Positions 1-64,000 of a stretch of 64,000 bases of DNA are shown here, piece by piece. The notes under the pieces were generated by a model. The model saw nothing but the letters and a program-made list of their open reading frames with translations, was not told the DNA's origin and ran no database searches. Source of the stretch: Raillietiella orientalis. Its lineage: Eukaryota. The position numbers and the translations under genes were made by a program. Positions within the stretch are counted from its first letter, which is position 1, and each line of letters starts with the position of its first letter. The DNA lies in NCBI GenBank assembly GCA_036172245.1, contig JAYWIR010000036.1:1860001-1924000 (forward strand). Direction: 5' to 3'.

Positions 1-1190
1 ATGCCGCCGAGGCGAAGTCGGCAACAGCATTAACAGCTGTTGCCAAGGTAGCGCCATACTTTATAAAATTCCTTCAGTCGTTTGCTTCGCTCCGCTCCAG
101 ACCGTCACAATCCCGCATGAAGAGGAGCCGACAAACGTCCCTGGGAGGGCTGCTAACAGGGATCTGGAGGGTAGTCCCGGTTCCACAGAGAACGGAAGGC
201 AACAGGGCAGTCGACTAGCAGGAGTGGGAACGATTTGTTCCCGCACCTGGCACAGTTGGGATGCATCCTTTGCAGCGTCCAGAAATGGCTGATATGATAT
301 CCTTCAGCACTGAGGGTCAATCGAGGTCTACGGTCATGATGCCGACCAGCTCGCTCCAGCGCTGCAATCCACGCGAAAGGACTCTCGGGGTCACGGCGTC
401 CTTCCGCTCGTGGTCCATCTGCTTGTCAGCTTCTGTCTGCCTGTGATCTCGCAGGAGACCTGCCACTCCGGCGTCTGGCTGCTGCGAAGTACCCTCAGGA
501 AAGGCATCGCCGTAGCCAGGGGCTCATCTCCGCCCACGTACTCCTGGCTGGACACTCCAGGACCTTCCGCAGCGAGTAGAGGACGAATTTGCTAAATGGC
601 AGGCAGTTCTACGTCTCTCTTGGCTGGTTCAGCTTCGCCCACGTGCCAACTGTTTCTGGTTACACATTATCCAGCTGTTCTCTTCCGCCAGGGTGGCTAT
701 GTGTCCAAAGCGGAGGTCGCATCTTCTGATCTTCCGGCCGCGGCATAGAATACGCAAGCCCTTCCGTTCCAGATACACAACGGGCGAGGAGGGCAGAAAC
801 GCACCAGGAGGTGCTCCAATACTGCTGCGAGGCATATGGTTCGCCATCTCAGCTGAATCTCCATCCGCTCCAGCGTCAGGAGGCTGAGACCGCCATTCCG
901 ACGCAGAGCACACAAGTCCTTAAAAGGAAAACGGGGCTTCCCACTGCCCCAGAGGGCGACACGGAGGAGGTCCTTAGTTCTATCTTTCAACTGGGGGAGA
1001 CGGGGCAAACCAAAAGCAGGGGGCGGATGAGGGGGGGCCGCAAACGCGTTCCACACCGCGGCCTGTTGCCCGATCGGCCCGTCCCTGTCCTACAGGAACG
1101 CGCCGATCGTCAACTCACTTTCTGGAGACGGATCTGACCAGACTTTGCGGACATTAGTCCCTCAACTGAACGCCAATGTACTTTTTCAAT
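1..1190 (-). mobile_element. Degenerate L1/Tx1-like ORF2 fragment (post-RT region to zinc finger)
   Basis: Minus-strand LLRVALWGSGKPRFPFKDLCA / LLTLERMEIQLRW matches LLRNALWGPARSRIRLKDLAA...ILTLERI of better copies in this window; multiple frameshifts. Confidence 0.8.
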
Positions 1191-1204
1191 TTACCTGCTC
1201 GTGG

Positions 1205-1410
1205 TTCACCCGATTGTGATTATTTTTATTTATTTATTAACAAAACATGTGTTTAGGGCCGATGGCGCTACACAACGTCCAAAAAAAGTGCGGAACCGAG
1301 TTACCGGCACCCAGGTCGGCGAGGTTCGACTCGGCAGCGAATGGGAAAGGACAAACCAAAAAATAAACGCTATTTACAAAAAAAACAGGAGGGCCTGGGG
1401 AAGGGATTAC
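1205..1410 (-). mobile_element. Isolated 3' UTR of family A/B element
   Basis: Reverse complement aligns with the 3' UTR at 22170-22399 (ttgtaaatag...gtcctttccc...cgctgccga) and ends cgggtg. Confidence 0.7.
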
Positions 1411-1479
1411 GTTCCACTGCAGACGCTTCGTGAATTCGACGTCCCTTCCTTTGTTTGTGTCAGCGTGTAGTGTCCCTGG

Positions 1480-1875
1480 CGTCCTATGGCAACGATGTCT
1501 GCGGACACCGCGATGGAGCTAGCAGTGGGAGAGGCCAGTTCCACTCCCCAACATACGGAACTGGAGGCAACCGTCCCCAAGAAATCATCCCCGCCGATGG
1601 CGAGGACATAGCGCTCTAGTGGCTGCACCAACGGCGGCTACTTTGGCTGAAGAGTCGGCGTATAGTCCTTCTTAATATGTAAAATAGGTGGTCTTTTTTG
1701 CTCTCTAGGGAGCTGCAGAGGCTGAAGATAAGGAAGAAAGATCTTGAAGGTCTCATCATCCTTTCCGGGTCAGACCGAAACCCGGAATTTTCGAAAGCTA
1801 TAACAAGCTCTTCAGTGGGATGACTGCAGCGCGTATCACAGTACACAAAAATGGTGGGCTTTCCCACAGACTAGG
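1480..1875 (+). mobile_element. ORF1 remnant, internally deleted
   Basis: 1787-1873 reads FESYNKLFSGMTAARITVHKNGGLSHRL, homologous to FEGYNSFFGGQDAARVMVKNDCGLPHKL (7.7 kb). Confidence 0.65.
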
Positions 1876-1899
1876 CATCGCAAACGAGAAGATCGGCGG

Positions 1900-2490
1900 A
1901 ACTGCAAAATAACCCCTTTCGTGAACTGCCGTTAACCAGTCCCTGTTGTGGGATCCTAGCAGCCAAACACCATGTACAAATTTTCACTGCAAAATAAATG
2001 AGATGGGTGAGATCGGGCAAGGATCTTTGGACTCACGCCGCAAACACCGGAAAATTTGCGGAGCAAGCATAGGGAATACAGAAAAAGGGAGGGCTGGGGG
2101 CTTGGGTCACCGGGATCGACCGTTCTTAATCATCCGTAGACCGACACTCTATGCCGGCGATCTCCGACTTGCAACCGTGGCGATGTAGGTGACATCCCTC
2201 CCCCGCCTGGTGGTCTCCATTTCGGTCTGTGACAATGGTGCGTAACCTATGGTTGCGATCACCGCTCCAGTCGTTTGTCCAATCGGGCAATCGCGCGGCA
2301 GGGGAGTCAATTAAGAAAGGGCTAGGGGGCTCCGCGCGATCCGCCGCTGCCTCCACTGCCGAAAGTGGAAATTCCGTTCCGGGAATGAGGTCAATAAAGG
2401 CCGATAAACCGTGAGACAGCGCGAAGGTGTGTCAAAGGGTTTGCGATAACGCGCGAACTGTATGCACTACTCCGTTGTGCATTGAGGGGG
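1900..2490 (-). mobile_element. Degenerate ORF2 C-terminus plus 3' UTR
   Basis: SEIAGIECRSTDD* resembles the family-A terminus REIAGIHRRF*, followed by a pyrimidine-rich UTR. Confidence 0.5.
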
Positions 2491-2499
2491 CTTCAATAA

Positions 2500-4085
2500 G
2501 AAACCCCAGAAAGGCGGCTGGAAGTCCGGAGACAAAAACCGGAAAAAGCGGCGGCGCATCGCTTAAAAACACGCTGCAACCAGCCACATCCTCCCCAACG
2601 AGATAGACGAGAAGAGCAATCTCCCGACTGCCGCGGAGGAGGCGCTATTGCCACCTTTTAAGGGTGCAGGGAATGCTCTGACCCAGGAGACTGAGGAGGC
2701 GTTCGTGACGGAAGTCGCGGAACCCTCCGAGGAAACTGACGGAGTGTGGAAGGTTGTGGAGAAAGGGAGAAAAGTAAATCGCTGCCGTCATCTCGCATAG
2801 CGCGAAAGCTGCGATCGCCGGCAACCATGCTCCGGTGACCGCAAAAAAGGGAGTGACCGCGGTGTCTTCCGCGTGCACTTCGGAATTGACGCGGCAGGTG
2901 AGTTGGGAAGCGCTCGCGCATCAATCAGACTCCGAAACGGAGTCTCATACAACCGCCGAACGTCGCGTCACACGTGCGGAGGCCGTAGCGCTCCGGGCTA
3001 ATGCCTTAAGGAGCGAAACGAATGCCGTGAGACTGCGAGAGCTCACCACGGAGCGTCAAAAGAGTGCTCGTTTCTTGAAAACGAGCACTGCGTGCAGCAC
3101 CTTGGAAACCGGTGGCGACCTCGATATCCACCCAGTCGTGCTGCTTACTGGCCGCTCGCCGGATAAAGCTAGCAAAAAGCCGCCGACCTTCCAGCCGTGA
3201 AGCGAGGAATCGCAGAACGACGAGTGGTCAGTGACGGTGTGAAGTGGTCCGAGTCCATCGATCTCGTTATAACGAACATCCACGCGCCGAGTGGCTCTCG
3301 CTACCACGAAGAAAGAATTGCACTCTTCGAGAAAGTGAAAAGCCGCTGGCTCAACATCTCCGGCCACCAAGTAGCTCACCTCGTCGCAGGGGACTTCAAG
3401 GTCCACCTGCTCGCTGACGAATGGAGCTGCCCGAGGGAGCTCTCGCTGGTCATCGAGATGTGCGCATCAGTGCACACTGCCAACTTGATGGTCGGCGTAC
3501 CTGAGATGCCAAAATCGCCGGATCTAGTGCCCCCCTAGTGCTCCAACTCTCGTCGCTGATGCGAGACGCGGGCGATGTCCCCGCCTCGTTTCGCTCAGCG
3601 AAGGTGCGTCTCCTGCCGAAAGACTGAGATTTGCGCCAACTGAACAATTGGCGTCCGATCACATTAGTGAATTCGGACGTCAAGTTGTTCTCGAAGCTTT
3701 GGGTGGAGCGGATGAAGAGGATCGCGGAGTCTTTGGTAAGTCCGAAACAGACCTACGCTGTTCCCGGGCGGTCCATGGACGCGAACCTCTTCTTCATACG
3801 CATATGGCTGCAATTGCAGCATCGCGTGGATCGTCGTGCGGAAGCGACGCCTTCGATCTCTCACCGACGGAGGCGCGGGACGCAAAAGGAAACTCCGGAA
3901 GCCTTGGCGGTTGCAGTCGATTTGCACAAAGCTTTCGACTGCGTGATCCAAAAGCTACTTCTCGAGCTCTTGAAACGTCTGGAGCTCCCGGCATCCTTGG
4001 TAAGGTACTTGCTCTCCTGCTGGCGCCACGTGATAACATCCATTGCTTTCAGTGGCTGTCGCGTGTACGGCGTGCCGGGAAGGGC
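2500..4085 (+). mobile_element. Family A fragment: ORF1 tail, partial APE, deletion, RT N-half
   Basis: KWSESIDLVITNIHAPSG...HLVAGDFKVHL (3197-3538), then NWRPITLVNSDVKLFSKLW...PGRSMDANL...AVDLHKAFDCV (3631-4085). Confidence 0.9.
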
Positions 4086-4089
4086 GGTA

Positions 4090-6620
4090 TGAGATTCCAG
4101 AGCCTCAACTCGTCCAGCAAACGTCTCGGAAGAAAACCTCCGAGACAGCTGAGGACTCGGATGGTTGGCAGCTGGTGAAGTTCCGAAAAAATCACAAAAA
4201 CCGACAAAAACCGCAACGGAAAGCGGAAAAAATAGCGACTTGCGATGTGGAAAGTGCAAAACCGTGCCGAGAAAAACTCCGCGGATGCGCGGTTGCATTG
4301 CAACTCGTGCAGGCTCTCCATGCTCCCACCCGCCGTGAAATTATCCCTGTCGTCCCCGCCACGCAGGACGCCCTCGAGGGTGAACCCTCCATCAGCACTG
4401 ACGGTGAACCGTACAATACGCTCGACGGGAGCTTTGGTGCCGCTTTCGAAGGAGCCGAGGAAGAACTCGCGGCCTGTTAGCTCGAACGTGTAAACACCTC
4501 GGGCAAGGACAAGAAAAGTACGGCCGCAGTAAAAACTGCGGAGGCGGCCGAGTCTGACCCGGATGCCGTAAGCGCATCCTCCTCAGCAGAGGCATTCGCC
4601 CAAAAGTCGGGACGTAAGTTCCAGAAGCCGAAGAGACCCATCGCACCTCAGTGCGATAAGGCTGAACCGGCACTAGAAGAGGAAAGGGGCAGCGTGGAAA
4701 CCCACAATGGGAATCTTCCAGGCCCGGATGCCGCACTGCAGGTAACCCCCATGGAGAAAGGTGAGCAAGTGGGTGACGCGACCCCTCTGTGCATCCCCCT
4801 GAAAGACATACCCACATGGAGGAGGGTCGGGAGGTGGGTGAGGCGACCCCGCTGTGCACCTCTCCTGGCAGACCTACCCTCATAAAGGAGGTTCAGCAAG
4901 TGAGTGACGCCCCGGCCCCTCCAGGCGGCCCTGCTGACCATTCGACCCCGAAGGAGGAGGGAGAACAGCCGCGCGAAGCGCCTCCCCCTCTTAGCGTCCC
5001 GCTCGATCAGGTGGCGAGAGCTGCATTGCCAAGTTTCCAGGCTGCTGGACTCGCCTGTCGCCGTCGGATACGCGTGCCCTGTTGGAACGTCAACGGGCTA
5101 CGCGACGACGGCAACAGGCGAGATACGGCCGACACCTTGAGCGAGTTCGACCTGGCGCTGCTGCAGGAGATCCATGTGATCACCTCAGGAGAACGCCCAT
5201 GAGATCGAGACGATCGCAGTGGGCCGGCTATACTGGCAATGCGGGGCCCGGAACACCTGTGGGGTCGCGTTTTTAGGGTCAGGCAAGGAGATAGCTTGAG
5301 TCCGTTGCTCTTCAGCATCTACTTTCGATTGGTGCTGGAGGCTCACAGGCTGACGCTCGCCAATCTGCCGAGCTCCTGTGCAGGTACGCCGGCCGTGGCA
5401 GCCTATGCGGACGACCTGCTTCTCCTGTTGCCCATGTCCACCCCGACGGCGTCGCTTCAAGATTCTCTGAGTTCATCCGTCGCGGAGCGGGTGTGAGCGT
5501 CAACAGGAGCAAGTGCATGGTCGTCCCGGTGGGAGCGACGTGGGAGGGGCATTCCGACTGGATCCGCCTGGGGATCCCCACGGGCAGGTACTTCAAGCAC
5601 CTTGGCGTGCCGTTGGGCGACTTCTGTCTCAGAAGCGTGGTCAGACTGCCTTCGGAAGGCAGAGCGTGCTTTTGGTCCGTTCTCCGGTGGCGAGTTCGTT
5701 TTGCCGGAACGGGCCAGCATATGACACACCTTCGTTGCCCCCCTCCTCCGTTCCCCACAGGAAGTCAAGATCTGGACGCAGCCTCTTCTACGCCTAACGT
5801 TGTGGGGTACTGCAAGATCTCGGGTCAGACTTGGTGGCGCCACGTCAGGATACAGGCTTGGGCATCCTCGACATGAACAGCATCGAACACCAGGTGCAGT
5901 TTCGTATGGTGCGAATCTGTGCCAAGCTGTGGTGTACGCCGTGGTGCTTATCCGCGCGCCTTCTACTAAGGCGCTGCACGGACAGCGAAGGACTACTTTC
6001 GTTGCTGCCCCACTTTCGGCACACCAGAAAAGGGTTTGGCTTCCCACTGAGGCAGCTGTGCTCGCTGCTGGAAGCCCAAAGTTGGATTTCCTGCCGCCCC
6101 ATGAACACTAATGCAAGGCGGCAAGAATTTTTTTCATCGTGAGCCACTTACGAAGGAATGAGCTTGGAAGATCTTCGACGCCTGCGACTTCTCTTGAGCC
6201 ATCCTCTGGACGGAGTTATGCGGGAGAAGTTGGATAGTCTGGCCGCAACACCCCTCGCCGCAGCGCTGTCTGCCCTCAGGGCAAGCAACGACAGTTGCCT
6301 ACCGGCGGAATGGGAGCTCTCCTGCACAATTGCAGGAGTGGCTAAGCTCCTCGGTGGCTGGTCGACAAAGGAGCTGGTGGAAGTCGCCACTCCTCGGAAT
6401 CGGGCGAAGGGCCTGCTTCGATGGAGAGAACAATTAAGTGTGCCCCACGAAGAGATAGTGGTCCTTCCCGTTTGTTTGGACAGCTCCGTGTTCCCCTTAA
6501 AATAGAAAAAAGATGTGCTGCTCTTTTTACACTGGGGATTCCACTGTAATCGGCAGCGAAGCATCATTTTCGGGGAGCTGCTTCGCCAAACTATTTGAGG
6601 TGCGGAGAGATCGCGGCTGG
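4090..6620 (+). mobile_element. Family A fragment: ORF1 tail, APE start, deletion, RT C-half and C-terminal region
   Basis: CWNVNGLRDDGNRR...FDLALLQEIH (5080-5180) jumps at about 5275 to VRQGDSLSPLLFSI...AYADDLLLLL; decayed post-RT region to about 6610. Confidence 0.9.
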
Positions 6621-6649
6621 GGAGAATCCCGGGATCCGTATTAAGTCCG

Positions 6650-6905
6650 GAGCAGTCCTACGTGGTTCCCGGACGGTCCATGGAGGCGAACATCTTTTCG
6701 CGAGCACTTGGATGCAGCTGCAGGAGGTCGTGGCGCAGCAGAGCCGGGCTGCAGCGAAAGTCGCAGCCGCAGAACACGCGTCGACGACAGGAGGGAACGC
6801 CAGGTGCCTTGGCGGTCGTGGTCGATCTCCATAAGGAGCTCCTCTTGGAGCTTGTGGAACGCCTCGGATTCACGGCGCAATACCTGCTTTACTTGCGCGC
6901 TTACA
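6650..6905 (+). mobile_element. Family A RT fragment
   Basis: VPGRSMEANIF...GTPGALAVVVDLHK. Confidence 0.8.
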
Positions 6906-6972
6906 GGCTGACGTTAACCAGGGTGACCTCTGTCTTCGCCGCACCTGACAGCAGGCGAATATTGAAATTTAT

Positions 6973-7490
6973 CATCCGGTCACGCCGGGGCGTTTATCAA
7001 TAATAATAAACCGGTCAGGGACAATGTCCCCAACCAACACAACGACAGAGAACAAAGAGAAGTTACCGGCACGCAGTCCGGGTAAACAAATCGCTCGCGA
7101 CATGGGATCAGTAAGAGGATAAAAAAAAAGAAAAAACGCGAGGGAAGGGTCTTTGGTGAGGCTCCGTACTCACAGGGATCCAAACAAGGAGCACCTGGAA
7201 TGTTCCAGAGCCTGAGACGCGAGTGTAAAAAAAAAAAATACAGAAACCAATTCATTGAGGGTGGCGCAAGGGTTACCGGGTTGGCCGCTGCGGGGCGTGT
7301 GTAAACCGGCGGTGTATGTCGGTGAGATCCCTTATTGACTCCTCCTACGGAATGAGGGCATCTGGCGGTCGCTTCCATATAGGAGGATGCTTTTCCGATT
7401 ACCTCTTGGTGCTGCCGGTTGATTACCTGCGCCTGACGGACTGAAACTGTTGCGCGTATGTAACCGATGGTTGCAAACCCGTCCTCAGCG
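6973..7490 (-). mobile_element. 3' end of family A/B element (ORF2 tail plus structured UTR)
   Basis: Terminal ataaacgccccggcgtgaccggatg and a CTGCGT-loop hairpin (7066-7081) on the minus strand. Confidence 0.8.
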
Positions 7491-7494
7491 GGGG

Positions 7495-9102
7495 TCAGCG
7501 CGTCGAGGTAGTCTGTAAAGCCTTTACCTTGGTCCAGCGCTTACTTAATACCCCGCTGAACATAGACGGCCTCAAGATCTTTTCGGTAACAATGGATCGA
7601 TCCGTGGTGATCCATCTTACCAGCATCACTAACCGTATGACGCGCTCTGAGGTCAGTGATGAATTGAAAAAGTATGGAGACGTGCACGCGCTGTGGGAGA
7701 AGCTCACGACATTTGAGGGCTACAATAGCTTCTTCGGTGGCCAGGACGCGGCGCGTGTCATGGTGAAAAATGATTGTGGGCTCCCTCACAAACTAGAGGT
7801 GGCCAACGAGGTCGTCGACCTCTGGTACGTGGGGAAACCTCGGTAATGCGGGTACTGCAATGTAGTAGGGCACCTCTGTAAGAGGTGCCCGAATATTGAG
7901 TGCTATTTGTGCGGGGGAAAAGGACACGTTCGACGCGTATGTCCAAAACGTCGCACTCCTCCTGCAGCCAAAAACGCGCAGGCAAAAAGGCTGAATAAGG
8001 TCGAAAGACCAAAAATTGAAAATGGCCGGCAGCACCCGCCAGCGCCCCTTCCTCCTACACAGGCATGTGAGGTAGAAACTTCCGAAGACGCGAGATTTGA
8101 AGAGGCCTGGCAGCTGGTGAAGGCCAGGAAGGAAAGACCCGAAAAAATAGGGCAACAAAAAGCGGAGAAGGTGGCGACCGGCGTTAATAAAAAAAAGAAG
8201 CCGCGATCCGAAACCCTCCGTGAGTGCTCAGTGGCACTGGAGCACGTCGCCGTTCCCGAGGCTGCCACCCGGATCAAAGATCCTCCCTCACCGTTTGCGC
8301 CGCGCCTGAGGTTTGCGAATGCGAACCGTCTGTTCCCACAGACCGTGAGCCGCGCGACGCGACCGCCGACAACGGTGACGCCGCCTTCTCGAAGGCGGCG
8401 GAGGAGCTCGCGGCAATGCTCGGCGTGCGTGAGAACGCGTCACGCAAAGCCGTGCGAAGGCCGACTCCAACGAATAAGGCCCCCGCAGGTGAGTCCGACC
8501 TGGGGGCCGGAAGTTCATCTTCTTCCGTGGAGGCACCACCCCTGAAAGCGGGACGAAAGTCCCAAAACCCTAGGAGGCGCCTTCCGTCAACGAGCGAGGA
8601 GAAGCAGGAAGCCGACGGAAGCGTGGGAATCCCGGAGGGGGATCTCCCACGCTCGGAAGCCGGTAAGCAGGCGACCCCCATGAAGGAGGGTGAGCAAGGG
8701 AGCGAAGCCCTCCTGCATCCGCCGAACCCGAGCAGCCCTCCCCAATGGAAGAGGGCGATCAGGTAGGCGCGTCACCTCCCTCGTCGGAGCTGTCGGACAC
8801 ACCGGCACCCATGGAGGAGGGGGACCAGGGGCTCGAAGCACCCGCCCCTCCTCCTCCTAGCGTTCAGCCCCAACAGGTGGCGGACGTCGCAACGCCGATT
8901 TCCCAGGATTGGCACCTGGGCTCGCCTGTTGTCGTCGGATCCGCGTGGCTTGTTGGAATGTCAACGGGCTGCGCGACGACGGCAACAGACGGAATACGGC
9001 CGACATCCTGCGTGAGTTCGACCTGGCGCTCCTGCAGGAGATCCACGTGATCACCGCGGCAGACGTCCAGGAGATTAAGACAATGGCGGGGGGCCGGTTG
9101 TT
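7495..9102 (+). mobile_element. ORF1 (RRM-like, CCHC knuckles, K/R/P-rich tail) and first part of APE, cut off by the 3' end of an antisense copy
   Basis: DRSVVIHL...LPHKLEV...DLWYVGKP; CxxCxxxGHxxxxC twice (7847-7945); then ACWNVNGLRDDGNRR...LLQEIH; internal stops and frameshifts. Confidence 0.9.
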
Positions 9103-10930
9103 TATCACCCGGGTGCGCCGGGGCGTTTATTGTAAACTATCCGGGAACAGAGTTCCTGGACAAAGGGGAAAACAAGAGACGAAGGGGGTGGGATCCCCGA
9201 CACGCAGGTCGGTATGCCGAAAGTCCGTAACGGGAGGGAAGGGACCACAAATACACTACTATAAAAAAATAAAAGAAAAAATAAAAGAAAAATATGGAGG
9301 GCAGGGGACAGGGGTCTTTGGTGAGTCCGTTCCTTCCTTTCAAAACCGGCGATGGATGCCGGCGATCTCTCTCCTTACGTCCTGTGGAAGATGCGCCCAC
9401 TCGGCAGCCGACGACATGTTTGTGCTGGCTGATCCGGTGGGCTGACGAACGATGGCCAACTTCTCCAGTTGTCGGTGGGCCTTGTCGATGGCGCGAATGC
9501 AACACACGGTTGCAACAACAGCACCTAAGGACAGGCCGTCTAGCGTGAAGAAGCGGCGCATCAAATCCCTCGCGGTGTCCCCCTGGTGCAGGAGAGCTGA
9601 GGCCAGCCTCCGCCACAGTCCTAGGAGGACACCGCAGTCCAAGAGCAGGTGCGGGAGCGTTTCCACTTCCCCGCACCGCTTACAGTTTGGGGAGACAACT
9701 CCCCCGGAAACAAGGTTCGTGCGCTGGCTGGAGTGAAAACCCCCAATGCACCAGCATAATCACGTCCTGCTTCCACGAAAGGGGGAACACAGAAGTGTTC
9801 AAACACGAGGGAGGAACCACAAGTTCTTCAAGGGGCACACTCAAGTGTTCGCTCCACCGAAGGAGTCCCTTCGGAACGTGGCGAGGTGTGGCGGCGTCCG
9901 CCAGCTCGCAAGTCTTCCAGCCGCCAATAGGTCGCGTTGTTCCTGCGATGGTGCAGGCGACCTCCCATCTCGCCGGATCGCGGCTGTCATCTCTTGCCCT
10001 GAGGGCTGACAGTGCGTCGGCGAGGGGGGTGAGGGCCAGGCGAGTCCACTTCTCCTGGCTGCTGCAGACCTCATCCACCGTGCAGTACGGGGAGAGGTCG
10101 GCGCCACAGAGTTCCAAGAGCGAAACATCCTCGTGCTTTGCCCAGGCATGCAACGATTCCTGCCGCCAGGCTTGAAAGTTCGTTGGGCGGCAGGAGATCC
10201 ATTCCTGGGCTTCCAGGAGCCGGTACAGCGGTTTCAACGGGAAACCGAAGCTTCTCGTGGCGCGCTCCGTGTGCGGCCGCAGCGACAGAAGTCCATCGCT
10301 GCCTGTGCAGCGCCGCAGAAGCAGGCGCGCGGGAGCGCACCACGGAGTGGACCAAAGGTTGGCGCACAGGGCCAACATCTGAAGCTGCACTTGCAGCTCG
10401 ATTCTCTCCAGCGTCAGGATGCCTATGCCAGCATCCCGACGCGGAGCCGCCAAGTCTTTCAGGCGGATTCTGGACCTCGCAGGACCCCACAGAGCGTTCC
10501 TCAACAGGCTGTGCGCCTGGAGCTTTGCCGAGTAGGGGGGCGGGCAAACCAAAAGCAAGGGGCGCGAGAGGGGGACAACGAAGGTGTTCCATATCGTGGC
10601 CCGCTCCGGCAGGACGAACCTGTCATGCTGGAACGGGCTCAGCGCACTCGTAGCCTTCCGAAGGCAGTCCGATCACACTTCCACTGGGCTGATGTTCCCC
10701 AGCGGAACGCCCAGATATTGCATGGAGGAAGCGGTCGGGATCCCCAGGCGGATGCAGTCGGACTGCCCCTCCCACGCCGCATCAATAGGTACGACCACGC
10801 TCTTGCTCCGGTTTACGCTCATGCCCGCTCCCCGGCGGATCACCTCGAAGAAATCCTCGAGACTGGACGCCGGGGTGGTCATGGGTAAGAGGAGAAGCAG
10901 GTCGTCAGCATAGGCCGCCACGGACGGCGT
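9103..10930 (-). mobile_element. 5'-truncated young family A copy (YADD to 3' end)
   Basis: AAYADDLLLLL (10673-10921), 292-aa post-RT ORF (9680-10558), C-x2-C...HLLLDC finger, stop at 9340, intact UTR and terminal hairpin. Confidence 0.93.
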
Positions 10931-10947
10931 TCAATTCCGCGGCGGAA

Positions 10948-11850
10948 TTGTCGGCCTATGTGGAGAAGGGGTACAACCCCTCATTGTTCTACAAGGTAGG
11001 CAATCTTTATTCTTTAGAGAGCGCGCGCGCCTTCTCGAAGGGCATGCGCGCTCTCGATGTTAAAGAGGAGGAGCACAGCGCTATGACCATCCGCAGCGGG
11101 GGTCAGTACGTTGAGGTCATCTGCAAACAAGCAGAGCTGGCCCAACGACTGCTCAAAACCCCCGTTGTGATGGGGACGCGCAGGGTCCTCCCCACTACGG
11201 CGGACCGGAGCATGGTGGTCCACCTGTTAGGCGTGACCGCGCGAATGCGCAAAGAACAGGTTCGCGCCGCTTTGGAACAGTTTGGAACGGTCCACGCGCA
11301 GTGGACGAAAGTTAGTCCTTTCGAGGACTACATGGGGCTGCAACACGGCCTCACGGCTGCGCGCGTGACCGTTCGGGAGGGCTGCACTCTTCCCCACAAA
11401 CTGATGGTCGATGGCGAAACCGTCGACCTCTGGTATGTGGGGAAGCCGAAATACTGCGGCTTCTGCAATACGTCGCGCCACCTCAAAAAGAGGTGTCCCA
11501 ACGTGCAGTGCCAAGTATGCGGCACAATGGTTAATACGAGGGAGGTGTGCCCTAAAGCAGCAGTGCGGGTGGTTTCCAAGAGAAACCTTAAAACACGCGC
11601 CCGGCTGCTGCACAAAAGGCTGGCGGCGAAAGCTGCCGCGAAGGCTGTGCCACCCGCGCCCAAGACCCAGGCCGCACCCGAGACCCCGGCGACCAACGCC
11701 GAAAAAGATGAGTAAGCCAGCCAGGAGACTGGGTGGCAAGTAACAACGGCAAAAAATTCAAGGAAGGAGAGAAGGATGGAGAAAAAAATCGCCTACCAAC
11801 AGAAGAAGAAAGAGCAGGGTAGCGCGATAATTAAAGAGTGCAGCGTCGTC
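10948..11850 (+). mobile_element. ORF1 (gag-like) fragment, open for 255 aa
   Basis: DRSMVVHLLGV...DLWYVGKPKYCGFCNTSRHLKKRCPNVQCQVCG; truncated at both ends. Confidence 0.9.
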
Positions 11851-11857
11851 GTTTATT

Positions 11858-14800
11858 AGCCGGTTGCACCGGGACGTTTATTAATGATATCATCTGGGAA
11901 CTGTGTTCCCAGGCAAGGGGAACAGAAGATGGGGAAGAGGGTTCCCGGCACGCAGGCCGGGCACACTGAGAGTTCGGAACGGGAGGGAGGGGACAATAAA
12001 TAAATAAATTGGGAGGGAGGGCGGGGACAGGGGTCTGCAGTTCAGCCGTTCCTATTCTCAGAACCGGCGGCGAATGCCGCCAATCTCCGTTCTCAATTCT
12101 GCTCGAAGGTGTGGCCACCCGGCAGACAGTTGCAGGTTGCAGGCTGCAGTGTCGGGGACCGATGTTGGGACTGCTCGCATCTGCAATACGTGGCGGGCCC
12201 TGACAATGGCGCGGACGCAGCAGATGATTGCGACGACCGCCCCAAGAGATAGGCCACCACGCGTGAAGAAGCGGCGCATCCAATCCATTGCGGTGTGTCC
12301 GGGGTGCAGGAGCGCTGAAGACAGCCGCCGCCACAGCTCCTGGAGGGCACCGCACTCAAACAGCAAATGCGAAAGCGATTCCATTGCTCCGCATTGGGCA
12401 CAGTTCGGGGAAGCAACTCTCCCGGAAATCAGGTGCGCCCGCTGTTTGCAGTACAAACCCCAATGTACCAGCAGAAAAGCGTCCTGTTTCCACCGAAGGG
12501 GGAAGAGTGTTGCATCCAAACACGCAGAAGGGACCACAAGTTCATCGGTGGGCACCCCGAGGAGCTCACTCCACCGGAGAAGCCCCTTTGCACAAAGGCG
12601 AGGCGTGGCAGCGTCTGCCAGCTCGCAAGTCCTCCAGCCGCCCAGAAGTCGGGTTTCGCCTGCGATTTCGCAAGCGACCTCCCACCTCGCCGGCAGGTCA
12701 CTGTGATCTCGCACCATCAGCGCACACAGTGCTTCGGCGAGGGGCGTGGCGGCTAGGTGTGTCCACTGGTCCTGGTCTTCCAGCACCTCCCCCACTGGAC
12801 AGTATGGGGAAAGGTTCACGCAACGGAGTTCCAAACGGGACACATCCTGTTGCGCTGCCCAGGACGATAAGGCTTCCTGCCTCCAGGCGTTGAAGTTCGT
12901 CGGCCGGCAGGAGATCCACTCATGCTTTCCCAGAAGCGTGGCGAGCTGCTTCAAAGGGAAGCCGAATCCTCTCTGGGCGCGCTCCGTGCGCAGATGCAAC
13001 GAACGTAGTCCGTCGCCACCCGTACAGCGCCGCAGCAGCAGCCGCGCTGGAGCACACCAGGGAGTAGTCCAGAGCTGCGCACAAAGTGCCAGCATGCGGA
13101 ACTGCACTAGCAGTCCGATCCGCTCCAGCGTCAGGATGCTCAATCCTGCATCCTGCCGAGGAGCCGCCAAGTCCTTCAGGCGTATCCTGGACCTCGCCGG
13201 TCCCCACAGGGCGTTCCGCAACAGGCGTTGCGCCCGGCGCTTATCCGAGTAGGGAGAGAGACAAATAAAAAAGAGGGGACGGAGGAGGGGGGCAACGAAA
13301 ATTTTCCACACGAAGGCCCGTTCCGACAGGAGAAACCTGCCGCCATGGAACGGGCCCAGAGCAGTCTCGGCCTTGTGAAGGCAGTCCGACTACGCTTCTG
13401 CTGGACAGAAGGCGCCCAAGGGAACGCCGAGGTACTTCAAGCACCTGTCCGTGGGGATCCCCAGGCGGATCCAGTCGGACTGCCCCTCTCACGTAGAGCC
13501 AACCGGTACAACGGTTGATTTCGTCCTGTTGACGCTCAGGCCCGCTCCGCGACGAATGAGCTCGAAGTCCTCAAGCCTGGACGCCGGGGTGGACATGGGC
13601 AGCAGCAGGAGAAGGTCGTCAGCATAGGCGGCCACGGCCGGTGTTCCCGGGCAGGAGCTCGGCAGGTTGGCCAGCGTCAGCCTGTACGCCCTCACCACCA
13701 ACTCAAAGAAGATGCTGAAGAGCAGGGGGTTAAGCTGTCTCCCTGCCTGAAACCCCGCCGTATGGGAATGTCGTACACGTGGCTCCCGCTGAAAGAGATA
13801 CAGCATAACGCGTGGCGCCAGCAGGAGCGCAAGTAGGCGATGAGGTGCGTCGGGAGGCCTAGGCGTCCCAGAAGCTCCAGAAGGAGGTCCTGGTTTACGC
13901 TGTCGAACGCTTTGCAGAGATCGACGGCGACCGCTAAGGCTCCCGGCGTTCCATCGTGCCTTGAACACCGCCGCTTACCTTTGGCAGCGGCGATTTCGGC
14001 TGCTTGGCTCTGCTGTGCCACGCGCTGCTGCAACTCGAACCATGTTCGCGCGAAGAAGAGATTTGCGTCCATGGACCGCCCCGGAACAGCATACGTCTGC
14101 TCCTGACTTACCAAGGACTCCGCGATTCTCCCCAGGCGCGCGACCCATAGCTTGGAGAACAACTTGACGTCCGAATTCACCAAGGTGATCGGACGCCAGT
14201 TGCTGAGGTGGCGTAAATCACCGCCTTTCGGCAGGAGACGCACCTTTGCTGAGCGGAAAGAAGCGAGAACATCTCCCGTCTCACGCATCAGCGAGGAAAG
14301 GCTTAGCACCAGGGGGACGAGCTCCGCCGCGAAGCACTGAAAGAACTCCGCGGGCAGGCCATCCTCCCCAGGCGCCTTACGCCTCTTCAGGCCCGCTATG
14401 GCGAAAGATACTTCTTCCGCCGTGAAGGGCCAATCCAATCTGGTGCGTTCCTCCTCGTCGATAGCAGGGTTGGCCGTCGGAAGAAGCAGCTCGGAGAGAC
14501 TGCGTTCCGTGGGCTCCTCCGCGTACAACGAGGAGTAGTAGCGCTTGACTACGTGGTGTCCTTCGGCTGCAGCGGAGCATTCCTGGCCAGCGTCATCGAG
14601 CAGACAAGCCGCTCCAGACTGCCAAACCTGGCGCTCGGCCCTGGCCTTGTACTCCGCCAGACGCCGGACGTCCGGGCATCGAGAGAAGGTACGCGCCTGT
14701 AGATAGGATCTGCTGTTCGCGACACCCTCCCCGAAGCCGCGGGGAAGCAGGTGCAAGGGGAACCGGCAGCAGAACTCGCGGACCGATCTTTTGAGATCGT

Positions 14801-16745
14801 CCCAGTCCTCGAGTTCACGGATGGCGAAGCCCCGGAGGTGTTGGCGAAGATGCTCCGCCGCCTCCGAATTGCTAAGCCAGTCGGCCGGCAACCTCCACAC
14901 ATTCATCGGAGGCCCTTTGCCAGGCGGGAGGAGCTCGAACTCCAGTCTCGGATAATCCGAAATCGCGGACAGCAGGCGCCCTCTCCGACCTACTGGTGAG
15001 AGCAGGTGTTCATCGAGGAACGCATGGTCCGGTGATCACTCCGTCCCGGGCTCACTAGCAAGCAAGTTTTGCACGCGCACGGACGCGCATACCTCGCTCA
15101 CCAGTTGCTTCTCCCTCAAGCGGCATCTCTCCTCTGTTAGCAGGTGGACGTTGAAGTCTCCTGCAAGGAGGTGCGCCACGTTAGGGCCGGAGTCAGCGAG
15201 CCAGCGGCTGCGCAGGCCACCCAGGAATGCAAGTCGCTGGGCGTAATGCCGGCCGCCGCTCGGCGCGTAGATGTTCGTAACGACCAGCTCGATCGATTCG
15301 GACCACTTGAGGACAAGTTGGCCCACACGACCTTTCTCGTCGAAACAAACGTTCCGCACCGCCTACGCCACCCTGCCTCGGACCAGCAACGCGACTCCGC
15401 ACGTGTGCGCGGAGCCTTGCCGCCAGTGTAGCGTCCCGCCCGCGCGCTCTTCCAGATCCGATGCCTGCCGTTCGGGGATGCTATGTATCTCCTGCAGCAG
15501 CACCAGATCGAACGCGCGCAAAGCGTTGGCTACCGTCCGCCTTTTGTCAGCATCACGTAGCCCGTTGACATTCCAACAGGCCACGCTGACGCGACGAGCG
15601 GACGCGAGTCCACGCATCACTGCTGCGGACATGACGGCGTGCTCCTCGCCCCGTCCGGCGAGAAGTCAGCTGGTAGGAGAGCGGATTGGGAAGCGGAATC
15701 GTTCCCGTTCGCCGCCACATCGCGCCCAGCTGAGTCCTGGGAGCCGAGGATCATCGCCTCGGTCTCCGTGCAGGAGCCGGAACCGCCTCCGGCAACAGGC
15801 TCGTGCTTTCGCACTTTAGCCCGGCGCGCTACCGGCTTACCCCGGGGTGCGCGCTCCATTTGTTTGCACTCGGACTCCACCTCGGAGTCCGAGTTCCTGG
15901 CTCGAGACTGGCGTTTTGCCTGTCTCTTTTTGTTTCGGCAGGTGGAGGCTTGCCCTGCCCGCGCGGGGGTCGTCGCAGTCGCCAACGCAGCTTCCGGAGC
16001 TTTGGCTTCCGCAGCCGCCCTCTCGCGCGAAGCGACAGAGACAGAGCACGCAGCCGTAGTGCGTAACTGGGTACGCACCTTCTTCGGCGTGCTTCTCTTT
16101 TGACTCCCACCCACCTTAAGGATGGGGAATATTGAAGGGTCAACCTTCTTCTTCCCCTTTGTGAGCGTCCTGGAGACGCGAGTCCAGCCCGCGTCGGGGA
16201 CGCCCTCCTGGGAGGCCGACGCCTCCCTCAATTGTTTGGCCGGAGATGCCGGCTCACGTTTCGCGCTCGCGGCGGGACACGGCTCCGTCCCCGTTACGCA
16301 CCTGCTCCTTAGCCGATGCGGCCGAAACGGCGGTCATTGCCGTCGTCCCGCGAGGCGCTATTGCAGCCTTCGCTGCTCGTGCCTTCGGCGTGGAAGACGT
16401 GATCTCCACCGCCGTAGGAGGAGACTGCCGTTCAGAGGCAGCTCCGAGGGTACCCGCGCACGGTTTCCCGTGTGCTCCGCTGGACGCGCAAGCGGACGCG
16501 GACGGTTCAGCAGCTTTGATTGAGTGCGTGCCCGCACTCTTAGGCTGCTTCGAAGGGGGCGATTTGCCCCCAGGGCGACGTGGCATCTTTCCCGTCTGCG
16601 CGGTTGTCTGGGATGGTGGCTTCCCTGAAGCAACCGCGCCCTTTTTCGCGGGACCGCCACTCGAAGATGCCCCGCCCTTCGCGCCCGATTTCTCCCGTGG
16701 CACAACGGGGGATCTTTTCGGTGCGGCCGTTGTCGTAGAACGTAT
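11858..16745 (-). mobile_element. Near-complete family A L1/Tx1-like element (ORF1 3' half, all of ORF2, 3' UTR)
   Basis: Collinear K/A/R-rich ORF1 tail, APE, RT, zinc finger and structured 3' end. Confidence 0.95.
12058..15617 (-). pseudogene. ORF2 polyprotein (APE-RT-zinc finger), about 1185 codons, disrupted
   Basis: ACWNVNGL/LLQEIH/TNIYAP/AGDFN; KAPGEDGLPAEFF, NWRPITLVNSDVK, DLCKAFDSV, GFRQGDSL, AYADDL; CAQC...HLLFEC; a few stops and frameshifts. Confidence 0.93.
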
Positions 16746-16747
16746 GC

Positions 16748-18075
16748 TCGACGACGTCGCCTTTGAGCGAGCGGCGGAGGAGCTCGCTGCGTCCTTGCAG
16801 CGTCCCCTTAAATCCGCGAAAAAGGCCTTAAGGCGTCCGACCTCTATCAAGAAGTCGGAGATTCCGAACTCTGACGCAGAGGCGGAAAACAGCCTGCGGC
16901 ATCGCGTCCTCCCGCCCGAAGGCCAATCGCACGAAGAAGGCTTCCCGCAAAATTATCCCGTCCGTGGAAAAGGGAGAGATAATTGAGGGAAGCGAGCGTG
17001 CCAATAAAGTGGGGAACTCCGGGGACTCTCCTCGAGAGGTAACCCCACGCTGCGATCCCGGAGGGAGGGAAAGGGTAGAGTCTGTGCCCCAGGTGCTTCA
17101 AGTGCCTGAGATGGCCGCGGTCCCCTTACTCGTCCCTCCCACCTGTCCCTTGACAGGTGCTGCAATGCCACGTTCCCAGCCTTAATGCCGGGATTCGCCT
17201 CTTGCCGCCGTCTGCGAATTGCCTGTTGGAACGTCAACGGGCTAAGCGACGACGGCAAGAGACGAGACGTGGCCTCCACCCTGGCATCGTTCGACCTGGT
17301 GCTGCTGCAAGAGATCCACGTGATCTCCGCAGATCAAGCAACGGAGATCGAGCGTATCTCGGGTGGACGGCTGCTGTGGCGTTGCGGCACCGTTAAATCT
17401 TGCGGTGTCGCGTTCCTGCTTCGTCCAGCTGTCGAGGCTGCGGAAAAGGGCGTACGGTTCGATAGTGCCGGTCGCGTCGGGCAGTTGACCATCAGGTGGT
17501 CCGACTCCATCGATCTGGTCATTACCAGCGTGTACGCCCCAAGCGGCAGCGACACGCTAAGGGCAAAGGCAAGGAGAGATTTCTTCCTTACCCTGAGGCG
17601 CGAATATCTGGACGAAGCGGGAGTGCGCAAAGCGCACCTAATCGCAGGTGACTTTAACCTGCGCCTGCTGTCAGGTGCGTCCGACACACTTCGGGACCGC
17701 GTGAACGAGCTGTGCGCAGAGATGCACACGCGCAACTTGTTCGCGGGAGATCCGGAAATGGTCGACAGCATAGATCACGTGTTTCTTGACCAGCACCTCT
17801 GCTCACGCGTGGGCAGGCGCGGCAAGTTACCGTCGGAACTGTCGGACCATGCCCGGATCGTACTCGAGGTGCGGCCACGCGATAGGGGTCCGCCGTCATC
17901 TGCGTGGCGCTTACCGGGGGACTGGCTGAAGCTCCCGGACGCGGCGGAACATCTCCGCGCGTTCATACGGAACTTCAGGATGCGGACGCTTCAGGACTGG
18001 GACCGCTTCAAGCAGTCGGTCCAGGAGTTCTGCGACCGGTTCCCTTTGCATCGCCTACCTGCGGGATTTGGGGTT
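16748..18075 (+). mobile_element. Family A subfamily fragment: ORF1 tail plus complete open APE domain (ORF2 ATG 17185)
   Basis: IACWNVNGL, LLQEIH, SVYAPSG, AGDFN, IDHVF, SDH, WRLP all in one frame; ends at the 3' terminus of an antisense copy. Confidence 0.93.
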
Positions 18076-18077
18076 GT

Positions 18078-19380
18078 CACCCGGGTACGCCCGGGGCGTT
18101 TATTGAAAACACTCTACATAAACGTGGTACGAGGCCCCACTAACGGCCACACAACACCGGACCTGCCGGGACGCCGGGACGCAGCCCGGCGTGACGCTCC
18201 TCGGCAGTGGAGGGGGATAGAGATGAAAACAAAAAGAAAAATAAAGATAAGGAAAACAAAAAAAGAGTTTGGAGGGAGGGGAAGGGATCACAATCCACTG
18301 GGAGGAGGGCCCATCCTTCGCAGGATGCCCTCCAGGTCCATCTTCATGCTTCCCAGATGGGGCCATCTCGCAGCTCTCCGCATGAAGCAGACCGCATACG
18401 GGATGACATCCCTCGCGTTGGCATCCACTCCTTCGTCGCGAATGTCGCTCCAGGCCGCCACGATGCTCCGAATGCAGCAGAGGGCTGCGAGGGCTGCGGC
18501 GGGATGTAGGGCGTCCCGCACAAAGAGGGGCCGAAGAACGTCTCTGGGCGCGCTGCCCATTGGGAGCCCGAGGGTCGTCCCGAACCGTTCCCACAGGGGT
18601 CGGAGGGCAGCACAGTCAACAAGTAGGTGGGGGAACGACTCCCGCTCCCCACACCTGGCACACTCAGGCCTTACACATCCCCGCGTACAGTGGAAGCGGC
18701 GCGCGTTGCAGAATAGACCCCAATGCAGCCACAGAAGCGCCGATTCTTGCCACTTCAGGGGGAGAAGCCTGGATCCAATTAGTATTGGGGGCCACTTCAG
18801 GTCATCCGTTGGGATGCCGAGCAGCTCGCCCCATCTACGAAGTCCACGCGGGAGGGCACTCGGGGTCGTGGCATCTGCCAGTTCTCCCATGGTCCAACCG
18901 CTCATCGTCTTTTCCTTGCCTGCGATTCGGCAGGAGACTTGCCACTTTGGCGTACGGCCGCTGGTTAAAGCCCTTCGTAGGAAGGGCAGGGTCGAAGCTA
19001 GAGGGGTAGTCTCCACCTACGTGCTCCTGGCGGGACACGCCAGAGTAGTCCGCAGTGTGCAGCAGGCGTTGGGGCCGAATCGCAGGCGGTTCCAGTCCGG
19101 GGAAGTCTGGAGGTTCAGCTTGGCCCACGTCGCAACGGATTCCTCCAGCCAGGCGGAGGAGTTGGCGGGGCTGCATACCGTCCAGCCGTTGTCTCTCACC
19201 AGGGCTTCCATGCGCCCAAGGAGAAGGCCGCATCTTCTGCCCTTCCTGCCAGAGCACAGAAGGTACGACGCGAGTCCTTGCGTCCTGGACACACGGCTGG
19301 CGAGGATGTGGGCCGGAACGCACCAAGGGGTGCTCCATGACTTTGCTGCGATGGCGAGGGTGCGCCATCGCAGCAAAGAA
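18078..19380 (-). mobile_element. 5'-truncated family B copy (post-RT region, zinc finger, UTR)
   Basis: KSWSTPWC...; CARCGERESFPHLLVDC; ends AARWPHLGSMKMDLEGILRRMGPPPSGL* (18288); structured 3' end. Confidence 0.9.
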
Positions 19381-20684
19381 GAGAGAATCGAGCTGCAGGT
19401 GCAGCTTCGGATGTTGGCCCTGTGCGCCAACCTTTGGTCCACTCCGTGGTGCGCTCCCGCGCGCCTGCTTCTGCGGCGCTGCACAGGCAGCGATGGACTT
19501 CTGTCGCTGCGGCCGCACACGGAGCGCGCCACGAGAAGCTTCGGTTTCCCGTTGAAACCGCTGTACCGGCTCCTGGAAGCCCAGGAATGGATCTCCTGCC
19601 GCCCAACGAACTTTCAAGCCTGGCGGCAGGAATCGTTGCATGCCTGGGCAAAGCACGAGGATGTTTCGCTCTTGGAACTCTATGGCGCCGACCTCTCCCC
19701 GTACTGCACGGTGGATGAGGTGTGCAACAGCCAGGAGAAGTGAACCCGCCTGGCCGTTACCCCCCTCGAAGACGCACTGTCAGCCCTCAGGGCAAGAGAT
19801 GACAGTTGCGAACCGGCGAGATGGGAGGTCGCCTACACCATTGCAGGAACAACGCGACCTATTGGCGGCTGGAAGACTTGCGAGCTGGCGGACGCCGCCA
19901 CACCTCGCCACGTTCCGAAGGGACTCCTTCGGTGGAGCGAACACTTGAGTGTGCCCCTTGAAGAACTTGTGGTTCCTCCCTCGTGTTTGAACACTTCTGT
20001 GTTACCCCTTTCGTGGAAGCAGGACGTGATTATGCTGGTGCATTGGGGTTTTCACTCCAACCAGCGCACGAACCTTGTTTCCGGGGGAGTTGTCTCCCCA
20101 AACTGTAAGCGGTGCGGGGAAGTGGAAACGCTCCCGCACCTGCTCTTGGACTGCGGCGTCCTCCTAGGACTGTGGCGGAGGCTGGCCTCAGCTCTCCTGC
20201 ACCAGGGGGACACCGCGAGGGATTTGATGCGTCGCTTCTTCACGCCAGGCGGCCTGTCCTTAGGTGCTGTTGTTGCAACCGTGTGTTGCATTCGCGCCAT
20301 CGACAAGGCCCACCGACAACTGGAGAAGCTGGCCATCCTTCGTCAGCCCACCGGCTTAGCCAGCGCCAGCATGTCGTCGGCAGCCGAGTGGGCGCATCTT
20401 CCAGAGAGCGTGAGGAAGGAGATCGCCGGCATCCATCGCCGGTTCTGAAAGGAAGGAACGGACTCACCAAAGACCCCTGTCCCCTGCCCTCCATATTTTT
20501 CTTTTATTTTTTCTTTTATTTTTTTATAGTAGTGTATTTGTGGTCCCTTCCCTCCCGTTCCGGACTTTCGGCATACCGACCTGCGTGTCGGGGATCCCAC
20601 CCCCTTCGTCTCTTGTTTTCCCCTTTGTCCAGGAACCCTGTTCCCGGATAGTTTACAATAAACGCCCCGGCGCACCCAGGTGAT
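19381..20684 (+). mobile_element. 5'-truncated family A copy, nearly identical to 9103-10408
   Basis: ERIELQVQLRMLALCANLWSTPW...EIAGIHRRF* (20448); UTR differs from the 9.1-kb copy at only a few positions. Confidence 0.93.
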
Positions 20685-21090
20685 AAACAGCCGACCCCCC
20701 GCGATCGTTTCGATCTCCTGGACGTCTGCCGCGGTGATCACGTGGATCTCCTGCAACAGGGCCAGGTCGAACTCCCGCAGGGTGTCGGCTGTATCTCGCC
20801 TGTTACCGTCGTCGCGCAGCCCGTTGACATTCCAACAGGCCGCGCGAATCCGACGGCGACTGGCGAACCTAGGTGTTACTCCTGGGAAGATGGTGATGCG
20901 GCGTCCGCCACCTGCTGGGGCGGGACGATAGGTGGAGGAGGAGGGTCAGGTGCTGAAGGCACCTGGTCCCCCTCCTCCATAGGTAACGGCGCGTCGAGCG
21001 GGTCACCCACAGGTGGGGTCGCGCCTACCTGTTCGCCCTCCTCCATGGGGGCAGGCTGTTCAGGGTCGGCACCTGCAGGGGGGACTTAAC
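20685..21090 (-). mobile_element. ORF1 tail plus APE start (paralog of 8700-9102)
   Basis: ACWNVNGLRDDGNRRDTADTLREFDLALLQEIHVITAADVQEIETIAGGRL. Confidence 0.88.
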
Positions 21091-21159
21091 CCCCCTGTTT
21101 ACTGGTGGACAAGGGGGTGAAGTTCAGCTGGACACGGGGCTGGACTTCAGCTGGTGCGA

Positions 21160-22399
21160 GCCTGCACGATGCCTTGTTCAGCGAGCTAGCGGGTGCGCGG
21201 GCCTGTCTACCTTCCTAGCGCGCCGCAAACGCCGGTACCTGTTTCACTGCGGACTGGCACTTCGGCGAGTGGCGAAGCTGACCATAACGAACACCTGGAT
21301 CTCCTGTCGGCCCGCGAACGGTACTTCCTGGTTGCAGGAAAGCCTTCGCACGTGGGCCCAGATCGAGGAAGCGAGCCCGGAGTTGCGGCAGCGAATGCTG
21401 CTCTCCTATCACAAGAGCCGCTCGCTGCAGGACATCATTGTGCAGCCCACCTTGAGCGCATGGGCTGAGAGGACCTCCCTTGCCACGGCTCTGTTCCACC
21501 TTAGAGAGCACCTGGGCAGTAGGCAGCCGGCGAAATGGGAAGTCCGGTGCAGTATCTCTGGAAGAGAGAGAGAGCAAGGTGGTTGGACCACAGGACAGTT
21601 TGCAGACGCTGTGACCCCAAGTGTCCCACCGGAGGGACTATTGCGCTGGGGCGAGCTGCTGAGCATCCCCATGGATGTACTCGAGTGGCCCCCGGTGCTG
21701 AAGACTACCCGGGCCCTCCTGCTGAAGTGGCAGGAGTCGGCGTTCCTGGTGTTGCACTGGGGACTCCCCAGCAACGCCCGCCGTTCGCACTGGACGAGGG
21801 GAGCTGTGGACCCAAATTGTGTCAGATGCGGGGAACGGGAAACCCTCCCGCACCTGCTTCTTGACTGTGTTGCCCTCCGGTCTCTGTAGTTGCGTTTCGC
21901 AACGGCCCTAGGAGCACCCACGATCAACCCTAGAGACGTTCTGACGCGCCTCTTTGTGCGTGACGCCCTTCGGCCTGCCGCAGCCCTTGCAGCCCTCTGC
22001 TGCCTACGAGGGATTGTGGCGGCCTGGAGCACCGCCACTGGTGGACTGAACAACAGGGACATCATCTGCTCCGCCCTGCGTTTCCTAAGGACGGCAGCCA
22101 GATGGTCCCATTTGGGGCATATGCGGACCGAACTTGCCGGTATCCTGGAAAGGATGTAGAGGACGACTCCACTCCTCCCTTCCCCAACTCCTCCCTGCTT
22201 TTGTAAATAGTGTTTTCTTTTTGTTTTTATTGGTCCTTTCCCCCCCCGCTGCCGACTCGAACTCGCCAGCCTGCGTGCTTGCTACTCAGCAATTTCAGAC
22301 TCTTTCTTAGAACATTTTTTTAGGACGCTGTAGTGGCAATAGCCCTACACTTGCTTGTTTGTTTTTACTAAAAAATAAACGCCCCGGCGCACCCGGGTG
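21160..22399 (+). mobile_element. 5'-truncated family B copy with 3' end
   Basis: WISCRPAN...CVRCGERETLPHLLLDC...AARWSHLGHMRTELAGILERM* (22159); ends aataaacgccccggcgcacccgggtg. Confidence 0.92.
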
Positions 22400-25300
22400 T
22401 AAAAGCAATCACTCCAATCATGACCAGGTTCGCCGTTCATACCGATAGAGAAACGCTTATCGAGGCTTATCGAGATGGGCATCACAATTCAGGGAGGAGT
22501 GGTACGCGGCAAGGGCGAAACGTCCACACGGAGGTGTTATTCGCCGGCGTATGCGTGACCACGACTCAGCAGGCAGTGCGGCGATTCCTTTCCGGATACG
22601 GAGAAGTGAATTCAGAAACTACAACGGAAAGATCTCTGCCGACGAAATCACCAAAATTCAGCTGAACGAAGATGCAAACATCCCAGGACTGGTGCGCATC
22701 AATACGGACTTCCAGGAAATCTCCGTAAAATACCGCAATAGCCGGTATTTTGCTGTAAATATTTTCGCCATCGGGTGTGCGCATGACCCCGACCTCGGTG
22801 TTTCCGCTGTGGAAAGCACGGACACCAGATCAGAACGTGAGACCAACCTGAGGAGTGAGCCTTCTGTAAAACAACAACAACACACGCAAGGTAAAAATGC
22901 CCGGAGTTCGCAAACTGACTCACAATGCGTGGTCTCTCTTCCGTGAGAGAAAGAACTAAGATGGAGGCAGAACAGCCTCAAAAGAAGACGGCTCCCAAGA
23001 AGTAAAAAGGAAAAAAGGGAAGAGGAGGATGCCTGCTAAGGAGCAGCAGACCTCCGAAAGCATGACAGAAATTGCTGTGGTAGACAGAATGAAGGCAGCC
23101 GAGCCCGTCCCGGATATGCAGGAAATCCTGCAAATTACCGAGGAAGTGGCGAAGCTGAACGAGAAAGTCCGTCCATGGATAAGCGGAGAGGAGCAGATGA
23201 AACTCCTGCAGGACATCTGCAGAGTTCAGGAAAACATCAAGGAAGTGGCGAAGGAAGTCCAACGGGAGAAGATGGAAAACAAGCTCCTCGACGTACAGTC
23301 GAACTTCTGTGAGATAGTGAGCTTGGAAACGCTTTTACGCGAAGTTATCACAAAGGCAAATCAATCGACGGAAAAGCCCAAATTCACCAACATAGAGAGA
23401 TGCCGGAAGTGAAAAATCTTCTGCTCGGAGACTGCGGCGGTCTCCGCAACAGAGAAGATCAGAAAAACAAAAAAATGGATATCCTCTATGGCTTTGTTCT
23501 TGTCAACCAATAGGAGGATCGACATAGCCTCCTAAAATGTAAATGGACTAATAGACCAGGGTAAAAAAAAAAAAATAATGCGAATCATCGCACACGAAGA
23601 TATCGTGTGCCTTCAGGAGACCCACAAGATGGGTCTCCAGATGGTCCTCGAGATTGGAACGACGTCTGAACGTCCAACTGTTTGTCAGCAAGGGACAGAG
23701 GAAGAACCAGGATGTAGGGATCTTCGTGAAGAATGACCTCGCTCACACCATCCTGGAGACCTTTTGTCCCATGCCCGGAAGGATGTTCGGCTCACAATTC
23801 TCGGGTCCGCCGACGTTCCTGTGTTCTTGGTCAACCATGTATGGACCACACAAACAAAAGTATCGGTGCGCGGAGGCGCTTCACGGAGCACTTTCTGTCA
23901 AAAGGTCGCACCGAAGTACATATCCATCGTTGTGGGCGACTTGAACATCCTGGATAAAATCCCCCATTCTCAGGACACCGCAGGGAGGACGAAGTATCGG
24001 CGGCTGTTCGACGAGTTCGGGCTGCTGTGGCTAACAGTGAGCCATAAGCCAATCGACCACGTCTTCCACAGTTCCGAAATCGGAAATCGCATTCACGGTT
24101 TTTTCGACACGCAGACCCTGCTGTCGGATACCCACAGGTGCATTTCCCTAAGGACGGAAAATCCTCGGCGGAAGAAGGCCTCCAGGACGGCGATAAACTG
24201 CACGCCCGCCTGGTTCGAGACGCTTCCCTGTCACCAGGAAATCATCGATGCGACTCTGCTCACCGCCACATCCTCAGATTCGCCGACTGGGACAGTTTGA
24301 AGCATCGCGTCCATCTGTTGTGCAACTTGCAGTTCCGGGACAAGAGACACAGGAAGCCTATCGGGAACTGAACATCCAAGATCGCTTTCTTTCGTAGTAC
24401 TGGGAACATTACGAGAACCAATACGTCTTCCAAAATGTAAAAGGGAAATTCGGTGTCTTGTAGTAGAGGAATATGGTGGCAGACATCTGCATTGAGTACG
24501 ACAGAGAAAGCAGGTACACGTCGGAGGACATCATGGACGTCTTTCAAAGGCACTACACCAGTCACTTCTGACGACACGAACTATGCATAGCAAAACAAAA
24601 TGCTTTCCCATGTTTTCTGAACAGAAGGGTTCCCGAGAACCAACAGAAGAAGCTTGAAGACGAAATCTCTATGGGAGAGGTGAGGACTGCGTTTGCGGAC
24701 CTACTGAAAGATGTGACCACAGACCCTGATAGTGTTCTTATCACACGCAACCAGCGGTACCTGCATGCCTACATGAGTTTGTTTTATCAGTTGACGCTAT
24801 GCATCCGTAGAGAAGGAAGACTACTTGCATTCTTCTACGGAAGAATGGGGAGATTTCTGCCAAAAGGAGGTGACTTGACCAAAGTCACCCAATTGGGTCA
24901 ATCTCCAACCTGAATTCGGACGCCAAGTGGTTGGCGAAGATCTGGGACAACCGCTTAGGCGGGACCCTGTCCAGGCTAATTTCTCTGGTCCAGAAAGGCG
25001 CGGTACCCGGACGTTACATCTCGGGCAATGTCAAGTGGGTCCAGGGTACCATTAAACTCTGCCGATGCTCGGCGAGAACTCGGAACTGGGTTTCGCAGAC
25101 ATGGAGAAGGCTTTCGACACAGTCGAGCACAAAATGCTTGTAAAGATTCTGTGAATACTTCAGTGAATATTCTGTGAAAACCGGAACACTACAGCAACTT
25201 CGTGAAGATAGTACTCGAAGAGCCATATTTGCGGATTGAAATCAACGGACAGGAGACAGAAGCCATGTGGATAGGGCAAGGAATCCACCAGAACGACGCT

Positions 25301-25930
25301 CTCTGTCCGATGCTGCTTCTCATATACATGGAGGCACTGTCCTCGTTCATCATTAAAAGTATACGCCTCCACAAAATTAACATAGATGACCAGCAACTGA
25401 TCCATCTGGCCTACGCGGACGATCTCCTCTTTCTTCTTAAGGGGGAGAAAGACCAGCAAGAGTTTCCGGATGTGGTGGACCTTATGAAAGAACGATTGGT
25501 CCTAAAAATCAACGCCAAGAAGAGTCTTTTGCTTGTCGGAATCCTAGACCTTTCCGCGCTCGTGAGGCAAGGATTTAGAATGGTGAACATTATAAGATAC
25601 CTATGAATCTACGTCGGTGAGGACTCAGATTCCAAGCTGCTGTGGACAGAAATCCTAGGGAAGACCAGGGAGGAAGCAGCGAAGTACACTCGGGTGGACT
25701 TCAATATGAAGTGGAAAGCCAACCTTTGGAATAATGTTCTACTTCCAAAGATACTCTTCGGAGCCGCCTTCTGAAGATTTGATATGAACATCCGACATGA
25801 AGTGGAAAAGCTGCAGAGGAGGACTCCCAGAAATGGCTAGAGACCAAGACTTAAACATTTGTACCGTCCAAAGGAGGAAGGAGGTACCGGGATGAAGTTG
25901 CTTGAGCACTCTGTGGAACTCATGGATGCG
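22400..25930 (+). mobile_element. Family C L1/Tx1-like element, decayed, truncated at both ends
   Basis: ORF1 collinear with 48846-50030; ORF2 from 23488 with CLQETH, GDLN, IDHVF, LPKGGDLTKVTQ, KAFDTV, HLAYADDLLFLL. Confidence 0.92.
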
Positions 25931-25932
25931 CG

Positions 25933-26480
25933 ATTTTTCTTTATTGAATTATTCATTGCTACATTTGCCTTATTATTCTTGCTGTCTCTGCCAGTTCTAC
26001 CTGCTTCTTCTTCATGATTGATCAGCTGCTGCTTAATTGACTATGGCTCTGAGGTTGCCCTTTTCTCATGATGTATTCGATGGTGTCGCTTCCATCGTTG
26101 GGAGGATGTCCCAGCCTGTGCGTCCAGTAGATGTCTCTTCTTGCCCTCATGCAGCAGGATTTTGACAGTTTTCTTAGTTTTTTGGAGCCGTTTTCTTTGA
26201 TTCCAAGTAATACTTGCAAAGAATCACTCTTGGGATCCCATGATCCTAATGCCTTACGATGAAGACCTGCATCATGGCTGTTTTGCAGGTCTGGTTCATC
26301 ACGTTGATCGATACATCTGAAGTGGTGGTCCAACTCGATTGACCGACGTCGCAAATATCCACGAGCCACGCAGTAGGCTGCATCACAGCCCAGGACGCAG
26401 TTCTTCATCAGGGGATCGGATGAATGACAATGTTGCGCGCGGAGTTTAGCCGATGACTCAACACCGCGCGGACCACTGTG
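25933..26480 (-). mobile_element. 3' end of an RLE-endonuclease non-LTR retrotransposon (NeSL/Utopia-like)
   Basis: (FIV)xALGSWDPKSDSLQVLLGI...KLRKLSKSCCMRARRDIYWTH matches the GALGSW...LGI...SRxIY tail of RLE elements; UTR ends aataaagaaaaa. Confidence 0.7.
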
Positions 26481-26699
26481 GCACAACTGACAGAAGGCGG
26501 AAGGAATGCACGGACGGGCCTTTTTTTGTCGCTCCGTCTCGTTACTTCCAGACTATGTTTCTTATTGGTGTTGTGCGTTTGAAGAGAAACGAAATGCTAC
26601 AAGAAGCAATGGATTATCACGCGGGTGCGCAGGGGCGTCTATTTCATCGAGAGTGAACTTTCACGAATGACAGGGATTCGACCAGTGGTCTAGCTACGT

Positions 26700-27900
26700 C
26701 CACTCCATCAGGAGCCTGCCGTGTGGCCGATTTGCTGCCCGGTGAGGTCCTCCACAAGACGAGGGAACAAACAAAAGGAGAAAACACACAAAAAAATTAT
26801 AATAAATAAATTTTGTGGGTTGCAGGAAAGGATCATTACTTGCTGAGGGTGGTCTTCTGCATCCTTCAGAGGATGGCAGCAAGCTCACGCAGCTTGCAGT
26901 GATTCAGGTGAACCATCTCGTCGCCAACCTCATCAATTAAACGGCAGAGTGAACAGCATCTTTCTCGCTATGTCCTCTTCTTGAGAGACTCCAGGCAGCA
27001 AGGATACCGAGTCGCCAGCAGAAGGGTGCTAGAGAGGCTGATGGTCGAAGTTTGTCGAGAACGAGGAGGAATTTCAAAGCGTCCCTGGAGTTTCCTCCTA
27101 GCTTTTCTGTGAAGATGGCGAACTATTCTTAGAGGGCGCAATGCCGACATAATCTAGAAGTGGGGGAGAGGCGGGATTCACATTCATCTGGCACAGTTCA
27201 GGTCCATACACGCCCGTGTCCCATGATGATTGCGGGTGCTGTGCGGGTGGGTACGTAACAGTTTAACAGCGTCAACGCCGGCTCCTGCTACTTCAAGAGG
27301 AGACTGTGTCCGTCGGAGAGCACTAGAGTCCACTGCAGGTCTCTCTCCGGAATACCCAGGAGTTGATTGCAGCGCAAGATTCCTAGTAGGGGGCACTCGG
27401 GATCGCAACATCTATAAGCTTGCCTGTGGTCTACTAGCCGAGTCCTTTTCTCCTGGAGGAGATTTTTATTGCAATCTTTAATCTAGCAGCAGCTCTGATA
27501 TTCATAAGATCCCTCATGGAGAACAGTGAGACGGCAAGGAGGTTTGTTGCTGCTCAAGCACTGTTCCCGTGGTCTTCAAGGATCTCTTGGAGCGAGCAGT
27601 TGTTGTGAGGCCCGTGCAAGAAACTTTATGATTGTTCTGGGCATCGCTCCTGGTTCTTCATACGCGTACGAATGGTTTCCCGAAACCAGGCACAACAGTT
27701 CATATAGCAGCAGGAGTTCCAACTGTTGTTCGTCCTGGTGAGCGTAGCCATTAGTCGAAGCTGCAGGTCACAGTGGGAAATGTTGCGACGACGGCACGCT
27801 ATGAAAGACGCTAACTCTCGCTGTTGGTGGCTTGCTGGATGAGCAGGCGTGCGGGATCGCAACAAGTGCTGCTCTACATCTTTGCCTTCGTCCCTAACTG
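26700..27900 (-). mobile_element. Old family B-like ORF2 3' fragment plus UTR
   Basis: Terminal ...LRELAAIL*RMQKT resembles LVSILDRMQRT (53.9 kb); decayed zinc finger near 27150-27200. Confidence 0.55.
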
Positions 27901-28559
27901 GGGCGGATGCTTCAATCGCTCCAACGTCAGGAGGCCGAGTTAACCGTCCCGAAGTAGAGCGCAAAAGTTCTTCAAACAGACTCGGAACCTCCCCATGACT
28001 CAGATGGAGATCCTGAGGAGCCTTATTTAGCAATGGAGGTGAACCAGGAAGTCGTCCACGCCGTTCTGTGGCGAAATTTGCAAAACCGAATTCTCATAGA
28101 CATCCTCGTCATTTGAGTCAACCGTATCGCCAATTGCTGTCAAGCGTGAGTCAAATGACACTGTTGAATTTATTCTTAGTATCGACAAGTCTCGAGAAGA
28201 CACTGGTGCAGTGCTTGCTCCGCGCTCGCCAGCTCTGCTAGATACATGAGTACACGGCATCTCCGTCACCCGTGCTAACCAGGGTGACGGATACCTATCT
28301 CCATCGAACTGCGCCATATCAGTGGATTCCGCACCCTGTAAATCGTGGGTCGAATCTTCGCGAGAAGAGTTCCGCGCGGGAGACGAAAAGATTTGTAGCA
28401 GCTTGACAGGAGAGTCTCAATGGCTGCACGGACGTGCACTCCAGGGCGCACCATCGCCGCGCACGAAACGCCAACTCACACATCACGTGAATGCCCCACG
28501 TGATTGGGAGAATGCGCAGACTGCTTTGTGAGGGCCGAAAAGGAAAAACAGCGAAAAGC

Positions 28560-29840
28560 AAACTTCACGTAGAATGGGAGTCCCCAATTTGACGAAGACC
28601 TGGGCACAGCGTTTCCTGAGGAAAGCCCTGTGGGGCACTGCGAGGTCGCGGATTCGCATGGCAGACTTGCGCTGGGTCAAAATGCAGACTTGGGCGTTCT
28701 GACGCAGCTTCGCCGACCGAGAAGATCTGCTGGTACGTGGGCGGTACAAAATACAACGATTCGGTCCCCCGCTGAGGCAACTCCCCTCTCTATAAACCGC
28801 CCATCGATAGACCTGCTGCTGCTTTAGGAGTTCGAATGCCTGGAGGCAGAGGGCGGCTGTCTACTGGGATGCCAACGTGGGAATGTGCCTACTGGAACTT
28901 CTTCCCCTGCGTCTCTCCTCAACCATCTTTTGGGAGAGATGTGGAGGACCTGAAGAGGCGCAGAACCACGTCCGTCACATCTGTTGCCGCTGCGCTGCCT
29001 GCCCTAGGGGCAAGCGAGGGCAGTTGTCTCCTGGCGGGCAGCAAGTTCTCGTGCACCATTGCAGGAGACATCACACTCCAGGGTGGCTGGACGACGAGCG
29101 AGTTGGTGGGCGCCCCCTACTCCTCGTTCCCAAGAGATAGCCCACGTGGGTGTTGAGTGTGTCCCTAGTGGAAACTGTTGGTCCGTTTCCTCTGTTGGAA
29201 TATTTCGGTGCCCTCGATTCATTGAAGCGCCAGCTGCTGTTGTTTCTGCACTGAGGTTTCCTTTACAAGCAGCATGAAACCCTGGTTTCCGGGGGAGTTG
29301 CGTCCCCGAACTGCTAAAGGTGAGGGTCGGTGGAGTCGACCCCGCACCTGCTTCTGGACTGCGGTGGTCTCAGCAGATTGTGGCAGCATCCAGCAGGAGC
29401 GCTCCTGCACCAGGAGGGCACCGCCTGCGACCTACTGCGGAGATTCTTCGCGCGCGGCGGTCTCTTGGCTGGCGCAGCGATTGCAACGTTGGGCTGCGTG
29501 AGCGCCACCTTCACGGTCCGCCGCGTCTTGGAGAAGGAAGGGCAGCGGAGAACGGCCGCCTGCATGGGGACTGCCTAAGTGAGTACGGCCGAGAGGTGGC
29601 CACACCTAGAAGAGGAAGTCAAGGAGGTGGTCGGCAAAGTTCGGGGCCAATTCTTGGAGAAAGGAACGACCAAAACCGATGACCTCTGTTCTCACCCTTT
29701 TTATTTTCTTTTTGCACCCTCCTTGCGTTTCCGGGATGTTCACGAAGGAACGGCACATGGAGACACGGACTCTGTTCGGAGTTTTTTTGTTTGTATTTTT
29801 TGGTTGACCTCCTCGTCTACTCATTTCTCATTTTTGTTGT
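28560..29840 (+). mobile_element. Old family A ORF2 3' fragment
   Basis: RFLRKALWGTARSRIRMADL; ESTPHLLLDCGGLSRLW...LLRRFFARGGL; ERWPHL; T-rich UTR. Confidence 0.8.
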
Positions 29841-30248
29841 GACAAAGCTGCGTATCAGTGCATCCTGATCTTTTTGTTTTCCTTGGAGAACTCTTTTTCA
29901 AGAGGTTTCTACGTCGCTGAGAATAAAGTTTGCGAGCGTGACCGGCTGAGAAAATTTTGTGAGTTCTCTTCTCTAAGAACTTGTGCTTCCGCAAGAGTTC
30001 TTGTGGATCTCTAGCAGGAGCACCGCATGATGGAAACGCTGGCTTCCCGGCGTTCCCTCCATCGTTAAATGAGGCCGCAGGCGGTTAGATCTTACATGGC
30101 GCCTCATTCGATGTAGGCAATTCTTTCTATTATAGTGTCAGTGCTTCTTTCTCTCAACTCAGAAAATCCAGAATTACCGTGCATCACGAATATTTGTGGT
30201 TCACAACGAAGTCACTTTTATTTCGCGACAGTAATGAACGGCATTCTG

Positions 30249-30930
30249 CTATGGTTCCTGGTTACGAACGATGATGTACCTTTCTTCGGGTATAAAGTCC
30301 GTTGGATACTTTTTAAGGAAAAGGGTTCCCATCTGTAGCTGATTATTTTTTAGCTTAGGATGACTTTGGACCCGTATTTCGCATACATTTCTTGTATACT
30401 GTGGTGTCACCTGAAATCGTCTCTCTGCCGTGTGCTTCCTCAAAACAGTTTATTTTTTTACCTTTCTTAAGTAATCCGAACCACAGAAGCTGAAGTGCCC
30501 ATTTGTCATATTAAAGCTGAATTCAGGAAGATCATTTGCACTGGAACAAGGTACCTAACCGACTTGGGAAATCGAACCTACTGACACCTGCTACCCACCT
30601 TAATGGATCCGTCGCTCTTATCCGCATTGCGGATCTCTCCAGCGAATTTCTGAAAGGCTTCTTCAGAAAGAGCAATAACGGAATCTTTGAAGGAGAAACT
30701 GAGTGAACAATTATTGCTGCAGAGTTCCTTTGATCCTATTTTCACGCTGAACAAAGGTGATATCAGTGCTCAGCAGCTAGTCTAGTTATCTATCTGCCAT
30801 CTCTTACTTGGCAGTCGTGAAGTTCCAAGCTTCCCTATCTGTACTATTCAGTCTCAGATCGTTTGCATTCGTCTCCTGCCTCTTCATTCCTATCATGAGT
30901 TTTCCAACTTCGTGGTCTGCACTTGGCTCA
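30249..30930 (-). CDS. Pepsin-family (A1) aspartic-protease-like gene, C-terminal lobe, 4 exons, second catalytic motif replaced
   Basis: Exons 30930-30808, 30746-30599, 30554-30462, 30410-30249 splice in frame through GT-AG introns of 61, 44 and 51 nt: ...GKLMIG...WNFTTANVKIGSKELCSNNCSLSFSFKDSVIALS...VPCSSANDLPEFSF...DYLRK...CEIRV...MGTLFLKKYPTDF...*. Confidence 0.8.
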
Positions 30931-31492
30931 CTACAAGAAGGAGCGAGACGATTAGATGTAGTAGTAGTAAGCAAGCCATCATCAATTTTCCCAGTAATGT
31001 TGAAATCCACACATATTTGTGATGAGAAGGCATCATTTCAATGGAGTGAAAAAGCCACCAGGAAAATCCATTCCTTCAGACTAGATTGAGGAATGCGGTG
31101 TCAATGGTTAAGTGTGTTAGAAACGAAGCAGATAAAGAAGGAATATGAAAGCCGTCCTCCTATGGTAGATCAGCTGCTACATGAGATATTTTCATGAAAC
31201 TTTTAATTAATAATCAACGCAGGTTGTCTTAATAATCCACGCTGGCTGCCAACAAGCAAGCATTCTCTTTGGACAGCCAACCAGAACTCGTCCTTTGCTT
31301 TGTTCTTCCTGTGCAGTGTTCTCAGTTCTACTGATATGCAGCGAACTGCAGATTAGTCTAAATAATCGAGGCTAAACGAACCGCCTTTACAACTCCTCAG
31401 CTTTGGAGAGCTATTGCACAGAAGGTGATTTCGAGTTTGCAACCCTTCATCAATGGGGAAACTTGCTCTTTCGTCGGTCACCACAGGCTCGT

Positions 31493-31822
31493 CGATGGCT
31501 TCCCTTCACGCACGGTTGGTCTTTGGAACCGATTCAGTCTCGTGAAGACACGATCTCCGCACAAAGCATTTTTCACGCCGACCAATAAGAATTTCCAATT
31601 TTTTGCCTGCCAACGGCTCTTGGTGCGCGATCAAGTACCACCCACGCGTGCAAGACGTTGCTACACTTTCCAACTGTTTGCTTGTTTGGAGTGTAGCAGC
31701 TAACTGCCATCGTGAGGGAGCTCCTTCATGAAGATCGACGACCTCGGCCGCTTCCCGAATGCCACCGATGGAATCCCTTTCTTGGTATCGGGAAGTGTCG
31801 AGAAGCCACGAGAGAAAGCACC
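31493..31822. repeat. 330-bp block identical to 61686-62015
   Basis: Constant offset of 30193; translations identical in the three frames compared. Confidence 0.9.
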
Positions 31823-32519
31823 TCAAAGTCGAGGAAACGGAGAATCTGCACTCTGTGCTCTCCGTTTCCACGAGATTTCTGATTTGCTCTTTCTGCTTGT
31901 GATCAGAGAAAAAGGCATGTGTGGATGTGTGGATAGCAGGTAGTATCAGGTCGAGCCTTGCAGCGAGATGCGCGCAAAGTCGGAAGGAGTCGGCAGCGAG
32001 GAATTTTACATCGCGGAAGTCAGACAACGGAAAAGGCAAGAGAAACGTGCAAAAGAATCGTGGAGTTCTGTCGCCCTTCTCTCGAAGCAAAATGATTCCT
32101 TCATGAGTTCAGATTTCGCGTGAGTGCAGAAAAGATAATGTAAGGAGCAATTGCTTGAATTCCATGCTGAAGGTATTTGGGTTTTCATGGATACCTTCTT
32201 CCATGTCATGGTGCTGTGCTGGGAATAGTTCATACTCATGTGGTTCTCCCAGAATGTAATGTATAAAAATGAAAAACGTTTATAGTACTTGGATCAGTAG
32301 CAGTTCCAAAAGTCAGATATGCACTTTTGTACACTTTTCTCATCATCATACGAAAGAAGTTCATTGCATTAATCAGGAATTTGTTTTGTGAAAGAGGAAA
32401 ACCGGGAATCTGATCTCAAGCATTCCATTGAGGGTTCTTATTAGTAGACTCAAGAGCTTATTAGTGTCAAGAGCATGTTTTTCTTCATAGAAAAGAATCA
32501 TTTTTTCTGAGCATCTTAC

Positions 32520-33418
32520 CTGTACCAGTCAAAATGGAACCTCACGCCTAGCGGAAAAGGTATCAGACTTCCGAAATTCTTCATAAACACCATCGTTGAA
32601 AAAATCAACCATCTGGTAGGAGGACTGAGTCCATAGAACCCATCGAAATTTTGAGGAATACCAATCTGTCCAGATAGACTTCTCTTCAGTACGGTGAAAG
32701 TAACATTTCTGAAAATACGATTTGCTACCTGAAAGTACACGAAAAGTGCAGTTTCCAACAGAAGGAATAGGGAATGTTTCGCATTTCCAAGTTAGTGCTC
32801 CATCTCCACGGGATGACATTCTCCGAACGAGGTTCGCAAACTACACGCTCACATGCTCTTACACACTTTAGCCGCTAGTTTCTTGCAAGGAAAAAGTTCC
32901 CTATGTTGCTCCTAAGACCACAGGATATGCACAATTTAATTTTTTCCCGTTTTAAGGATTCAACGTTTCGATCCTATGACATACCCAAGCACTCATTTAT
33001 GCATTCAATTCTGAAATTACACTAAAGAAAGCGATCAAGGAACCACAGAACAAACACACAACTCAGCCTAGGAGCCATCTTGATGGCTCTCAGATTGAGG
33101 CCATCTGAATCAACACAGCATTAACTCCGTGAGAACCTACTTTAATCTCTTCCTTTCCAACGATGTCAACTTCTAAATCTCTAGCTTCCTCCTTCAAGTC
33201 TAGCGCCACAAATGTTTTCGAACTGGAAGTTCTATATTTCAAAGTATCACCTGAAAAACAGAATTCCATATCATTTTGATGACTCGTAGGTGAGTGTAAG
33301 CACCTTTCACAGAGTCACTGCTATCCTCCGAAACAACCAAAACGTCAAACCTTTCGGCATTTAAAAGAAGAGCAACAGTTTTCTGGGGTTGTCCGATTTG
33401 AACCTTCACGTAGTTGTT
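32520..33418 (-). CDS. Pepsin-family (A1) gene, N-terminal lobe, 3 exons, first catalytic motif replaced
   Basis: Exons 33418-33304, 33250-33141, 32728-32520 are phase-compatible: NYVKVQIGQPQKTVALLLNAERFDVLVVS / KYRTSSSKTF / VANRIFRNVTF...FDGFYGLSPP...FHFDWY; TTTCAG and TTCCAG acceptors. Confidence 0.75.
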
Positions 33419-34543
33419 CTGGAAGACAGAGAAGGAACCTCAGCAGTCAATGTTTGTGGTTCCCACACGCACTCACATAAAGTCTTCTGGAAAGTTCGCT
33501 TTGCACCCTTTCTCACGCACGCACATACGAGACATCGCGCAAGATATTCCCCTCGCGGTACCTTCATGATTCCTTTCCCACCCCTAAACCAGACAAGGGA
33601 ACGGCCCCCGAATGGGTCATCCTCCACACGAAGATCACTGGATTTTCTATGATCTGCATCGGTGAGAAAGCCGTCCCGAAATTCCTTCCTGGGTGGCGCG
33701 ACATCCTCTCAATGAGAGAGAGTGGACTGAATGCACCAAAGCGTCCACATAGCCACGTCGTTGTCCACGCTGGGGACCATACTTTATTCTGCAAACAACA
33801 CCCCTGCATTGGGCGGCTGCTGCGAAGTCTCGGAATACCCCTCAGGCCACCCTGGGGCTCCACATCAGTTCTCATGAAACCGACGCACCCATATCGAAAG
33901 GGAAAGCCGTGTGGCTGCCCCCAGCAACGACGGAATGTCGTCAAGGATGAAGCGCAAAGCCCACAATGTTACCAAATGGTGCTTTCCTCCGCTCATAACG
34001 ATGCTTATGAGGCTCCCAGATGGATACTTCCAAGCTGCCTCCAAGATGGATACAGCTTGGAAGCCAACTCTGCTGTTGGAAGGACATGCAGCCCGGGAGC
34101 TGCATCTCTGCCTGTGCTCGAACGCACTGCTAAAACAACTCACCGTGCCATCACTGAAGACGGGCATTTCGTACTCCTTGGCTCGTCTTCTTGCTTCCTC
34201 GCACGTGCATGGACATCTGCAGTCAAATTCCACTTGTTCATTGACAGCGCGCAGTAACTCCGACTTCTTGGTGGGCCTTGAAAGATGAGAAGACCTGATA
34301 AAGTGAGGAGGAAACTAAGGCAGTTAGTTCCCAAAATGTGTTTTCTCTGCAGAGAACGATCTTCAAGCAAAGCATAGAAATCACTTGACACTCTTCTGTT
34401 TACGGAAATTTTCTCCTACTATAAAGGAAGCAGAAATGCATGCAGTTTGGCTTCCAATCACAAGAAACAATCGCACACCCAAAGAACCTTTTCCAAGAAG
34501 TATGACACAGACTTTCCACCAAAAATGAAGCACAGAGCTGTAC

Positions 34544-34605
34544 CTCGCAGCTTCTCCGAAAAAGTAGCCAGCATGGGCCAAGAGGAGTCCCAGGATGAGC
34601 TTCAT
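34544..34605 (-). CDS. Possible first (signal peptide) exon of the pepsin-like gene
   Basis: MKLILGLLLAHAGYFFGEAA followed by a GT donor; I could not resolve the linking exons. Confidence 0.35.
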
Positions 34606-35799
34606 CTCCAATCTGCTGGTGCTTGCTTAGCTCTTCCTGAAAAAACATATGGATGAGGATTCTGGAGAAGAGGGCTCGAGTTGTCGGCTTCAAAGGAAGC
34701 ATCCTGCGAAGCCCCATGAGTAACGGCCCAACAATCTGCCCAGAGGTGCCACCCCGACCTTGAAAGTTTCACTGCACGAATGACTTCGGCTCCCAGCACG
34801 GGACAAGTTGCCTCCATCCGAACTTGCAGTTCACCTTGTTTCCGAATCTGCAGCACTCCTCTCAGATGAGCGAAAGCGTCTTCGGGAATCGCGTCGTCTG
34901 CAGCGCCACCCGGAAGACTGCTCTGCTGGTACGCGCGAAAGAGGAAAGCATGCTGATCAGCCGGCGTGGGACGAACGGCGACACGGTGTCTAGCATTGTG
35001 TGGCATTTTCCATCTCAACCCTGTGTCGGTGCCCTAATTCGACCAGCGACCTTGCAAGCGCTCCGTCAATTGCGGTTTCTCCGAAACAGAGCTTCTCTTG
35101 AGGACGGGATGTATTCCCGCTCTCTATGCGCAAATCAATAAAGAGGGAGCGACAGTTGGTGCGGATACCCCCTGTCAAGAAGGCGATGTTTCGAGATCGT
35201 TTTTATAGATGAAGCTGACTGGGTCCATCTCCTCATAACCCTTACTTGCATTCCAGGAGTTCAAAAAAGGTGCTATCAGTCCGAACACCACAGGTCCCGT
35301 CTTCGAGCGATGCACCTTCTTTTTCTCATAGCATGCTTTCTGCTTATCCACGATTTGCAGATTGCAGCTTTTGCAGCTTTTCTTGCAAGATGCTTTTCAT
35401 AGGGGTCCAATTTCTTGTGCATAACTTCTGCTGGAGTTAGCTGCTACGTTTCAAGTACGTGGATGGCTAACGTGAATGCCGTCGTTCCAATGTCACTAAA
35501 TATTTGTGAAAATTGGAGCAGTCTTCAATTCAGCTTCACACAGATGGAATGCTGCTACTTCATTTTGGTGTTGCCATGGGTGTGTGCTGGGTAGCCACAT
35601 GGGTGTTTCACCTCTTTCATCATATCTTGTTCTTTAAGAAATTTCGGATGATTTCATTTGTATTTTAGTGCCATAATGTCGACGACCAACGGTTTTCTTC
35701 CTACACTTTTTAGCTCTTACGTAAGTTGTTGCGGCTCAAATACAGAAATCTTGCATCCATATTTACCTGAGTTGAATTCTGAAGCTCAGAAGTCGTCCG

Positions 35800-37300
35800 A
35801 GATGGGTGGTTGCAATCAGTGATCGCCTTAGACTAGCTGAACGGCTGCCTTATCTGGATCTTCAGAGAACGCAGAATGTCCTCAGTCCTAGCTACGATAA
35901 AGATGGAAGGCTGCTCTGATGAGACAGATGGTCTGTTAGCCGAAAACGAAGACGTGCGCCGTTTTGTCATCTTTCCACAAGTGGCAGTACCAATGAGAAT
36001 GCAGAGCTCTATTGCCGCGTTCTTCAGGTGCATTCAGCTCGTGCAGGCATTTCCGCATTCTGTCACATTCATCTGTGGCATTGATATGCACGGCTTTCAA
36101 TCAAATTCTTCCCCAGATGTCGGACTGCTTTCCCTCAACATCGAGGCTTCAACGAAGCATTCTGAAATCTTGGATGCATGCAAATCAGAACTTCTTTCAG
36201 TATACAGAAATTTCATGTAGATGGAGTTCACGGTTTATGGATGGACGCAGAGAATTTGAACGGCTCTTGCTGATGGAGGATGTAATCGCTGTACGCGATA
36301 ATTATGAGCCTGATGTTTCCCTCAGTAGCCGCTGTCGTCTTTGGAGGAGTAAGTTCTTTGTTTCCGGATACGGGGATTGCTGTCGTGGGTTTTCCGAATT
36401 CTATTCAAAGTTTCCTCAGGTTGCCCTTTTCATTACAGAGTTGATATTCTCGTGTATCAATTCCAATTCGGAAACCAAATGCTGATTTTGATGGCGAGTT
36501 GCGCTGAGCAGAACAAGTCTTCGATGGTTCGTTCTTATTAGGCGTTCAGCTCTTCGTTCTTATCTTGTTGACCGAACCGCGTTCTTCAAGAAAGGGTGTC
36601 GAATCACGTCCAAGATATGTAATGGAGGAAAAGGCAGTTTCTGTTTAAAGGCAGCCTCGTGCTGGTTAGTTTTCGGCGAGCGTTCGATCGGCATGAAGTT
36701 GATGCATGCTGCTTCACGGAGATCATGCGAAGTCTTCCGGAGGATCCGCAAATTCAGTGAGCGCATCATCTGAGATCGCTGCAGTCTGAAGCATGGAAAC
36801 TTGCCTGCTCGCTATTCCATGTCTCCAAGATTGTCTGTGACCTCATCGTCTCTGAGATTCTGCAGGACACTTTCCCATAATCAGCTGGATTTTCGGGTTA
36901 TTCACTTTCATTTGAAGGCGGCGGTTGTTCCTTGTAATCTCCTCATTCGGGATCAGTATTTCTCTTTTCACGGTGTTCCCCTAACTGTGGTGGTGGATGT
37001 TCTTCCAGATAATTTGTATTCAAGAGGTGCGCCGGTGTCTTGCAGTTTTTCGTGTCTTTCACATCATGCAATCAACCTTTCCATATTCATGTATGTTCAA
37101 TAATGCATGTGAATGAAGCATTGAGGTGTTGTATATCTGGTGATCACTGCACTCCAGAGTGTTCACTTTCCTACTAGTGCTCCCCTCAATTCTAAATTGG
37201 GTTTCTTCAATACCACCTGCAAGTTTTTCGGTAGCAGGCACGCCATTGATGATGTAGTAAATGGCTTTTCCTCTCAATGTTCCTTGCCTCGTAAGTAGCG
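35800..37300 (-). mobile_element. Possible ancient RTE-like non-LTR remnant
   Basis: Only a linker-like PETKNLLLQRRQ near 36330-36370; heavily decayed. Confidence 0.25.
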
Positions 37301-37899
37301 GTCGATGCTGAAATTGGTCCTCATTAATTTTTCATTCATCTGCCAACAAACTCACGTAGTTCCACTCAGCACGTGGTCGAAGCGAAGTGCCGACCGTAAG
37401 ACGGGTTCGACAAAGACGTGCCGTTTGGGACCGTCATCACTGATCTACTCGTGAATTATCCTTATGAGCTCCAGAAGAGCTGTTTCCGACCTACAATGTA
37501 CAGCAGCATGTGCGCAGAGAAGAAAACTTATTGTGCTTGACATGTATTTGATTTCCCGAAAGCATCATTAGAGGAACACGAAACGAAAATGGCGTGCTTC
37601 CATGGAAAACGAAATGAAATCGCTCCATACGAATCCGTATGTTCCATTCGAAACGCATTCCATAAAGATGTCATGGACTGTCACAGGTGATAAGGTCACA
37701 TGGATGTTCCTAAATTGTATCGGACTGTAAAAATGGCAGAGTTGAAGTCAAACGATGATGCAATTTCCAAGAAACATCCAAACATGACTTCTGCACCATA
37801 GGTGACTTTTTTAAAGTGGTTTCCGGATTGGTGGTTCATTTACTTTTGCCTTGATGAGCCGCAGGATTAAAGAATGTGAAGATTCAGAACTTTGTTCCT

Positions 37900-40050
37900 C
37901 TCAACCACCCGGGTCCTGACAAATTCAACTCGTCCTAGGTACCGTTTGAAACCTAGAGAATGCAGTGCCTTCCTTCCGCAGCTTCATGTCGACTCTTTTT
38001 TTTATTCTCTCTTCGTTTGCACTTTGCCTCCTCGTTTCTTCTATGCATGTGCATACCATGCCTGTTTTTTCCAAAGTTGAGCGCAATCTTTTTTCGGGAT
38101 GCTGCATCCTCTATGTAGTCTTGTTCGTCGTTTTTTCCGTTGAGACTTCCAGAGTATCCGACTGCAACGTTGCTGCGTTGCTGACACGTTGAGAAAAGGA
38201 AGCCGTTAGGGAAGAGCTTGAGAAGGAAGCTGTCGCACGAGACCTGACGTGGTTACGGAGCAGAAACACGTGAGGAGTCTTTGCCGGTTCCCTTTTAGGA
38301 GGGTGGCGAGTCTCGGAGCTTCGACTCTGCTTCCAGAGCGCGGAGGTTCCTGACGAGAAACAAAACGACTGTTCTTTCCCGTTTCCTTTCCTGATCACCA
38401 TCATGCCTACTGACCTTCCAATGCAAAGACTCTGACAAGAAGGGCTGTCAAGCAGCAATGGGAATCTGAATGCAGACAGAGGATGTCTTTCCAGTTCAGG
38501 CGATAATTAAAGAGAGATCATACAGGATCCAGATCTCCTGAGTGCGGTCCTTCTAAACGCCTTCCCATCTCTTCCACTGATTTGCACGTTTATAAATGTT
38601 TGAGTGGAGCCTACATGCTGGAAATGTGCTTCATCAGTGTTTTTATAGTGCGTAGTCAGGCTGCAACCCGGATTCATGAAGGGAATCTGATTTCAATGAG
38701 GAACTTCCTTTTTTTGACGGCTTCCTTTTTTTTGTTTGCAAACTGTTGAAAAATCGCTTGCTTTTTTAAGAAGGCTTACAAATCTCTTTAACGCTGTCCA
38801 CGCCACCCGAGGATGCGTGCAACTCTTCAAGTTGTAGGAGGTAAACCCAGAGGGATCATCTATGAATTCAGGGAGGCTGCGGAGAAAGAATTTTCGTACG
38901 CTTGGTAGGGAGCCACGAAGAACCCTCGCACTGATTGTCCCCAAAGGAAGCTCTTTGCTTTATGTCCTGAGGAGAATGGGATGCTGTCCATTTTCTCTAA
39001 GGATGGCTCCCAGAAGAGTGCAGAGCTCTTCCTGCGCTCTGGGGATGCAACTTTCCTGCAGAAGTACGAACCACCTCCGGGGTACGTGACGAAGCGATGC
39101 CTTGCGATGCTGAAGACAAGACTCAGGTGGAACATTAGGAGATGACGTGAAATAGAGGAGAGGACCACACGTTCCGCCGGTCTCTGCTGAGGGAGGAGTG
39201 AAAGGGAAGAGAGCTGCAGTGAGGACCATGTACGAATTAGCAATAATGTACACTAATCGAGCAGGAAGCAATGCATGCGAAATCAGAAATAACAAAAGAA
39301 GAAGACATGATTGCATCCAATCCTCTTTTGCTTTCCTTTAGGGAGATCCAGCGCCGGATCCTGCGGGATAAAACTCGAAGCCAAATGACAGAAAAAATTC
39401 GCCGTATGCATTGCCCGGAGGTAGAGCGACCCAAGCATCGTCAGCGAGCCTTTCGAATGGGCGACCGACAATCCCGGTTAACCTTAATCGATAGGAAAAA
39501 TGGAAAGATAGAAAGTAGAACTAGGCAACGCCTGAAAACGCATGAATTCGTGCGGTTCACAGAACGAGTTCAGGGCACCAGTAGAAGGAAGGCAATAGAT
39601 GGCTCTCGGGCGGGCACATCCTGAAGAAACCTGCCGGAAATTATTGCTGGATCACAGCTGGGTGTAGAAGAGGCTGTATAAACTGCTGAATGCAGACCAC
39701 AGAAGGCCACACCTCGCCGAGGAAAGCGGAGCTGTATCCAGAAGAGACAGCAAGTTCAGCCTAGCTGGAGGACAAAGGATGGTCAGCCGCCGAAGGAAGG
39801 TGAGCCGTTCCCTGAAATAGGTGAGACGTGCAAGTCTGGAGCAGCTAAAGGCTAAAAAGTCGCCCACCATCACTTTGGCTTCGACCAGCCCAGAAATGAG
39901 GGCAAGACGCTCAGCGTCGCCAGAAAATAGTAGGACCTCCGTTGAGCTCTTCCATCTGGATGCAGGTGTTCTGAACGTCTGAAGAGGGTTCACGAAACCT
40001 CAGGCGCTGGTACCAGAGCGAGCTCTTAGAAGGGAGTAAAGAAGGCATTT
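37900..40050. mobile_element. Very old L1/Tx1-like fragments in mixed orientation
   Basis: Minus KAKSFLWGQSVRG (38.9 kb) resembles RNALWGPARSR; plus IRRMHCPEVERPK (39.4 kb) resembles ORF1 VRRVCP...KVERPK. Confidence 0.4.
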
Positions 40051-40051
40051 T

Positions 40052-41150
40052 CACCCGGTCACGCCCCGGTGTACATTGCAGAAGAATACAAATTTCTAGA
40101 ATAAGTAATTCACGAAGGTACGCAGTGGCAGCACTTCCGAGTGTTTCTGAGGAGTCTCCTTCCCAGAACACCCTCCAGAAGACGCCTGCACTGAGAAATT
40201 AGAAGGAAGGGGAAGAAACAAAAAAACAAATGAGTATTGAACAAAAAAGTACTAAAAGGTTTAAGGATGGAGGGGAAGGGGAAAAGATCACAGACAGCTC
40301 CCTGATGCCTTCTGTACCCTCTCAAGGATTCTGGCAGGTGCCTCCCAGTCATGCCTCAAATGCGGCCATCTCGTCGCGATCCTCAGGAACGAGGAGACGA
40401 AGGAGGTGGCATCACCGTTACTTTTCTGGCACGAGGGAGAGGCAGGAGCTCCCGAACGGCAAGGGCCGGAAGGAAACGGCGGTCGAGCGAACCTATCGGG
40501 CGGGTGCGCACCTGTCCAAGGCCGCCAAACAGCGATTCATCCGAAGACTAAGCGGAAAACTGACCTGAGCAAGCGATCCCATGGCGCAGGAATCGAGAAA
40601 CTTCTCTCCTATGAAAATCCTAGATCAGAGCGGATCTCGAGCCGCTTGTTTCCCGGAAGTAAAGCCGGGAACCATCTGTTTTTGGTGGGTGCTCATGGCC
40701 TGTGAGAACGTCAAGCGACTGCAACAGGACAGGAAGAGCAGAAAGACTCATCTGCCGCCCTGGAAACTTTCCCTCTTGCCATACTCCGAAGCGAATTGAG
40801 ATCTCGGCGGAGGATGCTGGTCTCCTCCGATTCCGCCACAGCGTCTCTTTGCTCCATTGAGAGGAAGATAAGCAGGGTATTGTGCCCGAACAGCAGCAAA
40901 TCCTGTTCAAAAACGTTTGTTTGCCTATTCATCACTATGACGCAACCGGTGGGGAACTCACGTCATCAGCGGGGACGGAAAAAAAATTGAACCGAGGGGA
41001 CACGCACGAATCACGTGAATCAAAAGCAAATGCGAAGGAAAAAACTGATTGCTACCAAAGCGAAGTTCTAAAGTCCGTGGGTCCACTTCACCTTCTTGAA
41101 GCCAATGCAGCTTTCTGCTTCCTGCTATCGCTGCGGTACCCACCGTTAAG
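40052..41150 (-). mobile_element. Old family A 3' fragment with terminal hairpin
   Basis: Ends ccggggcgtgaccgggtg; HLPESLRG resembles HLPESVRK. Confidence 0.65.
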
Positions 41151-43449
41151 CAAAGTTGCACTGAGAAAACTTGTCCATTACGTGCCTGGGCTGGCTTGCT
41201 TTACGAGATGATTACTGCCATGGTGTTGCTGCCCGCTGACGGCTGGAGCACGCTCCATAGCTCTTCCGATAAAGAACGCTTCTGCAGTGTTAGTCAGCTC
41301 TTTGTTTTCATCCGGCTCCTCGGAATCTGATTCATGGACGTAGCTTTTTTCTCATGTGATTGGATGCGTCTGCATGAGGTCTTCTCCCCCCAGCGCACCC
41401 TTGTGCTCTGTGGCATCGACTGGCAACACGGAAATGGATGAAGACACAGTGCTGGACGCTAGATATTAGTTCCAAGGAATTGCCTCTCCCCTCACTCATT
41501 ATGTGGAAAGACGAAAAACTGCAAATTCTGAAAAGCTAAGCTCAGGGTCTGCCCTCTTTGTAGCGGCTGACGATTGATGACTCCTCGGATCCGATCTTAT
41601 TGCAGTTTCCATGGCAAGAAGTAAACTCAACCTAACTGGTCACTTGCAGGCATAAATCCGAAAAGTGCATCCGATCCCAATCGGATGACATCTTCACATT
41701 CTTCGGTGATTCTGAGAGTTCGCAAAAGCAACTGAGTCTTTACTAATCCTCATTGACAAAGCAGAGAAATGACAAGTTGGTTAGTATCCTCGAGTGGACC
41801 TATCATCCCCTCCAAATTGACCTTCGCTTTCAGGTTGGCATTGCTACCAATTGCATGTGTCCCTTTGAGAAAAAGCAACGCATAACCAGTTTCCGGTCTT
41901 CCCAGTTCTTCACGGCTTCAACTCCCTTCTTGAAAAGTGAGGAATTCCTTCTTCGGCATACACTTATCTTTCCAATGCTCACAAAAAATCGACGTGCTCG
42001 CAAAAATGCGTTTCTTGTTCTTGAAAAAGTATGGGAGTGTGGAATTGCGGGTCACAAACGCCGAATGCAAACTTTCCGTTTTCTGACGTTCCCGCCGTAA
42101 GAGAAAATGCCAAAACAGGAATAGAATCACCTCGGTCTCGAGCAACTTCTAAATGCACTGGAAGGGAAGAGACTACATCGCAAATTTTCATCCTCTTCCT
42201 CGTGTTCGGAATTTCCGATACCCTCAGGACTTCCTTTCTCTCATAATCACGCACTAACGGCCACGGAGCATTCAATGGTCTCTCCTCCACGATCAACTCT
42301 TCCTTGCTTGACGAAGAATGATCAAGACTCAATCCGCCCTCTTGCCGTAGCTATGGAGTTCTCCACGATATCGGAGGAGCCCTAGTCGGGCGCGTTGACG
42401 ACCTGGTCGTCAGTGTTTGGAGAAATCGCTCATTTGCCGAAAGCACATGCGTACAGAACATCGCGTGTTGGAGTCGAGAAGCGCACCATCACGTGATCTT
42501 TAGAAATGTGTGGTGGATGGGAGAGCGAACTGGGAGGGTGTGATGTGCCCAAATCGCCTGCAATACACCTTGACATTACTCTCGGGACGAGTCTTCTTGT
42601 CTCGGGACAACCGAAACAAGAAGTCAGCATCAGAGCCGCGAAAGTCACCTTTGCGTGCATGCGTTCCATATCTCTTTCTACGCTTTCATCATGACAGCAG
42701 TGCCAACCACTAATGGAGCTGCACACCATCCGTATGGAACTTTCGCGTGTCTGCAATGACCCTGCCTCACGTACGTTTACGTGCATACGAATTCCTGTTC
42801 TTCGCATATATATGATGTATATGATCTCTGTGCAAGAAGATTTGTTTCCTTGCTTTCATCGGCTCTGCTTGTTTTGCAGCGATCGTTTTCACATTTCTAT
42901 GAAATTCCATGTTGGATTCCAAGTATTCCTCTTGTGAGAGGCATATGGGAGTGCTTGCACAAATCAAATGCCAGGAAAGATTGCTTTCCAAACATGGCAG
43001 TGGCTTGACGTTGTTCCTCAACACTCTGCATCGGTATGAAATCAGATAAAATGGGTGAGCCGTTCGCGGAAACGGAGCGAAACATCGAACCAAAGTGAAA
43101 GTATTGCACAGGCGCTTGCTTCTAGCAGCCCTGTACAGGAGGAATCCACTCTTGGTGGCTTTCATGCAAAGGTGAAGTATCACTGGCTGCAGAATCTGCT
43201 TCTTGGGGAGTTTGACGGAGATCAAGGAACCAACCGGTAGCCTCACAGTAGAACTCTCCGTCTTCGTAGTGCGCTCTACACTCTCCACAGCAATCTGTGG
43301 ATGGAGCTCCCATTGCATGGATGCCACTTCTTTTGCACTTCGATTAAGAGTGCTCATCTTAACAACTGGAGACTCCTCATCCAATAAACAATACGCCTCT
43401 CCGGCGTCTGCAACTTCTTCCAGCAGAATCTACGGGAAATCCATGAAAG

Positions 43450-43900
43450 ACCTATAAACTTCCAGGACGGCATGGTTTTGCACGCTTTCAGCATTTCAGC
43501 ACTCCTGTTGACCAGATCTGCTTCCGGCTGCAGCAGATGTTCTCTGATGACGTCGTCCGATCCAACCATGAAAAGAATAAAGAACTCTCTCTTTCATTGC
43601 AATTGCAGGCTGTCTGCTATTCAGCATTCGACTCAGCGGCTTGTTCCGCAGGTGGACCGATCAAAGAGGTCAGTAGCATTCAGCCATCCATTCAAAACCT
43701 CGAGACATTGGACGGTTCCAGAGCATCAAGGCTTGATAATGCCCCGTCCACATCCCACCGTGATCGCTGAGATAACACAGCCACAGGGTTTTTCAGAATC
43801 AGAGCCACAGCAGTTTTACTCCGAGGTCAAATTTCCGTTTCTGAGTCTCCAGTAGCGTCGAAGTACGCTTTTCGAGCGCGAGTCTCGCGTGAGATGCAGC
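43450..43900 (-). mobile_element. Possible Gypsy-type gag remnant
   Basis: FMVGSDDVIREHLLQPEADLVNRSAEMLKA resembles the gag motif GxxDxxIRxxLL...A; weak. Confidence 0.25.
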
Positions 43901-45207
43901 ACATCATTCACTGCCCCACCCAAAGCAAAGTGCAACTGCAGAAGTCAGTGCTGAAGAATGAAGCAGCAGCTTTCCATCGGAGGTATCCAAATGAATCCGC
44001 AAACGGCGGTGCTTTTTAGATTCAGTTCCAGATGTTGCTCTCCAGCGGATTCCTATGGTGAAGTTGAACCTTTCACCTCAGTGCTGCAGTACATCTCTTC
44101 CACACTCGCAGGGAACGTTCTTCGTGCATCGGACGCGCAACCCGTTTAGCACCTCTGGACGCCGTAAGTGCAGTGTACCAAACACCGGAATTTTCCTGCT
44201 GTCGTCGGTACACTGTGTGTTTCGTCAGCTATGCCTGCTCACTTGGGTCACATCCACGCAGAAGGATTTCAAGTGAATCCGCTGACACCTCAGCGATGCG
44301 ATCCACTAGTGAAATGAAAAGCCGTCATTTCGGTTATGTATCAGGGTGGTCACAGCATTTCCGTTCGACGTCTGCGCCGATGAAGATTGTAATGAAGGGT
44401 GTGATGACATCCCATCCGGCCAGAGGGCAAGGTGCAATGACGGTGTTTCTCCTTGTGGCAAGCAGGAGAATGCTGCCACCTCCCATTCGAAGGTGGTGAA
44501 TGTGCAGCCTTCATAGAATGGAAGGAGCGTTTCAGCGTGAGCAGCGCTCGCAAACCTTACGAAACCTCCATATTATATGCTGACCGCAAGAAGAACTGCA
44601 ATGAAAGCAAATGTGACTTTCCCTGGAGCTTTGCGAGTGGGATGGCTCCGTAATGTAAATATGATTGCCCGGAAGGAAACCAACACGTGGACCGTTGTGC
44701 GTTTCCTCTCGTGGCAATGCACGTGGCGTTTTCTTTGCTTTCAGTCATTCTGTGTCACTCTGCTCCGAATAATTCCCAACTCTCTTCCTTTCGAAGGCTT
44801 TGAGCGTTTGTTTCGTCAATCAGTGCGGCCTTATTCGCCATTTGTAGCCTTACTTATTCATTCCTTCTTGGTTCTTCTCTGTACGGTACTAGGTTTGCAG
44901 TCCACACTTGGTAATCAGATTCCAGTGCTGCAGGGCGTCATTTGCAAATCTATGCCACTTGCAACACTGTGCGGGATCGCCTTCCTTCTCTCCTTTCCAT
45001 GGGTTCTCCGTTCTCGCATGCTTCCTTCAACCCAGCACTTCTTGTATCTGTCTCCTTCCATGGAGCACGAGGGCTAGTTTTGACTGGCAAGCCTTTGCGA
45101 GTGGCGTTGAAAATGGCCAGCAACACTCTTGCATAATTCACCGAAATTTTCCAACTCTCCCTGTTTCCTGCCGAGGAGCTTCCGCTTCAAGTATTTCAGT
45201 TTTCAGT

Positions 45208-45226
45208 TGCGCAGTGTGCACTTTTG
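45208..45226. repeat. 19-bp direct repeat, left copy (probable target-site duplication)
   Basis: tgcgcagtgtgcacttttg, exact match to 50401-50419. Confidence 0.85.
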
Positions 45227-45397
45227 ATTTCCCCAAGTCCTACTAGGGGTAGGGTGAATTTATTTTCTTTTATATTCATGCTACAATTTCATTCATACAA
45301 GTTACACAGAAAAACTTCACTTCACTTCACGAGTGTTCTCTTGAAGTCTATTTCTCTGAAAGTTCACTGCACTTATTCACCTGAGCGCCGTTTGAGC

Positions 45398-48300
45398 CTA
45401 GATGCTGCCTTCAATCCTTCTCAGGATGTGACGGTAGTTCCAGGCCTGGACTCTTCCATAGTTCCTGACGCCGATCTCCTTCTGAATAAGCCCTTTCAAG
45501 ATATCCATCGGAGATACGGCAGTCCTGGTGGTCTTGATCTTCCACCACCGCACAAGAATGGAGGTGATGAAGAGGGCGATGGTCACTCTTACCATTGGGT
45601 TACAGCAGGGAACAGTTCCATTTCCTTGGAACACATCTGCCAAGACCGCAATGGTCGAGTCATTGGGCAACCCGATGACCCCTTTTGGGGTATACCACTC
45701 GGTTTGCAATGTGGGCAGATCAAAACATGAAGTCTTGTATCGATGCCGCCGCATGCTCTGCAGATTTCTTCTTCCCTTTTGCCCGTGAAAAACTTCATTC
45801 TGGATCCACTCAGGTGAGTGTCCGGTGGCAAGTCACTCCTTCAGAGCACCGTTCCAATCGCTAGTGGATTAAATCCACTGCTGGCGTGGCGGCCGACGGC
45901 TTCTTGGAGGACACTAGGGTCTTGTTTGACTATCAGTCGGCGTATGTTGTTCTTGGTTACCCTGGACCACGCGAAGTTGTTAAGGTTTCTCCAAGCTTCG
46001 CGGGTCCTATGGATGAAGCTGCCAGAGATTTTTTGGACGTAACGGAGCACCCTGGAATGGTGTAGGTATCGCTGCCGTCTCCATGTCTCAGTGGCTTTCA
46101 AACTCTGGACCGCTAGCGTATCCAGCTCCTCGTGTCATCTTGCACGGGAAGCATCCACGGGATAACCAGGATGGATTCCTCCTGCCAGAGTTCTTTGCTT
46201 TTCGGGATGATCTTGATTTGTTCTTTCCTTATTAATTGCTGTTTTCTCCGCCATGTTGGGTCAATGGTGGACCATTCGCCCACTCCGCCGTGTAGCGCAG
46301 TCATCAGGCCTCTCGAGTTGTTCAGCAACAGCGAGTACGCCCTGTGCGCTGCGTGCGGCCAGTCGTCCCAGTTGGAAGACATGTACAGGATTTGTCGCCT
46401 GTCTATGATGTCCACGGCGTGTGCAGGAGACTTCATCCCGGTCCGACCTTCTTCTTTAGGGCAGCATAGTGTTTTGAGGCATACTCTCGGTCGGTATCCT
46501 CCCCAAAGGGTCTTCCTCTGAAGCTTTTCCACCTCTCTCTTGGTATCTTTGAACATTCTGTAGAAGGCCGCGCCGAAGAGTATCTTCGGAAGGAGTACTC
46601 CGTTCCAAAGATTAGCCCTCTTCTTCATCTTAAAGTCCGAGCGGGTTTATTCGCTCCTTCTGCTGCTGCTTTCCCCAGAATTTCTTTCCACAGTAATTGA
46701 AATGCTAGTGTTTCGCCGATGTGGACACCTACGTACTTCACATGATCCACCGTGCGGAAACCTGCCCTTGTACGAGTGGAGAGGTCCAGGATCCCGAAGG
46801 GCAAAGCTGGCTTTTTTGGGCATTGATTCTTAAGCCCATTCCTTGTTCCATTAGCTCCACCACATGCAGAAACCCTCGCTGATCTCACTCCCCTTTTAGC
46901 AAGAAGAGAAGATCATCTGCGTAGGTTAGATGGGTGAGCTTTTGTGTATACATTGCTATTCCGTGGAGTTATCCACTTCTCTCGATAAGCGACGAGAGGG
47001 CCTCCATGTAGATGACAAACAACATCAGACTTTCCAGCATCGCCCTGGCAGACTCCGCGTTCCATCCGGATAGCTGTTATCATTTCACCATTAATCTTGA
47101 AATTTTGTTCTTCGAGTACCATCTTCACGAAGTTGCCGAAGTATTTTTGGAGCCCCAGTTTTCCTAGAATCTTCAGCAGCATCCCGTGGTTCACCGTATC
47201 GAAAGCCTTTTCTATGTCAGTGAAGCCCAGTACCAAGTTCTCGCCGATATATCGGCTGAGTCCAATGGTAGCTTGAGCACACTTGACATTGTCCGACATG
47301 TGGCGTCCAGACACTGCCCATGTCTGGACCGGAGAGATCAGCTTTGGCATGACCTTGCCTAAGCGGTTGGTCCAGATCTTCGCCAACCACTTGGCATCGG
47401 GGTTGAGGATCGAGATTGACCTCCATTGGGTGACCTGCGTTAGGTCACCTCCTTTTGGCAGCAATTCCATCCTACTCTCGTAGAAGGATTGTGGTAGTCG
47501 TCCTTCTTCCCTGATGCGTAGCGTCAGCTGGTGGAAGAAACGCTAGTAGGCATGCAGGTACCGTTGATAGTGTGAGATTGGAACACTATCAGGGCCCACT
47601 GCCACATCCTTGCGAAGTTCTTTGAATGCAGCTTTCACTTCTTCCTCGGAGATTTCCTCTTCCAGCATTTTTCTATTTTTTTCATCAACTCTTCTTTCCA
47701 GATGTTTTAGAAAACTATTTTGATACGACTTGCACAGATGTCTGCGTCGGAAGTGTTCCACGTAGTGCCTTTGGAAGGCTTCAGCGATATCCTCCGACGT
47801 GCGCTTGGCTTGACCTTCGTACAGGATACAGAAGATATCTGTTGCCAGATTCCTCTTCTCCAGCACACCGACTTCTCCCTTGATGTTTTGGAAGACGTAC
47901 CGACTATCGTACTGTTGCCAGTACTTTGAGAGGGAGCGATCTCGAATGTTCAGCTCCAGGAACGCTTCCTGCCTCAATCTCTTGTCACCGAACTGCATGT
48001 TGCAGAAGAGGTTCACTCGGTGTTTCAAGCTATCCCAGTCGGCGACTCTGCTGACGATGGTCGTCCGCAGAATCGCCTCTGTAAGCTCTTGGTGGTAGGG
48101 TAGCATTTCGAACCAGGCGGGCATGCTGATGAGCGCCGCCCTGGTGGCCTTGTTCCGTCGAGGATTCTCTGTGCGGAGGGAGAACCGAACCAGGGGGTGA
48201 TCGGACACAGGGTTGGGCGTGTCGCGAAACCCGAGGATGCGGTTCCCTATGTCAGAGCTGTAGAGGACGTGGTCGATCGGATTGTGGACGGCTGTTAACC

Positions 48301-48836
48301 ACAGCAGTCCGAACTCGTCTGACAGCCGCCGACACGCCGTCCTGCCTCCGGCGTCCCGGGAATAGATAATTTCGTCCGGGATGTTGAAATCCCCCACGAT
48401 GATAACGATGTCCTTCGGTGCGACCTTCTATCGGAGGGCTTCATGAAGTGCCTCCGCGCACCGGTGCTTGTGTTGGTGGGATCCGTAAACGTTCACCAGG
48501 AACAGGTGCACGTTCGCGGACCAGGACAACCGTACGGCGACAATCCTTCCGGGAATGGGCAGAAGGTTTCCAGGATGGTGTGGACGAGCTCGTTCTTGAT
48601 CGAGATCGCCACACCCATGGTGTACGTCTGTCCCTCGCTGGTAAACAGTTTGGAATTTAATCGCCTTTCCAATTTGAGGCTGATCTGCTGCCCCATCACG
48701 TGGGTTTCTTGCAGGCATACAATGTCGTAGTGCGCGATGGTCAGAGCAATCCTTTTTCTTCTTGCCTGGTCGGTGAGCCATTGATGTTCCAGGAGGCGAT
48801 CTTGACTCTCCTGGTGGTGGACAAGGATGAGGCCAT
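45398..48836 (-). pseudogene. Family C ORF2 (APE-RT-zinc finger), frameshifted
   Basis: IASWNING, CLQETH, GDFN, IDHVL, SDH; LPKGGDLTQVTQWRSISILNPDAKW, DIEKAFDTV, GVCQGD, YADDL, KYVGV. Confidence 0.92.
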
Positions 48837-48845
48837 CAAGAGGAT

Positions 48846-50362
48846 TTATTTCTCGCCTCTTTTCAGCTTCTTCTGTCGCGAAGACCGTTGCAGTTTTCCC
48901 GATGAGGAAGCGGGCTTCTCGCTACCGGCATCACTCTCCGTGCCGATGAAGTCGGTGAGGTCTATCTTCTCGGTCGAGCGCTCGGCCCTGGTGACCGTCT
49001 TGCGTGGGAGGGTCTCCAAGTTGACCATGGCGCAATGGTTCGTCTTGACCTAGAAAAGCTTGTTCTCCAGCTTTTCGCACTGCGACACCTCCACCAGTTG
49101 GTTGATGTCCTCCTGGACCTCGCAGATGCGTTGCAGGAGTTGCTCCTGATGCTCCGCAGTCGGTTCCTGGCGGACTTTCTCTATCAGTTTAACCACCTCC
49201 TCGGTTATTTGCAGGGTTTTTTGCGTTGCCGGGGTGAGTTCATTCACCTCCATTTTTTCGCCTTCCTCTGCTTTTGCTTGTTCGGGCTTCTGGAAGGGTT
49301 CTTGCTCCTTGACGAGCAACCTCCTCTTGCTCTTCTTCCTTATTTCGACGAAGCCGTCTGCCGGAACTGGGGCGGCTTTCTTCACCTTTCTTGATTTCTC
49401 CACAGGTTTTTGAGGCTTCGCCACCTCCGCTTGAACTTTCTCCCTCACTGGGGAGAGCCCACGCATCGTTCGCCAGTTGGCGTACTCGGGACAGCACCAC
49501 CTCTCGTGTCCCGGCGCCTTACAAAATGCTCAGACCTCTGACATATTGCAATTCCTCACCTGGTGCCCCTGCTTCCCGCAGCGGAAACACCGAGACCTGG
49601 GGCAAGCACTGACACAATGCCCAAAGTGCTCGCACCCAGTGCAAAACACAGGCTGTTGTCTGTATCGAATGTACACCTCCTGAGAATCCCCAGCGATGTG
49701 GGCGAGACCTGGAATCTGAGCCTTCTCACAAATTTTGATCTTGGCGACCACATCGCCAGAGAACACCTTTCCAGGGTAGTTCCGGAATTCCACTTCCAGA
49801 ACCTCCCCGTACTTGGCGAGAAACGACCAGACCGCCTGCTTGCTTGTGGTGATGCAGACACCACCAAGAAACACCGTTGGGCACGGCATGTCCCCGATGC
49901 CGCGCACCATCCTTCCCTGAATGTTAATTCCTCTCTCGATGATTGCCTCCGTTAGCTGTTCACAGTCGGTGTAGACCGTGGTTCTAGGAATCTTCAGCAG
50001 TACTAATGCCTGCACCCTATCAAAGTTCACGTTTTCTTTATAAAGGGCCAGGTAGACCTCTTTGATGTTATTAATTCAAATTAAACCGGTCTTGAAAGTT
50101 ACCGGCTGCACATTCGGCCCGATACGAACGATGGGCTCTTCGATATTCTCGATTTTGCCTGTTTCAGGCTTTGCAAACTTTTGGGCCGGTCGGCTGGTTG
50201 ATGTACCCGCCGCCACTGCCGCGTAGGAAATCGGCCGCGCCGTCGCAACCGCACAAGATGGCGTCGCGTCCCCCGCGACGGGGGAAGGGGGGTTGTAGGC
50301 TTCGCCGTCGCGCAGGCAACCGTCGGCGGCGCCGCCGCACACTCGCCGGACGCTACCTCCAT
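48846..50362 (-). pseudogene. Family C ORF1 (RRM-like plus two zinc knuckles), frameshifted
   Basis: ISYAAVAAG; VFLGGVC...FLAKYGEV; CTGCEHFGHCVSAC and CFRCGKQGHQVRNC. Confidence 0.9.
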
Positions 50363-50400
50363 GGGCTGGGGCGACGCGGGCCTCTCCTCAGTGTGCACAG

Positions 50401-50419
50401 TGCGCAGTGTGCACTTTTG
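50401..50419. repeat. 19-bp direct repeat, right copy
   Basis: tgcgcagtgtgcacttttg. Confidence 0.85.
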
Positions 50420-50799
50420 TTACCGGCCGTGGAATGGAGTTTACTGTTTTCAATAAAATGCAGATGCCGTCGTTCTTTCCGGGTTCCACTCGTAAAGAAA
50501 GAACTAACGTTTTTCCATATGCGTGTATGTGATACTAACGAGGTGGATGACGTCACGAAGCGGCAAGCCTGCTGGGCCTCGAATTCTTGCGCAGGATTTG
50601 ATTTCCTTCACAAAGTGTGGAAGGAGGCGAGCTGCACACGGACCACCGTGCGAGGTGGAACCCTTCCCACAGGGCAGGGCTCTACCCCATCTAACAGGAA
50701 AACGGAAGAATGGTCCTCGATCGTGGGGACGATCTTCCACTTCTCAGTGGTCAGAGACGTCTGCAGCTGAAACTTCGTACAAGGCGCATTCCTTCAGGA

Positions 50800-52150
50800 C
50801 AGCTTCTGATAGCTACAGCCATTGACTGGCATAAGGGAGAGAAGGTCCTGCCTTCGAACATCCACTCGATGGAGCAGGTCTTCGAGCTCGCACTCAACGC
50901 CCCAAGGCATAAGTTACCTTATCTTATACCTTTGTGGAGGCTTGTCGCCATCGACCACACTACTGAAACCTGAAACTCAGAGCTGTCGGACGCTCCATCG
51001 TGTGTGCTATTGCAGCGTCAGCAACGTCAGCAGGCGTCCCCGCTGGATGCAAGACGAGATGTTCTTCCGTGGAAGTTTGTGTTCTCATATCACAAAGACG
51101 TAATCTCCATGATCTTCTGTTTTTCGTAGCCTGTAGCCATTCTGCTACACTGGAAGTTGTAGCACACACTGGCACGAGAGCAGAAAAAAAATCAAAATCA
51201 GGCGCGCGGACGGAATATCAGAAAAACTCGTCCGTCCGTTTCGAACGCTGATGGAGACAGGCGATGTCCCCCTCCTCCTCGCGCTCTGCAAAAGGGCGTC
51301 TCCTGCCAAAAGGCGGCCTGACCTGCATCTTCTGAGCAGCTGGAGTACGATCTCCCTAGTAATCTCGGAAGTCATGTTGTTCTTGAGTCTGTGGACAGCG
51401 ATACTGGGACAGATCGCAGAGTCCGTGGTCAGTCCTGAGCAGTGCTATCCTATTCCTAGTCTCTCAGCGGATGCGAACCTCCTCGCCGCGCACATCTGGT
51501 TCCTGCTTCAGGAACCTGTCGCGTCGGTCGAGAGCTCAGAAGAGAAAGCTCTTGTCGACTCCAAGCGCAGGTACCGACAGGTTGGGAGCCTTGGCGGTCG
51601 CAGTTGATCTGCATGAAGCGTTCGATTGCCATCAATCAGAAAATCCTCACGGACTCCTAGAGCGCCTCGGACTCCCCACTCAACTTCTTCTCTACTTGCG
51701 TTCCTGCTGACGCAACGCGTTGCCCAACTTCTGTTTCAGCAGCTGTCACGAGTGCGGCGTTTCCATACTCGGAGGCATCCGGCAGGGAGACAGTTCCCTC
51801 TGTTCTTCAGCATCTAGTTGGAATTGGTGCTGAAGGCGTACAGGCATTCTCTGGTCGACTCCCTAGCCCCTGGTCGTACCCACTGTCCGAGGGAGCCAAG
51901 CGGACGACCTGCTTCTCTTGCTGTCCATGTCCCCTCCGGCAGCAAGACTCGAGGGCTTCTTCTGGCTGACCGATCAGGATGCAGGCGTAAGCGTCAACAG
52001 GAGGAAGTGCATGATCGTGCCGGGTGCGTGGGGGAGGAGCAGGCCGAACTGAATCCTCCTGGTGATCCTCACAGGCAGGTAGTTCGAGTACCTTGGCGTA
52101 CTGTCAAGCGAATTCTGCGCAGCAGATGTGGTCGGCCTGCTATTAGAAAG
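50800..52150 (+). mobile_element. Old family A APE/RT fragment
   Basis: WSTISLVISEVMLF...IAESVVSPEQCY...DANL; GALAVAVDLHEAFD. Confidence 0.75.
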
Positions 52151-52155
52151 CTTTT

Positions 52156-52720
52156 CACCCGGTCGCACTGGGATACTTATTTTAATAAAGACATAAAACA
52201 GCGAACAAAAAAGGAACGAATTCCTAAATGATGCAGAGAAAACTTACTAGAGAAAATCTCAAATGGGAAGAACTCTACGACTCGGAGGGTCAAAAACAAT
52301 GCCTGCAACATTCAGGGGATGAGGGAAGGGGCAGATAAATCATTGGTGGGTAGAGATGGTGACACTGGGTTTGCTGAGTTTCTTCTAAACTGTTCTCGCG
52401 ATGTTGGTGGTCGTTGCTGACATCCTGTTTCAGGTGGGGCCAACTGCATGGTTTCTTTAGGTTGACCATAGCAATGTAAGCAGCCTCTTGCTGCCGTTGG
52501 CGCAGCTCTATTGAGTACGGGGCTGCGAAGACGCTGATGACGCAAATGACGTCGCGATCAGGCGGCAAACGAGAGTCTCTCTTGCGCAAAGAAGCGGCGT
52601 AGTAGATCAATCGCGCATCTTCCGGGTGGAGAAGAGCCTGTGCCAGCCTCTTCCACAAAAAACGGATGACGCTGCAGTTGATCACCAGGTGGGGAAGCGA
52701 TTCTGTTCCCTCGCAGCACC
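52156..52720 (-). mobile_element. Old family A 3' end
   Basis: LWKRLAQALLHPED, SWPHLKQ; ends aataagtatcccagtgcgaccgggtg. Confidence 0.7.
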
Positions 52721-52729
52721 ATGACCCAC

Positions 52730-52964
52730 GTCCTCTTTATCTTTTCCTGGGTAGGTCCTGATTGTCACCCGATGGGGACATCTTGCTGCCATACACAGAA
52801 AGCGAAGTGCGCACTCGATGCGCTTTTCTCAGACGCTCCTTCTTCAACGTCCCTTCAGGCCGTGGCAACCCTGCATATGCAGCAGAGTCCTGCTAGGGCT
52901 GCGGCTAGCAGCAGGGCGTTCCGCATGAAGAGGACTTTTGAAACGTTCTTGGGGCTGCCAGCCG
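52730..52964 (-). repeat. 235-bp inverted copy of 58058-58292 (family B ORF2 tail)
   Basis: About 6 mismatches by eye; shared decay. Confidence 0.85.
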
Positions 52965-52989
52965 CAGACACCGCAGACACACTCCCCTA

Positions 52990-53500
52990 CTCACGTGATG
53001 CATGCGTTCGTTGCATGGAAGACCTTAATGGTGGAACAGCACTTTATCGTGTTGCCACCAGATAAAGAGGTCAGCAGTGTCGACACACAGAGGAAGGACA
53101 CACTCGAGGTTACGTCCGTCAGCGGAGCCCTTTCTCCTGGAAGCAGGACGCAGCCTGATCGTCCAAGACTTTTGATATCCTCGACTTCCTGCTGCGAGCT
53201 CTGGTGCGTCTCCTGAAGCAGGCCAAGATCAAAAGAGTGCAGGGTTTCCGTAACCGCGAGCTTCTCGTCTTCGTGGAGCTCGTTGGCGTTCCAACAGATG
53301 ATTCTCAAGAGACTACAAGAGAAGCGCCGATGCGTGTTATTAACGGGAACATGGCGGAGCCAGGATGAATTATCCGTCTCAACCTCTGGCGGTTGGGAGA
53401 TGCACACAACGGGTGGCGTCAGATCGTTCATTTGATCCTGATTTTCTCCGCCGAGACGGTGCAGGTGACTGTTTTCCGCCTCGCAGTTGTCGCACCAGGC
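52990..53500 (-). mobile_element. ORF1 tail / APE start remnant
   Basis: LRIICWNANEL...FDLGLLQETH. Confidence 0.75.
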
Positions 53501-53539
53501 CACTTCCTTGACCTCTTGCCTTACTTTTACATCGCCTAG

Positions 53540-54154
53540 ACACGAGAAAATGTGGATGCTTTTTGTGAAGCCTGTGGCGATAGAGAGACCTTCCCGCACC
53601 TTTTGATGGATGTGCCGCCCTCTGACCCCTTTGGAATCGTCTGACGACTATTTTTGGAATCCCAGGAGGCAGCTCCCAGGACATTTTTCGGCGCTTCTTC
53701 GTGAGTGCCGCTCTGACGTCAGCCGCCTTTTTAGCAGTTCTCTGCTGCATCCGCGGAATGGTGGCATGCTGGAACGCGACAAGATCCCAAAATGGCAGGA
53801 ACGTCATTCACTGGACAAGAATCTTTTTGAAAACCGTGTCGAGGTGGCTCCACCTGGACAGTGTAAAAACAGCACTTGTCAGCATCCTGGACAGGATGCA
53901 GAGGACGTCTCCATGCCAACAGGGATCTCTTCCCTCCTATTCTCAATAAACGTTCCCCCGCCTCCGGTTTTTTTTTGTTTGCTTCTTTTGTGGTTTTTCC
54001 TCTCTGTTTGCCCATGGAGCGGACCTCAGCGATCTGCGCACCGGTTTTTGGCAAGTTCCTAGAGCGTGTTCGAACCAAGTGTTCTACTACGAATTTGTAA
54101 TATTTACGACTTTTATTATAATTTCTATAATAAATGCCCCGGCAAGTACCGGTG
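53540..54154 (+). mobile_element. Family B 3' end
   Basis: FLAVLCCIRGMVACW...RWLHL...ILDRM; ends aataaatgccccggcaagtaccggtg. Confidence 0.8.
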
Positions 54155-54159
54155 CCAAA

Positions 54160-55450
54160 ACCTTTCACGTCGCTTCCCGCATACGGGTCTTAGCAATGCT
54201 CCTTCGCGCGACGGAAGGAGCATTGCCTACGGCAGCAACGGAGTCTGGATCCGAGAAGCCAGAAGCTTGTGATTCGTAGGTATCCTCTTGTTGCCGTAGG
54301 CGACGCTTCCGTGCGGTCGCACCCTCAAGTGTGCTTGTTTGTGCACTATCTGAGGTCGCGGCCGCCGAAGCAGTATCGTTGCACACTCCTAAGAAAACCT
54401 TTCATTCCTGCAAGGTCGGTGAAACACGAAGCGCCTCGGGAGTTCTGCTTGATCGAGACGCGTTTTGCACATTTTCGGCGTGTGGAGCGGGTATTCCTGC
54501 ATGCGCATTCGGAAATGCTCGCTCTTTGCCTTCGTGGTCACCGTTCTCCTGGTGGAGTCATCCCCGTCGGGAATTTCCGCAGTTATTTCCAAGAAAAAAA
54601 ACCTTGTTTCCAAAGAGGCCTCTTTTGATGCGGAGGTAGCGTTGCAGTTCGCAGACTGTTTGAGGCTGGGGTGAAAGGACTCGGGTGAGAACGCAGGGGA
54701 TGCCCGCTTGATGCACCTAAGTTGCTTTTAGCTTGACACCCAATCTTCGGGCACCTCCTCTTGAGGTGTCCCGCAACGCCGCACTCGCTGCAAACTTTCG
54801 GCTTCCCCACGTACCAGATACCGACATCTCTCCCGCCGATCTTCAGTTCATAGGGACCTTTTTCCCTATCGGCGAAAACGCGCGCCACAGCAAGCCCGCT
54901 GTAAGCAGAGGGAAAACTCCCATAAGGGCTTCCTTTCCGTCAAAGGACTTGCACGGTGACGTGATCTGCCTGCACCGCTATCACATCGCGGTCGGACACA
55001 TCGGACAGGATGCCTCTCAAATGGAGGACGGAAAACTGATCCTCCGTGGAAGAACCCTTTGGCTCCCGATGCTCAGCGACGTGCGTAGAAGGCGTTGAGT
55101 GAGTTCTGCACTTTTCCAGGTAAATTCCCAGTCTTCTTTTCCCGCCAGCATCATGAGGAACTCTAGGTCTTCCTCGCGAACATCGACCCTCGTGACCTTT
55201 CTGTTGAGCTCGCGAATCGCCCTTCATAGCTAAGTGACCTTCTTTATAAGGGAATGCGGGCTTATAGCCCTGGACTATATGAGCCCGCATTCTCGCATCC
55301 GCGGGGGATCCCCGCTGGCCACTGCTGCCGTTGCGATATTGCTTTCCCCAAGCGTGGATTGGAAAGGGTAATTTCCCCATTCTTCTTTCTCGAGTTCTTG
55401 TCAACTCGTGCTAAGAGGTCTGCTTCTCTTCCTGTGCGGTGGCAGATGGG
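54160..55450 (-). mobile_element. ORF1 remnant
   Basis: GIWYVGKPKVCSECGVAGHLKRRCPKIGC; AHIVQGYKPAFPYKEG resembles AYVEKGYNPSLFYKVG. Confidence 0.8.
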
Positions 55451-55559
55451 TCCTTTGCAGACATTGACTTCCTACTTATGTCGGCAAACCACACTAGCCA
55501 CTACATCACCATGACACGGCAAAAACACCCATAAAAACATTGGAAATATTACGCACTCG

Positions 55560-57190
55560 TAAGTCAGTGGTGCTTCAGAGAGCAGCTCTTTCGAGTCACT
55601 GACTCGAAGACAACTTTTTGCGGAGCGGAACACGACGTCTGACTCTTGGGAAGGCGGACACCACTGTCGGTTTGTTCCTGGAAGGCAAGTTCGTCTTGCC
55701 AGAACAGACCTCCATCTGGAACACTTTTTTGTTTGTCCATTCTATTCCGCTGCGATCGCTGCAAAACCTCCTATGCAAGCCTCTGAGACCTCCTCCTGGA
55801 CCGGCCGCAGTGGTCCCTGAGAGTCGTTGCAACCCTTGTCGCAGCACTGTCTTTCCTTAGGGAAAACAACCACAGCAGCCAACCGGAAAAGCGGGGGTTG
55901 TGCTGCAAAATTTCAGCGGTAGGAAAACTCCACGATGGAAAAGTTCCACACCTTTTTTTGGACTGCAGCTCCTATGAAGACTTGTGGCAGAGATTGCAGT
56001 GTACGCTTCTTCAACCTCAGTGCACCGCTTTGGACTTACTGCGCTGCTTCTTTATTGTGAGCGAGATGAAATATAAAGCTATGATCGCAACAATCTACTG
56101 CATCTGCTTATTGATGACAGTCCGCCATGTATTTTAGCCACGTTTGCAGAGAAAGGAGGCCATCAGCATGGAAGCAGCTTTCATGAAGACAGCTGCAATG
56201 TGGCCTCATCTTTAAGAAGAGGTCGTCATCGAGATCATCATCATATGCAGCCGCTTCCGTTTCTGAACAGAAAGGAACGAATAAAACCAAAGATCCCTGG
56301 TGCCTGCCTCCTCTTCAGCACTGCGACGATCGAAGAAACTTTCCCCATCGTGAAGGGTTCGTCGGCACATGCGTGTTCCTCTTGGTCCATTGTGGGTCAC
56401 CTTCCAAGAGCAAGAACAAGTCTGAGAGGTCACTCCCGCCGTCAGTGCTATGGCGCACGGTGAGGAAAAGCAGCTCCTTACAGTGAGGCGCTCGATTCTG
56501 GGGCCGAGCATTCCCGTCCCTGTGCATCTAGCAGATGAGCCGCTCCAGAATTCCAGACTGGGCCCTCATCTCTCCTGCTTCGGATTCCTCAAGGTGCCGG
56601 ACCTTTGTGCTTCTAGGGAAGGAAAGCTCCTCAAGTGAGGTCCTGAAGTCAACCACTCTTCGAAGAGACATGGATTCAGGTGTAGGGGAAACCGGAAAGC
56701 AGAACTCTTGGGCTGAACGCCTCTCCAAATGATAAGATTCTTTTAAGGTAAGATTACTTATGAGACCGGAACAGAGCTCTCTGTTTCGGTCTTAAAGTTC
56801 CCGTGGGGGGTACTCGCGGGGTCTCCCGATCTCCTCCGGATGGGTGAGCCACTTCACAGGCATCCTTCAAGCGTTGTTCGAAGGCCCCTTGCCGAGACGC
56901 AGTAGCTGGAACTTCAGTCTGGTATGATCGGATGACACTCCAACTTTCCTCCTTGCTCGAGAGAGAGGGCGCTTGTCGGAAAAAACGTGACGAAAAGATC
57001 CTTTCATCCTAGTTTCGCTGGCTGGCAGGCTACTCACGCGCACGGACGCGCACAAACTAGCTTTCCGACAACCTCCCTTCCTTCAGAAGGCTGCTTCTCT
57101 CCTACGCTCCCTACTTTTCGATTGCCTCGTCCTAGAGAGGTGAAAACGAGGACCAATGACCTGCTTGGAAACGACCTGTGGGGTACACGA
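55560..57190. mobile_element. Mixed old ORF2 fragments (post-RT -, zinc-finger tail +, linker/APE -)
   Basis: PHLFLDCSSYEDLWQRL (+, 55.9 kb); EPFT...LKRRQAPG (-, 56.3 kb); CASVRVSSL...HVF...SDH (-, 57.0 kb). Confidence 0.6.
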
Positions 57191-58330
57191 AGGACTTATG
57201 TGCTCCACGTCGAGGTGGTGGCCTCGCAAGCTGACGCTGCAGTGGATCGAGATGGATCCAGCTGCAACGGAGAACGTTGGCTATCGCAGCAGAGTGTTGA
57301 AACACCTTCTGGTGCACCCTCACGCCTCACTGCCAGCTGTGTAGTCGAAACGGAGTCATTCACATCCTGTCTTCCCTGCAATGGGCGAAAGAGGAGAAAG
57401 TGTGGGCTTCTCTGGCTCATGGCCACAATGGCAGAGGAAAACGGCTAATCGGTCTGCTACCCTGCCCGCCAACCCTAGCGCATGCCTAGACAAAATTGTT
57501 AGCACCTGGGCAAAGATGAGGAGTCCTAGGTCAGAGAAGTTGAGCAACCTGCATCTAGGCACGCACTCCCGCTGTTTGCGAATGAAAGATCTTGGGTAGT
57601 TCCAACACTTAGGCGGAGATGACACCCTCGCTGCAACCATGCCCTCCTTTAGGAAGGTACTTGACAGGGAAGCCAACCGCCGAGGTGGGGAGACTCCTGC
57701 GAGATGGCGGTCAGGTGGAAGATCATAAGTGATTGGATCATAGGGTGGCTGACTGACGCTGCTATCCCGAGTTCCCTTCGAGACTAAAACGCTGAAGGGG
57801 ATACTCGGTATGCTCAACGAACACATGAAGTGGCCCCAAAGTTCCTCAACAGAAGCACCATCCCACTGAATTGGCAGAAGTCTGAAATTCTGCTCTTGCA
57901 CTGAGTGCTTCCTAGAGCTCTCCCTGACATCATTCGGCACTGAGTGCGAGCCCGGGCTGTCGCAGGTGCGGATAGCGGGAATCCTTGCCATACCTTCTTG
58001 TGATCTGAGTTGCCCTCCGTCTCCGGTGGGAACGTTTCGGGGCGAACTTTCGCAACTCGGCTGGCAGCCCCAAGAACGTTTCAAAAGTCCTCTTCATGCG
58101 GAATGCCCTGCTGCTAGCCGCAGCCCTAGCAGGACTCTGCTGCATATGCAGGGTTGCCACGGTCTCAAGGGACGTTGAAGGAGGAGCGTCTGAGAAAAGC
58201 GCATCGAGTGCGCACTTCGCTTTCTGTGTATGGCAGCAAGATGTCCCCATCTGGTGACAATCAGGACCGACCCAGGAAAAGATAAAGAGGACATCTTCCA
58301 GCGGGAAGTGATTCCTACCTGACCCTGCAT
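57190..58330 (+). mobile_element. Old family B post-RT fragment
   Basis: LPANPSACLDKIVSTWAKM; AAALAGLCCICRV, collinear with 18288-19380. Confidence 0.7.
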
Positions 58331-58699
58331 TTATTTCTTTCCTTTTAACTCATCGATTTTTTTTTCAATTCAAAGGGAACTTTCTGTTCCACCCACCGGG
58401 ATCCAGCAAGGTACGTGGATAAACTGAGTGTGGTGGGACCACGAGTCCTTTTGCAACTTATGAGTTATTTTTAATTTGAATAGACATTCCAGCGTGTCCG
58501 AATGGAAGCTAGAAGGCTGTTCCTGTTCGAAAGTAGGTGGACATTGAATTTCCCTGCCACGAGATGTCTCACTCTTTAGCAGCCGGTTGCGAATTATCGG
58601 GATTGAGAAACGCCGAAGAATTTCGTTCTCTCGGGGCTCCGGTCAAAGGATCTTGAAGCTCAAACCTTCCTGCCGAAAGGATCAATCAATTCTGACCAC

Positions 58700-59300
58700 G
58701 TGGAGACAGACTGCTCCCTCTCGTCCTTCCTCATCAGAACAAACGCTGCGCCCCTCTCCCGACGCCACCCTGCGCGAATCGGCACCTTCGTGCAGAGCCC
58801 CGCCATCGCTGCTGCGTCCCGTTGTGAACCTCTGCAGGAGTGTGGAAACGGAACACCTTCTCGTGATCGTGCAGCCCGTTGACACTATATGAGGAAACTT
58901 TGACACGACGCTGAGGAAGGGATATTCCCCTTTCGATGGCCGCGAGGATTGCACTATGTTTCCTGCCCGGTCATAAGAGTGACTCTCCGGCAGTATGGGA
59001 GACCTCAAAGCGCCATCCCTTCACCTTCTTTGGGTGCTGCACATTGCCGATACCTCATAGAGGAGAATCATTTCCCTCGGCTTTGCTTTGGTGACACGCT
59101 GGCAACTGCGCACTTCGGGATGCGGCACATGCTTTTTGACTCTTCCCTGCTGAGCCTCACCACAGCTCGGGATCCGATCATCGGGCTCAAGATAGGTTTT
59201 CCACCTGACGCCGGATGCGCCCAGCGCCCTCCCCAACTGGAAGACGCCTGCCATGCGGACGGAACAGCCTTTCCGCCCTATGCAAGCATAAGAGCAAGCC
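58700..59300 (-). mobile_element. Gypsy-like integrase remnant
   Basis: VKKHV...SCQRV (zinc-binding region), then PSKGEYPFLSVVSKFPHIV...LLQRF...SDGG, resembling the GP...VVDxxSK...SDNG core; decayed. Confidence 0.45.
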
Positions 59301-60502
59301 ATGCCTAGAAGGGAGTGCAATTCACATATGGGGTGCGTCCAAGTCATGAAAATTCCGAAACAGCGATGCATATTGAAAGATGCGCTGAATGTCGCCATCT
59401 TCTGATCCAGACTCTTAGTTTCAGCTGTGGCATCTATTCGAGAAATTCCTCGAGCGCCCGGAGCACCGCACACCAGGTTCGCCTTTAAAGCCCAACGCAA
59501 GACGGGGAAGAAGTTCGTGGGGCACGCGGAGAACAGCGTGGGGAAACAAACGAACGGCAGCTGGAATTAAGGAAACGGCAAGCGGCTGCACTGCGAGCAA
59601 CTCTTTTCACGATTATTTCATATCGGATTCGCGGAGTGTGCGACTAATGTCAAAGTGCTAGTCTTCGCTCGAAGTTTTTTTGTTGTCTTTTCCGTGTCCA
59701 TGGAGGGCAGGAATGCACCTGACTGCCGGAAATCACTTTAAAAAAAGGTTTTTTGCTGGCTCTAGCGGCAGAAGGGCTTTAGCTTCTTCACTCGGAATCG
59801 AGTCTTGGAGCTTGCAATCTCACTCTGGGAAAGATGACAGCCGAGAATAGGGGTTGCTCATGAGTTTCATGTCCCCCCTGAAGGACGATGCTGGCTGGCC
59901 TGGGAGAGCTTCGGTTGAGGCACTGATGGAAGCCGGAAGCCAGTTGACTGATGGCGATTGCAAGCTGTCCCTTCCTTCCAATAATCAAGGAAGCGGTTCC
60001 CTTTTTGCTTCCTTTGAGTTCTGTGGAAACGTAGCCATCTTGCTATATTACAGGGGACCCTCCATCGCGTACCGTGAAGCTGGTTGGTATCTTGGAGAGG
60101 TTGCATCTCCTGAATGCAACAAGCGCTCTGCTCTCTTTGAAAGGAGCCTTTCGGGGAAATTAGGGGCGCCTTTTCTAGGTTCGGATGATGATGGTTGGCA
60201 GTAAATAAAAATTCTACGTCTTCGTGTGCACGGTAGATGAAGGTGGCTGCCGAGCGAACATCTCATGCCATGTGAAGAGAAGGCATCTTTTCAAAAAATG
60301 CGTTCTCTCCATTCGGCATTATTTGCACCCTTTGCATGCCGAGGTCAACTGAAGGTGCCTGAAACGCCGCGCTGGACCTCGTCTGCGGGCGTCACTGCTG
60401 CTTCCTCTTTATTGTAGGAGTTCAGGATGAACGCGCGTTACAGTCATGCGTGGTCAACAAAAACGTCCCTTTCATTTCGTGCCAGTCGGGAACGGCAGTC
60501 CA

Positions 60503-61185
60503 CTACGGATTCAATTTCTGAACGATTATCTTCTCCAGCGCGGGCAGGAAATGCATTGGATATTTTTCCAGGAGAAAGGTTCCAAGGTGTATCTCTTCAC
60601 CATGCAGATCTGGATCAGCTCGTACCATTACTTCGCATGCATTTTTTAAATACTTTGATTTCACCTGAAATCGTCACCGCGTCGTGTTCTTTCTGAAAAC
60701 AGTTTCCTCTATTACCTCCTTCATGTAATCCCGACCGTTGAAGCTGAAGTGCAATTTGTCACTGTCGAAGCTGAATTGGGGAACATTTTTAGCACTGGTA
60801 CAAGGTACCTAGCAGTCTTGTGAAAGCAAACTTATTACTGACAACCGTCACCCACCTTAATGAATTTGCCATGCTTATCCGCTGCTTTTACTTCACCGGA
60901 AAATATCTGAAAGTTTTCTTCAGAAAGAACAATACCATAATCTTCGAAAGAGAAAGTGAAAGAACAGTTGTTCTTGCAGAGTTTCTTTGAACCCATTTTC
61001 ACGCTGAACAAATGGGTGATGTCCGTGGTGAGCAACATATTTTTGCATTTTCTTCTAGATTCACTTACTTTTTTATTTGCAACATCCAATCCTCGTCGTC
61101 ATAACTTAGGAGCTCAATCCCACGTGGCTGCTCTTTGGAAAGTTCTATTATGAGTTCCCCAACTTCCTGGTTTGTCCTTGGCTCA
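60503..61185 (-). CDS. Paralogous pepsin-like gene, C-terminal lobe, 4 exons, catalytic motif replaced
   Basis: Exons 61185-61069, 61003-60856, 60808-60716, 60664-60503 (117, 148, 93, 162 nt versus 123, 148, 93, 162 in the 30-kb copy): LCKNNCSFTFSFEDYGIVLS, VPCTSAKNVPQFSF...DYMKE, HLGTFLLEKYPMHF. Upstream homology continues to about 62100. Confidence 0.8.
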
Positions 61186-62429
61186 CTGCAAGAAGGAGCG
61201 ATTCGGTAAGCAGTATTAACACGAAGGAAGCCTCAATTGGTTTTCTCAGCAATTTAAAGATTCGAATGTCTCATGAAATGTCATCGTTTTAATGGAGTCA
61301 AGAAGCCACCACGAGAATCTGGTCTTTCACAGTAGCTTGAAGGATGAGTTACAGGAGAAGGAGGATAGAAGCAAGTCGATCTCAGAATGGTGTGGCAGAT
61401 GCTCCTGCCGATCCCATTATGAAACTCGTAGTCTCTTTAAAACTCTGCCTGCAGACAAGTCAGCATTCTCTATGGTTAGCCAACCAAACCGAAGTTGCTC
61501 AAATCCTGTTCAGGCTCTACGAACGTGCAGCGCACTACAGATTGTCACAAATGGTGGGAAATGCAAGAACTGCCTTTACAACTCTTCAGCCTCTCGAAGG
61601 GCTACTACATAGAAGGATCTGTCTACTATGCCACCCAATCCTCAATGAGCAAACGTGCTGTTCCCATCGATCACCACGCGCTAGCCGATGGCTTCCCTTC
61701 ACGCACGGTTGGTCTTTGGAACCGATTCAGTCTCGTGAAGACACGATCTCCGCACAAAGCATTTTTCACGCCGACCAATAAGAATTTCCAATTTTTTGCC
61801 TGCCAACGGCTCTTGGTGCGCGATCAAGTACCACCCACGCGTGCAAGACGTTGCTACACTTTCCAACTGTTTGCTTGTTTGGAGTGTAGCAGCTAACTGC
61901 CATCGTGAGGGAGCTCCTTCATGAAGATCGACGACCTCGGCCGCTTCCCGAATGCCACCGATGGAATCCCTTTCTTGGTATCGGGAAGTGTCGAGAAGCC
62001 ACGAGAGAAAGCACCCCAAAGATGAAGAAATGGGGAATCTGTTGGCGGTGCTCTGCGTTTCGACAAGGGTTTTGACTTTTTTGCCTTGCTTCAGATCAAA
62101 AGAACTCAGCAGGCAGATCCGTGATGAGCCTCGCATCCAGATGTGCACAGTGGCGGAACCATGGCAACAACCGGGTTCCCATCGTGCAGATGTGAGAGAA
62201 TGGAACGTGCCGGTGGAGAGTGAGAAAGAGAATAATCCCGTGGAGAATGATTCCCCCCTTTCCCCCGAGTTCAGATCACGCGAGGGTACAGAAGGGAAAA
62301 GGCAAATGGGAGGAGCGATTCCCTTCATTGCTCTCTGGCGGCTTTTGCATTTTGGTGGACAGGGCCGGTGGAGAATGCTGATTAAAAACTCTCAGGTTAA
62401 AAACACCAAAAGATCATAAGAAATAACCA

Positions 62430-63200
62430 CAGGTAGTCCTCGACTTACGAGCATGCGCACTCACAGCGGCGGCCATTTCTCTTGCTTCACTTTGCCCCCG
62501 GTATATACGCAGTGTTGTCCCGGTGATCCTCCAATCCTCTCCTGATGCGGGTACCGCTCAATCTCCGATCTTGCTAGGGGAGTCGGTGGAAGGGATCCTT
62601 CCAACTTATTACAGCTTTTGGCACGTTGGTTTTTCGTGAACGATCGAAGTGTCCATTACTCTCCATGCAATTTTTGCGTTTCATGGTAACGCTGCCATGT
62701 CAAGTAAGGAAGGCAGCACCACTGATGAATGTTCGAGATTGATGAAATAGGCAAGGAAAGCTTTTAAGTTCAGATGTTTATGGATAAGACACGGATCACT
62801 TCGTCAAAGTTGAAAAGCGAATTCGGGAAGCAATTCGATGTTATCACGAAATGTATGAAGGAAAAAGAAAACAACAACAACAAGAGACAACACGAACTAA
62901 TTTGACCCATTTTTGATTTGTGTGCACTTATTTTTTTCTTACATGTTTCTTTCTTAATTTTATGCAGTTATGTGATTGCATATACGCTAATAAATAATTC
63001 ATAGATGCTCATGCAGGTGTATAGATTTTTTAACCATTTCAATTAACTTTAAGTGGTTAGAAAATGTATAAACCTGTCATGAAAACGTTCTGCTAGAAAT
63101 CAAATAAATCATGAACTTAAAAAAGTTAGCGACTTACGTCAGAACCCACTTATGATGGGGACGCTGGAACGGAACCCTATCGTAAGTCTTGGACTACCTG
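62430..63200 (+). mobile_element. Internally deleted pogo/Tigger-like DNA transposon
   Basis: 21-bp TIRs caggtagtcctcgacttacga / tcgtaagtcttggactacctg (19/21 match); internal KVEKRIREAIRCYHEMYEGKRK resembles a Tigger transposase C-terminus; no clean TA duplication. Confidence 0.8.
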
Positions 63201-64000
63201 CATCGTGTACAGTAGTATATGTATTTATAGATGGAACACCATATTTTTCGAAGATTGTAAAAAACAAATCCCAATGTTCATTATCTAAATTTATAAGTAC
63301 ATTCACTCACAAAGTTATTTTGACATACGTATTTCTTAATACATATTATCAGAATAATTATTCATAAATAAATGATTAATTGAGTTATTATGTTTACTAT
63401 ATATTTGTATATGGATCTATGTACAGGGCACTATAAAGATGATAGAAAATGATACATACTTCCATTATACCTGCATATATCGATGGTTATGCACATTTAT
63501 GTTAATTAATGTAATTAATGATACATCTTAAACAATATATATATAAAATATGATAAGACACAAATACATGTGTTTTCTTATGTAGTGGCATGCATTTCTA
63601 CACACGGTAAATACGTATGGAACGAGTATATAAATATCGAGAAAGAAACGCGCCCATTCATGGAATGATGCAGATGCTGAGAATGGGATCCGCCACTTCC
63701 TGCGGCAGCTTCACTCATGGAGGGCTGGAAATGAGGAAGATGAAAGACCAGAGTGGTTTCTTGGTTTTTCAAATTCCTTTTTTTTTTTTTTATCTTTTGT
63801 ACATTATTTTGAGCTCATCTCCTGGTTTTCGATTTTTTGCAATCCCATGTGGATATGTGCATAAATATATATTCATTATATAAATAGATATTAATAACAA
63901 ACATACATTTTTATTGAGTATATTCTTTAATACGCATATTAAGATATTAGCAAATACGATTAATTGTAACAAGAATTATGCATGTAAGGAAATAGTAATG

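Follow-up and report, generated by a model that had tools for sequence, protein, structure and literature searches.

Textbooks present L1-type elements as choosing their template in a relaxed way that depends on poly(A). The L1-like LINEs described here, whose DNA copies lack poly(A), lie in a 64-kb stretch of eukaryotic DNA (the window), which consists of non-LTR retrotransposon remains almost throughout. The LINE copies share a conserved 3' module that comprises two covarying hairpins, an embedded AAUAAA and a GC-rich terminal block, and that ends without poly(A) in the DNA copies.

Positions 1-22,400 of the window, together with scattered sites beyond, form a graveyard of L1-like LINE copies (endonuclease, RT and zf-RVT). 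In this part the copies are nested in one another on both strands, and the G+C content is 54-63%, compared with 38-56% farther on. A Pfam scan of 84 reading frames (eight long ones, plus 76 out of 131 that are 130 aa or longer) returned only Exo_endo_phos, RVT_1, zf-RVT and a single zinc knuckle, the last just under its cut-off. In ORF2, Exo_endo_phos (7.9e-14) and RVT_1 (1.1e-10) both scored above the curated cut-offs, and zf-RVT was a weak match (17.9-19 bits against a cut-off of 27.5). An APE endonuclease, an RT and a C-terminal Cys-rich domain, of which the zf-RVT part is weak here, make up the ORF2 architecture of the L1 clade. When the RT was compared with solved chains, human L1 ORF2p was the closest (E 7e-29) and R2 followed at 1e-10, these being similarity ranks and not a tree. 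In a protein search with the RT region, the nearest named proteins were 28-31% identical, one unnamed metagenome protein was 62% identical and the rest were at most 36% identical; an Atlas look-up gave generic animal and plant RT clusters only. Because the RT is nearest to human L1 ORF2p and its named relatives are this distant, the elements are called L1-like (L1/Tx1 group), an assignment by protein similarity that we carry no further.

A total of 13 LINE 3' ends with the tail motif were found in the window by eye and with a covariance model (copies A, A2, B, C, D, E, F, G, H, I, J, L and N; Table 1), where the preliminary description had reported about ten, some of them degenerate. Every tail lies directly downstream of an ORF2 C-terminus or its remnant, which for copy N is a decayed ORF2-like C-terminus. 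The covariance model was trained on A, B, C, D and E and used to search the window with filters off and E up to 10. It gave 24 matches, among which the five training copies and A2 scored 95-124 bits, with the duplicate A2 recovered at 123.8 bits. The untrained ends I, J, H, G, F, N and L, with E values that rise in this order (Table 1), make up seven of the 18 matches that were neither training copies nor the duplicate. The remaining 11 of the 24 matches were short and partial and were regarded as noise. The coordinates of the preliminary description all proved correct when the parts of copy A and the other H1 sites were re-read, and CTGCGT stands on the element strand at every one of the latter (9197-9212, 11944-11961, 18171-18192, 7066-7081 and 22266). 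One correction concerns A and A2, which are not independent: positions 19381-21083 repeat 10408-8708 in inverted orientation, at 93% identity across 1704 bp that take in the flank. Since A and A2 belong to one inverted duplication, the 13 ends represent 12 independent insertions. No tail without a LINE body, such as a partner SINE would provide, was found within the 64-kb window.

Table 1. Positions of the 3' module in copy A, and of the 3' UTRs or tails of the other copies, in the window
Feature	Position	Strand	Details
Copy A, 3' UTR	20449..20687	+	Begins after the ORF2 stop (20446-20448), ends with the last tail A
Copy A, H1	20576..20591	+	CCGAC / loop CTGCGT / GTCGG; covariation, UTR-specific stems
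Copy A, H1 sub-parts	20576-20580; 20581-20586; 20587-20591	+	CCGAC; CTGCGT; GTCGG
Copy A, H2	20629..20647	+	CCAGGAAC / CCT / GTTCCCGG, one A.C mismatch; covariation
Copy A, AATAAA	20657..20662	+	Putative poly(A) signal, 20 nt upstream of where the tail A residues begin
Copy A, H3	20666..20680	+	CCCGG / CGCAC / CCAGG; A at 20678 is a private mismatch
Copy A, element end	20681..20687	+	TG + ATAAA, short and A-rich, without poly(A)
Copy A, target DNA	from 20688		Antisense endonuclease region of another LINE; two uninterrupted paralogues
Copy A2, 3' UTR	9101..9339	-	Duplicate of A, 98% identical in the UTR; intact H3
Copy B, 3' UTR	11852..12057	-	H1 CCCGGC/CTGCGT/GCCGGG
Copy B, H2	within 11852..12057	-	CTGGGAAC/ACA/GTTCCCAG
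Copy B, H3	within 11852..12057	-	CCGGT/GCA/ACCGG, then CT + AATAAA
Copy C, 3' UTR	22160..22404	+	Weak H1 AGC/CTGCGT/GCT; H3 intact, then TG + TAAAA
Copy C, middle hairpin	within 22160..22404	+	Differs: TGTAG..CTACA, apical GGC..GCC
Copy D, 3' UTR	6968..7167	-	H1 CCGG(A)/CTGCGT/(G)CCGG
Copy D, H2	within 6968..7167	-	TTGGGGAC/ATT/GTCCCTGA, two G.U pairs
Copy D, signal and H3	within 6968..7167	-	GATAAA; CCGG/CGTGA/CCGG, then ATG + ATAAA
Copy E, 3' UTR	18074..18290	-	H1 ACGCCGGG/CTGCGT/CCCGGCGT; H3 CCCGGG/CGTA/CCCGGG, then TG + ACAA
Copy F	29828..29957	+	CTGCGT without stem; longer middle hairpin; decayed tail; E 0.25
Copy G, decayed tail	26609..26679	-	AATAGACG CCCTG CGCAC CCGCG TGATAA; E 0.22
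Copy H, distant family	54015..54163	+	AATAAATG + CCGG/CAAGTA/CCGG + TGCCAAAA; E 0.034
Copy I, C-like, old	1221..1333	-	Loop 1 CTGGGT; tail partly deleted; 22.8 bits, E 4.7e-4
Copy J, distant family	52147..52247	-	Middle hairpin GGAA/TTCG/TTCC; CCCAG/TGCGA/CCGGG + TGAAAAG; E 0.019
Copy L, strongly decayed tail	58377..58513	+	Middle hairpin GGGAAC/TTTCT/GTTCC kept; E 7.7, weak
Copy N	40043..40138	-	CTGCGT without clear stem; tail CCGGGG CGTGA CCGGG TGAAAAT; E 1.1

The 3' UTR extends for ~200-290 nt after each ORF2 stop and is built in a common order: a short conserved box, a pyrimidine- or T-rich tract, a second box, H1, H2, AATAAA(CG), H3, and finally TGA with a few A-rich bases. The ends have in common H1 with its loop CTGCGT, the middle hairpin H2, AATAAA(CG) followed by H3 (CCCGG-loop-CCGGG), and TGA with 2-6 A-rich bases. 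As RNA, the module consists of H1 with an invariant loop CUGCGU, an H2 that is usually GGAAC/GUUCC-like, AAUAAA, H3, and an end in ...CCGGGUGA plus 2-6 A-rich nt. The more distant or decayed copies (F, N, G, J, L and H) lack a recognisable H1 or show it without a stem.

Two elements of the preliminary description, a hairpin with an invariant loop and changing stems (H1) and a middle hairpin of differing sequence (H2), were borne out by comparison of the copies. RNAalifold, applied to a MAFFT alignment of five independent and well-kept copies, predicted H1, H2 and H3 unguided. In this structure 83% of the 100 cells are paired, and eight of the 20 pairs are changed on both sides, five of them in H1, three in H2 and none in H3. 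None of 500 shuffles reached the pairing or the double-change count; the test used five sequences, and according to the tool's own warning relatedness by itself may outperform shuffles where no structure exists. Sliding the 3' partners by 1-3 columns left 25-50% pairing. Compensatory stems are found in A, B and E for H1 and in A, B and D for H2 (Table 1), and copies C and I, which have their own type of middle hairpin, differ by a swap of its apical stem (GGC..GCC vs GCC..GGC). The stems beside CTGCGT are specific to the UTRs: the eight sites in UTRs are flanked by 8, 6, 5, 5, 3, 0, 0 and 0 consecutive pairs, whereas at the 38 sites outside UTRs the maximum is four, reached by two. Across the five aligned copies, H1 and H2 have thus been kept through compensatory change.

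Folding energies are ordinary. Sense z-scores of -1.05, -1.55, -1.73, -0.69 and -2.62 were obtained, and the antisense values (-0.47, -0.34, -0.41, -2.92 and -1.32) are not clearly worse; thermodynamic stability was rejected as evidence for structure because these scores are too weak. MFE folds vary from copy to copy. In the five-copy structure, G.U cells (six) and A.C or C.A cells (about five) are equally common, so wobble pairing does not reveal the strand. A candidate fourth helix would join, over a long range, the box that follows the stop codon to the one that precedes H1, by GGAACGG/CCGTTCC in A and B and by different pairs in E and I; it was also rejected, as 51-233 of 500 shuffles did as well.

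The strongest single sign of constraint is that the tail is conserved far above the rest of the UTR and the ORF2 C-termini. Over the last 27 nt, eight families average 74% identity, A2 and C reaching 96% and A2 and E 93%, whereas the UTR bodies gave short BLAST matches only and the ORF2 C-termini are 39% (B-C) and 35% (B-E) identical, within a range of 35-61%. The motif AATAAACG occurs eight times in place of an expected 0.99, a count reached by none of 100 shuffles. Five of the eight sites open a LINE tail and one (11850-11857) directly follows the hairpin of B; those at 1362+ and 53945+ are not tails. A tail this uniform on barely alignable UTR bodies could also have been shared through 3'-end exchange among co-resident families, by template switching or gene conversion, instead of being held by lineage-wise selection, and the nesting of the copies in one another would suit such exchange. 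We regard this as very improbable: the tail is recognisable also in the distant and decayed copies H, J, L and N, exchange would not yield one H1 loop on different stems, and it would itself imply that the tail is needed.

The absence of poly(A) noted in the preliminary description extends to all 13 ends, none of which has more than four consecutive A; TRF found no array at any of the 13 tails. A poly(A) tail, a trait of the L1 clade, is thus missing at every end. Instead, TGA or TG is followed by ATAAA, TAAAA, ACAA, ATAA, CCAAAA, AAAA, AAAAT, AGAAAA or AA. The junction of copy A can be read exactly because its target belongs to another LINE of which uninterrupted paralogues exist (Table 1). 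The element ends in ...CCAGGTGATAAA at 20687 and the target resumes at 20688, GATAAA being part of the element and not of the target. Most ends retain AATAAA ~20 nt before their terminus, the canonical distance to a cleavage site, and in copy A the spacer is filled exactly by H3. In A, C, D, E and H, a GTTTA-like stretch upstream (GTTTA at 20651-20655 in copy A) could pair with AATAAAC.

For the terminal CCGG hairpin (H3), the conserved sequence reported earlier was confirmed and covariation support was not obtained. Compensatory changes number zero, and the variable cells in the five copies are all mismatches. The arms are everywhere CC(C)GG and CCGG(G), and because CCGG is its own reverse complement, H3 is indistinguishable from a direct repeat of CCGG. 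Only two hints of folding were seen, namely an extra T-A pair with a shortened loop in B, and position 20678, the site of the mismatch in copy A, which is G in four of four contigs of the related sequencing data set X1 (271 short contig pieces, mostly less than 90% alike).

The terminal block may be read as a processing signal that acts by sequence only, in which a spacer separates AAUAAA from GGUG(A) as the cleavage or downstream element. H3 would then need no folding, recognition by the RT would be relaxed or would proceed via a short A stretch, and the lack of poly(A) would reflect the start of priming. The canonical spacing of AATAAA in most ends, the self-complementary and non-covarying arms of H3 and the weak z-scores are all in keeping with this, but we consider it unlikely as a full account, for it explains neither the covariation of H1 and H2, located 70-110 nt farther upstream, nor a spacer that is nearly identical in families whose ORF2 identity is 35-39%. 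The lengthened stem and shortened loop of H3 in B also speak against it.

On balance, it is probable that the last ~125 nt of the RNA constitute a family-specific tail of the stringent type, combined with a poly(A) signal. Under this reading, AAUAAA would bring about cleavage and polyadenylation just after H3, and the ORF2 protein would recognise the hairpins in a stringent manner. By analogy with zebrafish L2 (PMC4176376), the H1 loop may be the specific contact and its stem may be read as shape. Target-primed reverse transcription would start at the first residues after UGA, and priming at this point would leave genomic copies with few A and no poly(A).

The preliminary description had also suggested a kissing interaction between the loops of H1 and H3 (UGCG/CGCA). 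Complementarity holds in 20 of 20 cells over five copies; covariation does not, with no double changes. Three of the four kissing pairs vary on one side and stay paired via G.U, the loop-3 variants TGCA, CGTA and CGTG being single transitions opposite an invariant loop 1. As a long-range alternative, the 3' half of H1 can pair with the 5' half of H3; 84-88% of cells pair in this arrangement, which comes out as MFE or centroid fold for A2, B and D. H1 and H3 might cooperate, as a kissing loop or as a long-range duplex; in either form they would close the 3' domain, possibly in alternation with the local hairpins, and the resemblance of H1 to the reverse complement of H3 is in line with this. 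We judge such cooperation to be quite unlikely. One of the 14 long-range pairs is double-changed and 77 of 500 shuffles pair as well, four CCGG-based arms pair in any combination, of the four transitions open to CGCA three would stay paired through G.U by chance anyway, and the loops of copy H (CTGCGC and CAAGTA) are not complementary. With four arms all built on CCGG and an H1 that looks like H3 in reverse complement, the data fit local hairpins, a kissing complex or a panhandle alike. A more elaborate and improbable extension treats H1 and H3 as a single CCGG-flanked motif (UGCG/CGCA) present in two inverted copies. The domain would alternate between the local hairpins and a kissing complex or long-range duplex, a switch that would link 3'-end formation at AAUAAA with capture by ORF2p, with poly(A)-dependent priming given up.

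Known processed RNA motifs were considered as well. A GC-rich stem-loop at the extreme 3' end without poly(A) recalls a self-cleaving ribozyme, a histone-type stem-loop or a tRNA-like end. An origin of this kind is scarcely credible, given the AATAAA upstream and the outcome of motif searches: Rfam 15 gave no match at gathering score in the whole window and, at E up to 5 over 17950-22500, none on H1, H2 or H3, and ARAGORN predicted no genes. The only Rfam match touching a UTR, snoU82P at 22151-22206 (15.3 bits against a gathering score of 42, E 1.6), is at chance level.

Stringent-type tails are familiar from the L2 clade, in ZfL2-1 and ZfL2-2 of zebrafish and UnaL2 of eel. PMC4176376 describes for zebrafish L2 a 3' stem-loop with conserved loop and variable stem, which ORF2 recognises loop-specifically and stem-generally. 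According to PMC3747384, most LINEs are 'stringent' and have a 3' stem-loop; in a monocot L1-clade lineage that ends in poly(A), a conserved 3' hairpin shows compensatory mutations and has conserved bases in its loop, Chlamydomonas L1-1_CR shares its tail with a SINE and also ends in poly(A), and human L1 depends on its poly(A). The preliminary description was unaware of a published signal of this sort in an L1/Tx1 lineage; signals of this kind are already in print in these two papers. Tails of the L2 type and those of the window have in common a conserved stem-loop at the extreme 3' end, with proposed recognition by ORF2p before target-primed reverse transcription. Here, however, the RT is L1-like, there are three hairpins and not one with AAUAAA between them, the RNA ends in UGA plus 2-6 A-rich nt instead of a short tandem repeat, and no partner SINE accompanies the elements in the window. 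As in the monocot L1 lineage (PMC3747384), the last tens of nt are far better conserved than the rest, and a hairpin shows compensatory mutations and conserved loop bases; unlike in that lineage, poly(A) is lacking, and CUGCGU and CCGGGUGA stand in place of the loop UCU and flank CGAG, the two being compared by motif description. With human L1 (ORF2p 8c8j, 8sxt) the elements share the closest solved RT and an AATAAA near the 3' end, but human L1 is of the relaxed type, whereas the tail here is sequence-conserved and no copy has poly(A). The Tx1 clade consists of target-specific, L1-related APE LINEs that are often inside other repeats (PMC4494074), and the present elements are likewise nested in other repeats. 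Unlike Tx1 elements, they show no motif common to the flanks of ten tails. Site-specific insertion, suggested by the shared flank of A and A2, was rejected since both lie inside one 1.7-kb duplicated block.

The signal is thus of an already described kind, one L1 lineage included, and the tail, whose sequence matched nothing searched, is most likely the family's own version of it. It differs from the described L1 tails in its three-hairpin layout, in having AAUAAA inside, and in ending with neither poly(A) nor a terminal repeat. As the evidence stands, it is one more family-specific LINE tail. L1-like enzymes that go with a conserved, structured tail and without poly(A) provide a data point on whether stringent recognition is ancestral in the L1 clade, an issue raised in PMC3747384. 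The tail and ORF2p would form a compact RNA-protein pair for testing template choice by L1-like elements, and the family can well be annotated by its 27-nt tail and its CTGCGT hairpin, which also lend themselves to a search for SINEs that borrow the tail.

Relatives of the tail were sought in public contigs with the pattern ATAAACGY CCCGG, a 3-6 nt gap and CCGGRTG, which is narrow enough for diverged relatives to escape, and no relative was found. The 43 loci that matched (26 in metagenome contigs, one in viral contigs and 16 in prokaryote genome contigs) were rejected as chance, their flanks being unlike a LINE 3' UTR by eye. In the literature searched, which left most subscription journals and Repbase consensus sequences outside, no description of this tail was found. 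A look-up of sequencing runs listed no RNA run and gave one matching run, with a small share (0.19). At one of the pattern loci (L035), a CTGCG lies upstream in an unrelated context.

Two conserved boxes were found in the 3' UTR of LINE copy A in addition to its hairpins, and homologues of these boxes occur at matching places in copies B, C, D, E, F, I and K (56270-56300 in K). The first box has the form AGGAACGR...ACCAAAGACCCCTG and lies immediately 3' of the stop codon. The second is pyrimidine-rich, ends in ...CCGYTSCCGR and lies immediately 5' of H1, the hairpin with loop CTGCGT. Mutual pairing of the two boxes was no better than chance. Further downstream, complementarity between a GUUUA-like stretch and the (A)UAAAC that follows it would allow an A/U mini-hairpin in five of about 12 families. 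This pairing is present in the minimum free energy (MFE) folds of copies C, D, E and H; in copy A it is possible by complementarity, and the MFE fold pairs the GUUUA-like stretch elsewhere. The mini-hairpin would occlude the AAUAAA signal. Coordinates of these and other features are collected in the table.

Additional features of the LINE copies in the window (positions window-relative)
Feature	Position	Strand	Remarks
Two extra conserved 3' UTR boxes	20450-20479 and 20543-20566		copy A
A/U mini-hairpin	20651-20663		copy A
A/U mini-hairpin, approximate	22350-22380; 6991-7013; 18097-18125; 54105-54135		copies C; D; E; H
Decayed tails	26609-26679; 58480-58513; 29920-29957; 52147-52185		copies G; L; F; J
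Inverted segmental duplication	19381-21083 and 8708-10408		93% identical over 1704 bp
Inverted repeat, 21 nt	20933-20979		86% complementary, 5-nt spacer; in LINE fragment adjoining copy A
Open frame, 877 aa, chimeric	17110-19743	+	
Another, more distant LINE	45000-50075	-	
ORF1 of distant LINE	49533-50075	-	weak zinc-knuckle match, 20.0 bits (cut-off 20.8)
Endonuclease of distant LINE	47546-48921	-	
RT of distant LINE	46916-47542	-	
Copy K	56213-56560	+	ORF2 C-terminus and first UTR box

Several of the conserved 3' tails have decayed. In copies G, L, F and J, departures from the consensus are largely CG to TG or CA, a pattern of substitution that would fit host CpG methylation of these repeats. 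Copy K has neither H1 nor a tail after its first UTR box, and its 3' part appears to have been cut off. The more distant LINE on the reverse strand retains ORF1, endonuclease and RT, and neither tblastn nor the covariance model (built from the 3' UTRs of copies A to E) found a C-terminus or 3' tail for it.

Copies A and A2 belong to an inverted segmental duplication, each block of which contains the 3' part of the LINE plus flank; within it, the UTR is 98% identical. Several miRNA families matched the inverted repeat beside copy A on both strands, weakly and below threshold; these matches are probably due to chance.

The 877-aa open frame begins with a real endonuclease domain (residues 1-321), and its residues from about 404 to 753 correspond to the C-terminal region of copy E in antisense reading. 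Copy E lies on the opposite strand, with its tail at 18074-18104. The antisense strand of the GC-rich LINE DNA in this area stays open for more than 1 kb.

Both the region 1-22400 and the window as a whole present a LINE-only landscape, and none of 84 reading frames in the window carried a Pfam domain other than LINE ones. Within 1-22400, where G+C content is 54-63% as opposed to 38-56% beyond, several L1-like families are found on both strands with copies nested inside each other. This self-nested cluster resembles, as a likeness only, the Zepp/ZeppL clusters of green algae as outlined in passages of PMC8226300. In run X1, a public DNA data set, related LINE copies are represented by 271 short contig pieces that match 17900-22500; most (193) were less than 90% alike to the window sequence and only three reached at least 99%, so the LINE family exists in diverged form in one or more other sequenced samples.
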